Origin: a virus
Virus record (IMG/VR): IMGVR_UViG_3300009184_000043
Coordinates: 4,745 to 68,744 of that record
Reading direction: 5' to 3' (one strand)
DNA length: 64,000 nucleotides
Part shown: positions 1-64,000 of the stretch, one piece after another
How positions within the stretch are numbered: position 1 is the first letter of the stretch
Layout: each line of letters starts with the position of its first letter
Notes under the pieces: generated by a model
The model's input: only the letters and a program-made list of their open reading frames with translations
Told to the model about the DNA's origin: nothing
Databases searched by the model: none
Made by a program: the position numbers and the translations under genes

Positions 1-1
1 C

Positions 2-349
2 AATAATCAAGTCTATTCTAATAACATATCATACAACACATCAACTGGAATAGCAACTCTAACAGCGGGAACCTATAGAATAACAGCAAGACTATCTTGG
101 AGTATGGCTGCTAATTATTTATTACAGTTTTCTTTGTTTGACACCTCAAACAATCAATTGGGTCCAACTGTTGAACAGATACAGCCAACCTCCGGTAGTT
201 ATAATACCAGTGATGCCACTCTTGATATGATATACGATACAGCATCTACGATAGACGTTAAAATTAGAACATTAAGTACCACCACAGCTCTATCCGGTGA
301 GTACATTAGAGGAGATTTGAATACACAGTTTATTATACATAAGCTTTGA
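2..349 (+). CDS. 3' end of a gene starting before the window; beta-rich C-terminal domain, possibly a fibre/C1q-like tip
   Basis: Frame of ORF 104..349 is open back to position 2 (NNQVYSNNISYNTSTGIATLTAGTYRITARLSW...). Confidence 0.5.
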   Translation, partial: NNQVYSNNISYNTSTGIATLTAGTYRITARLSWSMAANYLLQFSLFDTSNNQLGPTVEQIQPTSGSYNTSDATLDMIYDTASTIDVKIRTLSTTTALSGEYIRGDLNTQFIIHKL

Positions 350-371
350 TAATATTTAAGATATATAAGTC

Positions 372-626
372 ATGAATCATATCCAATTATTCGAGAATTT
401 TAACCAGGGGATGAGAAAGGAATTTACTGATTCTGAAATTCAATATTACCAGAAATTATGGGATTGGCTTCATGAGAAGTACAGATACAATAAATTCTTC
501 TCTGGTCTTTGGGATAAAGTAAAGACAAAAAAATCACTATCAAACAAACAGTGGATTGAATTAGAATTTCTACTTAAAAACGGAAAATCTAGATACGAAT
601 CTGGTATTCTACCTAATAATTATTAA
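372..626 (+). CDS. Hypothetical protein with capsid-targeting-like N-terminus
   Basis: MNHIQLFENF start; GATATATA at 360-367. Confidence 0.6.
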   Translation: MNHIQLFENFNQGMRKEFTDSEIQYYQKLWDWLHEKYRYNKFFSGLWDKVKTKKSLSNKQWIELEFLLKNGKSRYESGILPNNY

Positions 627-684
627 ATTTACGAAACAAAACCTTAGTTTAATCTATAAAAAACAAAGGTTATTGTAATTTGAG

Positions 685-1311
685 ATGGTAAGAAAAAGAA
701 ATTGGGGGGTATCAAATGTTTTTTCAGAAGCACATAGAAGATGTCTTCCTGGAAATTTTTGTTTGTGGGACGTAGACGGTTTTATGTTAGACGGAACAGG
801 AGAACCCTGTGCTATTTATGAAGGCAAATTCAAAATGGCAAGTGTAGATAGAGGTAACTTTATAGAATCTTTTTATCACTCCAATAATCTACAATCATCT
901 TTTCTACAAAAGATGTCTCAAGTAATACCAGTTTGGATATGCGAGGAATCAACTAATAATTGGTGGTATCTAAATAACACTATATTAGTCAAGGCAGAAA
1001 ATCCTGAGATGGATCTTTATAAGACAGAGAATCGTATTTATGTTGAAGATATACTAACTTCCGGATTTTATCGACACAATCCATCTGGGATATTTGTAAG
1101 AACGGAAGGAGAAAAACCTTGTGATCTTGTTGGAATTGCTGAAAGACTAGCATATATTTTAAATGTACCGACAGTTCTAGTTAATGATATTTTCGAGGAA
1201 GGACAGGTACATTTTAAAAACCAGGATAAAGACATACAATTAAAATCCGAAGTTCTAGAATCTTTTGAAGGCGATTGGCTAGATGACTGGAAAAATCTAG
1301 AGATTGTCTAA
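685..1311 (+). CDS. Hypothetical protein, possible PD-(D/E)xK nuclease fold
   Basis: 208-aa ORF; D-V-D...E-G-K spacing only weakly suggestive. Confidence 0.5.
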   Translation: MVRKRNWGVSNVFSEAHRRCLPGNFCLWDVDGFMLDGTGEPCAIYEGKFKMASVDRGNFIESFYHSNNLQSSFLQKMSQVIPVWICEESTNNWWYLNNTILVKAENPEMDLYKTENRIYVEDILTSGFYRHNPSGIFVRTEGEKPCDLVGIAERLAYILNVPTVLVNDIFEEGQVHFKNQDKDIQLKSEVLESFEGDWLDDWKNLEIV

Positions 1312-1383
1312 GAAAATCCAAGAATAAACGGGTTATTCCGAAACTATGCATCCCCCTTTAGGTATGATAATAAAAGAATTTAT

Positions 1384-1737
1384 ATGCCTAAAAGTAGAGT
1401 AAGAAAGAAAAAAGGTAAACCGGTTAAATATACTCCGAAGCCTCAGGGAATATCAAAAACTAAAATGAAACACCTGATGGAGTTGATTGCAAAGCAACAA
1501 GAATTAATGCAAACCCAATCAACAGAAACTCCAGAAATTAGAGAAGGCGAAGGACAGCTTTTAATCGGTTCAGAATTTACTAAAAAGCTAAACGTGAATT
1601 CAGCGGCTGAAATTTTAGAAGGACCAGGATTATCCGATATTAAAGATGAAAAGGAGAACGAAGCGCAGCCTGAAGAAATCTTAGAAGCTCCTCAAGCTGA
1701 TATTGAGGAAGGTCCGGTATCTAGTGATGTGGAATAA
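1384..1737 (+). CDS. Hypothetical protein, basic N-terminus and acidic C-terminus
   Basis: MPKSRVRKKKGK start; GAAAC-N18-TATGAT upstream. Confidence 0.55.
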   Translation: MPKSRVRKKKGKPVKYTPKPQGISKTKMKHLMELIAKQQELMQTQSTETPEIREGEGQLLIGSEFTKKLNVNSAAEILEGPGLSDIKDEKENEAQPEEILEAPQADIEEGPVSSDVE

Positions 1738-1803
1738 TTCCACAAAACACATCTTTACTGATCCTTTAAATGGTTATATACCATATCAAATAATCAAAGA
1801 CTA

Positions 1804-2121
1804 ATGGATTCTATCAGCGATGAAAAATTAAACGAAGCAATAAATAGCAAAAAAACAACCCTTGTATGGTTTTCAGCTGAATGGTGCGGACCTTGCAAGA
1901 TGCTAAAGCCAACTATTGAGAAAATTTCTACTGAACTTGCAGAGAGTTATAATTTTATAAAAGCCGAGGTTGGTACAGCAGAAGAAACCACAAAAAGATT
2001 TAATATTAGAAACATACCAACTTGTGTTTTAACTAGAGACGGCGAAGAAGTTGCAAGATTTTCAGGAGTAAAAAACGAGGAGCAAATAAAAAATTTCTTA
2101 CAGGAGCACAATCCTATTTGA
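1804..2121 (+). CDS. trxA: Thioredoxin
   Basis: WCGPC active site, cis-Pro motif NIPT, 105 aa. Confidence 0.95.
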   Translation: MDSISDEKLNEAINSKKTTLVWFSAEWCGPCKMLKPTIEKISTELAESYNFIKAEVGTAEETTKRFNIRNIPTCVLTRDGEEVARFSGVKNEEQIKNFLQEHNPI

Positions 2122-2168
2122 AACTTTTAGTATATTTGCAGGTATTATTAAAAAAAAGTTCTTTCACA
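2120..2168 (+). promoter_or_regulatory. Stacked promoter boxes and boxA-like site ahead of the Y-like RNAs
   Basis: GAAAC 2120, TATATTTG 2131 (Bacteroidota -7 box), GTTCTTTCACA 2158-2168. Confidence 0.5.
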
Positions 2169-2406
2169 TACTTATTTTCTTGAAGCGGTTTAAATGGTTA
2201 CTCCATACAATAAACGTCGAAAGGATTAGTTCTCCGGTTCTAATCTACACCAGGTCTCAGTACTGCTATAGATGAGGCGCTTTTATTTTCGTAAGGATTT
2301 AAAAGAAGAATTACAGTAGCTCGGTTTTATTCTCCTGACTAGAAATGCGGGAATGATTACCTCCCATAAGGAGGAACCACCTTTTAAAGATTTCTCAAGA
2401 AAGTAT
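2168..2406 (+). ncRNA. Y RNA-like element 1 (long form with multi-hairpin insert)
   Basis: TTTCTTGA/TCAAGAAA closing stem; GA-AGCGG; TTTAAATGGT/ACCTTTTAAA stem; TACTCC; upstream of TROVE gene. Confidence 0.6.
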
Positions 2407-2417
2407 TATTAATAAAA

Positions 2418-2505
2418 TAAACTCCGAAGCGGGAACAAGGATTACATCATTTACATTCTTATCAATTTAAACGAAAAACATCCTTGTTTATTTATTCTCG
2501 GTTTT
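2418..2505 (+). ncRNA. Y RNA-like element 2
   Basis: CCGA/TCGG; AGCGG; GAACAAGGAT/ATCCTTGTTT 10-bp stem; TACATC. Confidence 0.65.
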
Positions 2506-2513
2506 TAAATTAT

Positions 2514-2588
2514 TATTCTGAAGCGGGATAAAGAGTTACTTCACTACAATTACACGAAACAACGCTCTTTGTCAAAATACTCAGGATA
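2514..2588 (+). ncRNA. Y RNA-like element 3
   Basis: TATTCTGA/TCAGGATA; AGCGG; GATAAAGAGT/GCTCTTTGTC 10-bp stem; TACTTC. Confidence 0.65.
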
Positions 2589-2595
2589 TAACTTT

Positions 2596-2628
2596 AAGGG
2601 GTTTGAACTACGGTTTAAACCCTTTTTT
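2596..2628 (+). terminator. Intrinsic terminator between the Y-like RNAs and the TROVE gene
   Basis: AAGGGGTTTGAAC-TACG-GTTTAAACCCTTT followed by T run. Confidence 0.75.
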
Positions 2629-2656
2629 ATTGCGTAAAAATTAAAAAATAAAATAT

Positions 2657-4303
2657 ATGTCAAGACTAAGCGAATTTGCTGACAAAAAAACAGCAATGCA
2701 AATTTTACAAAACTCCACTTACGGAGCACTAGGAGTGGAGAACTTCATGGGAGGAACATCTTATGTTTTATCGCCTCTAAACACTTTAAAGATTGTTGCT
2801 GCGTCTTCGATCTTTGGTGAACCACAATACTATAGAGACGGATTAGGTGCTCCTAAGAATCTTATCACTATCCTTGACTATTCTATATTAGCTCCTATGT
2901 TCAAATCCGAATCCGGAGCTTTAAAAGACGATATGAGCGTTGTAGATATATTTGAGGAAGCCATACAAGCATCATTGGACTTCGACTTTAAATCAACCTT
3001 GGATTTAGCATTAGAACTTCGTAACGAGTACTATATGCGTTTAAATCCTGCTGTAATATTCATGAAAGCGAGTATGCACGAAGGACGTCAGAAGTTTAAC
3101 GAAGAAAATCCGGGATATATGAAAATGATAGGCAAGTCAATTGCTCTACGTCCAGATGATTTAACAAATCAGTTTGAATACTACATGTATAAGAACGGAA
3201 GCAAAAAAGGACTTTCCTCACTAGTAAAAAGAACTTGGGCAGAAAGACTTTCTGAATTCTCTAGATACCAATTGAATAAGTACAAAGGTAAAAGATTAAT
3301 AGATCTTGTTCGTATTTCCCACGGTAAAAGCGAGGACATTAACGAACTAATGTCAACTGGTACATTAAAAATAACAGAACGGGAAAAAACTTGGGAGAAT
3401 TTAAGATCTGAAAAGAAATCTTGGGAAGAGATCACAAATACTATCTTAATCCCTCACATGGCTCTTTTGAGAAACCTTAGAGGTATTTTTACTGAAGTTG
3501 AAGATCCTACAATTACTGCTAGAATTTTAACACAATTAAAATCGGGTGTTGTTAAGGGAAAACAATTTCCTTTTAGATATTGGTCTGCTTATAGAGCAGT
3601 AACAGATTCTCAGATCCACCACAAACAACTTGTTTTGGATACTTTAGAGGAATGTTTAGATATCTCTGTTGAGAATATGCCTAAGTTAAAAGGTAAAACA
3701 GTTTGTCTTTCAGATAACTCCGGATCTGCATGGGGAGCTTTCAATAGCGAATATGGAACAGTTACCGTGGCAGAAATTGCTAACTTGTCTTCTTTAATTA
3801 CCTCACTACAATCCGATTCTGGAGAGGTTGGAGTATTTGGAGATAACCTTTCATTAAAAGGTGTATCTAAAAGAAACGGTCTTCTTACTCAATTGGATGA
3901 AACATCTAAAAGAGGTAAAGCTCAAGGAGGTGGTACAGAAAATGGTATTTGGGTATTCTTTGATGAAGCTATTAAAAATAAAGTCCATTACGACAACATC
4001 TTTATCTATTCAGATATGCAGGCAGGGCACGGAGGTCTTTTTGGACACAGAGAAACAGTAGGATCAAGTAAATTTATCCACCCGAAAGGAGGGGGAACAC
4101 ACGTAGACGTACTTGCTATGGCTCAGGAATACAGGGAAAAGGTTAATCCTAAAGTTAATTTATTTACTGTACAGGTGGGTGGCTACAATAACACCGTGCT
4201 TCCTGAAGCTCTTTATAGAGGAGGAATATTAGCAGGATGGACAGGTAAAGAACCAATATTTGCTAAAGCAATTATAGACATTTGGGATTCAGTAGAAGCC
4301 TAA
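2657..4303 (+). CDS. Ro60/TROVE-domain RNA-binding protein (Rsr-like)
   Basis: 548 aa; MALLRNL, FPFRYWSAY, vWA MIDAS DNSGS, IYSDMQ, GW near C-terminus. Confidence 0.92.
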   Translation: MSRLSEFADKKTAMQILQNSTYGALGVENFMGGTSYVLSPLNTLKIVAASSIFGEPQYYRDGLGAPKNLITILDYSILAPMFKSESGALKDDMSVVDIFEEAIQASLDFDFKSTLDLALELRNEYYMRLNPAVIFMKASMHEGRQKFNEENPGYMKMIGKSIALRPDDLTNQFEYYMYKNGSKKGLSSLVKRTWAERLSEFSRYQLNKYKGKRLIDLVRISHGKSEDINELMSTGTLKITEREKTWENLRSEKKSWEEITNTILIPHMALLRNLRGIFTEVEDPTITARILTQLKSGVVKGKQFPFRYWSAYRAVTDSQIHHKQLVLDTLEECLDISVENMPKLKGKTVCLSDNSGSAWGAFNSEYGTVTVAEIANLSSLITSLQSDSGEVGVFGDNLSLKGVSKRNGLLTQLDETSKRGKAQGGGTENGIWVFFDEAIKNKVHYDNIFIYSDMQAGHGGLFGHRETVGSSKFIHPKGGGTHVDVLAMAQEYREKVNPKVNLFTVQVGGYNNTVLPEALYRGGILAGWTGKEPIFAKAIIDIWDSVEA

Positions 4304-4319
4304 ATAAAACCATTATTTT

Positions 4320-4348
4320 AAATCCCTAGCAATGCTAGGGATTTTTTT
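4320..4348 (+). terminator. Intrinsic terminator
   Basis: AAATCCCTAGC-AAT-GCTAGGGATTT plus T run. Confidence 0.85.
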
Positions 4349-4385
4349 GTGGGTTTCTAGTAAGATATTGGATAAATATACTTGT

Positions 4386-4664
4386 ATGAAAAATTTAAAG
4401 ACATTTGAGAATCACAGTTACGAGGTTTATACTTCTGGTTCTAATATATTAAAAGGATACGGAGAAGAATTTCCATTTTCAAATTTATCAGTAGGTGACA
4501 AATTAGTTTATATGGGAGCTCCTTGTGAAGTTTATGAAGTATCTGATACTATTATCACCCTACAGAACCTAAATCAAAACTCAAAAAGATTTACTGTAAA
4601 CCAAAATATGTTTAACAAAGGAGGATTCATCTCTAAAAAAGATACCCCAGCTAAGCTCAAATAA
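4386..4664 (+). CDS. Hypothetical protein with capsid-targeting-like N-terminus
   Basis: Start moved to MKNLKTFEN (4386) behind GATAAATA at 4371; upstream part overlaps the terminator. Confidence 0.6.
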   Translation: MKNLKTFENHSYEVYTSGSNILKGYGEEFPFSNLSVGDKLVYMGAPCEVYEVSDTIITLQNLNQNSKRFTVNQNMFNKGGFISKKDTPAKLK

Positions 4665-4673
4665 AAATAAAAA

Positions 4674-4820
4674 ATGGCTAAACCTAAAACTACAGATTCT
4701 AGCAAGAACCACAAGCGCAGCTCTAAGAAAAAAAGACCAGGAATTCATTCCAAGTGTAAAAGTAGTGTAAGTAAGAATTCTAAGAACTACAAGAAAGCTT
4801 ACGTTGGTCAAGGTAAATAA
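4674..4820 (+). CDS. Small basic protein (48 aa) ending KKAYVGQGK, not in the ORF track
   Basis: MAKPKTTDSSKNHKRSSKKKRPGIHSKCKSSVSKNSKNYKKAYVGQGK; A-rich start context; fills the gap between genes. Confidence 0.75.
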   Translation: MAKPKTTDSSKNHKRSSKKKRPGIHSKCKSSVSKNSKNYKKAYVGQGK

Positions 4821-4846
4821 TAAGGATATATAAAATAAAAAAAAAG

Positions 4847-5197
4847 ATGAAATATCTAAGAATTTACGAACAATATTCCACTGAGGCTATGCCTATGGAA
4901 GACACTATGAGTGATGTTCATTTTGAAGCAGAAACTACAGATTTTAGACCTACCGACGGAAATAGCGAAGGTAATTACATTGTTAACTTTCAAAATGCAG
5001 ACGGGGAAGATACAACAATAGAAATTGCTGGCGCTTCTGAACCAGAATACGTTGGAAGTTCAATGGTAAGCAATATCGAGATGATAGAAGATTCAAGCTC
5101 TGACGGAAGAAGATATTCAATCGTTGGATATTATGATGAAGTACCTGGACAGGACGGCGCATACGAACTTAAAAAAGTATTAGTAGAAGAAATCTAA
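4847..5197 (+). CDS. Hypothetical acidic protein with capsid-targeting-like N-terminus
   Basis: MKYLRIYEQY; GATATATA 4825. Confidence 0.6.
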   Translation: MKYLRIYEQYSTEAMPMEDTMSDVHFEAETTDFRPTDGNSEGNYIVNFQNADGEDTTIEIAGASEPEYVGSSMVSNIEMIEDSSSDGRRYSIVGYYDEVPGQDGAYELKKVLVEEI

Positions 5198-5199
5198 TT

Positions 5200-5481
5200 A
5201 TGTCAATTAAAGTCTATACAGGATACGAAGAATTTAAATTTGAGGAAGAAGAGATCTGCGAATATTTAGAATCAGATTTTTCAGATCCAAATCAAGGAGA
5301 AGAATCTGATGATGTATTTTTCTATACAGAATCTAAAATAGATTTTAGAGATGATGCAGATTTCTACATACTATGTGATCTCGAAGATGAAGAGACTGCA
5401 GAAGATATCGCTTCTTACTTAGGTAAGTCTAAAAAAATAAATCTTCAAGATTTCAGAAAATCATTTTTTTATATAAGATAA
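5200..5481 (+). CDS. Hypothetical acidic protein
   Basis: 93-aa ORF 2 nt after the previous stop. Confidence 0.55.
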   Translation: MSIKVYTGYEEFKFEEEEICEYLESDFSDPNQGEESDDVFFYTESKIDFRDDADFYILCDLEDEETAEDIASYLGKSKKINLQDFRKSFFYIR

Positions 5482-5531
5482 AATATCTATATTTGTGAAA
5501 CAAAACAACAAATACGATATATAAAGTTCAA

Positions 5532-5591
5532 ATGAAAACAATATTTAACATATCACCTTCAATATTAAGACCGTCGATAAGACGATCCTAA
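5532..5591 (+). CDS. Attenuator leader peptide 1 (MKTIFNISPSILRPSIRRS)
   Basis: Last 13 codons are only Ile(ATA)/Ser(TCN)/Pro/Leu(TTA)/Arg, matching tRNA array 1. Confidence 0.8.
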   Translation: MKTIFNISPSILRPSIRRS

Positions 5592-5657
5592 AGGTCCTGT
5601 GTTAATAAAAAATAATCATTAACTAAACCGGGACCTTCAAAAAGTCCCGGTTTTTTT
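5591..5657 (+). terminator. Attenuator 1: antiterminator plus intrinsic terminator
   Basis: Terminator AAACCGGGAC/GTCCCGGTTT + T7 (5625-5657); AAGGTCCTG (5591-5599) pairs with CGGGACCTT (5629-5637). Confidence 0.85.
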
Positions 5658-5658
5658 G

Positions 5659-5670
5659 TGTTCTTTGACA
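5659..5670 (+). promoter_or_regulatory. boxA-like antitermination site
   Basis: TGTTCTTTGACA, repeated after all three attenuators. Confidence 0.6.
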
Positions 5671-5687
5671 TGTTGGATTATCAAATT

Positions 5688-5777
5688 GGAGAGTTGGCAG
5701 AGCCCGGTTTAATGCACCAGTCTTGAAAACTGACGTAGTGAAAGCTACCGGGGGTTCGAATCCCTCACTCTCCTCCA
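5688..5777 (+). tRNA. tRNA-Ser(TGA)
   Basis: Cloverleaf, loop CT-TGA-AA, long variable arm, encoded CCA. Confidence 0.93.
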
Positions 5778-5780
5778 ATT

Positions 5781-5852
5781 GCCTCCGTAGTTCAACGGAT
5801 AGAACAGCGGTTTTCTAAACCGTCAATGTGGGTTCGATTCCCGCCGGGGGTA
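5781..5852 (+). tRNA. tRNA-Arg(TCT)
   Basis: Cloverleaf, loop TT-TCT-AA. Confidence 0.9.
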
Positions 5853-5865
5853 CTAAAAAATAAAA

Positions 5866-6024
5866 AGCCCTCTGCCTAGCGCTGGGTATGGATCGAAGAT
5901 AGAATATGCCTCTACAACGTAGACAGTTAGAATATTTCGGTATTCTTTAATGATATGCACACTTATTCTCTAAATCGTGGGTTAGCACAGTTTGTATGTT
6001 CTGGGGATATTTAAAGACATACAA
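5866..6024 (+). ncRNA. Putative structured RNA of unknown class inside tRNA array 1
   Basis: Nested hairpins, e.g. TCTAC/GTAGA, AGAATAT-TTCG-GTATTCT, TTGTATGTT/GACATACAA; no credible ORF. Confidence 0.35.
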
Positions 6025-6027
6025 TTT

Positions 6028-6100
6028 CGGGATGTAGATCAGTTGGTAGATCGCCTGGTTTGGGACCAGGAGGCCCCAGGTTCGAGTCCTGGTATCCCGA
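6028..6100 (+). tRNA. tRNA-Pro(TGG)
   Basis: Cloverleaf, loop TT-TGG-GA. Confidence 0.93.
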
Positions 6101-6108
6101 CAGCCCCA

Positions 6109-6182
6109 AGAGGCTTAGCTCAATTGGTTAGAGCACATGCCTTATACGCATGCGGTCATGGGTTCGACTCCCATAGTCTCTA
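6109..6182 (+). tRNA. tRNA-Ile(TAT)
   Basis: Cloverleaf, CATGC-CT-TAT-AC-GCATG. Confidence 0.88.
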
Positions 6183-6186
6183 CTTA

Positions 6187-6260
6187 GGTCCTTTAGCTCA
6201 GTAGGTTAGAGCAACTGACTCATAATCAGTAGGTCCACGGTTCGAGCCCGTGAGGGACCA
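6187..6260 (+). tRNA. tRNA-Ile2(CAT, lysidine type)
   Basis: CAT anticodon with Ile2-like body (GGTCCTT acceptor, ACTGA stem); initiator and elongator Met tRNAs are present elsewhere. Confidence 0.78.
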
Positions 6261-6276
6261 CAAAAATTACACATTC

Positions 6277-6360
6277 GCCCGGGTGGTGGAATTGGTAGTC
6301 ACGCAGCACTTAAAATGCTGTAACCATTTGGTTGTACGGGTTCGATTCCCGTCCCGGGTA
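6277..6360 (+). tRNA. tRNA-Leu(TAA)
   Basis: Cloverleaf, loop CT-TAA-AA, long variable arm. Confidence 0.93.
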
Positions 6361-6365
6361 CATAT

Positions 6366-6470
6366 ATAAGAGTGGCGGAAGTGTGATCATTGCAATGATC
6401 CGATAGATAGACGCTAGGGTAATCTACCCGAGAATGAAAGTTCATATTGGTGCAAGTCCAATCTCTTGTA
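6366..6470 (+). ncRNA. tRNA-like RNA with D-loop hairpin insertion and degenerate anticodon arm
   Basis: ATAAGAG/CTCTTGT acceptor; GCG/CGC D stem; insert GATCATTGCAATGATC; T arm ATTGG-TGCAAGT-CCAAT. Confidence 0.55.
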
Positions 6471-6492
6471 CTTTTTTGTTGATATATACTAT

Positions 6493-7344
6493 ATGCCAAC
6501 ATCAAGACCTTTCGCATATAATCCAACACAAGCAACAATTTCAGGAACTACAAACGTAGGTACATTATGTGTAGGTGTATCTGCTTTAAACTATGGTGCA
6601 AAACCCGGGGGATTAACTTGGTGGATGGGTCCAGACGAGGATAATTCTTATATAATAGCTAAAGATGTACCCTCTGGAAACTTTCCAACTCAAGTAGGTA
6701 ATATAGGCACTGTACAATTCTGGGGATGTACTAATACAGATGAAGCTTTTCGAATTACAGTACAAATAATAAGCGGTACTACACAAGCATCTGCTTCAGC
6801 AGCTAATGATTGGTTAACAGCAAATAACTATTGGACTAACAGAAATCCATATCTTGCAGGTTTATATAAGACGACTTACTCTGGGTATTTTGCTGATAAT
6901 GTTAGTTTCTTTGCAACTGCGACTCCCGCATCGGTAGGTGGAAATCCGGCAACATCAGTACAAACCACTTCTATATTTGAACCTTCTCAGAATGATGGAG
7001 AAAATTTCAGTTGTCAATGGTTAGGATATTTCAAACCAACCACCACAGAAACCTACACATTCTTTACTTCATCTGATGATGCCTCCTATGTTTGGGTTGG
7101 TAGTAATGCTGTTAGTGGATTCACTACAACAAACTCAACAGTTAATAACGGTGGATTACACGGTACAATCGAAAAATCTGGGACAATCGCTTTAACTTCG
7201 GGTGTTTATTATCCTATAAGAATACAATTTGGAGAGTTGAGTGGTGGTGACGTAATGACATTTAATTACTCAACTCCTACTATTACTAAAACGACTAATG
7301 TAACTGGATTGGTTTTCTATAATACATCAACTAATGGATTCTAA
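6493..7344 (+). CDS. PA14-domain carbohydrate-binding virion protein
   Basis: NFSCQWLGYF, YTFFTSSDDAS, YYPIRIQFGE PA14 motifs; start moved to MPTSRPF behind GATATATA 6481. Confidence 0.8.
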   Translation: MPTSRPFAYNPTQATISGTTNVGTLCVGVSALNYGAKPGGLTWWMGPDEDNSYIIAKDVPSGNFPTQVGNIGTVQFWGCTNTDEAFRITVQIISGTTQASASAANDWLTANNYWTNRNPYLAGLYKTTYSGYFADNVSFFATATPASVGGNPATSVQTTSIFEPSQNDGENFSCQWLGYFKPTTTETYTFFTSSDDASYVWVGSNAVSGFTTTNSTVNNGGLHGTIEKSGTIALTSGVYYPIRIQFGELSGGDVMTFNYSTPTITKTTNVTGLVFYNTSTNGF

Positions 7345-7447
7345 TTGGATAATTAGATATATAGAATGGATAAAAAACCTTGGAAGATATTATTGGGGTA
7401 CCTGATAGAATAGATCACTTTAAGGAGTATTATAACTTAATAAAATA

Positions 7448-8290
7448 ATGGAAGAGTATAAATTAAATGAATACAATGAGTTATTAATTAATTTTGTAAT
7501 TGATGTAACTGATGAATACGGTAGCACTACCACACAACCTGCTAACCCAGAGACAGGTGTAACTGTTATGGTTGGGTTGGTAGCTTTATTATCTAGGAGT
7601 GGTTTAAATGAAGCGGAACCAGTACTTAATTCTAAAACACCTAGTATAATAGATTCAACTGATTATTTATCAAAACAGTCCTCAAGGGTAAATGAACAAG
7701 GACAAGCTGTTATTAACTTAGATAAAACTTTTCTTTCTACTGAAGCATATAGATTCTACCAAAACTATTATCAAAAGTATACAATAGCACTTAAAATTGT
7801 TATCGAAGTACCAAAAAGTGAAATATATGCTTCTTCAATTACTTCAGATAATATATTAGTTGAATGGACTGTTTCTAAATATTTACAATTTGATTCAATC
7901 AATTACTCAGAATACAATGACGACATATATCTGGAGTCGGCGGGAAATAATATCGTTGACTTTGTACAACTTCGTTCAACTTTAAAAACAGCTGAGGAGA
8001 GCTATCTTTTGATTAAAAAAAGATACGATTCTGAATTATTAGCCAGTACTACAGACTTAGAATTACCAATAAGTGCTGTATATGAGCCTGCTTCATTTTC
8101 ACAAGTAATTACACGCTTACTTGAGTTTCAAGAAGGGACATTACTACCAGGATTATCTCATGCTGAAAAATTAAATTTAGATGTTGAATATAAAAGATTA
8201 GACACTATTAACAAGCTAATTAATATAGTAACTGGTATGTATTCTGAGATCACTATTGAAGATGGAGAAGGAATGCCTTATAGTGGATAA
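7448..8290 (+). CDS. Hypothetical protein
   Basis: 280-aa ORF. Confidence 0.6.
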   Translation: MEEYKLNEYNELLINFVIDVTDEYGSTTTQPANPETGVTVMVGLVALLSRSGLNEAEPVLNSKTPSIIDSTDYLSKQSSRVNEQGQAVINLDKTFLSTEAYRFYQNYYQKYTIALKIVIEVPKSEIYASSITSDNILVEWTVSKYLQFDSINYSEYNDDIYLESAGNNIVDFVQLRSTLKTAEESYLLIKKRYDSELLASTTDLELPISAVYEPASFSQVITRLLEFQEGTLLPGLSHAEKLNLDVEYKRLDTINKLINIVTGMYSEITIEDGEGMPYSG

Positions 8291-8324
8291 AATATTAGAT
8301 ATATAGATTAAATAAAAAAAAGAA

Positions 8325-8603
8325 ATGAAACACCTTAAAAAATATCAAGATAACAATTCCAAAATTAACGAAGGATTTTGGGATTCACTTTTCGGAAAAC
8401 CCACAGTTGACGATGCTGCTCACGATTCTCTTAGAGGTCAAGGATGGAGCCACAGGGGTAAGGACGAAGAAAACTATATCATGTTCCAGGGACAAAAATT
8501 TTATCCAGAGCAAATTCAATATGATGATGCTTATTCAACTAAACAAATACCAAGAGTAGAAGGAGATATGTTAATTGTAGCTAATCCAGCTTGGAGCATG
8601 TAA
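8325..8603 (+). CDS. Hypothetical protein with capsid-targeting-like N-terminus
   Basis: MKHLKKYQD...INE; GATATATA 8298. Confidence 0.6.
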   Translation: MKHLKKYQDNNSKINEGFWDSLFGKPTVDDAAHDSLRGQGWSHRGKDEENYIMFQGQKFYPEQIQYDDAYSTKQIPRVEGDMLIVANPAWSM

Positions 8604-8621
8604 AAAATTAAATATAAAAAA

Positions 8622-9317
8622 ATGAAAATTAAAAGATTCAACGATTTTATTCTAGAAAATCAATATTACAATCCTATTAACGAATCCGATATCGTACCAG
8701 GTGTACCTTATAATTTGGGTACCGATAGATCTGATAAGCTAGGTAACATGAAAGCTAATATAATGACGGTTGATACAAATAGTAATGACACAATTATTGG
8801 CTTTAGTAAAGGTGGTGAAAGTCCTAAAAGTGTATCAATTTACTTTCCTTCCTCTAATTATGCTGATAAGAAGACTCCCCCTGAATTAAAGCAGGGAAAA
8901 TCATACGCTTACATATATGAAAGAGTCGATGGGGATGATAGGTATCCTGCAGCAATTACTAAAATGGAAGATTTTGACGCAGATAAATCCAGCGGTCAAT
9001 TATATAATGCTTCAAATTCTATAGATCTACTTGCAAATTTTATGGAAAGATCCGGTATTTGCATCGATTCTACTGCAGGCACAAATCTAGCAAAAGTTAT
9101 AACTACTCTTCTATTGTCTCCTACTTATAATACTACGGTAACTGATACATTTAAAAAATTCGCGAAGAAGATCAGTAAAGAAATTACAATAAAAGGATTC
9201 ATTCCTAAAATGGCCAAACAGTTTGGTGATAGCGGAACTAAACAAGATCCAGGAATGAAATCATTCGTAGAAGAATTTCCAAAAAGTTATGCTGCTCTTT
9301 CCCCTAAAAAAGCATAA
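8622..9317 (+). CDS. Hypothetical protein with capsid-targeting-like N-terminus
   Basis: MKIKRFNDFILE. Confidence 0.6.
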   Translation: MKIKRFNDFILENQYYNPINESDIVPGVPYNLGTDRSDKLGNMKANIMTVDTNSNDTIIGFSKGGESPKSVSIYFPSSNYADKKTPPELKQGKSYAYIYERVDGDDRYPAAITKMEDFDADKSSGQLYNASNSIDLLANFMERSGICIDSTAGTNLAKVITTLLLSPTYNTTVTDTFKKFAKKISKEITIKGFIPKMAKQFGDSGTKQDPGMKSFVEEFPKSYAALSPKKA

Positions 9318-9336
9318 GGGTGTGAAACATTAAACT

Positions 9337-9366
9337 AAAAAGCCAGCTATATAGCTGGCTTTTTTT
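9337..9366. terminator. Bidirectional intrinsic terminator
   Basis: AAAAAGCCAGCTATATAGCTGGCTTTTTTT between convergent genes. Confidence 0.85.
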
Positions 9367-9877
9367 ATTGCTCTTTATATTCAGATATGGAGCATATCTT
9401 GTTATAATGCCATCCAACCATATATTCTCTATAGAATACGCCATCTTTGAATAGAGTATAAATCTCTTGGACAGTTCCATCGTCCTGAGTTTGAACCTCA
9501 TATTCATATCTGTCGTATCTTACCTGTTTAAGGAAACTATCGTAATATGAATCTACTGTGCTCTTTATCATAATTGGCTCATATAGCATATCGTCTTCTG
9601 TATAAAGATCCCATTCCACACCGGGAGCAAAAACTCCAATATAGCTTTCATCCTTCTTAGTAATAAATTTTTTCCATAGCTTAGGATTCCCTACTACGCT
9701 TAAGAATTTACCTCTTAGTTCCGGTTGATCGTAAAATGGATAGTAAGCATCGCCTCTCAATTTGCTAGCTCCAGCCATTGTGTTGTTGAAAGATTCTATG
9801 CCTTCATTCTGCGATAAAGCGGTTACACTTGTTCCTAGTATGAATAGGAAAATAAATGCTAATTTTAGATTTTTCAT
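9365..9877 (-). CDS. Secreted/periplasmic hypothetical protein
   Basis: N-terminal signal peptide MKNLKLAFIFLFILGTSVTALSQ. Confidence 0.65.
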   Translation of the reverse strand: MKNLKLAFIFLFILGTSVTALSQNEGIESFNNTMAGASKLRGDAYYPFYDQPELRGKFLSVVGNPKLWKKFITKKDESYIGVFAPGVEWDLYTEDDMLYEPIMIKSTVDSYYDSFLKQVRYDRYEYEVQTQDDGTVQEIYTLFKDGVFYREYMVGWHYNKICSISEYKEQ

Positions 9878-10016
9878 AGATCATTGTATTATTGTTACAG
9901 ATTCAAATATAGATCAGAAATATAGATAATTCCAGATGATTTCACATTTTTATTTTTTTTAATAGAAACTTTTTTGTACTTTTGAGGTATATAATAAAAA
10001 AAGAACAAAGCTTTCA

Positions 10017-10106
10017 ATGAAACACTTTTTAAATATCGCAATAGATTTTCAACTTCATAAAGAAGATGACCTTCTAGAGGATACAATTAAGTGTCAGAGG
10101 AAATAA
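10017..10106 (+). CDS. Attenuator leader peptide 2 (MKHFLNIAIDFQLHKEDDLLEDTIKCQRK)
   Basis: Run GAA GAT GAC CTT CTA GAG GAT matches the Glu/Asp/Leu(TAG) tRNAs of array 2. Confidence 0.8.
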   Translation: MKHFLNIAIDFQLHKEDDLLEDTIKCQRK

Positions 10107-10156
10107 ATTTATATAACGATATAATTTAAACCTCTGATAACCTCAGAGGTTTTTTT
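10092..10156 (+). terminator. Attenuator 2: antiterminator plus intrinsic terminator
   Basis: Terminator AAACCTCTGA-TAACC-TCAGAGGTTT + T run (10128-10156); TGTCAGAGG (10092-10100) pairs with CCTCTGATA (10131-10139). Confidence 0.85.
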
Positions 10157-10164
10157 GTTTTATA

Positions 10165-10176
10165 TGTTCTTTGAAA
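10165..10176 (+). promoter_or_regulatory. boxA-like antitermination site
   Basis: TGTTCTTTGAAA. Confidence 0.6.
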
Positions 10177-10180
10177 TTAC

Positions 10181-10252
10181 GCTGCCATCGTCTAACGGTT
10201 AGGACCTATGGTTTTCATCCATAAAATCGGAGTTCGATTCTCCGTGGCAGTA
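10181..10252 (+). tRNA. tRNA-Glu(TTC)
   Basis: Cloverleaf, loop TT-TTC-AT. Confidence 0.92.
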
Positions 10253-10263
10253 CAAAAAATTAA

Positions 10264-10338
10264 GGTCCCGTAGTTAAACGGCTATAATGCTGCCCTGTCA
10301 CGGCAGAGTTCGGAGTTCGATTCTCCGCGGGACCGCCA
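10264..10338 (+). tRNA. tRNA-Asp(GTC)
   Basis: Cloverleaf, loop CT-GTC-AC, G73, CCA. Confidence 0.93.
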
Positions 10339-10343
10339 TATAT

Positions 10344-10416
<73 letters not shown>

Positions 10417-10420
10417 CTAA

Positions 10421-10499
10421 GCCCAGGTGGTGAAATGGTATACACGCTAGATTTAGGATCTAGTGCGAAAGCGTGAGGGTTCGAGTCCCTCCCTGGGTA
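10421..10499 (+). tRNA. tRNA-Leu(TAG)
   Basis: Cloverleaf, loop TT-TAG-GA, variable arm. Confidence 0.93.
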
Positions 10500-10501
10500 C
10501 T

Positions 10502-11071
10502 ATGAAAATTATATTTTTAGATCATGATGGAGTAATTTGTCTTTCCCAACAATTTGGAGGACGTTACAAAAAGCAGGCTAAAGCTAGAAAAAAGCTTTCG
10601 CAGGATGTAATGAGTTTTCATGTAGGAGCTAGATTTGATAACTTCGACAAGAAAGCAATAAAGGTTTTAAATTTAATTCTAGAAGAGACTGGAGCTGAAA
10701 TAGTTGTTTCTTCAGATTGGAAGGTCTGGGCAACAATAGAGGAAATGGGAGAATACTATGAACAACAAGGAATAATTAAAAAACCTATAGATTTCACACC
10801 AAGAGAATATCCTTACACAGAAAACCAAGAATGGCATCCAGACTGGGATTTAGAAGCATCAAGAACTTTAGAAATCCAAGAATGGTTAAAGGCCCATTCC
10901 GGAGTTACTCATTGGGTAGCAATAGATGATTTAGATATGAGCTTTAAAGAAGTATCTAATAATAGAAGCGGTACTGGATGGGGATTAACAAACTTTGTAC
11001 ACACTCCTAGCATTATGCAAGGGATTAAGCAATCAGGAATAAAAGAAAAAGTTTTAAAATTTTTGAAATAA
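10502..11071 (+). CDS. HAD-superfamily phosphatase, Swiss-army-knife RNA-repair type
   Basis: IIFLDHDGV, IVVSSDW, WVAIDD motifs; start moved to ATG 10502 because the GTG start lies inside tRNA-Leu. Confidence 0.8.
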   Translation: MKIIFLDHDGVICLSQQFGGRYKKQAKARKKLSQDVMSFHVGARFDNFDKKAIKVLNLILEETGAEIVVSSDWKVWATIEEMGEYYEQQGIIKKPIDFTPREYPYTENQEWHPDWDLEASRTLEIQEWLKAHSGVTHWVAIDDLDMSFKEVSNNRSGTGWGLTNFVHTPSIMQGIKQSGIKEKVLKFLK

Positions 11072-11152
11072 TTTGAAAAACATTTTTTTATTTAAAAAAG
11101 ATATTGTACTTTTACGAAACTATTCTGGAAACAGGATATATAATAAAGAAAA

Positions 11153-11260
11153 ATGAAAAACTGTAGTAAACATAACATCAATCGCATGATCAGTCAGATT
11201 AATGGCTGCTATCAAACGGTGGCGTTTTGGGCAAAGGGGAAAGAACCCGATCGAAGCTAA
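11153..11260 (+). CDS. Attenuator leader peptide 3 (MKNCSKHNINRMISQINGCYQTVAFWAKGKEPDRS)
   Basis: First 30 codons use exactly the 16 amino acids of tRNA array 3 and no others. Confidence 0.82.
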   Translation: MKNCSKHNINRMISQINGCYQTVAFWAKGKEPDRS

Positions 11261-11323
11261 TACAGAAAATCATATTTAGATATTTCGGAAAAGGCTTTGA
11301 TTCACATCAAAGCCTTTTTTTTT
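11249..11323 (+). terminator. Attenuator 3: antiterminator plus intrinsic terminator
   Basis: Terminator AAAAGGCTTTGAT-TCAC-ATCAAAGCCTTTT + T run (11289-11323); GATCGAAGCT (11249-11258) pairs with GGCTTTGATT (11293-11302) using G:U pairs. Confidence 0.82.
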
Positions 11324-11334
11324 GTTCTTTGACA
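11323..11334 (+). promoter_or_regulatory. boxA-like antitermination site
   Basis: TGTTCTTTGACA. Confidence 0.6.
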
Positions 11335-11348
11335 TACTGGAAAAAAAT

Positions 11349-11421
11349 GGTACCGTAGCTCAGTTGGTAGAGCACTAGACTGAAAATCTAGGTGTCGCCG
11401 GTTCGATTCCGGCCGGTACCA
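11349..11421 (+). tRNA. tRNA-Phe(GAA)
   Basis: Cloverleaf, loop CT-GAA-AA. Confidence 0.94.
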
Positions 11422-11491
11422 CAATACTAAACAAGAAATTGTCTCACTAAACTAATCATGTTTAGTATTACAAAAACAAGTTTAGTAAAAT

Positions 11492-11564
11492 GATCTCGTA
11501 GCTCAGCTGGTAGAGCACCGCACTTTTAATGCGGGAGTCGAGGGTTCGAGCCCCTCCGGGATCA
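11492..11564 (+). tRNA. tRNA-Lys(TTT)
   Basis: Cloverleaf, loop CT-TTT-AA. Confidence 0.94.
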
Positions 11565-11570
11565 CTATAC

Positions 11571-11643
11571 ACATCGGTAGCTCAGTTGGTAGAGCACCAG
11601 TCTCCAAAACTGGGTGTCGTAGGTTCGAGTCCTACCCTTTGTG
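11571..11643 (+). tRNA. tRNA-Trp(CCA)
   Basis: Cloverleaf, loop CT-CCA-AA; two acceptor mismatches (ACATCGG/CCTTTGT). Confidence 0.82.
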
Positions 11644-11651
11644 CAAAATAA

Positions 11652-11724
11652 GGCTCTATAGTTCAATGGATTAGAATAGATCACTACGGATGATCTGATC
11701 CTGGTTCGAATCCAGGTGGAGCCT
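11652..11724 (+). tRNA. tRNA-Arg(ACG)
   Basis: Cloverleaf, loop CT-ACG-GA. Confidence 0.92.
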
Positions 11725-11735
11725 CAAATAAATAA

Positions 11736-11807
11736 GGTCGTGTGGTCGAGTGGTTTAGGCACTAGTCTGCAAAACTAGTTATACTGGTTCGATTCCAGTC
11801 ACGACCT
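11736..11807 (+). tRNA. tRNA-Cys(GCA)
   Basis: Cloverleaf, loop CT-GCA-AA, U73. Confidence 0.93.
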
Positions 11808-11824
11808 CAAAAAAATTTAAAAAT

Positions 11825-11962
11825 ATGACGATAGAAAGCAGAATAGTAGCAAGAGGAAGTTTCCCCTCTAGTAAAGAAAACTTAAGAAGAGAAACAATAA
11901 AATTTAAACACACCGAAAGATTGATAAAAAGAATCAGAAGGTTAATTAAAAAAGGAAAGTAA
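11825..11962 (+). CDS. Small basic ORF (45 aa) inside tRNA array 3
   Basis: MTIESRIVARGSFPSSKENLRRETIKFKHTERLIKRIRRLIKKGK; fills the spacer; stop overlaps tRNA-Ser 5' end. Confidence 0.45.
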   Translation: MTIESRIVARGSFPSSKENLRRETIKFKHTERLIKRIRRLIKKGK

Positions 11963-12039
11963 TCTCAGATGGTGACGGGGCTCGCCTGCTAAGCGAAGCG
12001 TACTTTAATTGGTATTTGGTTCGATTCCAATTCTTTCCG
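11954..12039 (+). tRNA. tRNA-Ser(GCT)
   Basis: Loop CT-GCT-AA, long variable arm, G73; atypical D arm. Confidence 0.78.
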
Positions 12040-12045
12040 CAACAT

Positions 12046-12122
12046 TGACATATAGCTCAGTTGGTTAGAGCGTTGATCTGATACGTCAAAGGCCGAAGGT
12101 TCGAATCCTTCTATGTCAACCA
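12046..12122 (+). tRNA. tRNA-Ile(GAT)
   Basis: Cloverleaf, loop CT-GAT-AC, CCA. Confidence 0.92.
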
Positions 12123-12127
12123 CATTT

Positions 12128-12200
12128 AGTCTCTTAGCTCAGTTGGTAGAGCGTTTGGTTTACATCCAAAATGTCGGGGGTTCGAATCCCTCAGGGACTA
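12128..12200 (+). tRNA. tRNA-Val(TAC)
   Basis: Cloverleaf, loop TT-TAC-AT. Confidence 0.92.
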
Positions 12201-12202
12201 CA

Positions 12203-12291
12203 AGATTAGAAGCGGTGAAAGGGGTTACTTCGATCAAAACCTTGTAATTTTTTGACCAAAAAAACCACCCCGTTCAAATATTCTCTAATCT
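12203..12291 (+). ncRNA. Y RNA-like element 4, between tRNA-Val and tRNA-Asn
   Basis: AGATTAGA/TCTAATCT; AGCGG; TGAAAGGGGT/ACCCCGTTCA; TACTTC; same architecture as elements 1-3. Confidence 0.65.
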
Positions 12292-12296
12292 AAACT

Positions 12297-12369
12297 GGGG
12301 ATGTAGCTCAGCGGTAGTAGCAACTGACTGTTAATCAGTAGGTCATAGGTTCGAATCCTATCATCCCCG
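12297..12369 (+). tRNA. tRNA-Asn(GTT)
   Basis: Cloverleaf, loop CT-GTT-AA, G73. Confidence 0.92.
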
Positions 12370-12374
12370 CACTT

Positions 12375-12459
12375 CGGAGTGTTGAGCAATTGGTTGCTCA
12401 GCTGACTGTAAATCAGCCGCCTTACGGCATTGGGGGTTCGAATCCCTCCGCTCCGACCA
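12375..12459 (+). tRNA. tRNA-Tyr(GTA)
   Basis: Loop CT-GTA-AA, long variable arm, CCA; C1:G72 pair. Confidence 0.9.
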
Positions 12460-12462
12460 AAT

Positions 12463-12537
12463 GCAGGTATCGTATAACGGTCATTACTTCTGACTTCCAA
12501 TCAGAAGATCTCGGTTCGATTCCGGGTACCTGCTCCA
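12463..12537 (+). tRNA. tRNA-Gly(TCC)
   Basis: Cloverleaf, loop CT-TCC-AA, U73, CCA. Confidence 0.93.
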
Positions 12538-12611
12538 GTGGGATTAGCTCAGCTGGCTAGAGCACTTGCCTTGCACGCAAGGGGTCAACGGTTCGAATCC
12601 GTTATCCTCCA
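12538..12611 (+). tRNA. tRNA-Ala(TGC)
   Basis: Loop CT-TGC-AC; G3:U70 identity pair. Confidence 0.92.
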
Positions 12612-12620
12612 CTTTTATAT

Positions 12621-12693
12621 GGCGAGTTAGCTCAGCTGGTAGAGCGTCGGAATCATACCCCGAAGGTCGGCAGTTCGAACCTGCCACTCGCTA
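12621..12693 (+). tRNA. Elongator tRNA-Met(CAT)
   Basis: GGCGAGT acceptor, loop AT-CAT-AC. Confidence 0.82.
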
Positions 12694-12695
12694 CT

Positions 12696-12769
12696 GTGAC
12701 GGTAGCTCAGTTGGTTAGAGCGTCTGATTGTGGTTCAGAAGGTCGGGAGTTCGATTCTCCTCTGTCACC
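12696..12769 (+). tRNA. tRNA-His(GTG)
   Basis: Loop TT-GTG-GT, C73; encoded -1 base is T. Confidence 0.9.
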
Positions 12770-12773
12770 TATT

Positions 12774-12846
12774 GCCTTTGTAGCTCAGCTGGTAGAGCGC
12801 TTCATTTGTAATGAAGATGTCGCAGGTTCGATCCCTGTCAAAGGCT
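12774..12846 (+). tRNA. tRNA-Thr(TGT)
   Basis: Cloverleaf, loop TT-TGT-AA. Confidence 0.93.
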
Positions 12847-12852
12847 CTATAA

Positions 12853-12925
12853 TGTCCTGTGGTGTAATTGGCAACACGTCTGATTTTGATTCAGAAGAGT
12901 CCAGGTTCGAGCCCTGGCGGGACAT
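12853..12925 (+). tRNA. tRNA-Gln(TTG)
   Basis: Cloverleaf, loop TT-TTG-AT, U1:A72. Confidence 0.92.
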
Positions 12926-12948
12926 CTAAAAAATAAGATATATAGGTC

Positions 12949-13677
12949 ATGATGATCCTAAAATATTCTGAATTTATTAACGAGAGTAATAGGGAAGAAT
13001 ACATAAAAAATTATTGCAAAGAATCCCCTGTTATTCCACAGGTTCCTGTGTCTTTTAAAAAAATACATGGTGATCTAATTAAAGTGGGAAAATACAAAGA
13101 GACGTTAAAATCTATTGATAATGGTGATGCAGTAATAGTAGGAATAAGAAGAAAATTGGAAGCTAGAAAGAATGGTCAAGAAAAATATATTGACAGTATT
13201 TATTTTATACCAAAGAATGCAAAAAAAGAAAATCCTAATATTACACCATTCCAAGCCACCACAGTTCCTTCTGTCGCTTGGTTCGATACCGATGTAGCAA
13301 TTTTGGATGATTCTGAATATAAATTTAAGATCGGAACTCACACTTTTGGATCGTCGAATAAAACAATACCTGCTTTGGTTCCTAGTATTGATGGATTATC
13401 TCCAAAGGAAATACCAGTAAATAGATTTTCAGCAAAAGACAACGTGGTAAAAACATATGATCCACCAAAAAAAGATATAGGAACTGGTACAAATTTTCAT
13501 TATGGGTTATCTCCTAAAGGTGTAGATGGATCTTCTGGTATACCCTGTGTTGGTGGATATTCTGCTGGATGTCAAGTAATTCCGACAGAAAAAAAATGGA
13601 ACGAATTTTGGAATTTAGTAAAAAATTCAAAACAACAAATCTTTTGGTATTCTATTATCGAAGAAGATAAATTATAA
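12949..13677 (+). CDS. Putative L,D-transpeptidase-like (YkuD-type) cell-wall enzyme
   Basis: NFH...YSAGCQV His/Cys motif; capsid-targeting-like start ILKYSEFINE. Confidence 0.55.
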   Translation: MMILKYSEFINESNREEYIKNYCKESPVIPQVPVSFKKIHGDLIKVGKYKETLKSIDNGDAVIVGIRRKLEARKNGQEKYIDSIYFIPKNAKKENPNITPFQATTVPSVAWFDTDVAILDDSEYKFKIGTHTFGSSNKTIPALVPSIDGLSPKEIPVNRFSAKDNVVKTYDPPKKDIGTGTNFHYGLSPKGVDGSSGIPCVGGYSAGCQVIPTEKKWNEFWNLVKNSKQQIFWYSIIEEDKL

Positions 13678-13709
13678 ATTAAAAATCCAGTATGTAAAAA
13701 AGTGTAGTT

Positions 13710-14204
13710 ATGAAAGTGCTAGTACTAAATAATGACTTTACGCCTATAAGCGTTACCGATTTTGCCCGGGGATTTAAGCTTGTATACAAAGGTAAAGCTG
13801 AGGTTTTAGAGCATGACGAACAAAATCCAATTGTTACTGATCAAAGCACTTACAAAAGACCGTCAGTAATTCGGCTTCTAAAGTATGTTGTTTTACCTTT
13901 TAAGAAGTTAAAGCCTACAAGGGAAAATATCTTTAAAAGAGATGGAATGAAATGTATTTATTTAGGGTGTGAATCCAATAAGAATCTCACGCTAGATCAC
14001 GTTATTCCAAGATCTAGGGGTGGGGGTAACACATGGGAAAATCTAGCTACTTGCTGTTCAAAATGTAACGGTAGAAAGGGCGATAGAACACCTGAGGAAG
14101 CTGGTATGAAAATGAGACAAAAGCCATTTAAACCAGGCTATGGTTATTTCATAAGGAATTTTTCCAAAGGGATCGATGTTTGGACAGCATATCTTCCTGA
14201 TTAA
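13710..14204 (+). CDS. HNH endonuclease (McrA-like)
   Basis: VLVLN start; LTLDHVIPRSRGG...WENLATCCSKCN. Confidence 0.92.
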   Translation: MKVLVLNNDFTPISVTDFARGFKLVYKGKAEVLEHDEQNPIVTDQSTYKRPSVIRLLKYVVLPFKKLKPTRENIFKRDGMKCIYLGCESNKNLTLDHVIPRSRGGGNTWENLATCCSKCNGRKGDRTPEEAGMKMRQKPFKPGYGYFIRNFSKGIDVWTAYLPD

Positions 14205-14208
14205 TTTT

Positions 14209-14236
14209 AAAAATCCCAGTATTACTGGGATTTTTT
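14209..14236 (+). terminator. Intrinsic terminator
   Basis: AAAAATCCCAGTA-T-TACTGGGATTTTTT. Confidence 0.8.
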
Positions 14237-14276
14237 GTGAATCTTATATCTATAAGATTTATAAATAATAAAAGAT

Positions 14277-15341
14277 ATGCTATTTGACTTTGACGATATT
14301 CTTATCGAACCAGAAATGCACACGGGAATACTTTCAAGAAAGAAAGTAGATCCTTTCGACGAGAAACAAATGCTTCCCCTTTTTACAGCTCCAATGGACA
14401 CAGTAATCAGTATGGATAATTATGAAGTTTTTAACTCTCATAAAATATACAGCATTATTCCTAGAAAAATAGAATACGAATTAACAGATATCTCATTAGA
14501 TCATAATGTCTGGTTCTCTTATGGTTTAGATGATTTTAAGAGACTTTTTATTGATAATCAGGCTAACATACCTCTAGGTCGAAAAGCGTACGCCTTAATT
14601 GATATAGCGAACGGACACATGAGGATTGTAAAGGAATTGCTAGAACAATCTAAGGAAATCTACGGAAGAAATCTAGTTATTATGGTTGGCAATTGTGCTA
14701 ACCCTTTAACATATCTTTCTTTAGCACAATCAGGAGCTGATTATGTTAGAATGGGAATAGGAAACGGAGCAGGATGTTTAACAACTGTACAAACGGGTGT
14801 TGGTTATCCTATGGCTTCTTTGATTCACGAAACTGCAAAAATCCAGCAGGAAAGAAATCTTTCAGCCAAGATCGTAGCAGACGGTGGATTTAAAAAATAT
14901 GCTGACGTGATTAAGGCATTAGCTTTAGGAGCTGATTACGTGATGCTTGGAAGTATTTTTAATAAAGCTCTAGAAAGCTGCGGTGAAACATTCGAAGCTA
15001 ATAAAAAATATGATTCTTGGACAGAGCCAGGAGATAAAGTAGATCAATACTCTTTTGATACACTAATCCAATTTGAAGCAGGAAAGAAATTCTATAAGAA
15101 GTTTAGAGGTATGTCAACTAAGGAAGTACAAAAGAGTCTAGGAAAAAAAGATTTGAAAACATCCGAAGGAATTAGTAAAATGCAACCCGTCGAATACACG
15201 CTTGGAGGATGGGCTGAAAATTTTAAAGATTATTTAAAATCTGCTATGAGTTATACTGATTGTCTAACGATCGGGGAATTTATTGGCAAAGTAAAGTTCA
15301 ATAAAATTTCTAAAAATTCTATGGAAAGATACTCCAAATAG
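14277..15341 (+). CDS. GMP reductase / IMP dehydrogenase family protein
   Basis: APMDTV, DIANGH, GIGNGAGCLT, ADGG, FRGMST, SEG motifs; no CBS domains. Confidence 0.88.
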   Translation: MLFDFDDILIEPEMHTGILSRKKVDPFDEKQMLPLFTAPMDTVISMDNYEVFNSHKIYSIIPRKIEYELTDISLDHNVWFSYGLDDFKRLFIDNQANIPLGRKAYALIDIANGHMRIVKELLEQSKEIYGRNLVIMVGNCANPLTYLSLAQSGADYVRMGIGNGAGCLTTVQTGVGYPMASLIHETAKIQQERNLSAKIVADGGFKKYADVIKALALGADYVMLGSIFNKALESCGETFEANKKYDSWTEPGDKVDQYSFDTLIQFEAGKKFYKKFRGMSTKEVQKSLGKKDLKTSEGISKMQPVEYTLGGWAENFKDYLKSAMSYTDCLTIGEFIGKVKFNKISKNSMERYSK

Positions 15342-15383
15342 GAAACTAGATCAGGTTTTTTAGTATAATAAAGAAAAAGTTTA

Positions 15384-16184
15384 ATGAAAAAGTTTGGGAG
15401 ATTTAATGATGTGATCCGTTGGACTGCACAACAGATGTACGATTATTCATATATTGTTCACACTGAAAGATGGCAAGGCAAAGAGATCAAAGATGATCCC
15501 AAATATGCCATGATAGAAACATTAAATCTTTCATTCTCATGTCAGATGTCTCCTGACATTAAAGTTATTGGTGAGCAGATCAAACCAAATTTTTTATGGG
15601 CAGACGAACACTTCGAAGAAAGGGTTAGTGGTTCACCTCTTAATCCCCCTCCTTCTCATGTTCGTTGGCCATATGCTCAAAAGAACAATTCAGAATTTGG
15701 AGGAGAAGAGAAATTCTCACATACTTATCCAGAAAGAATATGGGGGAAATACGGAGAGGATGATTCAGCAACTAGGAAATCTGGTGTAACCCTAAAAGGA
15801 ATAAGATATCACTACGGTGATTTTGCAGACGTTATTAATCTTATGGTTAGAGAACCTTTTACAAGACAAGCATTTCTTCCTATTTGGTTTCCAGAAGATA
15901 CAGGATCAGTTCACGGGGAAAGAGTTCCTTGTACGATAGGATATCACTTTATTAGAAGGGCAGAGTGGGTACACGTTGTTTATTATATTAGATCGTGTGA
16001 TTTCTTCAGACACTTCAGAGATGACATATATTTATGTGCTAAGAAGGTATTTTGGCTTATCGAAGAATGTAAGAAAAAAGATCCAGAAAACTGGAAAGAT
16101 GTAAAACCAGGTATGCTTACAATGCACATTACTTCTTTACATGCTTGGGCTTCTGAAAAACCTATGCTTAAGAATTTATTATAA
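15384..16184 (+). CDS. Thymidylate-synthase-superfamily enzyme, probably dCMP hydroxymethylase/methylase
   Basis: VPC catalytic Cys, RSCDFFRHFRDD, SLH. Confidence 0.75.
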   Translation: MKKFGRFNDVIRWTAQQMYDYSYIVHTERWQGKEIKDDPKYAMIETLNLSFSCQMSPDIKVIGEQIKPNFLWADEHFEERVSGSPLNPPPSHVRWPYAQKNNSEFGGEEKFSHTYPERIWGKYGEDDSATRKSGVTLKGIRYHYGDFADVINLMVREPFTRQAFLPIWFPEDTGSVHGERVPCTIGYHFIRRAEWVHVVYYIRSCDFFRHFRDDIYLCAKKVFWLIEECKKKDPENWKDVKPGMLTMHITSLHAWASEKPMLKNLL

Positions 16185-16197
16185 GGATATATAATAA

Positions 16198-17010
16198 ATG
16201 CTAAAACATCTAAGAGACTTCAAAAACTTTTTAAACGAATCTATAAGAATAGATAAAGTAGATCCTGAATCTTATCAAGACGAGACTGTTACTGCTTTAC
16301 CTTATCCAAAACTAATAGAAGAAAATAGACAAGCATTTCTTAAAAAAATAGTCAGGATATCAGACGATTTAGGAATTGATCCATTATGGCTTATGCACAC
16401 TATTTTTCACGAGAGTAGATTTGATTCTAAGAAAAATGACAGAATGTCAGGAGCAGTAGGACTTCTATCATTTATGCCTTTAGTTATAGAAAAATTCATA
16501 GATACAGAGAGTGGAAAAACATTAACTCCTAACGACGTTTTACAAATGTCCAATATTGATCAACTTGATCTTATCAGGTCTTTCTACAAGACTTGGTTTC
16601 AGAGAATGAAGTTAAAAAAACCAATAGTAGCTGGCGATTTTGCAGCAATTACTTTCTATCCTGCAGTAATAAAAAAAGATTGGGAATGGGAATTTCCAGA
16701 TTATATAGTAGAGAAAAATAATCAGATGTTTAAATCGTTCCCTTCTGGTGGGGGTAAGACTAAAAAGGATTACTACGAGTACATAGATCAGATTTTCGGG
16801 AATGAAGGAGAACATGATGATTCAAATAATCATCTACTAGGTAATTTTACGGGAGCTATAGCTGAGCCGGGGGAATATGAAAATAAAAAACCACTTGAAT
16901 ATTACAGAGAACTTCTTACTAGTATAGAAGATCCAGTTCTTAGCCAGCAATCACAAGCACAACTACAAGACCAACAGGAGACAGAAAAATTTAAGCAAAA
17001 CGACAACTAA
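16198..17010 (+). CDS. Lytic transglycosylase-like protein
   Basis: HESRF catalytic Glu, GAVGLLSFMP motif; capsid-targeting-like start RDFKNFLNE. Confidence 0.7.
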   Translation: MLKHLRDFKNFLNESIRIDKVDPESYQDETVTALPYPKLIEENRQAFLKKIVRISDDLGIDPLWLMHTIFHESRFDSKKNDRMSGAVGLLSFMPLVIEKFIDTESGKTLTPNDVLQMSNIDQLDLIRSFYKTWFQRMKLKKPIVAGDFAAITFYPAVIKKDWEWEFPDYIVEKNNQMFKSFPSGGGKTKKDYYEYIDQIFGNEGEHDDSNNHLLGNFTGAIAEPGEYENKKPLEYYRELLTSIEDPVLSQQSQAQLQDQQETEKFKQNDN

Positions 17011-17027
17011 AAATAAAACAATCCTCT

Positions 17028-17294
17028 ATGAAAGCCATCATTAATTTTTTTAAAAATCTGTTTAGTAAAACTGAAAAAAATCTTGAAAACTACGATATAG
17101 ATTTTAAGATGAATATGAGTCTTTGGGATCCACCAAAAAATGTTGAGATCTACCAGGAGATTAGAGATGAGCATCAAAAAAGTGAAGTAGAGGAAAAGCC
17201 CAAAAAGAGAAAACCCACTAAACCTAAATCTAAGAAAGTGGAAGAAGTAAAAGAAGCTCCCGTTAAAAAAACGAGAAAGAAAAAATCAGAGTAA
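17028..17294 (+). CDS. Hypothetical protein with Lys-rich C-terminus
   Basis: 88-aa ORF. Confidence 0.55.
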   Translation: MKAIINFFKNLFSKTEKNLENYDIDFKMNMSLWDPPKNVEIYQEIRDEHQKSEVEEKPKKRKPTKPKSKKVEEVKEAPVKKTRKKKSE

Positions 17295-17421
17295 TTTTTG
17301 TAACTTTTTATAAGTTGGTTATATAATAGTAGAACTAGAGGTTTCTAGTCACTTCCCGGTCAACAAACCGTAGAGTTTTCAGAAATGGAAACAAAGGAAG
17401 GGGCCAAATAAAATAGTCTTT

Positions 17422-18186
17422 ATGTATTATTCAACGCCAAGCGTGACGTCGCAGTGTACTGCGAACATCACAAAAAACAGAAATAGATCTAAGATCTATG
17501 AGAATTCCGTCTATCTAAAAGACGGTGAAAATTTCGAGATTGAATTATTCAATCCAACAACGTCAAGGGTACTTGCAAAAATCACTATCAACGGTAATAG
17601 TATTTCTAATTCAGGGATTGTACTAAAACCAGGTGAGAGAGTTTATCTGGAAAGATTTATCGATTCAAACAACAAATTTGTTTTTGAAACGTATGAAGTC
17701 GAAGGATCAAATGAAGCTTTAAATGCTATCAGAAATAATGGAGGTGTAGAAGTTTCTTTTTATACTGAGATTACAACTTCCACTTACTCGTCATTTCCTG
17801 GATCTCTTACATTGACTTCTAGTAGTAATACAGGATACATCCCCGGTACATTGTATGATACTTATAGCTATCCATTCGGTGGTACCACTGTAAATAATAC
17901 TTTTACTGTGTCCAGCGTTACTAGCGGTTCTATAGGAGTTAATGCTAGTGTATCTAAAAGTGTTGAAACAGGTAGGATAGAAAAAGGTGATTCGAGCAAT
18001 CAATTATTCGAAACAGTAAACGGAAATTTTAGCTCATTTCCTACAAGTTCTATTATCATTAAATTACTTCCTGAGTCACAAAAACCAGTTGAGGTTTCTA
18101 CTCTTAGAAACTACTGTACAAACTGTGGTACAAGAGCTAAAAAGCAATCTTGGAAATTCTGTCCAAATTGCGGGGAAAAAATCTAA
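17422..18186 (+). CDS. Hypothetical protein with C-terminal zinc ribbon
   Basis: CTNCG...FCPNCG. Confidence 0.7.
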   Translation: MYYSTPSVTSQCTANITKNRNRSKIYENSVYLKDGENFEIELFNPTTSRVLAKITINGNSISNSGIVLKPGERVYLERFIDSNNKFVFETYEVEGSNEALNAIRNNGGVEVSFYTEITTSTYSSFPGSLTLTSSSNTGYIPGTLYDTYSYPFGGTTVNNTFTVSSVTSGSIGVNASVSKSVETGRIEKGDSSNQLFETVNGNFSSFPTSSIIIKLLPESQKPVEVSTLRNYCTNCGTRAKKQSWKFCPNCGEKI

Positions 18187-18198
18187 ATCTTACTACAC

Positions 18199-18225
18199 AA
18201 AAAACCCAAGAGAAATCTTGGGTTT
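18199..18225 (-). terminator. Intrinsic terminator between convergent genes
   Basis: AAACCCAAGA-GAAA-TCTTGGGTTT with A run on the left. Confidence 0.7.
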
Positions 18226-18232
18226 GTAGTTT

Positions 18233-19021
18233 TTATAGGTATTGTGACCAGTCGTTAGCCATTTCAGCTTGAGATATCTCCATATCAGTATAAGGCCTAA
18301 TATTTTGTAGTGGTGTTCCTTGGTAAGACATATAGGCATCTTTAGGAACCGGCATTTGATATTGTGGGGCTGACCCGTATCCTCCATATGCACTAGCTGA
18401 AGCAGTAGACGGCATTGATGATGTTTTATCCCCAAAAATCCATTCAGTAAATTTAACTCCGCTTTTTAAGTTTCTAGCTTCTCTCTTAAGTGATTTTATT
18501 TTAGAAGTGTCCTTAGCTAAATTAGCAATCTGAGATCCTCCGTTCGTAACGAAATTTTTAAGAGATCCCATCATTTTACTTGTATAAGGTGCTATACCAG
18601 CAAACTTAGAAGTAAATTTAGCGCTCTTAAAGAAAGCTGCAATTTTAGGGAAAAATTTAGCTACTAAATTAACTAAAGGCCTTAATATGCTAGCTCCTAA
18701 ACCAGCTCCTTTTCCTAAAGCTTTAACTAGCAATGTACCACCTGCTCCAATATATTGCCCGAAGATTGGAATTAATCCGATAGCACAAAGTCCTGCTAAA
18801 AGATATTCACCTTGTTTAGCATAAGATACTAAGTTAATACCCTCTGCTGCAGATCCTACTACTGGAAGAAGCGCTGCAAAATCTAATATTGTATTATACC
18901 AAGCCTCTAGTAATTGTGGATCATCAGAATTAAGATATTCTAATGATTCCCTTATCTGTTGAGGGGAAAACTGTAGTTTTCCCTCTGTTATAAATTGTTC
19001 TATAGACAATAAATTCTCCAT
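18233..19021 (-). CDS. Hypothetical protein with pre-toxin-TG-like hydrophobic segment
   Basis: DFAALLPVVGSAAEGIN...AGLCAIGLIPIFG; start LLSIEQFITE; GATATATA on minus strand at 19034-19041. Confidence 0.6.
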   Translation of the reverse strand: MENLLSIEQFITEGKLQFSPQQIRESLEYLNSDDPQLLEAWYNTILDFAALLPVVGSAAEGINLVSYAKQGEYLLAGLCAIGLIPIFGQYIGAGGTLLVKALGKGAGLGASILRPLVNLVAKFFPKIAAFFKSAKFTSKFAGIAPYTSKMMGSLKNFVTNGGSQIANLAKDTSKIKSLKREARNLKSGVKFTEWIFGDKTSSMPSTASASAYGGYGSAPQYQMPVPKDAYMSYQGTPLQNIRPYTDMEISQAEMANDWSQYL

Positions 19022-19082
19022 GAATTTTTATTTTATATATCTACATTTCGAATTTTTTACATTTAGATACACTATAAATAAT

Positions 19083-19439
19083 ATGTTATACAGATCAAAT
19101 AAGATTTATGTCGACGATTCTTCCATTCACGGGAGAGGAGTTTTTTGCTCGGAAATAATAAAGCAAGGGGAAATTATTGAAGAATGCCATTTTTTTATAG
19201 TTCCCCGAGAATTGGAATATCCTAAGATTCTACATGACCATTTTTTTAGCTGGCCTAAAAAGGGGGAAGGATTATGTATATGCTTAGGATTTGGAAGTAT
19301 ATTTAATCATTCAGATAAAGAATTTAATGCTGACTGGGAAACTGATACACAGAAAAACAAAATAATATTTTTTGCTCTTAGAGAAATATCAATAGGAGAG
19401 GAGATATTTACAAATTATCAAAAACCGGGAAACATCTAA
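19083..19439 (+). CDS. SET-domain methyltransferase
   Basis: IHGRGVF, FNHS, GEEIFTNY; start placed at MLYRSNK. Confidence 0.88.
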   Translation: MLYRSNKIYVDDSSIHGRGVFCSEIIKQGEIIEECHFFIVPRELEYPKILHDHFFSWPKKGEGLCICLGFGSIFNHSDKEFNADWETDTQKNKIIFFALREISIGEEIFTNYQKPGNI

Positions 19440-19491
19440 GGAATCATTTTTTTTAAACAAAAATAGTAGTTATATTTACAATTAATAAATA

Positions 19492-19767
19492 ATGGATATG
19501 GATATGGGAAACATGAAAAAACTCCAAGATTTAGAAGATCAGATTGATGAACTCTATGATGAGCAATCAAGAAAACTCTATAATTATATAGAAACCATGG
19601 GCGAAAAAGCTTTCGAAGAAGGAAGCCCATTATACAAATTTAGAGACTCAGATCTTTTTGAAAGATTGATTAGCCATTTTGAAGAATTAGAAGAATACGA
19701 AAAGTGTGCATTTTTAGTAAAATCGTCTTGGAGTATTAAAAAATCTATACTGGGAAGTCTGGTCTAA
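19492..19767 (+). CDS. Hypothetical protein with UVR-like motif
   Basis: FEELEEYEKCA. Confidence 0.55.
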   Translation: MDMDMGNMKKLQDLEDQIDELYDEQSRKLYNYIETMGEKAFEEGSPLYKFRDSDLFERLISHFEELEEYEKCAFLVKSSWSIKKSILGSLV

Positions 19768-19809
19768 GAACTTGGAAACTTATTTGTCTTTTTCTACTAT
19801 AAATATAGT

Positions 19810-20088
19810 ATGGAAAAGGGCAAAAAATATATTAAAAGATCTCCCGACGGTAGATATTTTATTTATATAGAAAAACCTGAATATATTATTGATAAGGAGA
19901 AGAAAACAAAGCTATGGCTTTCTTCTCCTTTTTTGTTTTCTGAGGCATTGGATGATAATCCAATTGAGGCAGAAAAAACTCTAGATACCCTTATTGAATG
20001 GAACGAGGAATCCCAGAACTTTGAAGCTTGTTCTAAACTTCTTAATCTTAAGAGAAGTTTTAAAAATAATTCAAAACCGTTGAATTAA
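19810..20088 (+). CDS. Hypothetical protein with UVR-like motif
   Basis: EESQNFEACSKL. Confidence 0.55.
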   Translation: MEKGKKYIKRSPDGRYFIYIEKPEYIIDKEKKTKLWLSSPFLFSEALDDNPIEAEKTLDTLIEWNEESQNFEACSKLLNLKRSFKNNSKPLN

Positions 20089-20124
20089 AACGGTTTAATA
20101 GGGGTATAATAAAGAAAACAACTT

Positions 20125-20430
20125 ATGGAAGAAATTTTTGAAAGTGAAAAATTGCTCCGTGGAAGAATGATTTCTTCTTCTAAATCATCCTACCGAGATA
20201 GATTTCCAGACAATGAAGTTTATTTTAATTCAAATATTTTTGTTTTAGGAGAGGGTAAAATTTGGTATGGTGATATTGATGTAACTAAAGAAAAAGAGCA
20301 ATTGGAAAACGTAGCAAGAGAAATAGGGAAAGATCTATACATTCTTAGTGAAATGGATGGAAGATTTGGAAATGAGGAATTAAAGGATTCTGAAATTATT
20401 ACTAAAGCAAGATGTAAGATAACTAAATAA
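20125..20430 (+). CDS. Hypothetical protein
   Basis: 101-aa ORF in operon context. Confidence 0.6.
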   Translation: MEEIFESEKLLRGRMISSSKSSYRDRFPDNEVYFNSNIFVLGEGKIWYGDIDVTKEKEQLENVAREIGKDLYILSEMDGRFGNEELKDSEIITKARCKITK

Positions 20431-20440
20431 TAAAAATAAT

Positions 20441-21604
20441 ATGGCAAAAAAAGAATTTTCGTTTACAGAATTAGACAAAGCCCTTTCAAAGATCGATGGA
20501 TTTGAAATGGGATCAATTTTAGAAACCAATGAGTTTTCAAAAACAACAGAATGGATTTCGACGGGTAATTATCTTTTAAATGCTCAGCTTTCAGGAAGTT
20601 TGTTTGGAGGTATAGCAAATAACAGATCAATAGGAATTGCAGGCGATCCTTCTACAGGTAAAACATTTCTTGCAATGAATATTACAAGAGAAGCTCAGAA
20701 GCAAGATTATGATGTTATTTATTGTGACACTGAAGGTGCTATAGATAAAAGCTCAGCCAAAAAATTTGGAGTCGATCCAACTAGAGTTCGATACCAGCCT
20801 ATTAAGACTATTAATGACTTTAAAATATTCACAACAAATATTTTAGAAAAAGTTAAGAATGCAAGAAAAGAAGGAGCAGAACCTAAAATCATGATCATTT
20901 TAGATTCTCTTGGTATGCTTAGTACCGATAAAGAAACAGGAGATGCAGTCAAAGGTAAGAGCGCAATGGACATGGGATTAAGATCTAAAGAAATGAGATC
21001 TCTTTTCCGTGTTATAACACTAGACCTAACAGGGGTTAGAATTCCATTGATATGCACTAATCACACGACAACAGGAGGAATAGGTGGATTTATGCCAACG
21101 AAAGAAGCATCTGGTGGTGACGGTCCTATTTTTTCAATGAGTAATGTTATTATGCTTTCTAAAGCACAATTAAAAGAGAATGACACAAAAACAGGAATTA
21201 TTGTAACATCAACGCCTAAGAAAGCAAGATTTACTAGACCCTATCCAGTTAAATTCCATATCTCATTCATGAATGGTATGAATCCTTACGTGGGATTACA
21301 AGATTTTACTTCTTGGGAAATTTGCGGGATCGAAAGAGGTAAATTAGAGGTTGACAAGAAAACAGGAGAAATGGAATTTACTCCTAATGCTTCGTCAACG
21401 AGATGGGCAATCAAGCACTTAGGTAAAACCGTTACTTCGTCACAATTATTCTCTGGTGAAATATTCACAGATGAGGTTCTACATATGATTGACGAAAAAG
21501 TAATTAAACCTCATTTCTTATTGCCAGATCTTTTTGATGAAAACGAATTAGCAATATTAGCTGAGCCTGAATTAGATACTGAAGGAGAAGATGGAGAAGA
21601 GTAA
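20441..21604 (+). CDS. uvsX: RecA-like recombinase UvsX
   Basis: GDPSTGKT Walker A, DTE, IILDSLG, TNH, SGG. Confidence 0.92.
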   Translation: MAKKEFSFTELDKALSKIDGFEMGSILETNEFSKTTEWISTGNYLLNAQLSGSLFGGIANNRSIGIAGDPSTGKTFLAMNITREAQKQDYDVIYCDTEGAIDKSSAKKFGVDPTRVRYQPIKTINDFKIFTTNILEKVKNARKEGAEPKIMIILDSLGMLSTDKETGDAVKGKSAMDMGLRSKEMRSLFRVITLDLTGVRIPLICTNHTTTGGIGGFMPTKEASGGDGPIFSMSNVIMLSKAQLKENDTKTGIIVTSTPKKARFTRPYPVKFHISFMNGMNPYVGLQDFTSWEICGIERGKLEVDKKTGEMEFTPNASSTRWAIKHLGKTVTSSQLFSGEIFTDEVLHMIDEKVIKPHFLLPDLFDENELAILAEPELDTEGEDGEE

Positions 21605-21884
21605 ACTTAAAATGAAATATCTTCTAGGTATATGGAGAGATCTTCCAGAATACCCAACAAAAGAAGATGTTATATACGAGCTTAATTCTTATCTAATTAA
21701 AGATGGAAGACCTGATGGGGAATTCTCAGATCAGACTTTCAATTCATTTTTACCGGAGAATTGGGAAAGTGAAAAATTTGGAGATGCTGTAAAAGAATTA
21801 ATAGAAACGGAGATTTTCGAGAAAACTGAAAAAACTTTAGGAAATAAAAATTGGTACAAAATAAAGGATAACCCACATTATTAA
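21591..21884 (+). CDS. Hypothetical protein
   Basis: 97-aa ORF overlapping the uvsX end. Confidence 0.6.
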   Translation: MEKSKLKMKYLLGIWRDLPEYPTKEDVIYELNSYLIKDGRPDGEFSDQTFNSFLPENWESEKFGDAVKELIETEIFEKTEKTLGNKNWYKIKDNPHY

Positions 21885-21887
21885 AAA

Positions 21888-23189
21888 ATGCAGAATCAAC
21901 ACTTAGAAAATATTTGGTTTAAAGCAGTGATCGATAATCCTGCTTATATTGAAGCAACGGAATCTAACTACTTCAAGAACACGGATTATCAAGAGGCTTT
22001 TAAAGTTGTAAAATCTTTTTGGAAAAAATATCAGCAAATCCCGAGCAAAAATCAGGTTAGAGAATCTGCCAAGCTTTTAAAGATTGAAGACAAACTTACT
22101 GATTCCTTATTGGAATCTATGTGGTCTATATCATTAAGCGATTACGATCTAGATTGGTTACAACAAAATACCGAATCTTGGATAGAGTGGAAGACACTAG
22201 AAAAAAGTGCGGTTGACTCTATTAATTATATTAAAAGTACCGATGTAACTCCTGACAATATTAAGGATGTAATTAACACTTACAAATCAATTGTTGTTGA
22301 TAGAAACAAAGTGGATTTCTCATTTGATATGGGATTAAACTTTAATGATCCGGAAGCTCATAAACAATACGCTAACAGCACATTCTCCAGCGGATATGAA
22401 TATATTGACTACTGCTTAGGAGGAGGGTTTTCTGCTAAATCATTATATGTTTTGTTGGGACAACCTAAAGTTGGTAAAACACTATGGCTAGGAAATATAG
22501 CATCACAAGCTGTAAGAGCTTCTAATAATGTTGCTATTATTACTCTCGAGTTAGGTGACAGAAAATATATGAAAAGATTAGGATCTAATCTTCTAGGTAT
22601 TAGAATGTCAGAATATAAGAATACTGCTGACAATGACGAGTTACTAAAGAAAAAAATTAGAAACATTGGATTTGACAATTTAGCAACCCCTGGTCAATTA
22701 GTCGTTAAGGAATTTCCAACATCGCAAGCATCTGCAATAGACGTGGAAAACTGGCTTTCTAAAACAGAGCAGATAATGGGAATAAAATTTAAGATTGTTA
22801 TTATAGACTACATTAATATTATGAAGAACTGGAGAAATCCAAATTCTGAGAATACTTATATGAAGATCAAACAGATTGCAGAAGATCTTAGAGCTGCTGC
22901 ACAAAGAAATGAATGGGCTATAGTAACTGCAACACAAACAAAACAAAGCGAATTTGATGCTACTGATTTAAGTATGAATTCAGCATCTGAATCTTCTGGC
23001 TTAGTGGCTACAGTTGATGGAATGTTTGGTATTATTCAAGATCCGTTAATGTATACGGCAGGAGAATATAAATTGAAGCTACTAGCAAACAGGGACGAGG
23101 GATATAAAAACTCATACAGGAAATTCCTAGTTGATTACAATTTTATGAGAATCTCAGAGGATCCTAATTCTCAAATAATGAACGATTAA
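21888..23189 (+). CDS. Replicative DNA helicase (T4 gp41/DnaB-like)
   Basis: GQPKVGKT, TLE, IIDYIN, TATQ, SES motifs. Confidence 0.92.
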   Translation: MQNQHLENIWFKAVIDNPAYIEATESNYFKNTDYQEAFKVVKSFWKKYQQIPSKNQVRESAKLLKIEDKLTDSLLESMWSISLSDYDLDWLQQNTESWIEWKTLEKSAVDSINYIKSTDVTPDNIKDVINTYKSIVVDRNKVDFSFDMGLNFNDPEAHKQYANSTFSSGYEYIDYCLGGGFSAKSLYVLLGQPKVGKTLWLGNIASQAVRASNNVAIITLELGDRKYMKRLGSNLLGIRMSEYKNTADNDELLKKKIRNIGFDNLATPGQLVVKEFPTSQASAIDVENWLSKTEQIMGIKFKIVIIDYINIMKNWRNPNSENTYMKIKQIAEDLRAAAQRNEWAIVTATQTKQSEFDATDLSMNSASESSGLVATVDGMFGIIQDPLMYTAGEYKLKLLANRDEGYKNSYRKFLVDYNFMRISEDPNSQIMND

Positions 23190-23662
23190 TGAAAAAACAA
23201 AAAAAACTGATTGAAGATGATGCGAAAGATCTTGACCTAAACCCTGAGATTGAGGATATAGAATCCAAAAACGTAGAGCTAGAAGAATTCGAAGTTGATC
23301 CCAACCTAGACTATAGAAGTTTACAATCTACGGTCACTTACGAGGACGAGGAATATTTACATTCAGTTAAGCTAAATTCCAAGATAGATGAGATATTTTT
23401 AAGATCTAGGTGGACAATTATTAGTCCAAGTAAAAAGATTCCCAAAGATCTTATCCCTTTAATATTTCAGGATATTCTTAAGGAATTAGAGGAAACAGAA
23501 TTCTCAATGGTAGAGAAATTTGTTGCAATATGTGACTATACAGCTATTAATTACCAGAAAGCTTATGAATCTATCCATATGAAATATAAAGAGATTATAG
23601 TTCAAGAAATGGACAAAAAATATGGTATTCTAAGTAAGAAAGGTATTAAAAAAATATTTTAA
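23189..23662 (+). CDS. Hypothetical protein, possibly gp33-like late transcription coactivator
   Basis: SMVEKFVAICDY...YKEIIVQE resembles the gp33 core; weak. Confidence 0.4.
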   Translation: MKKQKKLIEDDAKDLDLNPEIEDIESKNVELEEFEVDPNLDYRSLQSTVTYEDEEYLHSVKLNSKIDEIFLRSRWTIISPSKKIPKDLIPLIFQDILKELEETEFSMVEKFVAICDYTAINYQKAYESIHMKYKEIIVQEMDKKYGILSKKGIKKIF

Positions 23663-24771
23663 TGCTAGATTTTCCAAAAATAAAGAGAGTAATTTTTATT
23701 ACCGATACTCACTTAGGTGTAAGAAACAATTCTAACGATTGGATCGAAATACACGAGGACTATTTTAAGAACTGGTTTATACCATTATGTAAGAAGATTT
23801 ATAGACCGGGTGATTGTTTAGTTCATCTTGGCGATGTTTACGATAGTAGACAATCATTAAATCTTAGGGTACTTAATCTTGGAATAGAAATTTTCGAGGA
23901 ATTATCCGGCATTTTTAAAGATGGTATCTTTATAATATGCGGAAATCACGACATCTATGGTAAAAATACCAACGAGGTCAACTCTTTAAAATCTTTAAAA
24001 TGGATACCAAAGATTAAAATATTCGAGGAACCAGAGACAATACAAATGGGTCCTAAGAAAGTTTTTCTAATGCCATGGAGAAAGGATCACGAAGCAGAAA
24101 GGGAAACATTATCTCAAGCGAAAACCCATGATTATATGTTCTGCCATACAGATCTAAAAGGGCTTATGTTCAATAAGTTTGTTAGAATTGAAGCAGGGCT
24201 TGAATATTCAGATATGGATAAATTTGAAAGAGTTTATTCTGGGCATATTCATTTCTCTCAGACATTTGGTAAAATGAGAATGCTAGGATCCCCGTATCAA
24301 CTAACAAGATCTGATACAGATAATGCTAAAGGTATAACTGTTTTGGACCTAGAGACAGGATTTGAAGAATACTACGAAAACAATTATTCTCCAAGATTTG
24401 TTAGGATGTCATTCGAACAAATATTGAATTCTACGCCTTCAGAGCTAAATCCAATTTTTAAAAATAATTTTATCGACATATTAGTAGATCCAGAAGTTGC
24501 AGTTAAAGCACCACTTGGATTATTAACAGAATATGTAAATCCCCCGCTTAAAATTTCTTTCACTCCTATTACTAGCAACGATCATGAAGTTGTAGACGAA
24601 GGATTTCACGATCTAGAGGGTAAGAGCTTTTCTATATTAGATCTTACACAGTTATATCTAGATAAATGTAATTACGAGGACGATAAGAAAACTAAGATTT
24701 ATAAAGCAATAGAAAAACTTTTACACAAGGTTTCAGTCAAAGTAGAAGAAGATGAAGATACAGAAGATTGA
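23662..24771 (+). CDS. Recombination nuclease (T4 gp47/SbcD/Mre11)
   Basis: DTHLG, GDVYD, GNHD, SGHIH phosphoesterase motifs. Confidence 0.92.
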   Translation: MLDFPKIKRVIFITDTHLGVRNNSNDWIEIHEDYFKNWFIPLCKKIYRPGDCLVHLGDVYDSRQSLNLRVLNLGIEIFEELSGIFKDGIFIICGNHDIYGKNTNEVNSLKSLKWIPKIKIFEEPETIQMGPKKVFLMPWRKDHEAERETLSQAKTHDYMFCHTDLKGLMFNKFVRIEAGLEYSDMDKFERVYSGHIHFSQTFGKMRMLGSPYQLTRSDTDNAKGITVLDLETGFEEYYENNYSPRFVRMSFEQILNSTPSELNPIFKNNFIDILVDPEVAVKAPLGLLTEYVNPPLKISFTPITSNDHEVVDEGFHDLEGKSFSILDLTQLYLDKCNYEDDKKTKIYKAIEKLLHKVSVKVEEDEDTED

Positions 24772-26419
24772 GTGGAGAAACGTTGCCTCTTATGGTAATA
24801 AGACCCAGATTTTAGAATTACCGGAAAAATCTGGACTTATACAGGTTGTAGGTGAAAATGGTGTTGGTAAATCAACTATTTCCGATGTTATTACTTTCGG
24901 TCTATATGGTAAATTAGAAGGGAAAAAACTAAAGGATATTCCCAATAGATCTAATAAATCTGCATGGATGAAAATAACATTCGAGCAGGATGGTAGAATA
25001 TATGAGGTTGAGAGGGGTTTAGACCCATCTCTTTTTCAGCTTTCGATAGATGGGAATATCTATGATCAAGCAGGTAAGGATAATGTACAGGACTTTCTAT
25101 CTAATGACATATTAAAGATACCATACTACGTATTTAATAACACTATATCATTATCAATTAACGATTTTAAAAGCTTTCTCAAGATGAGCACAGCTGATAA
25201 GAAATTAATTATTGATAAGATCTTTGGGTTTTATATTCTAAACGAAATGAGAGATATTCTCAAAGAAGAAACAAAGAATATTAAATCATCAATAGACAGG
25301 TTATCTGGTGAGATATTTGCAACAGGAAGATCTATAGCAGCTTCTCAAAAAGAACTAGATGAGCTACAACAAAGAATAGTAGAAAACGCAGGATCTGAAA
25401 TAGGAAGTGCAGAGGAAAATTTAGAAAATTACAGAGAGCTACTTAAACTGCATTCAGACAAGCTTAAAGATTTTAGAAGTAAAGAAAATGAAGCTCAGAG
25501 GAACGTAACAAAATCATACGAGATTTTAAGTGATCTTTCCTCTAAAATAAAAGAACTAGATTCTAAAATGAATCTGTATAACAATGAAAAATGCCCCACA
25601 TGTAAATCGGATCTTTCTACAGATTTTCATAAAAACGTATTTGACGATCTATCAAATACAAGGGAAAAATACACAGACGATCTCAAGGATTTAAAGAAGA
25701 ATTACGAGGATGCTAAAAAGGTACAATCAGATTTAGCAACTATTAAAAATGATTTATTTACCAAGGGAGGAAAGATTGAGAGTGCAATAAGAACTTTACA
25801 AGATAAATTAAAAACACTTAAGACTGCCAAGAATAATGATCAGTTAAATTCTATACGTAAACTATTAAATTCTGCTAATGATGATCTATCAAATTTTAGT
25901 CAGGAAAAAACCGTATGGGAAGAAAGACAAATATGGGTTAAGACCTTAGATGAAGTATTAAGCGAGAAGGGCGTTAAGCAGCTCGCTATTAAGTCTATTC
26001 TCCCCTCGCTTAATAATGAGATACTTAATACACTTCTATCGCTTCATTTGCCTTATAAAGTGGTATTTAACGAGGAATTTAATGCTCAGATATTTCATAT
26101 GGGGGAAGAGATATCTTCACAGACATTATCAACTGGAGAAATGAAAAAAGTTGACTTTGCAGTACTTGTAGCAATCATCAAGTTGATGAAAATCAGATTC
26201 TCGTCAGTTAATATATTATTCCTTGACGAGATATTTAGCTCTGTAGATCCTGATGGAGTTCACAGCATACTAAATACATTAAGAAAATTATCTGATGATT
26301 TAAGTATGAACATTTTTGTAATTAATCATGCTCCGATGCCCACAGAGATATTCGATTACAAAATAGAAATATCAAAGAAGAACAATTTCTCGGATATTGC
26401 TTTTGAAAAGTTATCTTAA
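24752..26419 (+). CDS. Recombination ATPase (T4 gp46/SbcC/Rad50)
   Basis: GENGVGKS, CPTC hook, LSTGE, LFLDE. Confidence 0.93.
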   Translation: MKIQKIEWRNVASYGNKTQILELPEKSGLIQVVGENGVGKSTISDVITFGLYGKLEGKKLKDIPNRSNKSAWMKITFEQDGRIYEVERGLDPSLFQLSIDGNIYDQAGKDNVQDFLSNDILKIPYYVFNNTISLSINDFKSFLKMSTADKKLIIDKIFGFYILNEMRDILKEETKNIKSSIDRLSGEIFATGRSIAASQKELDELQQRIVENAGSEIGSAEENLENYRELLKLHSDKLKDFRSKENEAQRNVTKSYEILSDLSSKIKELDSKMNLYNNEKCPTCKSDLSTDFHKNVFDDLSNTREKYTDDLKDLKKNYEDAKKVQSDLATIKNDLFTKGGKIESAIRTLQDKLKTLKTAKNNDQLNSIRKLLNSANDDLSNFSQEKTVWEERQIWVKTLDEVLSEKGVKQLAIKSILPSLNNEILNTLLSLHLPYKVVFNEEFNAQIFHMGEEISSQTLSTGEMKKVDFAVLVAIIKLMKIRFSSVNILFLDEIFSSVDPDGVHSILNTLRKLSDDLSMNIFVINHAPMPTEIFDYKIEISKKNNFSDIAFEKLS

Positions 26420-26441
26420 ATCCCCTTCGGATATATAAAAC

Positions 26442-26861
26442 ATGGCAGAAGTATATCCAGCAGGTACCACATCGATTAGAAATCTTACACCAAGATACAA
26501 TTACTTCCTGGTAGTAAAACCTGATTCATTAGTAGACGATATTCCACAAAAAGAGTATTTTGTTTACAGATTTAAAGTATCTGTTTCTTCGAGTGATGGG
26601 GTAAGATATTTAAAATCTTATTTTATAGGAGTATCTTTAATAGAGTGTAGATCTTTATCCGATGTAGAATATGCAACTGGTAATTTTCAACATCCAGATT
26701 ACACTAACAGCAACATGACTCCTCTAACATTTAAGATGAGAGATATTCCAATCTATTTACAATCAGCAGTAGGTATAATAAATCTTAATAAAGATCCATA
26801 CCAATATGGAAGCAAACCAATCATTATCGATAGTACTTCCGTAATATTAGACAATAATTAA
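26442..26861 (+). CDS. Hypothetical late protein
   Basis: 139-aa ORF behind GATATATA 26430. Confidence 0.55.
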   Translation: MAEVYPAGTTSIRNLTPRYNYFLVVKPDSLVDDIPQKEYFVYRFKVSVSSSDGVRYLKSYFIGVSLIECRSLSDVEYATGNFQHPDYTNSNMTPLTFKMRDIPIYLQSAVGIINLNKDPYQYGSKPIIIDSTSVILDNN

Positions 26862-26862
26862 T

Positions 26863-27699
26863 ATGAATTTTTTAGAAAAATTTAATACGGACGACGTATT
26901 CTTTAGAGGTATTATCTTAGGGTTACTTAGTAAACTGAACGAGACTATAACTTATACTCAGGTCAATTCAGACCAAAGCAGTAGTACTATATACATCCCT
27001 TTTTTCTACTCTATGGTAGGAGATGAGCCATTCTTACAGGATTTCTATTTATCTTATGAAGATTGCGACGGTAATCCTGCTTTTGCTGAAGGTAACTACG
27101 ATGTTGTACCTAGGGGAATATTGGAAATGGGTGCAATAAGAATAGACACAGGAGGAGCGACTACTAAATATGTAAGGGCTTCTTATGTAAAAGAAGTCGA
27201 AAAAGGAAGTGGTAGCGAAATGGTTACTTATTCTTCTTACTTAAATCCTATACCTTTAGGAATACAGATAAGTGCAAAAATAAAAGCAGATACCACAGTG
27301 GATGCTTTTAAAATACAACAGAGCGTTCTAGAAATACTTTATAAAAGATTCCAATATTTCTTCTATTACAAAGGATTTAGAGTACCTGTTCAGGTTAGCT
27401 TACAAGATTCTCCTCCAGATAAACAGCCTAACAATTTTCAAATGTCTTACGGATCACAGAGAGGTGAAGCAATAACACTTAGTTTCTCTATGGACCTAGA
27501 GACTTATCTTCCACAGTTAGATCTTACGACAGAAAGATTTAGAGGAAACTTAATGCAAGGAGGAATAAAATTAAATGTTGAATTAGGTACTGCTCCGCCA
27601 GACAATAGTACAATTATAAGTGGACTTGGAATTTATGATATTAATAAGGACATCACAGGTGTGACTGGAGCAACGGGTCAAGCTCCTTATAATCCTTAA
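26863..27699 (+). CDS. Tail terminator/sheath stabiliser (gp15-like)
   Basis: IPF, VPR, P-I-P, QSVLEIL pattern; next to neck gene. Confidence 0.55.
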   Translation: MNFLEKFNTDDVFFRGIILGLLSKLNETITYTQVNSDQSSSTIYIPFFYSMVGDEPFLQDFYLSYEDCDGNPAFAEGNYDVVPRGILEMGAIRIDTGGATTKYVRASYVKEVEKGSGSEMVTYSSYLNPIPLGIQISAKIKADTTVDAFKIQQSVLEILYKRFQYFFYYKGFRVPVQVSLQDSPPDKQPNNFQMSYGSQRGEAITLSFSMDLETYLPQLDLTTERFRGNLMQGGIKLNVELGTAPPDNSTIISGLGIYDINKDITGVTGATGQAPYNP

Positions 27700-28019
27700 G
27701 AATTTAGCATCTGATCCTCGTTATTAGGAGTTTCTTCAGTTTCTTTTATTTTTTCAGGTTCTATCTCCTCAATACCAGAATCTTTAGATTTTCTGTATCC
27801 TAAAAGTGTTGCTCCTATAGATATCATAATAATAGATTGTGTTAAAATATCTACACTCTTATCAAGAAACATTTTATCTATACATCCAAGAAAAAAACAA
27901 ACACCTCCAATAAATACAATATAAAGTCCCGCCGTACCACTTCCTGATGTTTTACCGTCGGAATTTGAAGTAAGTTGACCGAAGCTAAACCTGTCCATTG
28001 CTGCTCTTAATTTTTTCAT
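27696..28019 (-). CDS. Two-TM membrane protein, holin-like
   Basis: Two hydrophobic segments and a charged C-terminus. Confidence 0.5.
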   Translation of the reverse strand: MKKLRAAMDRFSFGQLTSNSDGKTSGSGTAGLYIVFIGGVCFFLGCIDKMFLDKSVDILTQSIIMISIGATLLGYRKSKDSGIEEIEPEKIKETEETPNNEDQMLNS

Positions 28020-28058
28020 AACATTTTTACTGATATATATTACAAACAGAAAGCCAAA

Positions 28059-30251
28059 ATGGCAGAACTAATAGAATTTACATCAATCGGCAATTATAGG
28101 ATAATCTCCTACAACGATTCATTTAAGAACGTACAAAGTTTTAATGGATGGATTATAGATGCTAGTGGAGAGAATCCTCCTAGTATTTTTCTTTATCTGG
28201 AATTCAGATGGAGTATTAATGGAGATAACTGGTCATTGTGGAGTGAGCTAACAGAACAAGCAGTACAGGCTCTTCCTATATCTCCGGCAAATCCCCTATG
28301 GATAGAAATAAGATTAACTGCTGCTTCAGATGAAAATTCTAGCCCTTATTTTCCCCCAGGAACTAATTTAAGTCCTCCAATAATATTAAATGATTTTGAG
28401 CTGGATTTAACTTATGCTACTGTGGATCCTAGAGATCTAATGACAGCACCGCCTGCACCAATTTGTGGAAGAGAGCTAACTAACTATCCTATAGTTTTTA
28501 GCGATTGTGATTTTACATTTAGACCTTATGATATAAACAGAGCAATAAATCTCTATCAGGATCTAAGTAAGGTTGTAAATAATGTTTTTGGCCACGAGGT
28601 GGTGTATTATTCAGTACAACCACAAGGTAGAGGAAAAGATGTTCTATTAAAAGAGTATACATTATTTGACGTTGTTGATGAGAAATGCGTGAAGGTAATG
28701 GTGCCTAATAACCAATTCCCGGATGCAGCTTTAACATTTGAAACCTGGGGATTAAATTTTAACCAGCCTTTTGAAATTCATATAGATAGAAAATATTTTG
28801 AAGGGATTTTTGGTAAGGGATCTCAGCCAAGAAAGAGGGATATTATTTATTTTCCTAGAACTAATAGAATCTACCGTATAGATTCAATGTACGTTTTTAG
28901 AGACATAAATAACTATCCAGTATATTTTAAAATACAATTAGTAAAATACGATGTTCAAAAGAACACAACATTTACTGATGCTGTGGATGGAACTGGATTA
29001 CTCGATTACACAGTAAACACAAAGGATTTATTTGGCGAAGAAGTGAAAAATCAAGAAACTGACGCAACTAAGCCACAGCAATATGCGGTTACATCACAGA
29101 GAAGATTAGAAGATCCTACAAGATCATACATAAATAAAGATCTACCTATTATCGAATATGATCTAAATAACAACTGGACAATAGTATTTAATAATTATTA
29201 TGATCTAGATAAGATATTTGTAGATGATCCAAACACTATAGATCCTGTGTCTCCTGCTTCTGGATGGACTGACGAAGAAAGAGATGCTGTTAGATGGAAA
29301 GCAGATCCTGTTCTTACTGATGCAGATGAAAGATCATTTATGTGCTGGTTTAGAACTAGAAATTATCTGGACAGAAGTAAATTAGTTCCTAAGCCTTCAC
29401 CTAAATTACCAATTTCAATAGATAACATAGGAAGTGGAGAAATAACTTATACAACATATCCTATACCTCACAATTTTCACATTAGGCCTAATCCTAATGG
29501 TTATGTTTCTATCCTAGGAGACTCAATCAGATCTGGTGGTTTTGAAATACTAAATATTGTAGATGGATTTAGATTTACTGTTAAGGACGGAGGCGCAGCA
29601 TCACCAGTTACTACTGCTGGATGGAAAGCACAGAAAGCACAGTCTAGAATATTGTTTGATGGTTATTATAATGGGCAGGGATTATATCTAGATTTCATTT
29701 GGAGCGGATCAAATTCTGTTGGAAGCCCAACTACTAATAACTACCTACAAACAGGTAGTTTTAGAATAAGGATAAATAACTTAGAGATATCTTCTCCTTT
29801 TGGAGAAGGTATAGCAAGCACATTAGGTTCTTTTATACCTAGCGTTGATGATTGGTTTGGATTCGTTTTTAATTTTTCTAACGTTTTTAGACAATACTCA
29901 ATAAAGGTGTGGAAGTTAACTTATGATCCAGAGAATCCAACAACTCAAACTTCGGATTTGAGCTTAGTCCATTCTTTGGATGGGGTAACAACTCAGGCAT
30001 ATACATTTAATATACCGCCTGTTATAGAAGAAAATTATGATAGTCCTTTTTATGGAACTAATAATTATGCTTACAAAACTAGATCTTGTCCTTTATGGGC
30101 AACGAACTTTAGATTTTTTAAATATATGGTAGAAGAGGAAAAACAGTCAACAATTCTAAATCAAAATATAATAGATGATGCTCAGTTGGGTATTATTATA
30201 GACAATGCTAAACCAGTACTGAAACTTCCAAAAGTTGCCAGAAACAGATAA
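28059..30251 (+). CDS. Neck protein (gp14-like core with extra domains)
   Basis: FGHEVVYY, WGL, PRKRDIIYFP motifs. Confidence 0.6.
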   Translation: MAELIEFTSIGNYRIISYNDSFKNVQSFNGWIIDASGENPPSIFLYLEFRWSINGDNWSLWSELTEQAVQALPISPANPLWIEIRLTAASDENSSPYFPPGTNLSPPIILNDFELDLTYATVDPRDLMTAPPAPICGRELTNYPIVFSDCDFTFRPYDINRAINLYQDLSKVVNNVFGHEVVYYSVQPQGRGKDVLLKEYTLFDVVDEKCVKVMVPNNQFPDAALTFETWGLNFNQPFEIHIDRKYFEGIFGKGSQPRKRDIIYFPRTNRIYRIDSMYVFRDINNYPVYFKIQLVKYDVQKNTTFTDAVDGTGLLDYTVNTKDLFGEEVKNQETDATKPQQYAVTSQRRLEDPTRSYINKDLPIIEYDLNNNWTIVFNNYYDLDKIFVDDPNTIDPVSPASGWTDEERDAVRWKADPVLTDADERSFMCWFRTRNYLDRSKLVPKPSPKLPISIDNIGSGEITYTTYPIPHNFHIRPNPNGYVSILGDSIRSGGFEILNIVDGFRFTVKDGGAASPVTTAGWKAQKAQSRILFDGYYNGQGLYLDFIWSGSNSVGSPTTNNYLQTGSFRIRINNLEISSPFGEGIASTLGSFIPSVDDWFGFVFNFSNVFRQYSIKVWKLTYDPENPTTQTSDLSLVHSLDGVTTQAYTFNIPPVIEENYDSPFYGTNNYAYKTRSCPLWATNFRFFKYMVEEEKQSTILNQNIIDDAQLGIIIDNAKPVLKLPKVARNR

Positions 30252-30254
30252 TTT

Positions 30255-31016
30255 ATGCCAAGAAGAAAACCTAAAAAACAGAATCTTTCAAAGGAACAAG
30301 AGCTTAACCTCAAGGATAAGCTCGATGGTATCATTTTGGCGGACGAAATGCTTGCAGGATTAAGTGCTCCTGATATACCGCCAATGAAGCCTCAAAGGTT
30401 TATAAATGTAGATACAGTTAAAACTGAGGTCGAAGTGGAAGCTAGAGCAATACTAGACTCGCTATCAAAGTTTTATAATGATATGGAAAATCTTCCTGCT
30501 GATAACTATATTAGACACAAACAAAAGATAGACGCATTAAATATTTCAACAATGGCTTTTCAGATAAGAACTGCTCAACATGCTATATCAAAATTAGTTG
30601 AGGAGATAGATTCAGGAAGAATGGAGCCAAGATTATTCGAGGTTCTAGCACAGCTACAAAATCAGATAATGCAAATGCCTAAAAACTTTTCCAATTATAT
30701 GACTCAAATGGAAAAGAACTATAAGCAATTAAAAAGCGAATCTGCAGAGATAAACAAAGAAAATATAGAATTTGATTCAGACGGTAATCTAATACAATCT
30801 AAAGATAATATGGATGCCCTTAAAGTTAGAGGTAACAAATCTTTAATGGAAAATCTACAGAATATCATGAAAAATGGTAGTATGGTTAAGGAGGCAGAAA
30901 TAGTAATGCCGAAAGACAATCTAATAAATCCCAAGACTAAAGACGGGGGAACCTCCGACCTTTTGGGTGGCGACGATGACGAGTACTTTGAAATAGAGGA
31001 CGACATCTTCGAATAA
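30255..31016 (+). CDS. Terminase small subunit (gp16-like)
   Basis: PRLFEVLAQL motif; directly upstream of the large subunit. Confidence 0.65.
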   Translation: MPRRKPKKQNLSKEQELNLKDKLDGIILADEMLAGLSAPDIPPMKPQRFINVDTVKTEVEVEARAILDSLSKFYNDMENLPADNYIRHKQKIDALNISTMAFQIRTAQHAISKLVEEIDSGRMEPRLFEVLAQLQNQIMQMPKNFSNYMTQMEKNYKQLKSESAEINKENIEFDSDGNLIQSKDNMDALKVRGNKSLMENLQNIMKNGSMVKEAEIVMPKDNLINPKTKDGGTSDLLGGDDDEYFEIEDDIFE

Positions 31017-31026
31017 ATATAAAAAT

Positions 31027-32829
31027 ATGGCTGAAGATAAATCAGGTAATAATTATTGGTCGACGGAAAAAGTTGGTACTCTTATCTATAATGCAGAAGA
31101 GCACGGGGTAGACTATAAAGATGTGGACAATCCGTTTCACGAGAATGATCCTGAGCTTAGAAAGGGTAATATTCTTTTTGAATATACCGAATGGGAATTA
31201 GAGGAAATGCAAAGATGCGCCGCTGATGTTGTTTATTTTGCTAACAAGTATTGTCACGTTATGACTGATGAGGGCATTAGACAAATACAGCTTAGAGATT
31301 ATCAAATACAAATTCTAAATCAATACCAGTTCCACAGGAAAAACGTTTTCGTTTCTCCTAGACAATCTGGTAAAACTATTACATCATCTATATTTCTTCT
31401 TTGGTTCCTACTATTTAACTACGAGAAAAATGCCATGATTATGGCAAATATCGGGGATACAGCTGCAGAGTTAATGGATAAGATCAAAGTTATTATGAAA
31501 GGACTACCTTTCTTCTTAAAGCCTGGTCTAATCGTTTATAATGTGATGACCATGAAGTTTGATAACGGATGTAGAATAATGGCTAAGACGACGACTAAAA
31601 CATCGTCTATCGGTTATACAATCCATATGTTATACATGGATGAGTTCGCTCACATTAATCCTAACTTCATTAATCAATTCTTCAAATCGGTTTATCCCAC
31701 AATATCCTCATCACAGATTGCAAGGGTTATTATTACATCGACCCCAAATGGGATGAATAAATTCTGGGAATTGTATAAAGGCGCAATTGATGGGGAGAAT
31801 GAATTTAACCCAATTAGAGTTGAATGGTGGCAGATTCCCAATAGAGATGAGGAATGGAAGAAAAAGGAGATAGCAGCATTAGGATCAGAAGAAGACTTCA
31901 ATCAAGAATACGGGTGTCAATTTCTTTCTTCATCTAGGTTACTATTAGATTCGCCGACGCTTAAAAGATTAAAAACAAACGAAGAGAGTTTTGTTTTTCA
32001 CGAGCTATCTTCTTTTGAGATGAGTCCTATAGATTATACAAGTCTAGTGTGGCATCCTAAATTCGATCCCGCTTCAATATTTGAAAAGGATGCTCAAAAA
32101 TTTTATATCTCTATAGATACAGCAGGTGGAGGTGGGGGTGACTTTTCTGTAGTTAATATTTTTAAAGTTACTCCTATGCCAACCACCAGCATAAAGAATA
32201 AAAAATTCTTCGAGGATGAAAGTGACTTCTTCTGTTTACTTCAGGTAGGCATTTATAGATCTAATACTGTTCAAATAGACGAGCTTAAAGCATTTGTTGA
32301 AATCTTAGTACTTCATATATTAGGGGAAGAAAATACAAGGATCGTATTGGAGATGGATTATAAAGGTGAATTACTAATGAGTAAATTACTTGATGGTGAA
32401 GATTTTTATGATGAGATGTTTGTTTACACTAAACATTCAGAGGCTACATCTAAATTAAGACCAGGGGTAAAGCTTACGGTAAGAAATAAAGAAAAATTCT
32501 GCTACGATCTTAAAATAAACACAAGATCATATAAAATAATCCCTTCAGAAAAAAATACGATCCATGAATTAACGAATTTTGGTATAAACTCTAATGGAAG
32601 TTTCTCTAGCCAAATAGGTAAGGATGATATAGCAATGACACTAGTTAATCTCAACTGTGTATTCGACAATGGGGATTTTCAAGAAACAGTATCAGAACTA
32701 TATGATGTTATTCCTGAAAAATTTAGAAATCTTATAGAGGAAAGACTAAACGATTCAGTAGAAGAGATACAAAATAGAAATAATGAGATGTCAAACTATA
32801 CTTTCTTGAATGGCCTCCTTGATTCCTAA
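31027..32829 (+). CDS. Terminase large subunit (gp17)
   Basis: LRDYQ, RQSGKT, YMDEFA, STPNG, QEY, nuclease DTAGG...DFS, KDD. Confidence 0.95.
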   Translation: MAEDKSGNNYWSTEKVGTLIYNAEEHGVDYKDVDNPFHENDPELRKGNILFEYTEWELEEMQRCAADVVYFANKYCHVMTDEGIRQIQLRDYQIQILNQYQFHRKNVFVSPRQSGKTITSSIFLLWFLLFNYEKNAMIMANIGDTAAELMDKIKVIMKGLPFFLKPGLIVYNVMTMKFDNGCRIMAKTTTKTSSIGYTIHMLYMDEFAHINPNFINQFFKSVYPTISSSQIARVIITSTPNGMNKFWELYKGAIDGENEFNPIRVEWWQIPNRDEEWKKKEIAALGSEEDFNQEYGCQFLSSSRLLLDSPTLKRLKTNEESFVFHELSSFEMSPIDYTSLVWHPKFDPASIFEKDAQKFYISIDTAGGGGGDFSVVNIFKVTPMPTTSIKNKKFFEDESDFFCLLQVGIYRSNTVQIDELKAFVEILVLHILGEENTRIVLEMDYKGELLMSKLLDGEDFYDEMFVYTKHSEATSKLRPGVKLTVRNKEKFCYDLKINTRSYKIIPSEKNTIHELTNFGINSNGSFSSQIGKDDIAMTLVNLNCVFDNGDFQETVSELYDVIPEKFRNLIEERLNDSVEEIQNRNNEMSNYTFLNGLLDS

Positions 32830-32908
32830 AGAAAGAATGATATATACATAGAAAAAGAAGTCTAAAGAAGCGAACTTCTTCGATATATAAAAAAAATAAA
32901 AATTAGAG

Positions 32909-35900
32909 ATGGCCAAACAAGTTAAACTTGACTTATCACAATTCAAAGCATCTGGTGTTTACACTTTGGAGTTTGATGCTTCGGAAAATATTATAATCAA
33001 TCCACAAACAATTCGTTTGGTTGTTGGTTATTCTAATATTGGACCTTTTAATACTCCAGTATACTGCCCGGACATCACAACTTTTCAAGCAGTTTTTGGA
33101 GGAATTGATAAAGCCCTAGAGAAAAAAGGATCTTTTTTCCATAGATCTGTACTAACATGTTTAGGAAGTGGACCTGTATTTGCATTAAATCTTAGAATAC
33201 TTAATAATACAGTAGATGTAAACGGAGATCCTGATTTTGCTGCTGGTGCTGATGTTGCTAGATATCGTGCATTATCTGTTGATACGGAAGAGCAAAATGG
33301 TAATAATGCAACAGGAGGATATTCAGATCCATTAACAAAACAAGACAAATTAGTATCTTCTTATTACAACAAGGAGAAATTCTGGTTCCCTGATACTAAT
33401 TATTTCTTAGCAACTGAAGATACATCAGGATCAAAACCAGATTCTAGAAAGCTATTTAGCTTAGTTAATATAGGACAAAATCCTGTAAGTGTTATTGTTA
33501 GAAAATCTCTTGACTCACCTTTCCCTTTAAAAGGATTCGATATTACTGCTAGAGAATATTTTGGAGCAGATAACGTGCCTTCTTTCATGAATCAGTACGA
33601 TTATCTTTCTGATTGGTTTATTGATGTAATTGCAATTAGCGGTAACTGGACAGATTACCAAGCTTTAGCAAATGACCCAGTTTACAGTGCATATTTCACT
33701 TCAAAAGGATTCATTAAGGCACAAATTGATAACTTCTTAGCACAAGACGGAATTAATATCGTTACAACAGTAACTGGTACACTTATTCCTAACTTCGTAG
33801 ATCAAAACGGTACTCTTAGATACATTCAGACATTGATTAATAACCAAGCTCAAACAACTGGTATCTTCTGTGCAGTTAACGAAGAAGCTTTAGATGATTT
33901 AGAAAACAACTCTTCAGTAATTGACTTAGTTGGTCACCACTTAGTTGACGAGATTGGACCGGATGCAGATATCACAACAAATCCTAAGAATCTTAATTTC
34001 TTATCGTATAGCCAAAATCTATTTGCAGATTTCACATATTATAAGAACATTGCAGGATCTACTGGAGGTACAGAGATTACAGATACTGGAGTTTCTCCTT
34101 CTACTGGATTTGATATCTTACCAGAAACAGGAACTTTAGCAGAAGATACATTATTTAATGCTACTGGAGATGCTGGTATACCTACAACTCTATGGGACAC
34201 TTACAATGCTTCTAATAGAGATGGCGGAGCTATTTATATCGATACATTATTTACTAACTCTGTAAATCATGACGCTCAGATTACTACATTAAGCTCATTT
34301 GTTACTACTGATAATGATGCTCCTGGAGCTAGATGGGTACTTGGTAAAGTTACATCTAACCTACCAACTCCTGGATATTTAGGATTCTATGCTGGAGATC
34401 TTGTTAAATTAAAAGTAGTAGAAGCTAAAACAATAACTAATTCAACATTACCTGTAGGACAAAGAACACAAATAAGATTAAGATTATCACATCCTCTTGT
34501 TGGTTCTACTGCATCTATAACATACGTTGAGCCTTGGTACGAAACAAACAAAAGTACATTAGATGCTTACCAAATTGGTAGTCCTGACTACTTTGATAAT
34601 GATGACGTTTTCTTCTCACCTGATATTCCAATAGGAACTGATAGCTATTTAGCTTACGAAAACTCCGCAATGTACAGAGACTGGGTAAAAGGTAATATCA
34701 GCGATGGTGATATTGATTGGAAAGATGATACAGGATCACTTCTTCAATATCTTAAGTTTGAAAATAACGTTGATAGAGACGGATTTAATATCCTAGTATG
34801 CAGAGCGTATGCTGATGATACATTTACAACACCAGAAGTTATTGCAACTTGGAACACAACTTATGTTAGTTCGCTTCCTATAGGTACAAACTTAACAACA
34901 GGTTTAAGCTTTAATGTCGTTTCAACTAACGGTAATCTTAGCGATTATGTTGATATTATTACTCAGTTAGCACCTAACATTATTGAAATGACAGTTGCTG
35001 AGGCTAATTCATCGGGTATTAAAGTAGGAGATCTATTAGTTTCTACTGACACTCAGACTTATGATAATCCGTTAACTGAAAATTTACAGTCTAGACTAAC
35101 AAGAGTACTTGAAGTTAAAACTGTAGCTTCTGCTTCTTCACCTGGAGTTTATACAATCCAAGTTAAGACAGAAAGACCTATTCAGCTTTATCCTGGTACA
35201 ACCACAAGAGTATGGAAGTTCAAATCTGTACAAGAGTTTGTTACATCATTCAACTTTACGTATCTACCAGGAGCAGCTATTAAAGCAGCTTCAGTTCCAA
35301 ATGGAACAGATGTAAGAATGAATGCTATTTTAGATGTACTTTACAATACTAACTTAGCTAGAACTCTTGCAGACACTGACGTTATTACATTCAGATATGT
35401 GGTAGATACATTTGACGGAGGTATTCAACCAAACTGTAAATACCAACTTACAAGACTTGCTAAGAACAGACAAAAATGTATGGCAATCTGTAACGTACCC
35501 TCAATGCAGAAATTCTCAGAATCACAAGATCCTAGATTTACTTCTGCACCTACTGCAACAGATCCAGCACCAATTTTACAAGCTAGATATATCGCAGACG
35601 GAGGTAATTTAAGTTTAAATCCTTCATTCACATTCTCTCTTCCTGACGAAGATCAAGGAGCTAAATTCTCTGGATTCTTCTCTCCGTTCTTAACGATTAG
35701 AGATAACGGTAAAAACTTAAACGTTCCACCAGCACCATACGTATCTAATAACTTCATCCGTAAGTTTATCACAGGTGAACCTTATTCAATCGTAGCAGGT
35801 GTTAAAAGAGGTATTATTTCAGCTGGTAACTTAGTTGGACTTGAGTATGACTTCGATCTTCAAGATAGAGAATACTTAGAGCCATTTGGTATCAACCCAA

Positions 35901-36310
35901 TCATCCGTAAAAGAGGAGTTGGTGTAGTTATCTACGGTAACCAAACAAGCTACCAAAGAACTAACTCAGCATTTAATAACTTACACGTTAGAGATTTATT
36001 AATCACAGTAGAATCTGCAATTGAAGAGATCTTAGCAAACTACGTTTTCGATTTCAACGAAGATTCAGTAAGACTTGAGATTAAAACTTTAGTAGACAAC
36101 TACTTAACTGGAGTAAGATCAGTAGGAGGTATTTATAACTACTTAACTATTATGGACTCTTCGAACAATACTCCTGCAATCATCGATCAAAATATCGGTA
36201 TCATCGACGTTATTATCGAGCCTGCAAGAGGAATTCATAAGTTTATTAATAGAATGACCGTTACTAGAACAGGTGGTATTGCTTCTGGAGGATTTATCCA
36301 ATTTAGTTAA
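32909..36310 (+). CDS. Tail sheath protein (gp18) with insertion domains
   Basis: SGVYTLE start, GPFNTP, INPI...GNQT...LHVRDLL C-terminal domain. Confidence 0.92.
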   Translation: MAKQVKLDLSQFKASGVYTLEFDASENIIINPQTIRLVVGYSNIGPFNTPVYCPDITTFQAVFGGIDKALEKKGSFFHRSVLTCLGSGPVFALNLRILNNTVDVNGDPDFAAGADVARYRALSVDTEEQNGNNATGGYSDPLTKQDKLVSSYYNKEKFWFPDTNYFLATEDTSGSKPDSRKLFSLVNIGQNPVSVIVRKSLDSPFPLKGFDITAREYFGADNVPSFMNQYDYLSDWFIDVIAISGNWTDYQALANDPVYSAYFTSKGFIKAQIDNFLAQDGINIVTTVTGTLIPNFVDQNGTLRYIQTLINNQAQTTGIFCAVNEEALDDLENNSSVIDLVGHHLVDEIGPDADITTNPKNLNFLSYSQNLFADFTYYKNIAGSTGGTEITDTGVSPSTGFDILPETGTLAEDTLFNATGDAGIPTTLWDTYNASNRDGGAIYIDTLFTNSVNHDAQITTLSSFVTTDNDAPGARWVLGKVTSNLPTPGYLGFYAGDLVKLKVVEAKTITNSTLPVGQRTQIRLRLSHPLVGSTASITYVEPWYETNKSTLDAYQIGSPDYFDNDDVFFSPDIPIGTDSYLAYENSAMYRDWVKGNISDGDIDWKDDTGSLLQYLKFENNVDRDGFNILVCRAYADDTFTTPEVIATWNTTYVSSLPIGTNLTTGLSFNVVSTNGNLSDYVDIITQLAPNIIEMTVAEANSSGIKVGDLLVSTDTQTYDNPLTENLQSRLTRVLEVKTVASASSPGVYTIQVKTERPIQLYPGTTTRVWKFKSVQEFVTSFNFTYLPGAAIKAASVPNGTDVRMNAILDVLYNTNLARTLADTDVITFRYVVDTFDGGIQPNCKYQLTRLAKNRQKCMAICNVPSMQKFSESQDPRFTSAPTATDPAPILQARYIADGGNLSLNPSFTFSLPDEDQGAKFSGFFSPFLTIRDNGKNLNVPPAPYVSNNFIRKFITGEPYSIVAGVKRGIISAGNLVGLEYDFDLQDREYLEPFGINPIIRKRGVGVVIYGNQTSYQRTNSAFNNLHVRDLLITVESAIEEILANYVFDFNEDSVRLEIKTLVDNYLTGVRSVGGIYNYLTIMDSSNNTPAIIDQNIGIIDVIIEPARGIHKFINRMTVTRTGGIASGGFIQFS

Positions 36311-36355
36311 TAAATTTGATGATCAAAAAGAATGTTAAATATATAAAATAAAAAC

Positions 36356-36928
36356 ATGGCAGGATTACCACACTATTCAAGTTCGAAGGCTTCTATTAAC
36401 AAGTTCGAACCAGTTTTCCTCAACCAGTTTGAGGTTACTATAAGTCCACCTACAGGTGTGGCTATTCCGCAAGGAAATCCTGGAAGTAATAATATACTTT
36501 TAGAACAAGTAACTAGAGTTTCTGGATTACAGGTAGATCAAAACCCTGGAGAAATAACACAGCAATATAAATTTGCTAAAAGATATTACGCGGGAGCAGC
36601 TCCTCAAAGAACTGGTTTAGATTGTGATATAGAGTTTGAAGTCAACTTAAATGATGACAATTCAATGTATGTTTTTAAAGTACTTCGTCAGTGGTCAGAT
36701 TTAATTTACAATCCTCTAACAGGTGCAATGGGATTAAAAGCAAACTATGCGGGTAATATCCTAATCAACGTCTTCAATAAACAAGGAGATGTTTATAGAA
36801 AGATTAACCTTAGAGATTGCTTTCCTAGTACACCTATTCCTGAGATGGCTTTAAATTACACTCAAACGTCTATTTACAAATTAAATGTTACTTGGGCAGT
36901 TGATTACTTTGATGACGTATTTATATAA
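36356..36928 (+). CDS. Tail tube protein (gp19-like) 1
   Basis: NQFEV, W, CFP, DYF; directly after sheath. Confidence 0.85.
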   Translation: MAGLPHYSSSKASINKFEPVFLNQFEVTISPPTGVAIPQGNPGSNNILLEQVTRVSGLQVDQNPGEITQQYKFAKRYYAGAAPQRTGLDCDIEFEVNLNDDNSMYVFKVLRQWSDLIYNPLTGAMGLKANYAGNILINVFNKQGDVYRKINLRDCFPSTPIPEMALNYTQTSIYKLNVTWAVDYFDDVFI

Positions 36929-36938
36929 TTAAAAAGAA

Positions 36939-37517
36939 ATGGCAGGATTACCACATTTTAGCTCCTCAAAGGCAGCGGTTCAATTATACGAACCAGTTTA
37001 TCTTAACCAGTTCGAGGTTATTATTCAACCTCCAGTTGGTGTAGGAAATCCGCAAGGAAACGGCGGAAGAACACTACTAGTAGAAAACGTTCTATCAGTA
37101 GCTGGTCTTGCAGTTGATAAAAACCCAGGAATAGCAGAACAAAGATACAAGTTCTCTAAAAGAAGATATGCAGCAGCAGCTGTTGATGATACTGGTGTAA
37201 AAGTTAGAATTGATTTTGAAACTAACTTAGACGATAACAACAGTAACTATGTGTTCAAAACACTTAGACAATGGTCTGACTTAGTTTATAATCCTTTAAC
37301 TGGTGCTACTGGTATAAAATCTACCTATGCTGGAGGAACTTACATACTTGTCTCTATCTTCAATAAACAAGGAGATGTATTTAGAAGAGTTAAATTAGTT
37401 AATTGCTTCCCAGTAGATCAAATTAAAGCAATGGACTTAGATTACACAAACGGAACAACACCTTACAAAATATCACTATCATTTAGAGCAGACTATTTTG
37501 AAGATGTATTCAATTAA
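36939..37517 (+). CDS. Tail tube protein (gp19-like) 2
   Basis: Clear paralog of the previous gene (MAGLPH, LRQWSDL.YNPLTGA). Confidence 0.85.
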   Translation: MAGLPHFSSSKAAVQLYEPVYLNQFEVIIQPPVGVGNPQGNGGRTLLVENVLSVAGLAVDKNPGIAEQRYKFSKRRYAAAAVDDTGVKVRIDFETNLDDNNSNYVFKTLRQWSDLVYNPLTGATGIKSTYAGGTYILVSIFNKQGDVFRRVKLVNCFPVDQIKAMDLDYTNGTTPYKISLSFRADYFEDVFN

Positions 37518-37556
37518 TTCTTAGCATTTCTTAGCATTTTCTTAAAATAAATATAT

Positions 37557-37583
37557 AAATGGAGACCCTGAGTCTCCATTTTT
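37557..37583 (+). terminator. Intrinsic terminator
   Basis: AAATGGAGAC-CCTGA-GTCTCCATTTTT. Confidence 0.8.
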
Positions 37584-37644
37584 TATTTTAATCGATTAGG
37601 AAACTTAACGATAAAAAGTAGTAAAAGAAATATAAGCAAATGAA

Positions 37645-38709
37645 ATGGCTGACAATATAGACGACGAATTATTAAATGAACTTAGCAAAAGGGAAGAAGG
37701 TTCAAAATTTGAGTACGATCAATTACAACAAGAATCTACACCAGATCCGGATGTAGATAATGTAAATATCCCATCTTGGATCCCACAAGATTATCAAAAG
37801 CCTTCAGCGGAGCAATTAATAGAAAAAGCAGATCAAAATAACAATCTTAATCTAGGAAAATCTACTAGAGTTCCAATGGGCATGGAAAGTGAATGGAAGA
37901 ATCTTCCACCAGAATCTTTACCTTCTAAAGGATTTGGGTATCCAGAAGGATTCGAAATTGCTATTAAACCTGCATCTGTTAAAGAGATTAGACATTTTTC
38001 CACAGTAGATGATGACGATAGAATAGATTTAGACGACAAGCTAAATACTATACTATCTAAATGTATGAAGATAAGATGGGACGGTGGATTCCTTGAAAAT
38101 TATGATCTATGGTATGAAGATAGATTTTTCATTATAATGTCTATAAGAGATCTAACATTTATTAAAGGTGAAAATAGAATACTTCTTCCATTAACTAAAA
38201 ATTGTACAAAACCTGATTGTAATATAGCAGATCAGATAGAATTAAAATCTAATCTTCTAGATAGCTTTGTAATAGATCCAGAGCTGCTAAAAAGATATAA
38301 TAAAGATACCTATTCTTTTAGATTTATTCCAAAAGACGGAAGCCCAGAAATGGATCTTTATATTCCTACTGTAGGTGTTACTACTTTATGTAGAAAAATA
38401 CTTTCGGAAAAAAGAAAGAAAGGAAAAAAATTCGATGAGAGCTTCTCAAAGGTTGCAAGTTTTATTATTCCGGATTGGAGAAATCTAGATGAAATTCTTT
38501 ACGATCAATATGAAAGAGCATCTAATGAATGGTCTCCTTTACAATTTTCAATTGCGGATCAGATTAGCGAAAAAATAAATTTTGCAACTAAATCAAGAAT
38601 CTATAGTAAATGTTCTAGCTGTGATGGGGAGGTCACAGCAGAAATATCATTTCCCAGAGGATACAGATCCCTTTTCGTTATTTCAGATATCCTTAGCCAA
38701 TTACTTTGA
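37645..38709 (+). CDS. Baseplate hub/tail assembly chaperone (gp26-like)
   Basis: LPSKG..Y, VKE, DR..I...IR, two Cys pairs; follows the tail tubes. Confidence 0.65.
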   Translation: MADNIDDELLNELSKREEGSKFEYDQLQQESTPDPDVDNVNIPSWIPQDYQKPSAEQLIEKADQNNNLNLGKSTRVPMGMESEWKNLPPESLPSKGFGYPEGFEIAIKPASVKEIRHFSTVDDDDRIDLDDKLNTILSKCMKIRWDGGFLENYDLWYEDRFFIIMSIRDLTFIKGENRILLPLTKNCTKPDCNIADQIELKSNLLDSFVIDPELLKRYNKDTYSFRFIPKDGSPEMDLYIPTVGVTTLCRKILSEKRKKGKKFDESFSKVASFIIPDWRNLDEILYDQYERASNEWSPLQFSIADQISEKINFATKSRIYSKCSSCDGEVTAEISFPRGYRSLFVISDILSQLL

Positions 38710-38887
38710 TATCAAATTTAGATTATGGGAAGAGTTTAAGCTATCAATAGATTCTTTAGAAGCTTTACCTTTCTACGAATATCAAATCTATATAGATAAG
38801 CTAAACGAAAAGATAGAAAGAGATAACAAAAAATCTGAACAAGGAGATTTAGTTGAAGCATTTTCATTTTCAAAGCCAAAAAGTTAA
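38624..38887 (+). CDS. gp51-like baseplate assembly chaperone; may be expressed by frameshift from the previous gene
   Basis: SLANYF...LEALPFYEYQIYIDKL pattern; +1 frame overlap; start uncertain. Confidence 0.55.
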   Translation: MGRSQQKYHFPEDTDPFSLFQISLANYFDIKFRLWEEFKLSIDSLEALPFYEYQIYIDKLNEKIERDNKKSEQGDLVEAFSFSKPKS

Positions 38888-38926
38888 ACTTTTTGGCTTT
38901 TTAGGTATATAAATAAAAAAAACATT

Positions 38927-40585
38927 TTGGCAGGAGAAACAGGATCAGGATTTCCAGTTTTTAAAACTGAAGGCGGTGCTTTTGACAGAGCTAAATTTAA
39001 TGCGGATCTACAGTCTAGCATGGGTGCTAATATAAACCCAGAAACTGCTGATACTTTAAAAGAAGCAAATAGTGTAGGAGATGCAGCAAAGAAATTTTTC
39101 AAAGGTTCTTTTGAACAAAATTTAAAAGCATTAGATCCTGCTTATGATCCTAAAAGTGTATTTTATAGAGAAGCTCGTTCGCCTTCAGGATTATATTCGA
39201 AATCTCTACAGAATCAAATAGACAAAGGTGAAGCAGTAGACGGAAAAGAAATTTTCGAAATGTCTAAGAAATATGCAGAGAAAAAGATTGCTAATGCAGC
39301 AATACTTAAAACTGGTAAAGTTACTGAGATTTTAGAAAATGTTGGATTTGACAGCTTTAAGGATTTTGATGCTTACGAAGACGTAAAAAGCGATTTTGAT
39401 AGTAAGATCAAAGAGGATAAGTTTAAGTTTGATTCAGTATTAGACGGATTTTGGCTTTTATTAAATGATTTTAATAGCAAAGAGTCAATTCCAGCACAAA
39501 CATTACAATATCTAAATAATCCGGAGAATAGTGCAATGCTGTCCGCTATAGCTAAAATTCTAGAATCTGAAGGATTCAATAGCGAAAGCGTTTTAGCTAT
39601 GTCTAAAAAATACGACGAAAGTTTAGCTAAACTTTTAGAAATAGATCAAAAGGGATCTGTTGAAGGTGCTAAAGCTCCAACTGAAGAAAAAAAAGCAGAA
39701 ACCCCTTCCACTACAGCTGCTGAGGAACAAAAGATGGGGGAGAAAAAAGAAGGACCCAAGGGAGAAACTGGAGGAACCCCTGTAGAACCAGCTAAAACAG
39801 AAACTACATCAACTGCAGGAACTACTGGAGGAGCTAATACAGCTACACAAGGAAGCACACAAGAAACTACCCTAAATAAACCAACAGAGGAATCTAAAAA
39901 GGTTGAGGGAGCAGCTGGAGGCAATACACCAGCCACTACAACAGGGCCTGCGTCTGCTGAAGCATCTTCTAAGATTGATAGCTTAATATCAAATCTTTTT
40001 GGAGTAAAATCAGGAGCAGGGGGAACTGGGGGAACTGGAGCAGGTGGAACTGGAGCAGGCGGAACTGGAGCAGGAACAACTGGAGCAGCACAATCTTTAG
40101 AAAGTAAAATATCCTCCACAGCTCCAACAAGTACAGATGTATCTTCAGCGATAGATAAAAATTTAGAATCCCTTGGATTTACTACGAAAGCTTCACCGGG
40201 AGGAACTTCTACTAGCACTGTAGAAAATTTATCAGCTAAGAATGAAACTTCTTCGCAATCTACTGGTATAAAAGAAACAGAAACACAAAAGTTAGGTAGT
40301 GTGACTCCTCCTGCAGAAAATAAACCAGCAGAAGAACCTAAGCCCGCTACTACAACGCCAGTGAGTTCTGAGACAGTAACTAAGGTATCGGCAGAAACGG
40401 CAAGTCTCAATTCCACATCAGGAAACGAACAAAACAAAGGCGAATCTCCAAAAGAAACCGTTAGTTCTACGGGTAATGAAGACTTAAACAAAACAATGGA
40501 AACTATGGTTACGCTACTGACTCAACTAAATAATACTATGCAAGGACCTTTATTAGTAACATCAATGTCAAAAAAAATCGACTAG
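38927..40585 (+). CDS. Low-complexity tail/hub protein in the tape-measure position
   Basis: TTG start; helical N-half, Gly/Thr/Ser-rich C-half. Confidence 0.5.
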   Translation: MAGETGSGFPVFKTEGGAFDRAKFNADLQSSMGANINPETADTLKEANSVGDAAKKFFKGSFEQNLKALDPAYDPKSVFYREARSPSGLYSKSLQNQIDKGEAVDGKEIFEMSKKYAEKKIANAAILKTGKVTEILENVGFDSFKDFDAYEDVKSDFDSKIKEDKFKFDSVLDGFWLLLNDFNSKESIPAQTLQYLNNPENSAMLSAIAKILESEGFNSESVLAMSKKYDESLAKLLEIDQKGSVEGAKAPTEEKKAETPSTTAAEEQKMGEKKEGPKGETGGTPVEPAKTETTSTAGTTGGANTATQGSTQETTLNKPTEESKKVEGAAGGNTPATTTGPASAEASSKIDSLISNLFGVKSGAGGTGGTGAGGTGAGGTGAGTTGAAQSLESKISSTAPTSTDVSSAIDKNLESLGFTTKASPGGTSTSTVENLSAKNETSSQSTGIKETETQKLGSVTPPAENKPAEEPKPATTTPVSSETVTKVSAETASLNSTSGNEQNKGESPKETVSSTGNEDLNKTMETMVTLLTQLNNTMQGPLLVTSMSKKID

Positions 40586-40647
40586 GGGGTTTACTTTTTG
40601 AGAACAATGTAATATATTTGTAAAAAACCAAAACTAAATAAATAAAA

Positions 40648-40920
40648 ATGAGTAAAAATTATGAGATCACTAAGGAGCTAAGGCAGGCTTCATTAGAATT
40701 CCTAAAGGAGTTTGGGAATTATCAAAAATGTCTAGAAATTTTAAGCGATGAAAAAAAATTAGAATTTACCGAGGAAGAAGTTAATGAAATATTGAATCTA
40801 TTGGGCTCATTCAGATTAAGGGATGTATTCAACATCGTAGAAAGATATAAAGTTGAAGTTACACCTTTAAAATCTCAAGCTGATGAGCAATCAGAGCCTA
40901 CCACAGGACAAGCAGAATAA
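40648..40920 (+). CDS. Hypothetical protein
   Basis: 90-aa ORF; TATATTTG box upstream. Confidence 0.6.
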   Translation: MSKNYEITKELRQASLEFLKEFGNYQKCLEILSDEKKLEFTEEEVNEILNLLGSFRLRDVFNIVERYKVEVTPLKSQADEQSEPTTGQAE

Positions 40921-41320
40921 GGTCGATCGTTTATACTTAAAAATGGCTAAGATATGGGCCGAGAATTCTCATTGTAAGAGAAGTCAGGTCGGATGTCTTA
41001 TTGTTAATAATCGACAAATTATATCTGATGGATACAACGGAACACCATCCGGATTTTCCAACAATTGTGAAGATTGTGACAACAACACATTACCCACAGT
41101 ATTACACGCTGAAGCCAATGCTATTACCAAAATAGCTAAAAGTACAAACAGTGCAGAAGGTTCAACACTTTACGTGACTCTCTCCCCATGTTTCGATTGT
41201 GCTAAACTTATAATTCAGGCAGGAATTAAAAGAATAGTATACTCAGAAGTTTATAGAAAAACAGATTCCTTTAAACTTTTTCAAGAAGCAGGTATAGAAA
41301 TAAAACAAATGGAAATTTAA
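40883..41320 (+). CDS. dCMP deaminase
   Basis: GYNG, HAEANA, SPCFDC. Confidence 0.93.
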   Translation: MSNQSLPQDKQNKVDRLYLKMAKIWAENSHCKRSQVGCLIVNNRQIISDGYNGTPSGFSNNCEDCDNNTLPTVLHAEANAITKIAKSTNSAEGSTLYVTLSPCFDCAKLIIQAGIKRIVYSEVYRKTDSFKLFQEAGIEIKQMEI

Positions 41321-41334
41321 AAAAATTAGAAAAA

Positions 41335-41952
41335 ATGGCAGTAAAAAACATTCAGGAATTAGCAGAAAGCTTTATGAGGACGTCCTCAGATAAAGACTTC
41401 GTGGAATTGTATAAAAGAATTAAACCGGGATTATTAAATCATTGTAAATCCATATTAATGGATACAGATGCAGCAGAAGATGCAGTGTCAAATACAATGG
41501 CTAAGATATGGACCAAGATATCACAGTATGATCCACAAAGGGGTAACTTTTCTACATGGGTATACAATATAGCAAGAAACGAATCTTTAGTAATAAAAAA
41601 GAGTGAGGACCGATATATGCCAATCATACAAGAAATAGTTAGAAATAACGATGATGGCGATAATCCAGTACAAAAGGTAAGTCATTATAAGGATAACATA
41701 TACAATTGCGATTATATTAGTAGTGATACTGACGAAATGGAAGATCTATACGAAAATGTGTTAGAAAGAATGAAGGATCTGCCTGACATCTATAAGGATA
41801 TACTCTTTGATAGAGAGATACTAAGAATGAAATACCAAGAAATAGCAGATAAACATGGTATGAAAAAAAGAGCTATTGCTACTAGAATAAGAAGAGCGAG
41901 ATTAAAAGTTAGGGAGATGTTTCCTGGAGTTAATTTAACTTTTAACGATTAA
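41335..41952 (+). CDS. ECF-type sigma-70 factor
   Basis: AEDAVS, FSTWVYNIARN (region 2); YQEIA...IATRIRRAR (region 4). Confidence 0.88.
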   Translation: MAVKNIQELAESFMRTSSDKDFVELYKRIKPGLLNHCKSILMDTDAAEDAVSNTMAKIWTKISQYDPQRGNFSTWVYNIARNESLVIKKSEDRYMPIIQEIVRNNDDGDNPVQKVSHYKDNIYNCDYISSDTDEMEDLYENVLERMKDLPDIYKDILFDREILRMKYQEIADKHGMKKRAIATRIRRARLKVREMFPGVNLTFND

Positions 41953-42000
41953 TCGTTTTGTAACTTTTCCTTCAGTTTAATCTAAAAATAGAAAAGATTT

Positions 42001-42462
42001 ATGAATTATCCTTTCAAAAGAATCGTAATAGATATTAAAAATTATCTTTATATCCGTAGGATCATAAAGAATAACGAGAATAGTATAGAATGGAAAAAGT
42101 TTAAATTAAGAGTGGATTGGGTGGGAAGAATATACACAGTAGTAAATTTACCTCCTGAAGTTATTTATTCCCCCGATACGCCAGAAGAAATTAGACCCGC
42201 TTTTGTAATTGAAGAATCCAAGCCTTTAAATGAATATTTAACAAGCTTAAACCTTCACGAGATTATACTACCCAGTATTAATCCAATACCAGGATCTCTA
42301 TCATATCTATTAACGTATACTCCATATTTCCAAAGACTATCATTAAGATGGGTTATCTATCGAATATTATTAATTCTAGTACTTATTTGGTCCCAAGCAA
42401 AATTTGGATTTTTAGGATGGATAGCATCACAACTAATTAATCTCTATGAATTTATCTTCTGA
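42001..42462 (+). CDS. Hypothetical membrane protein
   Basis: C-terminal hydrophobic segment. Confidence 0.6.
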   Translation: MNYPFKRIVIDIKNYLYIRRIIKNNENSIEWKKFKLRVDWVGRIYTVVNLPPEVIYSPDTPEEIRPAFVIEESKPLNEYLTSLNLHEIILPSINPIPGSLSYLLTYTPYFQRLSLRWVIYRILLILVLIWSQAKFGFLGWIASQLINLYEFIF

Positions 42463-43204
42463 TATAAACATAACAAGACAAGCATACCCTTGGGGTAGAG
42501 CTTACATAATAGAAGGAGCCTCTGAGGCTCCTTTAATTTTACCATCAGTTACTACTATATTAAAGCTAGTAGAAAACAAAAAATACGAAAAGCTTAAGAA
42601 GGAATTCGGCGAGAAAAGATGGGAAAAGATACTACATGATGCTGCAGAAAGAGGAACTGTCATGCACACAATGCTGGAGCTTTTTCTTTTAGAGTGGGCA
42701 AAAGAAAAAGACGTGGACAGATCATTGAAGAAAGCACAGATCTTTGCAATCGAAGAAGCTAGAAGGGAAGGCGGAAAATTCTTAAAATATGTTGAGAAAG
42801 GGAGAAATCTATTCTGGAATTTCTATCATGCTAAGTTCTGGGAAAATATCTCAGAAGTTGTAGACAACGAAGCATTTCTTTATACTACATTCAAAGGAGG
42901 ATGGGCAGGAGCTTGTGACTTTGTTTACAGAGATTTAGAAAGAAACCTAATAGTAGATGATTTTAAATCTTCAACGTCTCCTAAAGATGAAGAAGACATA
43001 TTAAATTACAAATTACAGATAGCTGCTTATATGTTTATGTGTGCGGAAAAATATGGAGAGGTTCCAAAGGTTGGTAAAATAAGGATAGCAAATGAACAGA
43101 CGTCAGATTTGCAAATATTTGAAGTGCACGATTACGAACTAAAAGAATATCTTTCTCAGTTTATTGAATTAGCTCAAAAATTCAGAAAAATGCACTCTAT
43201 CTAG
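42446..43204 (+). CDS. PD-(D/E)xK exonuclease
   Basis: PSVTTIL, RGT.MH, AGACD, DFKSS, LQIAAY. Confidence 0.88.
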   Translation: MNLSSDINITRQAYPWGRAYIIEGASEAPLILPSVTTILKLVENKKYEKLKKEFGEKRWEKILHDAAERGTVMHTMLELFLLEWAKEKDVDRSLKKAQIFAIEEARREGGKFLKYVEKGRNLFWNFYHAKFWENISEVVDNEAFLYTTFKGGWAGACDFVYRDLERNLIVDDFKSSTSPKDEEDILNYKLQIAAYMFMCAEKYGEVPKVGKIRIANEQTSDLQIFEVHDYELKEYLSQFIELAQKFRKMHSI

Positions 43205-43252
43205 GAAACTTCCTACAATTTCTAAGTATAACAAACATAAAAAATATTTAAA

Positions 43253-43762
43253 ATGGCAAAGACTAAATTTAAAGAAACATCACCAGCTATTACAGAGGCG
43301 CAAAACGAAGAAATCCTTGATAAGTTTATCAGTAATGTTGATCAAGAAAAAGTTGCTTCAATCAGAAAAGATCTAGAGGACTTCAAAAAAAGTCTTACTA
43401 ATAAGGAGTATGCAGTTTCAATGGATGCTAAATTATTGAAAAGATTCGACAACTTTATGAACGAAGAAGTGGAATGGAGATCCAAGGAAGCATTGGGTGT
43501 TACTGAAATTCTCAAAAGAATCGAAGCCGTTAAAAAAGAAGGAATTAAGGATGGTGTAGCATATCTAACAAATCTTGAAGTTGAAGCTTCTCACTATTTT
43601 CTTATGAAATGGTCAGGAAAAGGTGCTTCTGAAGTTAAGGATTTTATTTCTTTATGGAAGACATTCGAAGAAACTTTAGCTCTTATCCAACAAGATAACG
43701 CTGTAGTTAAAGACTTAGAGCAACAGTTAGCTGCTGCAGAGCAAGGGGTAGTGATTGAATAA
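43253..43762 (+). CDS. Hypothetical protein
   Basis: 169-aa ORF; GAAAC-N17-TATAAC upstream. Confidence 0.65.
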   Translation: MAKTKFKETSPAITEAQNEEILDKFISNVDQEKVASIRKDLEDFKKSLTNKEYAVSMDAKLLKRFDNFMNEEVEWRSKEALGVTEILKRIEAVKKEGIKDGVAYLTNLEVEASHYFLMKWSGKGASEVKDFISLWKTFEETLALIQQDNAVVKDLEQQLAAAEQGVVIE

Positions 43763-43786
43763 TTAAATTTTACCTACTATAATATT

Positions 43787-43817
43787 AAAGACTGGATTTA
43801 AATCCAGTCTTTTTTTT
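43787..43817 (+). terminator. Intrinsic terminator
   Basis: AAAGACTGGATTTAAATCCAGTCTTTTTTTT. Confidence 0.85.
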
Positions 43818-43835
43818 GTGGATATATACTAGAGT

Positions 43836-44993
43836 ATGAAAAAGAAATTATTTCCCTGGTTGATTGCACTTTCAGCTTTATCTGTTTCTGGATCTGCAGC
43901 TTTTTATTCCGTATCAGGTTTAGGTAAGATGTTTGCAGGAGCTTCTTTGCAGGTAATGGTTCTTGCAGGGAGTCTAGAGTTTGCAAAATTAGTAACAGCT
44001 TCATTGTTGTATCAATATTGGAGCTCAATCAATAAAGGACTCAAGATATATCTTTCTATAGCCACTCTAATTTTGATTTTAATAACGTCTGCTGGGATTT
44101 ACGGGTTCCTTTCATCTGCTTACCAAGAGACTGCTTTTAAAGTTGAAAATCAGGACAAAAACATAGAGATTTTAGATAGAAATATATCAACAATTAAAAC
44201 TGAGATAAACAATTACGAATCACAGGTTAAACAAAAGAATGACCGTGTTTTGCAATTGACTACAATAAGAACAAATTTACAATCAACACAAGATGTTCTG
44301 ATTGAGAAAGGTAAATCTACTAATTCAGTTAGACAACAAATCAAAGATGTTGATTCTGAAATTAAAAGGGTAGATTCTGAAGTTTCTGTTCTTAATGACT
44401 CTATATCATCTAAAAATAATAAGATCTCCTCGATAGAAGGTAACAAACTTCATGTATCATCAGATTCAGATCTTGCTAAGGAAGTCGGACCCCTTAAATA
44501 TATTGCAGAACTGACCGGTAAAAGCTTAGGAGAAGTTGTGAATTGGTACATTATAGTTCTAATGTTAGTTTTTGATCCTCTTGCAATAGCTTTAGTTATT
44601 GCTGCAAACTTTGCATTTGAAAAATTAAAAGATGATGACGGTGACATCGAAAATAAAAAACCAGAAAAAAAATCTAAAGAAGAAAATAAAAAAGAGGAGA
44701 TGAAAGAATTAGTTAAAAAAATATGGGCATTAATACCTAGATTTAGAAGAAAGGTGAAAGAGGAGACACAGGATAAAAATAAAAGTGTCTCTATAACAGA
44801 TTACATCTCGCCACAAAAAGAATCACCAATTATCTCAGTTTCTGATATTATAAAAGAAGAAACTACGGATAATATCCAAGTAGATGGGATTAAAGAGAGC
44901 GAAGAGGATAAATACAATAGGGATATAGAAGAATACAAGAGGAAAAGAAATAAGTTTAGAAATAATCCTGGAGGACAAGGACGATTAAAATGA
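43836..44993 (+). CDS. Membrane protein with long coiled coil
   Basis: Three N-terminal TMs, coiled coil, VGPLKY, FDPLAI. Confidence 0.7.
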   Translation: MKKKLFPWLIALSALSVSGSAAFYSVSGLGKMFAGASLQVMVLAGSLEFAKLVTASLLYQYWSSINKGLKIYLSIATLILILITSAGIYGFLSSAYQETAFKVENQDKNIEILDRNISTIKTEINNYESQVKQKNDRVLQLTTIRTNLQSTQDVLIEKGKSTNSVRQQIKDVDSEIKRVDSEVSVLNDSISSKNNKISSIEGNKLHVSSDSDLAKEVGPLKYIAELTGKSLGEVVNWYIIVLMLVFDPLAIALVIAANFAFEKLKDDDGDIENKKPEKKSKEENKKEEMKELVKKIWALIPRFRRKVKEETQDKNKSVSITDYISPQKESPIISVSDIIKEETTDNIQVDGIKESEEDKYNRDIEEYKRKRNKFRNNPGGQGRLK

Positions 44994-45574
44994 TAAAAAC
45001 AGTTTATACAACAAATCCGGATTATATAAAATTTTTAGATTGTAATCCTGGAGTCTACCGAAGAGTAGCATTCCAATCGTGTAATTTAGATATAAAACAG
45101 GGTTCAAATGTTCTGTCTACTATATCTTTATGTGACTTCAAGCTAGAATCATTAGGTAGTGGGGATCTTGGAGGATGTGGGGGATCATTAAAAAGAAGTG
45201 TAACCTTAAAAGCTTCTTCTAATTATATATTAACAGCTCCTGAAGTAGGACAAGAACAAGGGGAGGTTCAGTTAATTATCATTAAAGTTAAATATGATAG
45301 TAAAATAGAACCTATTGATCGATACTTAACATGGGAATATAAAGGAAATGTTTATCCTATAAATTCAATGATGGCTTTAACTGGTAGAACTGAACCAGGA
45401 ATACCTTGGCACGGGTGGGATTTAAGCTATTATTCTAACAATCCACCCTCACCTGATTTTTCACCACAGATATTTCCTCCAGTTGCTTCACCAGATTTAA
45501 CTTTCGGAGGTATTATGTTTACCAACCCTAATCAGTATTATGATACTGAACTAGAAATATTTGTTTTTAACTAA
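44990..45574 (+). CDS. Hypothetical late protein, paralog A
   Basis: FQSCNL...ISLCD...GWDL...GGIMF. Confidence 0.6.
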   Translation: MIKTVYTTNPDYIKFLDCNPGVYRRVAFQSCNLDIKQGSNVLSTISLCDFKLESLGSGDLGGCGGSLKRSVTLKASSNYILTAPEVGQEQGEVQLIIIKVKYDSKIEPIDRYLTWEYKGNVYPINSMMALTGRTEPGIPWHGWDLSYYSNNPPSPDFSPQIFPPVASPDLTFGGIMFTNPNQYYDTELEIFVFN

Positions 45575-46074
45575 TGGCTACACCACCTCTAGTATGTAAT
45601 ACTATTCCTTTTGAAGGAGCAATTTTCCAAAGATGTAATCTACAGATTATTAATGGAACAACTGTAATTAGAGAAATATCTTTATGTGATACAGATATAA
45701 CAATAAATAACTTTTCAAGTTTTACTGGATGTGTTTACGGTAACTCCACTCTTTTGTTAAATTCGGAAGGACTAGGAGAACTTTCTTTTGTAATGATAAA
45801 AGCAACATATCCAACAACACTACCAGTAGCTAGTAGATTTATAAATATAATTTACAATGGAGCTTACCTTCCAATGGCAAATTTAACTATATTAACAGGT
45901 AATCCTAGTGACTATTCACCCAATTTCCCAGGAAGGGGATGGGACTTAGATCCTAATGGTAGTGATATCGAGTCTCCTTTCTTTAGCCAGGGAGGTATGT
46001 TACTCTATAATCCTCATAGTGTTAGAGTAAATGTTGAGGTGATATTAGCCGGAGGGTTTTCTACTATAACATAA
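45574..46074 (+). CDS. Hypothetical late protein, paralog B
   Basis: FQRCNL...ISLCD...GWDL...GGMLL. Confidence 0.6.
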   Translation: MATPPLVCNTIPFEGAIFQRCNLQIINGTTVIREISLCDTDITINNFSSFTGCVYGNSTLLLNSEGLGELSFVMIKATYPTTLPVASRFINIIYNGAYLPMANLTILTGNPSDYSPNFPGRGWDLDPNGSDIESPFFSQGGMLLYNPHSVRVNVEVILAGGFSTIT

Positions 46075-46124
46075 CTAGGAAAATCTTTGTAGATGATGAT
46101 ATATACTAAAAAAGCGAATTAAAA

Positions 46125-48455
46125 ATGGAAAAAAATATTAATCCAGAGATCAACAGATTAAACATGGAAACATCTAAGAATGCTGCAGACTCCTTAAGAG
46201 AGTGGGCAGGTCTAGATGCTACTAAAGCTCCTGTTGCTTCTTCTTTCCTTAATGGATCGACTTCACAAATGCTTAAAGAATCAAATAACAACGATTTTTC
46301 ACCAAAATCAAAAGGAAATACATCTTTTAGTTTCGGTCTTACTAACACAGTTTCAGCACTTAAAAATTCAAGTATTTATGAATTACCAGCAGGTAAAATT
46401 CTTCTTGAAAAATACGAACACCTTCTTTTTAATAAGGGAATATCTGAAGCTTTCTTAATTGAGGGATTAATCGAAGACCTTAGATCTTTTTCTTGGGAAA
46501 ATTCAGTTGCACCGGTTTTAGAAAACTTATCTGACACATACGAAAAAAATAGAAGAGAGGTTGAGGTTTTAAAAACATACGAAACTATCAAAGGAGCTTC
46601 AGGAAAAGAATTATTTTCTGATGCAACATCTCAAATGAAAAATTGGTTAGTATCAGAAAAAAGAACATCAGACACTTTAATTCATGGACTTAAAAGATTT
46701 GGATTTAATCCAATGGTTAGAAATTTAGTTAGTTTCCTTTCTATCTATGAAAATAACGAAACTGGTAAATTTAATGTAGGATACGATAATGATGTTTGTG
46801 AAGTTACTAACATCTATTCTCCTGTTCATGTAAATGAAAACGAATCTATATTCTATGCTTCTGGCAAATTCTTCAAATTAGACGGAGATACTAACAGCAT
46901 CTTCGAATGTGAAATGGAAGAGGTTCCTGCTGAACTTGCTGATAAAGCTCAGGTATTAGCTGATAGAGATATTAAAATTGGCAACAATAAGATATCTTTA
47001 AATCTAGGTAACAATAGAATAGAGATCGTATTCGAAAACGAAACTAAAAATATTTACTTTGATGGTAAAAAAATAAGCGAAGAAGATCTTCCAGCAGTAG
47101 TTAGTGTTTCAACCAATAATCTATTAGAAGGTTCAAACCACAAGATTGCAAAAGCGATGTTTGTTTCTAATGTAGCTGAAGAATTAGTTGATCTTGACTT
47201 TGGCAAGAAAATTAAATCTAAAATCTACGAAGGAGTAGAAGCTAACATTTTTAAAATCGAAGGTAAAATCTACGTACAAACTGTTAATCCTTCTATGAGA
47301 CTTAACAAAATGTACGAAGCTAATGCAACACAAGCTATTAACATCGTACAAGATTTTCTTAAATATGATATCTCAGAATCTCTTACAGAATTCTTAGATG
47401 GAGAAAAAGCTTTCTTAAGCATTATGAAAAACGATAAAAAAGAGATCGTTAATAATATAGAAATATTAGAAAGTGAATTAAGAAAAATCGATCAGGCTAA
47501 AGAACAAAATCCTTTACTTGTAAATTCACAAGAATTAATTTCTTTAACAGAAGGGATCGAAAATGAGATCGAATCTCTTAAAGATAGATGGAATCAAATT
47601 AACGTTGAGATATCTAGATTTGAAAATAAAGCAAAGGTGATCGATTCAGTTAATGAAGATATGGGATATCCAATCGACACTGAGATTAGAGTAAAAAGAA
47701 ATGGTGTTAAAGGTAAAGTAATAGGCGTTGATGGTAGTTCAAAAACTTACACAGTGCTTTTTAAGGAAGGTAAGACAGGAGAATATTTTTTCTCTGACGT
47801 AGAAGATCTTACCGACGAAGTAGATAATTATGATATTCAAGCACCAGAATTAGATCTTGAATTTAGCGATGACACTGCAAATGAATCTAGTCAAAACTTT
47901 GCATCTGCACCGGATAAAGCAGCTGCTAGTCACTACGATAAAGTTTTTATGAGTATGTACAAAAAACATTTATCAGCTGCTCCTAATAAAAAAACTGGAT
48001 CTTCATCTAAGTTTATTGATGATTCAAAAAATTCTAATTTAGCTTCTGTTTCTAATTCTGGAAAACAATCACCGTTAACAGGAAGAGGAATTAAGAACAA
48101 TGCAGGAATGGCTAATTCCCCTAAAGGAAGTGCAGGTAAAGGTAAAAACTTTATCGATAACCCATCAAATGCAGATTTAGCTGATGCACCTGGATCTAAG
48201 ATCAAAACACCAGGTAAATTCATACAGGATCTTAAAAGCATGAATTTAGCTTTAAAGGAGAATCAAAAAAATTCACATATTGAAAAGGCTCCTAAAGGAA
48301 AAACTGAAAAGCCAAAAAAATTCATCGAAGATGAAGATGATGCTAATTTAGCTGATGCTCACGGTAACAGCAAAAAAAATGGTTCTAAATTCGTAGAAGA
48401 TATCAATAGAGCAGGACTTTCTAAAGCACCTGCTTCTAAATCAAAAAAAAACTAA
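46125..48455 (+). CDS. Large late protein (possible head/core protein) with repeated basic C-terminal motif
   Basis: 776 aa; GATATATA 46098; repeats of KFI.D....NLA.AP. Confidence 0.65.
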   Translation: MEKNINPEINRLNMETSKNAADSLREWAGLDATKAPVASSFLNGSTSQMLKESNNNDFSPKSKGNTSFSFGLTNTVSALKNSSIYELPAGKILLEKYEHLLFNKGISEAFLIEGLIEDLRSFSWENSVAPVLENLSDTYEKNRREVEVLKTYETIKGASGKELFSDATSQMKNWLVSEKRTSDTLIHGLKRFGFNPMVRNLVSFLSIYENNETGKFNVGYDNDVCEVTNIYSPVHVNENESIFYASGKFFKLDGDTNSIFECEMEEVPAELADKAQVLADRDIKIGNNKISLNLGNNRIEIVFENETKNIYFDGKKISEEDLPAVVSVSTNNLLEGSNHKIAKAMFVSNVAEELVDLDFGKKIKSKIYEGVEANIFKIEGKIYVQTVNPSMRLNKMYEANATQAINIVQDFLKYDISESLTEFLDGEKAFLSIMKNDKKEIVNNIEILESELRKIDQAKEQNPLLVNSQELISLTEGIENEIESLKDRWNQINVEISRFENKAKVIDSVNEDMGYPIDTEIRVKRNGVKGKVIGVDGSSKTYTVLFKEGKTGEYFFSDVEDLTDEVDNYDIQAPELDLEFSDDTANESSQNFASAPDKAAASHYDKVFMSMYKKHLSAAPNKKTGSSSKFIDDSKNSNLASVSNSGKQSPLTGRGIKNNAGMANSPKGSAGKGKNFIDNPSNADLADAPGSKIKTPGKFIQDLKSMNLALKENQKNSHIEKAPKGKTEKPKKFIEDEDDANLADAHGNSKKNGSKFVEDINRAGLSKAPASKSKKN

Positions 48456-48703
48456 ATACACAAAAAATAATTGAGTCTGTTACTGGCAATCCTGAAGAGG
48501 GGCTTGGTAACAGACTCAATTTTATTTTAGACGATTTGAAAGATTGTCTAGCAAAAATAGAAGAATTGGAAACTTCTAGTAAAGAACATGGTAAGATAGG
48601 TATAGACACAATTAGAAATTCTAGGAAAAATTTGGAACAATTGAAAGTAAATTTAGAAAATCAGCTACAAAAGCTCCAAAATAATCTCCCTGAAGAACAA
48701 TGA
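48449..48703 (+). CDS. ATG-less -1 frame extension (84 codons) of the 776-aa gene
   Basis: Open from the A9 run to TGA 48701-48703, which overlaps the next ATG (ATGA). Confidence 0.55.
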   Translation, partial: KLNTQKIIESVTGNPEEGLGNRLNFILDDLKDCLAKIEELETSSKEHGKIGIDTIRNSRKNLEQLKVNLENQLQKLQNNLPEEQ

Positions 48704-49056
48704 TCTACGTAAAAAACAAAGAATTAAAAAGAGCACTTTTAGAAAGCAAAGAAAAAGGCCAGCTCACAAGAGAAACCGTTGAAATGTTTACCCTTATAGT
48801 AAACGGTATGTCAAAAACACATTCATATAGAGATAGCGAAGACAGAGAAGACTGTATGTCGTCAGGGCTAGAGGATCTAGTTAAATACTGGAATCGTTAC
48901 GATCCTGCAAAATCCGATAACCCTTTTGCATTCATATCTCAAATCGCACACAACGGTATGAAAAAAGGATGGAAAAAAATCCACCCACCAAAATCAATTA
49001 AAACTATACCTTTTTCTAGAATAGTAAGAGAAGAGAACTCTGTCTATAACGTTTAA
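48700..49056 (+). CDS. Late transcription sigma factor (gp55-like, short)
   Basis: YVKNKEL, Y...DREDC, YDPAKSDNPFAFISQI. Confidence 0.75.
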   Translation: MIYVKNKELKRALLESKEKGQLTRETVEMFTLIVNGMSKTHSYRDSEDREDCMSSGLEDLVKYWNRYDPAKSDNPFAFISQIAHNGMKKGWKKIHPPKSIKTIPFSRIVREENSVYNV

Positions 49057-49058
49057 TT

Positions 49059-49547
49059 TTGGACATTAAAAAGTTAAAACCGAATGGTAAGTGGCAGTCT
49101 GGTAAATATTTTCCAAACAACCCTGAAAAGTACATCGGTGATATACACAATATAATATACAGAAGCTCGTGGGAAAGAAAATTCTGTCAATACTGCGACA
49201 CGAATCCCAATATATTAAAATGGAGTTCTGAGCCTCTTTCGATACCTTATTGGAGTCCTATCGATAAGAAAGAGCATAAATATTTCGTTGATTATTATAT
49301 TCAGGTTAAGAAAGCCGATCAAACCATAGAAAATTGGTTTATAGAGATCAAACCCGAAAATCAATATGATATAACAAAACGTCCACAAGAACCGATAGGT
49401 AATTTAACTGAAAAGAAAATTAGAAATTACAACGAGAAGCTTAAGACATGGATAATAAATAGATCAAAGTTTGAGGCAGCAACAAGATTTGCAGAAGCAA
49501 GGGGTTATAAATTTGGAGCTATAAACGAAAACTTTATAATGAGATGA
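49059..49547 (+). CDS. Head completion nuclease (gp4-like)
   Basis: NPEKYIGD...YRSSWE, WSSE, YFVD, IEIKP. Confidence 0.88.
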   Translation: MDIKKLKPNGKWQSGKYFPNNPEKYIGDIHNIIYRSSWERKFCQYCDTNPNILKWSSEPLSIPYWSPIDKKEHKYFVDYYIQVKKADQTIENWFIEIKPENQYDITKRPQEPIGNLTEKKIRNYNEKLKTWIINRSKFEAATRFAEARGYKFGAINENFIMR

Positions 49548-50137
49548 AGCCTTTTAAAGATCAATTTGAAGATTATAAATTAAATGTTTCGGGATTATCA
49601 TCGCTAGCGGAGGAATCTTTTATGTTCTGGTTTAAAAATTTTGTAAACCAAAAGAGTCAATTCAATCCTCAAGGTTTTTTACCCGGTAAATTTTATTCTT
49701 TTGAGTACGATGACGTATTGGAGAAGAATAAGAAATTCATAAATAAAAGACCAGTTATATTTTTTACTGGATTTATGAATTATGAGAATAAGCAGGCTTT
49801 TAGTGGTGTAGATATAATATTAATGCCTCCTATTTTTAGATTAGCATTTTTTTCAAGGATACAATCTGTTTATCAGGATTTAATAGAATCTAATATGAAA
49901 AAAATAGAAAGCGGAGAATCGAGGGGACAGATCCCGCTTAAAACCGATTACGAAACTTTTGATGTTATTATGAAGGGGATACCTTATAAAAATACATATA
50001 GAGTATGGGATTTAAAAAAAGTTCGCGATGTAATGGAAATTCCCTACGAAGATTGGACTAGAATAATATATCTACATACTCGGTCAATTCAAGGGACCCC
50101 GATAGAAGAGATATATACTAAAAACTCAAAGATCTAA
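49544..50137 (+). CDS. DNA end protector (gp2-like)
   Basis: PGKFYSFEY...P.I; position after the gp4-like gene. Confidence 0.55.
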   Translation: MKPFKDQFEDYKLNVSGLSSLAEESFMFWFKNFVNQKSQFNPQGFLPGKFYSFEYDDVLEKNKKFINKRPVIFFTGFMNYENKQAFSGVDIILMPPIFRLAFFSRIQSVYQDLIESNMKKIESGESRGQIPLKTDYETFDVIMKGIPYKNTYRVWDLKKVRDVMEIPYEDWTRIIYLHTRSIQGTPIEEIYTKNSKI

Positions 50138-51756
50138 TGGCTGGATTTACAGACGGAAATAAAACATTTTTTAGCTCTATCGTTGATAGTATTAAAAAGG
50201 TTAGTAGCTTCGGAATGGCTTATGAGGATCTTGTTATAAAGAATTCTCAGGCTGTAGGTGTTTCTGAAGCTCAATTCTTACAAAAGGGTGGAATTAAAGA
50301 CGAGGCTTTCCTTTTCGGATTAAGAAGAGCTGATACGTCTACCAAGCAATACATAGCTTATTTCGATAAGGATTACAAAAACAAAAGACATTATTTACAA
50401 GGATTTGGACAGAACCCAGAGATTGAATTTATCTTAGATACAATATGTGACGAATCTATTGTATACGACGAAAAAAACTTCTGGGCTTATTTCTCTTTCA
50501 TGCAACACGAAGATGTTGATGAGGAAACATACAAGAAAGTACAGAAAAGATATAGGGAGATATACAATCTATTCGGATTTAACCAAGATATTTTAGCTTG
50601 GCATCTTTATAGAAAATTTTTAGTAGAAGGTATTTTATCATTTGAAATAGTTTTTGATAAGAAAGGTAAGAATATCGTAGGATTTAAAGAATTAGATCCT
50701 GCATCTCTCGTACCAACAGTAGAACAACAACCAGATGGAAGCTACATTGATATATGGATACAATATCCGGACAATCCAGCATTAACTAGAAAGCTTTACG
50801 ATTCTCAGATAATTTATATAAGTTATGCAAAAGGAGGCGGTACATCATCTAGAGTAAGCTACGTTGAAAGAATGATTAGATCTTTTAACCTTCTTAGAAT
50901 TATGGAACACACAAGAATCATATGGAACGTGATGAATTCATCATATCGTATGGCAATGACCGTTCCTATTGGTACTAAATCGCCGCAAAAAGCTAAACAA
51001 ACACTTGGAGAACTTATGTCTATCTACAAAGAGGATATAAGATTAAATACGGACAGTGGAGAATTAACAGTAGACGGAAGACCAAAAATACAATTCTTCA
51101 AAAACTATTTAATGCCTTCGTCTCCTAACGGAACTCCTGATATACAACCTTTAGCAGGAGCTGGTGATGCAACAGCATTTAGCGACACGACAGCATTAAA
51201 ATATTTTGCTAATAAGCTCCGAATGGATTCCAAAATTCCCGTAACACGATTCGGAAGAGAAGAATCTGGATCAGAGGGTACAATTACATTTGCTGCAGAA
51301 GGGGTAGATCAAGAGGAAATCAGGTTTGGTAAATTTATTAACAGATTAAGATCTATTTACCAGGATATACTTATGAAGCCTCTATGGGTTCAATTCTGTT
51401 TAGATTTCCCTGAATTAAAAAAAGATTACATTCTTAAATCCGAATTTGGACTAGACTATGTTAAGGAGAACATGTTTAGGGAATCCAAGGATATGGAAGT
51501 AATGACTGCAAGAAAAGATCAGGTTATTAAAATATCAGGACTTAAAAATTCTGAAGGGAAAAACTACTTCAGTATGGATTTCCTTATAGATAGATTCTTA
51601 GGTATGACTAATCAGGATTTATTAGATAACAAAAAAGCTAAAGAAAAAGCTGCAGAAGCAAAAAAAGAAGCAGAGGGAGCTACGGGAGCAGAAGGAGCTA
51701 CAGGAGCAGAAGGAGCTACTGAAGAAGAAGGCGGAGGCGAAGAATTCAAATTATAA
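50137..51756 (+). CDS. Portal protein (gp20-like) 1
   Basis: PEIE..LD.I.DE, ELDP, SY.E, NLLRIME, KIP..R, EEIRFGKFINRLR. Confidence 0.9.
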   Translation: MAGFTDGNKTFFSSIVDSIKKVSSFGMAYEDLVIKNSQAVGVSEAQFLQKGGIKDEAFLFGLRRADTSTKQYIAYFDKDYKNKRHYLQGFGQNPEIEFILDTICDESIVYDEKNFWAYFSFMQHEDVDEETYKKVQKRYREIYNLFGFNQDILAWHLYRKFLVEGILSFEIVFDKKGKNIVGFKELDPASLVPTVEQQPDGSYIDIWIQYPDNPALTRKLYDSQIIYISYAKGGGTSSRVSYVERMIRSFNLLRIMEHTRIIWNVMNSSYRMAMTVPIGTKSPQKAKQTLGELMSIYKEDIRLNTDSGELTVDGRPKIQFFKNYLMPSSPNGTPDIQPLAGAGDATAFSDTTALKYFANKLRMDSKIPVTRFGREESGSEGTITFAAEGVDQEEIRFGKFINRLRSIYQDILMKPLWVQFCLDFPELKKDYILKSEFGLDYVKENMFRESKDMEVMTARKDQVIKISGLKNSEGKNYFSMDFLIDRFLGMTNQDLLDNKKAKEKAAEAKKEAEGATGAEGATGAEGATEEEGGGEEFKL

Positions 51757-51759
51757 AAA

Positions 51760-53403
51760 ATGGCTGGATTTTTAGATAACATAGGTAAATTTAACCCAAA
51801 CGTATCAAGAATACTAAAAACAATTAGTGGACTTGGATCATTTGGTATGGATTACAAAGACATGGTAATTCAAGACTCTATGGCTATTGGTATATCCGAA
51901 GCTGATCTTAGAGAAAGATTTGGATTCAGTGCTGATGATGAGGACTTTATCTATAGTATAGCTGCACAGGATACTACAAATAGAAAATACATTGCATACT
52001 TTGATAAAGATTATCCTTTCAAAAGGGACTTCTTAAGAACATTTGCATTAAATGCTGAAGTAGAATACATTTTAGACACTATTTGTGATGAGGGCATAGT
52101 ATACGATGAAAAGAACTTCTTTTGTCACAATGCGATGCTTAGTATGGATTTACAGGATGATGTAATAAAAGCTCTTAGAAAGAATTTTAGAAAATTATAC
52201 GTACTACATAATTTTGCAAACGGTTTAACTGGATGGCAATACTTTAGACAATTATTAGTTGAAGGATTCTTAGCATTTGAAATAATATATTCTAGCGACG
52301 GTAAAGAAATCGTAGGTTTTAAAGAATTAGATGCTATAAGTCTTACTCCAGCAGTAGAGAAAAAAGCTGACGGGACTAGAGAAACTATATGGTGGCAATA
52401 TTACGGAGAAACTACTAGACAAAGAAGATTGCTAGATGCACAGGTTATTTATATCTCTTATGCTAAAGCAAATACTGTTTCTAGAACTTCCTACGTTGAA
52501 CGTCTTATTAGATCTTATAACTTATTGAAGATCATGGAGCATTCCAGAATTATTTGGAACGTTATGAATGCTCAGTACAGAATTAAGATGACAGTTCCTA
52601 TTGGTAGTAAGTCTCCACAGAAGGCAAAAGAAACTTTAGGAGAGCTTATGTCTGTTTATAAAGAGGACATTAAACTAGATACATCATCAGGTGAGCTTGC
52701 TATTAACGGTAGACCAGATTTACAATTCTATAAGAATTACCTATTTCCCCAACAAGGAGGAGATTCGGTTAAAGTTGAAACTATAAATGCACAAGGTCCA
52801 AACTTAAACGTAATGGATTCGGTTCTTTATTTCTACAATAAGCTAAGACAAGATTCTAAAATCCCATACAATAGGTTCTCATCTCGATTTGGTGTAGGTG
52901 CTAACAACACATTCCATACTGCTGCAGATGGTGCAGAAAGAGACGAGGTTAGATTCTCTAAGTTCATTACACGATTAAGATCAATATTCCAAGAAATAAT
53001 GGTTAAGCCATTATGGATTCAAATGTGTCTTGAATTTCCTCACCTAAAAAATGATACTGAATTTAGAAGCCAAATAGGTATTAAGTTTGAAAGCGATAAC
53101 ACATTCGGTGAATCTAGAGAAATAGAACAATTAATTAAGAAGATAGATTTTGTAACTTCACTAGGGGAGATTAAAGAAACAGTTAACGACGAAGAGGTAC
53201 AATATTTTGATCAGAATTTCCTTATTGAAAGATGGCTAGGACTTCCTAATGATGATATCCAAATGAATAGAACATATCTAGAAAAGGACAAGGAAGAGGG
53301 CCAAGGAGCAGCTACCGGAGCAGCACCAGCAGAAGCACCAGCAGAAGCAGCACCAGCAGAAGCAGCACCAGCAGAAGGTGAAGCACCCGCAGAAGGGGCA
53401 TAA
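51760..53403 (+). CDS. Portal protein (gp20-like) 2
   Basis: Full-length paralog with RDEVRFSKFITRLR. Confidence 0.9.
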   Translation: MAGFLDNIGKFNPNVSRILKTISGLGSFGMDYKDMVIQDSMAIGISEADLRERFGFSADDEDFIYSIAAQDTTNRKYIAYFDKDYPFKRDFLRTFALNAEVEYILDTICDEGIVYDEKNFFCHNAMLSMDLQDDVIKALRKNFRKLYVLHNFANGLTGWQYFRQLLVEGFLAFEIIYSSDGKEIVGFKELDAISLTPAVEKKADGTRETIWWQYYGETTRQRRLLDAQVIYISYAKANTVSRTSYVERLIRSYNLLKIMEHSRIIWNVMNAQYRIKMTVPIGSKSPQKAKETLGELMSVYKEDIKLDTSSGELAINGRPDLQFYKNYLFPQQGGDSVKVETINAQGPNLNVMDSVLYFYNKLRQDSKIPYNRFSSRFGVGANNTFHTAADGAERDEVRFSKFITRLRSIFQEIMVKPLWIQMCLEFPHLKNDTEFRSQIGIKFESDNTFGESREIEQLIKKIDFVTSLGEIKETVNDEEVQYFDQNFLIERWLGLPNDDIQMNRTYLEKDKEEGQGAATGAAPAEAPAEAAPAEAAPAEGEAPAEGA

Positions 53404-53492
53404 TATCGGAACTTAGCATTTTAAGTAGAGTATAATAATAGAATCCTTTTTATTATTAAGTAGGAATTTCTACATTTGCTTAAAATCTTCCA

Positions 53493-54821
53493 ATGAAAAA
53501 AGAACTCAGAATCTTATTAGAGATTGAATCGTCGACAGGTAACGGATCTCAAAAAATTAAACAGGACCTTATAAAGGATAACTATTCTCCGATTTTGGAG
53601 TATTTTCTAAAAGTTGCCTTAGATCCATTTCTTACAACAAAGTTACATAAGCTTGATGTAATAGAGGGGTCACCATATTTAGTCGATGATGACTACAATC
53701 CATTTGAAAAATTTAAGGATTTAACGTCAAGACTTTTTATAGCTCCTGCACCGAATGATAAATTTAGGGAGGAAGCATTTGAATTAGTTAATTGTATAGA
53801 TCTTTCATTTGATGAAAGAAAGATTCTAGGAAAGATACTTACTAAAAGATTAAACATAGGGATAGGTGCTAAGCTAATCAACAAAGCTTTCGGTAAAGAA
53901 GTTATACCAGATCCTAGTCTAATGTTAGCACAAGATGACGAGGACGAGATAAAAAAATGGGATTCAATAATATGCGAAGAAAAATACGATGGTGTTAGAG
54001 TAATTGCATTCGTTTCTGGTAAGGAAGTTAAATTCTACACAAGGGCATTTAATGAAATACCAAATCACTACCTAGAAAAAATAGCAGTAGAATGTTTAGG
54101 CATGATTAAGAATTCACAATTACAAGGGGATTGGTTTTTTGACGGGGAGCTTACAGATCTAGATAGAAAGAGTGTATCTGGTAAAGTTAATCAAATGCTA
54201 AAAGGAAAACCTATGAATTCAATAGGTGACGAGCTTATATTTAACGTATTTGATTTAGAAGATACAGATACTCTTAAAACAGGCAAAGGCATTATTCCTT
54301 TTGATATTAGAAGACAATCGTTAGAGGGGGTTTTTAAGACGTATACGACATCTTCGGTCACTCTAGCAGATTCTTTCTTAACTAAAGAAAAAGAAGACAT
54401 CTACGCTTACTATAAGAAAATCGTAGATGCAGGAGGTGAGGGTGTAATTTTAAAAAATCCAGATCACGTTTACGAATGTAAAAGATCTAAGAATTGGATC
54501 AAGTTAAAAGAAGTAAATGAATGCGATCTTACAATTACTGGCTGGTATCCCGGGGAAGGAAAGAGAGAAGGGTTCATTGGAGGATTTATTTGCGAAGATA
54601 AATCTGGAACTTTAAAAGTGAAAATCGGATCAGGATTCACAGATCGAGATTTAAAAGAATTAAGTGAAAATCCGGATTCACACGTGAACAAAATATGTTC
54701 AGTACAGTATAATGTAATAATAAGTGACAAGAACGGAAACTGGTCATTATTTTTACCTAGATTTGTAGAGATAAGAAACGATAAAGATTTTGCGGACGAT
54801 TTAAAAGATAAATGTAAATGA
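53493..54821 (+). CDS. ATP-dependent DNA ligase
   Basis: EKYDGVR, DGEL, EGVILK, WIKLK, GSGF, FLPRF. Confidence 0.95.
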   Translation: MKKELRILLEIESSTGNGSQKIKQDLIKDNYSPILEYFLKVALDPFLTTKLHKLDVIEGSPYLVDDDYNPFEKFKDLTSRLFIAPAPNDKFREEAFELVNCIDLSFDERKILGKILTKRLNIGIGAKLINKAFGKEVIPDPSLMLAQDDEDEIKKWDSIICEEKYDGVRVIAFVSGKEVKFYTRAFNEIPNHYLEKIAVECLGMIKNSQLQGDWFFDGELTDLDRKSVSGKVNQMLKGKPMNSIGDELIFNVFDLEDTDTLKTGKGIIPFDIRRQSLEGVFKTYTTSSVTLADSFLTKEKEDIYAYYKKIVDAGGEGVILKNPDHVYECKRSKNWIKLKEVNECDLTITGWYPGEGKREGFIGGFICEDKSGTLKVKIGSGFTDRDLKELSENPDSHVNKICSVQYNVIISDKNGNWSLFLPRFVEIRNDKDFADDLKDKCK

Positions 54822-55765
54822 TACAAGAATTATTAACAGAAAAATTAAGGCCAAAGGAATTAAAACATATGATCCTTCCACAAAGGATCAAGGGATCTTT
54901 CGAAAATGGATTACAACAAAATGTCTTACTTTCAGGATCCCCTGGATCAGGTAAGACCAGTATGGCTAAAATTCTAATAAAGAATCACCCATATATTTTT
55001 ATAAACGTATCTGACGAGAGCTCGGTTGAGACAATCAGAACTAAAGTACACGACTTCTGTTCTACAGTTTCTATTCTTGATGGAGAAAATCACATTAAGA
55101 TTGTTGTACTAGATGAGTTTGATGGTGCATCAGAGCAGTTCTACAAGGCTTTAAGAGGCACAATTGAGAAATATGCTAAGACAACAAGATTTGTTGCCAC
55201 GTGCAACTATTTAAGCAAGATCCCAGATGCTATTAAATCTAGATTCGAGGTGTATGACTTTGATCCTGTAAATAAAGAAGAGGAAAACGAAATAAAGATT
55301 GAATGGCAGGAAAGGGTTTCTAAAATACTTTCGTTAATGGAAATAAATCATGATGAAAAAAGCTTAGATCTTTTTTCTAAGAAATATTTCCCAGATATGA
55401 GATCTGCATTGAATACAATTCAAAGATGGCAGATTGATGGGGTAACAGATCTAACTGAAAGTAAAATCAACGAAATAACTTTCGACCACGAGTCTATTTT
55501 CAGTATGATTCTTTCTAAACCTGACAGTATTAGTAATTACCAATATATTGTTGGACAATATTCAGGAAGAGTGGATGAAGTTATGGCTTCTTTGAGTTCT
55601 GACTTTATTAAATGGTTGGAAGAAAAAAATCCATCTAAATTAAATCTTATCCCAGTAACTATAATTACTGTTGCTAAGTATCAATCTCAAAGAAGTCAAG
55701 TAATCGATCCTATAGTCAGTCTTTTGGCTTTGATTTTCGAATTACAGCAGATGTTTAATAAATGA
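54818..55765 (+). CDS. Clamp loader large subunit (gp44/RFC)
   Basis: EKLRP, GSPGSGKT, LDEFD, SRF, PDMR. Confidence 0.92.
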   Translation: MIQELLTEKLRPKELKHMILPQRIKGSFENGLQQNVLLSGSPGSGKTSMAKILIKNHPYIFINVSDESSVETIRTKVHDFCSTVSILDGENHIKIVVLDEFDGASEQFYKALRGTIEKYAKTTRFVATCNYLSKIPDAIKSRFEVYDFDPVNKEEENEIKIEWQERVSKILSLMEINHDEKSLDLFSKKYFPDMRSALNTIQRWQIDGVTDLTESKINEITFDHESIFSMILSKPDSISNYQYIVGQYSGRVDEVMASLSSDFIKWLEEKNPSKLNLIPVTIITVAKYQSQRSQVIDPIVSLLALIFELQQMFNK

Positions 55766-55832
55766 CCATTATACTAGGCATTATGCTTGGATTCATTGCT
55801 AATGCGTAGTATACTATACAAAAAATAATATT

Positions 55833-56303
55833 ATGAGAGGCAAAATTATAATAGTTGGCCCTGGTGGATCAGGAAAGGATTACTTAAGAAAAAAAATGGT
55901 CAGCAGAGGATTTGAATACGGGGTTTCTTTTACAAGTAGACCACCTAGGGAAGGTGAAGAAGAAGGTGTCGATTATTATTATAGAGACGAGGATTTTTTC
56001 TCATTAAATTCAGATCTATTCCTAGAATTACAGGAATTTAATGGGTGGAAGTATGGAATATCAAAAGGAGAATTTTCAATAAAGAATCTTTTTATCCTTA
56101 GTCCTGCCGGTCTTAGAAGCTTGCCAAGTGATTTTAGAAATGATTCTTTTGTTATCTATTTGAATCCCGAAGAGGATGTTAGGGTTAAAAGATTACGAGA
56201 AAGAAATGATGCTGACAATGTGGAGAGAAGATTAATTGCCGACAGGAAGGATTTTTTTGATTTTTCCGATTATGATATAATGATAACCAATGAAAATTTT
56301 TAA
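55833..56303 (+). CDS. Guanylate kinase-like protein
   Basis: GPGGSGK, TSRPPREGEEEGVDYY. Confidence 0.88.
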   Translation: MRGKIIIVGPGGSGKDYLRKKMVSRGFEYGVSFTSRPPREGEEEGVDYYYRDEDFFSLNSDLFLELQEFNGWKYGISKGEFSIKNLFILSPAGLRSLPSDFRNDSFVIYLNPEEDVRVKRLRERNDADNVERRLIADRKDFFDFSDYDIMITNENF

Positions 56304-57139
56304 TCATTATATTCCCAAAGAAATCCACCGATTCTTTTAACTTCCCCCTTACAACATCTACATATATTCGAGGGACTGAATCCCAGTTCCATTTTTATAT
56401 CCTGAAAAGAATCCCATGTTTTAATTAGATCGCCATTAATTGATTTCTGATTAACCTTTCTAGCCCTTGGGTTATTCTTTCCTGTTTTTTTCTTCATATG
56501 ATGATCATCGCCTCTTTTAGCAGATAAGGACATTTTCATTCTGGTTTCTTCCGAATGGTTAGGCATTTTAAACTTATTTTTTAAATGCCCCTGTAATTTA
56601 TCAGATTCGTTTTTATATCTCCATTGGAATCCTCCTGCAGTTTTATATCTTCCTGTTAAAGCGGAAGAAATATTTTGCTTTATTATTCCTGTTTTTTCTG
56701 AAGCCTCTTTTACAGAATTATATTCTATAATTTCTAAACCATCTTTTATTTGTACAACAGGTTTACTGAGTACTTTTTTCCATTCAGGTTTATGTTTTAG
56801 TCCAGTTCCGCCAGTTCCACCATCGGTCATATTAGTAAGTGGACCTAGATTTTTATCCTTTCTTCCTATTTTTATTATTGTTTCAATCTCCTTTTCACAC
56901 GATTCAATATTTGTAAGACCTTCGTAAATTTTAAGAATTATCGGAAATCTACCAGATTTTATTATTGATGATATTTTAGTTACTTTATAAGATTTTTTTT
57001 TATCTCTTATACCACTAAAACATCTATGTCTAGTTCCCTTACCGACATAAAAAGGCTCAAATTCAAAAAATAGATCATCATATTGGTATTTTCCATTTTT
57101 TCTTGGATCTAAATAAACATAAACGTAGTATTCATTCAT
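56300..57139 (-). mobile_element. Free-standing GIY-YIG/NUMOD homing endonuclease
   Basis: YVYVYLDPR...FYVGKG, NMTDGG, HSEETR (NUMOD3), two NUMOD1-like domains; inverted relative to neighbours; GATATATA at 57158-57165 (minus). Confidence 0.82.
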
Positions 57140-57187
57140 ACCGAAACATAATATGTTTATATATCTATAATACAAAAAGTAATTCCC

Positions 57188-58318
57188 ATGATAACTGTCC
57201 TGTGTGATGGCAACTATATTTTCCATAAGACCTTTGGAATATTCTCGGGTTTTGGAAGTAAAAATCCAGGTGATGTATTATCATCAGAGGCGGAGAGAAA
57301 TATGTTTATGAGAAAGGTGATAACAGATTTATGTTATTCATTAAATCAAATACCAGAAATTAATCAAATAATCTTTTGTAAAGATTCAAGATCTTGGAGA
57401 AAAGATTATAAAATAACCCGTAGTGTCTATAAAGAAAGCAGGGTTAAGAGTGAAGGAGTTGACTGGGGATCTTTTTTTAAGCTCATGGACGAGTTTGGAG
57501 ATTTCTTAGAAGAAAACGGTTTTATCTATAGTTCTTATCAAGGAGCAGAGGGCGACGACTTAATTTGGGCATGGTGTGATTATTTAAAAGATTCAGATGA
57601 CTGTGTTATAGTTCTTAGCGGTGATAAGGATATGAACCAGCTGGTTGAATATAATGGTAAAACTTGGACTGGGATCTGGAATAGCAATTCTAAAAACAAT
57701 AAACTCGTAGTACACAACGATTGGAGTATAGAAGATAAAAAACAGCCAACTATATTTGATGTTACTCCAGTATCGGGATCTAATAATTCAAAAATAGAAA
57801 AACTTGTATCCTCTTGTATTGTGGAAAAAATAGATACGAAAGAATTTATTTTTAAGAAAATACTAATGGGAGATAAAAAAGACGATGTACCTGGTGTTTT
57901 TCCTTACCAAACCAAGAATGGTAAGAATTCAAATATTGCAGAGGGAAAATCACAAAAAATATGGGATTTATATCAACAATCACCCTGGGCGGAATATAAA
58001 TTGGAAGATATATGGCAGAATGAAGATTTTCTAGGTTGGCTAGCAGGTCTTTCTCTCAGACTTATATCTCAAACAGACAATAAAGAAAACAGAGATTTAT
58101 TCAAGCAGTTCTACGAAGAGAATGCAAGATTAGTTTGGCTTAATTCTGAATCTATACCACATAACATGGTGGAAGGATTAAAAAATCACGTTATAGAACT
58201 TAATGCTAAAGAAAAATCTCCAGTTTTAATTGATAAAAAAATAATGATCGAAAAATCACCATGGTATAAAGATACTACTCCACCTAGAGGATTCGATCCT
58301 TTTGATCTTTTTAAATAA
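57188..58318 (+). CDS. RNase H / 5'-3' exonuclease (T4 rnh-like)
   Basis: DGN, SWRK, YKESR, EGDD, SGDKD, GDKKDDVPG. Confidence 0.9.
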   Translation: MITVLCDGNYIFHKTFGIFSGFGSKNPGDVLSSEAERNMFMRKVITDLCYSLNQIPEINQIIFCKDSRSWRKDYKITRSVYKESRVKSEGVDWGSFFKLMDEFGDFLEENGFIYSSYQGAEGDDLIWAWCDYLKDSDDCVIVLSGDKDMNQLVEYNGKTWTGIWNSNSKNNKLVVHNDWSIEDKKQPTIFDVTPVSGSNNSKIEKLVSSCIVEKIDTKEFIFKKILMGDKKDDVPGVFPYQTKNGKNSNIAEGKSQKIWDLYQQSPWAEYKLEDIWQNEDFLGWLAGLSLRLISQTDNKENRDLFKQFYEENARLVWLNSESIPHNMVEGLKNHVIELNAKEKSPVLIDKKIMIEKSPWYKDTTPPRGFDPFDLFK

Positions 58319-58719
58319 TGGATAATCCTTTCGAAATAATTAAATCTTTTCACACGAAGAGTTGGGGGAAGGTAAGAGATAGAGATAAAGCAAGAAATCT
58401 CTTTATGATTAATCGAACATGCTCTATTGCATATCCATTACAGGCTAATTCTTTCAATAATATTAAAATCCAACCTGAAAAAGTAGTGGATTTCTGGAAA
58501 GTGTTCGTAACACATCATAATAAAAAAACTCCATCTTGGATTTGGACTAAAACTATAAAGAAAGAGAAGGAAAAATCGCAAGATAATTATAAGGAGGAAA
58601 TATTAGATTTTATCAAAGAAAAATATCAAATATCGAATAGGGAAATACAAGAAATGAAAGATTTTTTCCCATCTAAATTCAAACAATTCTATAAAGAGAT
58701 AGAAACTCTGCTCAGTTAG
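58318..58719 (+). CDS. Clamp loader small subunit (gp62-like)
   Basis: FMINR..S, W...K, IKEKYQIS..E pattern. Confidence 0.6.
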   Translation: MDNPFEIIKSFHTKSWGKVRDRDKARNLFMINRTCSIAYPLQANSFNNIKIQPEKVVDFWKVFVTHHNKKTPSWIWTKTIKKEKEKSQDNYKEEILDFIKEKYQISNREIQEMKDFFPSKFKQFYKEIETLLS

Positions 58720-58767
58720 GATTCATATTCCTAAGTCCGGATATATAAATAAACAAAATAGTCCGGA

Positions 58768-61293
<2,526 letters not shown>

Positions 61294-61361
61294 TTTTTCA
61301 TTAGAGGATAATATTTTTTAGAGATAAATACTAATGATAAAATAAGATAAAATTAAATTAA

Positions 61362-64000
61362 ATGGCCCAAATACCAGAACTACCTATAACAATGATCGCT
61401 TCCGTAAGGCCGGGATCAGTTATAGTTAGTAGCTTATATGAAAATAATGCAAGTGTGTGGGACAATTATCCTTCATCTTTTGATTGTATTTTAGATATAA
61501 TCCCCACACCAACTTCACAAGAGCCAAATTTCAACATAAACGGAAACGACCTTAAAGTTGGAATGTTTATTTTACAGCCCAACGGAAATGCTTATCTCAT
61601 CACTGGGATTTCTTCATCTAGCGATTTCGAGGCAACTGTAACATTAAAAGATATAGATCTTTATAATTTAGTAAGTGATTATACAGCAACAGGTAATAAT
61701 TATCCAGTAGAAGGAATAAATGGTGTAAGTTTTGAGGTTTCTGAAGACGGAGCTCCTATTACAGCTTTAATTGCAACTGCTTTAGCGCCTAATTTAGATG
61801 ATTCTGGATATTGGATAGATGATGCTTTAGCAAGATTTCAATATAGAAATATACTTAAAGCTAGTTATACTACATTTTATTCACCAAACCCATCATATAG
61901 TATTAACTCTGTAGGTGAAGTAGTTTATTTAGATTCTTATGGAGTTTTTACATTAGTTGATACAACAAATGCAGTTGAAGTAGAGAGAGCTTTTGGTGTT
62001 ATTACTTCATTAAACGAGCCGGAACAAGGAAATATAACAGTTAGACCCTTTGGTAGAATAGTAACAACGGATTTTTTACTTCCTGGCTCTATAGGAGAGG
62101 TATTATACTTTGATTCTAGCGCTTCACCGTCATTTGTAACGAACGTTAAACCCGCAGTTGGTGTTGTACCTGTCTATATTAAAATAAATGACTATACGGC
62201 TTCCTATTTGTATCCTGCACAAGGATCAGCATCTGGAACGTCAGGAAGTAACGGTACTAGTGGAAGCTCTGGATCATCGGGTCTTTCAGGTAACGATGGC
62301 GCTAATAGCGGAAGATGGCTATTTAACAGTACAAATACTGCTTGGAGTAATCCCGGAGGTACTGGTTTATTTTTATTAGATAATTCAAATTTAACACTTG
62401 TTCAAAAATTATCTATTAATTCAACAGCTTCTAATGGTTCTTCTTATTACAGCTGGCTTAATTCATTAAAAAATAGTTTAACCTCTGGATATACAGCAAT
62501 ATTACAGATAGCTAAAGTTGGAAATCCTTCAATAATTGCTATTTATGAAATATCTTCTATTACAGGCGGACCAGTTCTTTATGATTTTTCATTAAATTTT
62601 GTTAGTGGTTCCGGAACATTAGGCAATTTAGATGAATGTTCTATTTCTTATATTATAAACGGGAAAAATGGATCAAGCGGAACTTCAGGTTCATCTGGTT
62701 CGTCAGGATCTTCAGGGACATCAGGAACTTCGGGATCCGATGGATCTTCTGGAACATCTGGAACAGACGGATCTTCTGGAACATCAGGAACAGACGGATC
62801 TTCTGGAACATCAGGAATAGATGGATCTTCTGGAACATCTGGTACTAGCGGAATAGATGGATCTTCAGGTACTAGCGGAATAGATGGATCTTCAGGGACA
62901 TCAGGAACTTCGGGATCCGATGGATCTTCTGGAACATCAGGAACAGACGGATCTTCTGGAACATCAGGAATAGATGGATCTTCTGGAACATCTGGCACTA
63001 GCGGAATAGATGGATCTTCAGGTACTAGCGGAATAGATGGATCTTCAGGGACATCTGGAACTAGCGGAATAGATGGAACTAGTGGATCATCAGGTACTAG
63101 TGGAATAGATGGAACTAGTGGATCATCAGGAACATCAGGACTAAGTGGTGTAGACGGATCGTCAGGAACTAGTGGTAGTTCAGGATCATCAGGAACTAGC
63201 GGATCATCAGGAACTTCGGGATCATCGGGATCATCTGGAACTAGTGGTAGCTCAGGAACTTCAGGATCATCTGGAACTTCAGGATCATCTGGAACGAGCG
63301 GAGTAGATGGAACTTCGGGAACATCAGGATCAAGTGGAACATCAGGATCAAGTGGATCTTCAGGAACATCAGGATCAAGTGGAACATCAGGATCAAGTGG
63401 TTCATCAGGATCAAGTGGAACATCAGGAACATCAGGATCTAGTGGAACATCTGGATCTTCAGGAACATCAGGATCAAGTGGAACATCAGGATCATCAGGA
63501 TCAAGTGGAACATCAGGATCATCAGGATCTAGTGGATCATCAGGAACATCAGGTTCTTCGGGAACATCAGGATCTAGTGGTGTAGACGGATCTTCAGGAA
63601 CTAGTGGTAGTTCAGGATCATCTGGAACTAGTGGATCATCTGGAACAAGCGGATCATCTGGAACAAGTGGAGTGGACGGAACTTCGGGATCATCTGGATC
63701 GTCCGGATCGGCAGGAACTAGTGGTAGCTCAGGAACTTCAGGATCATCAGGAACAAGTGGAATAGATGGAACTAGTGGATCATCAGGAACAAGTGGAATA
63801 GATGGAACTAGTGGATCATCAGGAACTTCAGGAATAGATGGAACCAGTGGTTCTTCTGGAACTAGCGGGATAGATGGAACTAGTGGATCATCAGGAACTT
63901 CAGGAATAGATGGAACCAGTGGTTCTTCTGGAACTAGCGGGATAGATGGAACTAGTGGATCATCAGGAACAAGTGGAATAGATGGAACTAGTGGATCATC
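61362..64000 (+). CDS. Large fibre-like protein with Gly-Ser/Thr repeats, runs off the window end
   Basis: ATG 61362 (MAQIPELPITMIAS...); no stop seen before 64000; GATAAATA 61323. Confidence 0.8.
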   Translation, partial: MAQIPELPITMIASVRPGSVIVSSLYENNASVWDNYPSSFDCILDIIPTPTSQEPNFNINGNDLKVGMFILQPNGNAYLITGISSSSDFEATVTLKDIDLYNLVSDYTATGNNYPVEGINGVSFEVSEDGAPITALIATALAPNLDDSGYWIDDALARFQYRNILKASYTTFYSPNPSYSINSVGEVVYLDSYGVFTLVDTTNAVEVERAFGVITSLNEPEQGNITVRPFGRIVTTDFLLPGSIGEVLYFDSSASPSFVTNVKPAVGVVPVYIKINDYTASYLYPAQGSASGTSGSNGTSGSSGSSGLSGNDGANSGRWLFNSTNTAWSNPGGTGLFLLDNSNLTLVQKLSINSTASNGSSYYSWLNSLKNSLTSGYTAILQIAKVGNPSIIAIYEISSITGGPVLYDFSLNFVSGSGTLGNLDECSISYIINGKNGSSGTSGSSGSSGSSGTSGTSGSDGSSGTSGTDGSSGTSGTDGSSGTSGIDGSSGTSGTSGIDGSSGTSGIDGSSGTSGTSGSDGSSGTSGTDGSSGTSGIDGSSGTSGTSGIDGSSGTSGIDGSSGTSGTSGIDGTSGSSGTSGIDGTSGSSGTSGLSGVDGSSGTSGSSGSSGTSGSSGTSGSSGSSGTSGSSGTSGSSGTSGSSGTSGVDGTSGTSGSSGTSGSSGSSGTSGSSGTSGSSGSSGSSGTSGTSGSSGTSGSSGTSGSSGTSGSSGSSGTSGSSGSSGSSGTSGSSGTSGSSGVDGSSGTSGSSGSSGTSGSSGTSGSSGTSGVDGTSGSSGSSGSAGTSGSSGTSGSSGTSGIDGTSGSSGTSGIDGTSGSSGTSGIDGTSGSSGTSGIDGTSGSSGTSGIDGTSGSSGTSGIDGTSGSSGTSGIDGTSGS
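62669..64000 (+). repeat. Coding tandem repeat of 9-nt units (GSS/GTS/GID/GTD), with 27-nt and longer higher-order units
   Basis: GGATCTTCT-GGAACATCA-GGAATAGAT type units. Confidence 0.9.

What the first reader, a model, noticed from the sequence alone, without database searches (positions are those of the whole stretch)
11153..11334. Attenuator 3: one leader sampling all 16 amino acids of a 16-tRNA array
Seen: codons 1-30 (MKNCSKHNINRMISQINGCYQTVAFWAKGK) contain F, K, W, R, C, S, I, V, N, Y, G, A, M, H, T and Q, exactly the array 3 set. There is no Leu in the whole leader, and E, P and D appear only at codons 31-33 beside the antiterminator. Ser is always AGY, Arg always CGN and Ile always ATY, although AGA and ATA are common in this genome. 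GATCGAAGCT pairs with GGCTTTGATT. Inference: a multi-input OR gate in which loss of any one tRNA stalls the ribosome upstream of the antiterminator.
Basis: partly seen in the sequence, partly recalled or inferred. Interest (0 to 1): 0.9.

Follow-up and report, generated by a model that had tools for sequence, protein, structure and literature searches.

The report
Codon-matched attenuator gating phage tRNAs
A 35-codon "test" gene in front of this lake phage's 16-tRNA block is spelled with exactly the amino acids those tRNAs carry and is wired to a switchable transcription stop, so the phage probably makes these tRNAs only when ribosomes read their codons slowly, a control I found no paper describing for tRNA genes.

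Summary
The ORF at 11153-11260 covers exactly the 16 amino acids of array 3 in codons 1-30. It has no Leu, and E/P/D occur only at codons 31-33. It uses the codon families read by this array (Ser AGY, Arg CGN, Ile ATY). Leader 1 uses the opposite families, matching array 1 (Fisher P=1.2e-4). Simulation gave coverage plus exclusion in 0 of 2,000,000 random leaders. The ORF's last codons pair with the 5' arm of an intrinsic terminator (fold). All 80 pair cells are kept in 8 relatives.

The layout recurs in related IMG/VR phage contigs. In 24 leader families, 143 of 145 non-Met anticodons have a cognate codon in their own leader. Permuting leaders among arrays gives a mean of 40.7 misses. Antiterminator complementarity is significant in 21 of 24 families. 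Cognate codons avoid the last six codons and favour wobble-read NNG.

The box after the terminator resembles Bacteroidota rrn-leader boxA.

Best reading: a ribosome-mediated attenuator that senses the supply of the tRNAs it controls. No expression data exist. Ten literature searches found no published account. The nearest in print is Anabaena's repressor-controlled tRNA array. This scan has already noted the same device on other phage genomes.

The parts
11107..11114 (+). Promoter-like -7 box TACTTTTA. Relatives carry TACTTTTG or TACATTTG. It fits the Bacteroidota TAnnTTTG type (consensus recalled).
   Evidence: An exact TAnnTTTG lies upstream of 11 of 19 leader-family representatives. The same box type precedes the 16S rRNA genes of the Bacteroidota genomes examined.
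11137..11144 (+). TATATAAT box 9 nt before the ATG. It may be a phage late-type promoter or an AT-rich initiation region.
   Evidence: 23 of 47 + strand TATAWAWW boxes lie within 30 nt upstream of an ORF or leader start. A small Sigma70_r2 protein is encoded at 48700-49056.
11153..11260 (+). Leader ORF 3, 35 codons plus TAA. The sensing codons are 2-30.
11224..11230 (+). Possible region 1 (GUUUUGG, codons 24-26) that can pair with the antiterminator's 5' strand in the full-length fold. The helix is weak, 7 bp with G-U pairs.
   Evidence: MFE structure only; not tested in relatives.
11249..11258 (+). Antiterminator 5' strand GATCGAAGCT. It covers codons 33-35 and the first base of the stop codon.
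   Evidence: 80 of 80 pair cells are kept in 8 distinct relatives. Slid controls give 60% or less.
11293..11302 (+). Antiterminator 3' strand GGCTTTGATT. It is also the 5' arm of the terminator.
11289..11323 (+). Intrinsic terminator: 13-bp stem, loop TCAC, run of 9 T (11315-11323); hairpin -17.0 kcal/mol.
   Evidence: 98.1% of pair cells are kept, with one compensatory UA to CG pair in 3 relatives.
11324..11335 (+). GTTCTTTGACAT box (boxA-like) between the terminator and the first tRNA.
   Evidence: It is present after the terminator in 26 of 30 unique attenuators of loci not selected by the box. The best matches in 4 Bacteroidota rrn leaders have 1-2 mismatches.
11349..12926 (+). Array 3: Phe, Lys, Trp, Arg(ACG), Cys, Ser(GCT, sub-threshold, 11954-12040), Ile(GAT), Val, Asn, Tyr, Gly, Ala, Met, His, Thr, Gln.
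5532..5671 (+). Sister attenuator 1: leader 5532-5591, antiterminator strand 5591-5604, hairpin 5625-5653, box 5660-5671. It precedes array 1 (5688-6361).
   Evidence: 11 of 18 codons are read by array 1 (background 0.165, P = 2.5e-5).
10017..10177 (+). Sister attenuator 2: leader 10017-10106, antiterminator strand 10091-10101, hairpin 10128-10152, box 10166-10177. It precedes array 2 (10181-10500).
   Evidence: Seven consecutive Glu/Asp/Leu(CTN) codons occur. Whole-leader enrichment is not significant (7 of 28, P = 0.15).

Best explanation
This is a ribosome-mediated (leader-peptide) transcription attenuator placed in front of tRNA genes.

Proposed sequence of events:
1. Transcription starts upstream of 11153 and the 35-codon leader is translated as it is made.
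2. If every codon is decoded promptly, the ribosome reaches the stop codon and covers GATCGAAGCT (11249-11258). The terminator hairpin (11289-11318 plus the T-run) then forms, and RNA polymerase stops before the tRNAs.
3. If the ribosome lags at any of codons 2 to about 28 because the matching charged tRNA is scarce, GATCGAAGCT stays free and pairs with the terminator's 5' arm. The terminator cannot form and polymerase reads on.
4. Polymerase then passes the boxA-like GTTCTTTGACAT, which would load host Nus factors and protect the long untranslated transcript, and enters the 16-tRNA array.

The leader holds at least one codon for each tRNA of the array and none for the tRNAs of arrays 1 and 2. 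The device therefore reports shortage of its own products and closes a negative feedback loop.

Shown here: the ORF, the codon match, the alternative pairings, and their conservation and recurrence in related phages.

Inferred: translation of the leader, the direction of the switch, the OR-gate behaviour, the Nus role of the box, and the promoter.
For: 1. Codon match in the window. Leader 3 against array 3 matches 30 of 34 codons (P = 4.5e-6), against arrays 1 and 2 only 1 and 3 of 34. Full coverage plus exclusion of L/E/D/P occurred in 0 of 2,000,000 simulations.

2. Internal control. For Ser, Arg and Ile, leader 1 uses the array-1 codon family 10:1 and leader 3 uses the array-3 family 8:0 (Fisher P = 1.2e-4).

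3. Structure. The antiterminator appears in the fold of the truncated transcript and the terminator in the full one. 80 of 80 antiterminator and 98.1% of terminator pair cells are kept in 8 relatives. One base change serves both helices.

4. Reading frame. Both indels inside the ORF are exactly 3 nt, while indels after the stop codon are 1-2 nt.

5. Composition is conserved rather than sequence. Going from the window to L122 the changes are M12T, T22G, V23M and G29V, so the set stays complete.

6. Recurrence. 81 of 87 terminator-bearing array starts have a leader ORF. Among unique regions the figure is 68 of 74, against 29.1 expected from shuffles. In 24 leader families, 143 of 145 non-Met anticodons are represented in their own leader, against 40.7 +/- 6.1 misses when leaders are permuted. 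Own pairings match 317 of 772 codons against 203 +/- 17.

7. Antiterminator complementarity between the ORF's 3' end and the terminator's 5' arm has z < -1.64 in 21 of 24 families, mean z -3.29.

8. Position. Cognate-codon density is 0.44-0.54 at 7 or more codons before the stop and 0.24-0.27 in the last six codons.

9. Tuning. Codons read by U34 tRNAs are the wobble-read NNG in 50 of 106 cases against 24.2 expected (P = 3e-8). Non-cognate NNR codons in the same leaders show no such bias, 25 of 92 against 20.2.

10. The same layout occurs in GenBank LR756500.1, where a leader rich in H, E, V and W precedes His, Glu, Val and Trp tRNAs.
Against: - There is no expression, ribosome or termination data, so every functional step is inferred.
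- Most tRNAs are probed by a single codon. Classical attenuators use runs of codons, so sensitivity to partial depletion is uncertain.
- Stalls at codons 29-30 would probably mask the antiterminator rather than free it.
- The box after the terminator could be, or could sit beside, an independent promoter. Part of array expression might then bypass the switch.
- The match is not universal. L065 keeps the 16-amino-acid leader in front of only 6 tRNAs, with 12 of 34 codons matched. In L118 the array is split by an insertion.
- Two anticodons lack a codon in their leader: Arg-ACG in L028 and Lys-CTT in L122.
- Leader 2 as a whole is not significantly enriched.
- The 16th tRNA of this window, Ser-GCT, is sub-threshold and may be decaying.
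- The leader families share an N-terminal pattern, so they are not fully independent samples.
Confidence: 0.78

Rival explanations
1. General translation-health sensor. The attenuator works as described but reports overall ribosome speed or availability, not the 16 individual tRNAs. The wide amino-acid set would then be a by-product of needing an 'average' ORF.
For: With 16 of 20 amino acids sampled, mostly once each, leader 3 is close to a generic ORF. Single codons give weak specificity. The only tRNA array with published regulation, in Anabaena, answers to general translational stress (passages of PMC8421152).
Against: L, E, D and P are excluded from codons 1-30 (P = 3e-4). The isoacceptor-specific choice has joint P = 4.8e-5. 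The reciprocal pattern in leader 1 gives Fisher P = 1.2e-4. Small arrays have narrow leaders, for example a Q/P/H leader before Pro, His and Gln tRNAs in L044. Permuted leader-array pairs fit far worse.
Confidence: 0.08
2. Insulating terminator plus separate tRNA promoter. The hairpin merely ends upstream transcription, the GTTCTTTGACAT box is part of the array's own promoter, and the small ORF has no regulatory link to the tRNAs.
For: The box lies 11-16 nt before tRNA starts in many loci and also occurs without any leader, for example after a gene's terminator in L123 and between tRNAs in L122. It contains a TTTG core like the Bacteroidota promoter boxes (consensus recalled).
Against: This does not explain the codon match, the antiterminator complementarity in 21 of 24 families, or the depletion of cognate codons in the last six codons. 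No second promoter box was found at the right spacing (my reading). In 64 kb the box occurs exactly only before the three arrays, and in a 1-mismatch form before the non-coding RNA cluster at 2158 (a further 1-mismatch match at 30983 lies inside a protein-coding ORF); it is not found before protein genes. It resembles rrn-leader elements downstream of the promoters of 4 Bacteroidota genomes.
Confidence: 0.07
3. Functional micropeptide. The ORF encodes a small protein with its own activity, and the resemblance to the array is coincidental or reflects shared composition.
For: The ORF is conserved in relatives and its first 8 codons follow a family-wide pattern (M-K/R-x-x-x-K/N-H/N-I/M).
Against: Between relatives, amino acids swap positions while the set is kept. 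Different leader families are unrelated in sequence yet each fits its own array. The C-terminal codons are constrained as RNA pairing partners.
Confidence: 0.03
4. Direct RNA-tRNA sensing (T-box-like). The leader RNA binds tRNAs by codon-anticodon pairing without translation.
For: T-box leaders also gate an intrinsic terminator by an antiterminator and read tRNA identity through a codon (recalled knowledge).
Against: No T-box or other cis-regulatory family was found in the window at gathering score. None appeared at E up to 1 in 11000-12320. All leaders have an ATG, an open frame and a stop placed at the antiterminator, and indels inside the frame are multiples of 3. A T-box reads one codon, not sixteen.
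Confidence: 0.02

Closest known systems
Multivalent leader-peptide attenuators of enterobacterial amino-acid operons (thr leader for Thr and Ile; ilvGMEDA leader for Ile, Leu and Val; also trp, his, leu, pheA). Recalled knowledge, not re-read here.
   Same: A short translated leader is enriched in the sensed codons. The antiterminator strand is masked by a ribosome that reaches the stop codon. An intrinsic terminator follows. More than one amino acid is sensed by one leader.
   Different: The regulated genes here are tRNAs, the very molecules being sensed, not biosynthetic enzymes. Up to 16 inputs are sensed, mostly by single codons rather than runs. Isoacceptor codon families, not only amino acids, are matched. 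The element sits in a phage, is followed by a boxA-like element, and is present in several copies per genome, each with its own codon set.
pheST-type leader-peptide attenuation of an aminoacyl-tRNA synthetase operon (recalled)
   Same: Ribosome-mediated attenuation controls a component of the decoding machinery rather than a biosynthetic pathway.
   Different: That system has one amino acid as input and a protein gene as output. Here there are many inputs and the outputs are tRNAs.
T-box riboswitch (recalled; Rfam searched)
   Same: It senses tRNA status and switches between terminator and antiterminator in a 5' leader.
   Different: A T-box needs no translation and binds one uncharged tRNA directly through a specifier codon and the T-box sequence. 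No such family matched here, and these leaders are ORFs.
Anabaena sp. PCC 7120 trn L-array (PMC8421152, passages read; PMC10272220, abstract read)
   Same: A horizontally mobile block of about two dozen tRNA genes is kept silent and induced when translation is impaired. An RNA-repair gene (rtcB there, a HAD_SAK_2 gene here) is co-regulated or co-transcribed.
   Different: Control there is at the promoter, by the repressor TrcR binding direct repeats. The words attenuat-, leader and terminator occur 0 times in the main text of PMC8421152. Here control would be co-transcriptional and codon-specific.
rrn boxA / Nus-factor antitermination (lead from note e1-6185324; function recalled)
   Same: GTTCTTTGACAT lies in the transcript just before stable-RNA genes. 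It matches elements in the 16S leaders of 4 Bacteroidota genomes with 1-2 mismatches.
   Different: It sits before phage tRNA arrays and a Y-RNA-like cluster, not before rRNA. Binding of NusB/NusE was not tested.

Membership tests
Leader-peptide (ribosome-mediated) transcription attenuator | Short ORF with start and stop codons in the 5' leader of the regulated genes, on the same strand | tested here: met
   The ORF is 11153-11260 and the first tRNA starts at 11349. A leader ORF is present in 68 of 74 unique terminator-bearing regions of relatives, against 29.1 expected.
Leader-peptide (ribosome-mediated) transcription attenuator | Regulatory codons that match the sensed amino acid or tRNA are over-represented in the leader | tested here: met
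   30 of 34 codons match (P = 4.5e-6), with full coverage of 16 of 16 amino acids. 143 of 145 anticodons are covered in 24 families, and no permutation of 100,000 did as well.
Leader-peptide (ribosome-mediated) transcription attenuator | Intrinsic terminator between the leader and the regulated genes | tested here: met
   13-bp stem plus 9 T, -17.0 kcal/mol. 98.1% of pairs are kept, with one compensatory pair.
Leader-peptide (ribosome-mediated) transcription attenuator | Antiterminator that excludes the terminator, with its 5' strand within reach of a ribosome at the end of the ORF | tested here: met
   11249-11258 pairs with 11293-11302 and overlaps the stop codon. 80 of 80 cells are paired. 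Complementarity is significant in 21 of 24 families.
Leader-peptide (ribosome-mediated) transcription attenuator | Readthrough rises when the cognate charged tRNA is limiting and needs translation of the leader | not testable with these tools
   No RNA holder was listed for this stretch. Experiments are needed.
T-box riboswitch | Conserved T-box sequence, specifier loop and stem I architecture | tested here: not met
   Rfam found no T-box hit in the window at gathering score or at E up to 1 in 11000-12320.
rrn-type boxA (Nus-factor loading site) | Conserved about 12-nt box in the transcribed leader of stable-RNA operons, similar to the host's rrn leader box | tested here: inconclusive
   The best matches in the 242-300 nt before the 16S gene of 4 Bacteroidota genomes have 1-2 mismatches, with 10-56 of 2000 shuffles as good. 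The host is unknown. A 14-mer scan of bacterial genomes was dominated by chance hits, with 1 of 122 before a 16S gene.
rrn-type boxA (Nus-factor loading site) | Binds NusB-NusE and renders RNA polymerase termination-resistant | not testable with these tools
   This is a biochemical property.
TrcR-type repression of tRNA L-arrays (Anabaena) | [quoted passage not shown] | not tested
   I did not search the window's promoter regions for such repeats or for an RHH gene. The family is listed only as the nearest published regulation of a tRNA array.

The most novel reading that the evidence does not exclude
The three attenuators form a phage-encoded tRNA-damage response. Each leader acts as a codon-by-codon roster of its array and is tuned to wobble-read codons. 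Loss of any single host or phage tRNA species, for example through host anticodon nucleases or host shut-off, switches on the matching replacement tRNAs. Attenuator 2 would also switch on the RNA-repair HAD gene fused to array 2, and attenuator 3 the Y-RNA-like element inside array 3, which links the response to the phage's Ro60 module. Leaders would then be readable manifests of which tRNAs a phage needs, and they would co-evolve with array content.
Probability: 0.4. Interest if true: 0.92.

Novelty: new variant of a known kind. Interest (0 to 1): 0.85.

Why it matters
Leader-peptide attenuation is a textbook mechanism, but it is known for genes that make amino acids or charge tRNAs. Here the same logic appears to control tRNA genes themselves, with up to 16 inputs on one switch and separate switches for separate isoacceptor sets.

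If this is true, four things follow:
- Phage tRNAs are supplied on demand rather than constitutively. That bears directly on the open question of why phages carry tRNAs: codon compensation, or replacement of tRNAs lost to host defence or shut-off.
- It gives a sequence-only way to read which tRNAs of an array are functional and which are decaying, and to tell elongator Met from other CAT tRNAs.
- It shows that single wobble-read codons can serve as sensors.
- It offers compact, programmable, multi-input tRNA sensors for synthetic biology.

The device is widespread in uncultured freshwater giant phages and is present in a public GenBank record (LR756500.1), so it can be tested now.

Tried and rejected
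RNA evidence. The look-up of sequencing runs listed no RNA holder. I laid one run labelled RNA-Seq (probably DNA) and two DNA runs as contigs. Contigs cannot show starts, ends or levels, so nothing was learned about expression.

Host boxA through a collection scan. The 14-mer scan of genome contigs returned 120 loci with 122 occurrences. One lay before a 16S gene, none before a tRNA, 12 at contig edges and 109 elsewhere. At this length the hits are mostly chance, so the scan was uninformative. I examined the rrn leaders of named Bacteroidota genomes instead. 16S genes were found in only 4 of the 10 genomes tried.

Cultured relatives. Tenacibaculum phage PTm1 and Flavobacterium phage MaF61 have no tRNA hit. 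Tenacibaculum phage pT24 has no copy of the box. The HAD protein has only two weak GenBank phage hits, and the array region only tRNA-level hits. I found no isolate carrying the device.

Box as a sigma-70-type or Bacteroidota promoter. I found no second element at a workable spacing (my reading), and a -10 element would fall inside the tRNA. The idea is kept only as a minor rival.

Reverse logic, in which a ribosome at the stop codon melts the terminator. The stop-to-hairpin gap is 18-48 nt, too far for direct occlusion.

First-pass terminator finder (perfect stems only). It missed many sites and was replaced. In one search my wobble rule wrongly let Gln-TTG read His codons. This was corrected from then on.

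Rows dropped. L024, L194 and L175 were left out because they look like C-termini of real proteins or long ORFs, and two of them lack antiterminator complementarity. They were kept.

Literature. Ten searches found no paper on attenuation of tRNA genes. Subscription journals and supplements were not searchable, so absence from print is not proven.
Full report
WHAT IS THERE

The window is the larger part of a 68,744-bp virus record. G+C is about 34%. It encodes a terminase, a tail sheath and two portal-like proteins, a TROVE/Ro60 protein and a small Sigma70_r2 protein, and a HAD_SAK_2 RNA-repair-type protein.

ARAGORN and Rfam each find 25 tRNAs, all on the + strand, in three arrays:
- Array 1, 5688-6361: Ser-TGA, Arg-TCT, Pro, Ile-TAT, Met, Leu-TAA.
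- Array 2, 10181-10500: Glu, Asp, Met, Leu-TAG.
- Array 3, 11349-12926: 15 tRNAs called at default settings.

The gap at 11809-12045 holds a 16th gene, tRNA-Ser(GCT) at 11954-12040. ARAGORN calls it only at a relaxed threshold. Rfam scores it below threshold (tRNA-Sec model, 36.6 bits against 47). Relatives L122 and L123 have a normally called Ser(GCT) at that position.

The ORF at 11153-11260 encodes 35 residues.
- Codons 1-30 contain exactly the 16 amino acids of array 3.
- Leu is absent, and E, P and D occur only at codons 31-33.
- Ser is AGY three times, Arg is CGN twice and Ile is ATY three times.
- In the phage's own long ORFs, AGA is 25.8 per 1000 against 3.7 per 1000 for all CGN codons, and ATA is as common as ATT.
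- The joint chance of these synonymous choices is 4.8e-5.

30 of 34 codons are read by array-3 anticodons (background 0.507, P = 4.5e-6). Only 1 and 3 of 34 are read by arrays 1 and 2. Among 2,000,000 random leaders drawn from the phage's codon usage, full coverage in codons 2-30 occurred at 3.0e-4 and absence of L/E/D/P at 3.0e-4. The two never occurred together.

In the full transcript the terminator forms instead: a 13-bp stem, nine T, -17.0 kcal/mol.

THE NEIGHBOURS GIVE AN INTERNAL CONTROL

Arrays 1 and 2 have the same layout: promoter-like box, TATATAA box, short ORF, antiterminator strand at the ORF's end, hairpin, GTTCTTTGA(C/A)AT, then tRNAs.
- Leader 1 has 11 of 18 codons read by array 1, against a background of 0.165 (P = 2.5e-5), and none read by array 2.
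- Leader 2 contains seven consecutive Glu/Asp/Leu(CTN) codons, but as a whole it is not significantly enriched (7 of 28, P = 0.15).
- Ser, Arg and Ile occur in both leader 1 and leader 3. Leader 1 uses TCN, AGA and ATA (10 of 11 codons) and leader 3 uses AGY, CGN and ATY (8 of 8). Each matches its own array's isoacceptors (Fisher P = 1.2e-4).

RELATIVES

The HAD protein next to the leader has 298 relatives in IMG/VR, and 80 loci were fetched.

Eight distinct sequences carry the leader-3 family. Across them:
- The antiterminator keeps 80 of 80 pair cells, against 60% or less when the partner is slid.
- The terminator keeps 98.1% of pair cells, with one compensatory UA to CG pair.
- Both indels inside the ORF are 3 nt, while indels after the stop codon are 1-2 nt.
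- The window and L122/L123 differ by M12T, T22G, V23M and G29V. The amino acids move but the set stays complete. This is what selection on codon content, not on a peptide, would produce.

THE RULE IS GENERAL IN THIS PHAGE GROUP

Of 87 array starts with a terminator, 81 have an ORF of at least 12 codons ending near it. Among unique regions the figure is 68 of 74, against 29.1 expected from shuffles. The 56 distinct peptides fall into 28 families.

In the 24 families whose arrays have at least two non-Met anticodons:
- 143 of 145 anticodons have a cognate codon in their own leader.
- Permuting leaders among arrays gives 40.7 +/- 6.1 misses, with a minimum of 17 in 100,000 permutations.
- Own pairings match 317 of 772 codons, against 203 +/- 17 for permuted pairings.
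- The two misses are Arg-ACG in L028 and Lys-CTT in L122.

Where a second attenuator interrupts a long run of tRNAs (L030), each leader covers only its own segment. Small arrays have narrow leaders. For example, a leader rich in Q, P and H precedes Pro, His and Gln tRNAs in L044.

Three further tests fit the mechanism:
- The ORF's 3' end is complementary to the terminator's 5' arm beyond shuffled controls in 21 of 24 families, mean z -3.29. Two of the three exceptions look like ends of real proteins.
- Cognate-codon density is 0.44-0.54 from seven codons before the stop upwards, and falls to 0.24-0.27 in the last six codons, where a stalled ribosome would mask the antiterminator (17 complete families, three doubtful ones dropped).
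- Codons served by U34 tRNAs are the wobble-read NNG in 50 of 106 cases against 24.2 expected (P = 3e-8). Non-cognate NNR codons of the same leaders are not biased: 25 of 92 against 20.2.

COUNTER-EXAMPLES

- L065 keeps the 16-amino-acid leader before only six tRNAs.
- In L118 the array is split by an insertion.
- The families share an N-terminal pattern, so they are not fully independent.

THE BOX AT 11324-11335

GTTCTTTGA(C/A)AT occurs exactly three times in 64 kb, each time just after an attenuator. It occurs once with one mismatch before the non-coding RNA cluster upstream of the Ro60 gene.

In the fetched loci, 65 of 174 copies lie within 40 nt before a tRNA. In loci not selected by the box, it follows the terminator in 26 of 30 unique attenuators, with 2 near variants.

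I tested this on named Bacteroidota genomes:
- 16S genes were found in 4 of the 10 genomes tried.
- In each of the 4, the 242-300 nt before the 16S gene holds a match with 1-2 mismatches. GTTCTTTGACAA in Larkinella is the best.
- Between 10 and 56 of 2000 shuffles did as well.
- These leaders also start from TAnnTTTG-type boxes like those upstream of the phage leaders, where 11 of 19 families have an exact match.

I read the box as a boxA-like element that would protect the untranslated array from premature termination once the attenuator is passed, and the host as a Bacteroidota. Both are inferences.

MECHANISM AND RIVALS

The best-supported model is trp/his-type attenuation, in which the sensed molecules are the products of the regulated genes. 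Prompt decoding brings the ribosome to the stop codon. The antiterminator strand is then masked, the terminator forms, and transcription stops. A lag at any sensing codon leaves the strand free, the antiterminator forms, and transcription reads through.

I rate this at 0.78. The rivals are:
- A non-specific translation-speed sensor (0.08).
- An insulating terminator with a separate tRNA promoter (0.07).
- A functional micropeptide (0.03).
- T-box-like direct sensing (0.02; no Rfam hit).

No expression data could be obtained.

WHAT IS KNOWN

Ten full-text searches found no report of attenuation of tRNA genes.

The nearest published case is the Anabaena trn L-array. It is induced under translational stress together with rtcB, but through the repressor TrcR acting on promoter repeats. 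I read passages of PMC8421152, in which the words attenuat-, leader and terminator occur 0 times. I read the abstract and outline of PMC10272220. What I say about multivalent thr and ilv leaders, pheST and T-boxes comes from memory.

The closest GenBank phages by terminase share 38% identity or less. They are uncultured giant phages, Sphingomonas phage PAU and Tenacibaculum jumbo phages. One of them, LR756500.1, shows the same layout: a TAnnTTTG box, a 24-codon leader rich in H, E, V and W, a hairpin and the box, followed by His, Glu, Val and Trp tRNAs.

Earlier notes of this scan report the same device on other phage genomes, including near-identical copies of leader 3. I treated those notes as leads only.

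VERDICT

The feature is real, is far beyond chance, and is conserved. It is a new variant of a known mechanism, applied to a new class of genes. The functional steps remain to be shown.

Noticed in passing
window 10421-11071: The HAD_SAK_2 (RNA-repair 'Swiss Army Knife' HAD domain) gene starts at 10502, two bases after tRNA-Leu(TAG) ends at 10500. It is therefore probably co-transcribed with array 2 and under attenuator 2. No hairpin separates its stop (11071) from leader 3. This parallels rtcB being co-regulated with the Anabaena tRNA array.
   Followed up: partly
window 2121-4303: A TROVE/Ro60-like gene (2657-4303; Pfam TROVE, phrog_850) is preceded by a 530-nt non-coding stretch with repeated GAAGCGG-containing units and a one-mismatch copy of the box at 2158. 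I did not test them.
   Followed up: no
window 12202-12296: A non-tRNA spacer inside array 3, between tRNA-Val and tRNA-Asn, carries the same GAAGCGG motif. Rfam YrlA gives only weak hits nearby (18-27 bits against a gathering score of 69).
   Followed up: no
window 11825-11962: A 45-codon, very basic ORF fills the gap between tRNA-Cys and the sub-threshold tRNA-Ser(GCT), and its end overlaps that tRNA's start. The Ser(GCT) gene has a weak D arm, a 4-bp T stem and a T-T mismatch in the acceptor stem, so it may be decaying while the leader keeps three AGY codons.
   Followed up: partly
leaders in the window (5532, 10017, 11153) and in L001-L196: Most leader families begin M-K/R-x-x-x-(K/N)-(H/N)-(I/M). 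At DNA level this is an AAA-CAT-AT-like stretch at codons 6-8. It holds whatever the array behind. The cause could be common descent or a role in initiation or early elongation. It remains unexplained.
   Followed up: partly
window, + strand, e.g. 4829, 14260, 16188, 32884, 36342, 36922, 58742: TATAWAWW boxes lie within 30 nt upstream of ORF or leader starts in 23 of 47 + strand cases, including the tail sheath, terminase and tail-fibre genes. A 118-aa Sigma70_r2 protein is encoded at 48700-49056. This looks like a T4-style late promoter class, so the leaders may be transcribed late as well as from host-type promoters.
   Followed up: partly
window 50137-53403: Two adjacent full-length portal-like genes (539 and 547 aa) both hit phrog_213.
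   Followed up: no
window 6361-6470: About 100 nt after array 1 there is an imperfect palindrome and a terminator-like hairpin (6449-6472). This may be the array's terminator or a small RNA.
   Followed up: no
L118:6849-9367: In this relative, array 3 is split in two by about 1.8 kb of inserted DNA. The second half begins with an extra Ser(TGA) and has no attenuator of its own. The leader still lists the amino acids of both halves.
   Followed up: partly
L330 (LR756500.1, around 118.8 kb) and L328 (around 87.3 kb): A 462-kb uncultured phage in GenBank has the same promoter box, leader, hairpin, box and tRNA layout. One leader is rich in H, E, V and W and precedes His, Glu, Val and Trp tRNAs. 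Another is rich in Asn and precedes tRNA-Asn. The record is unannotated.
   Followed up: partly
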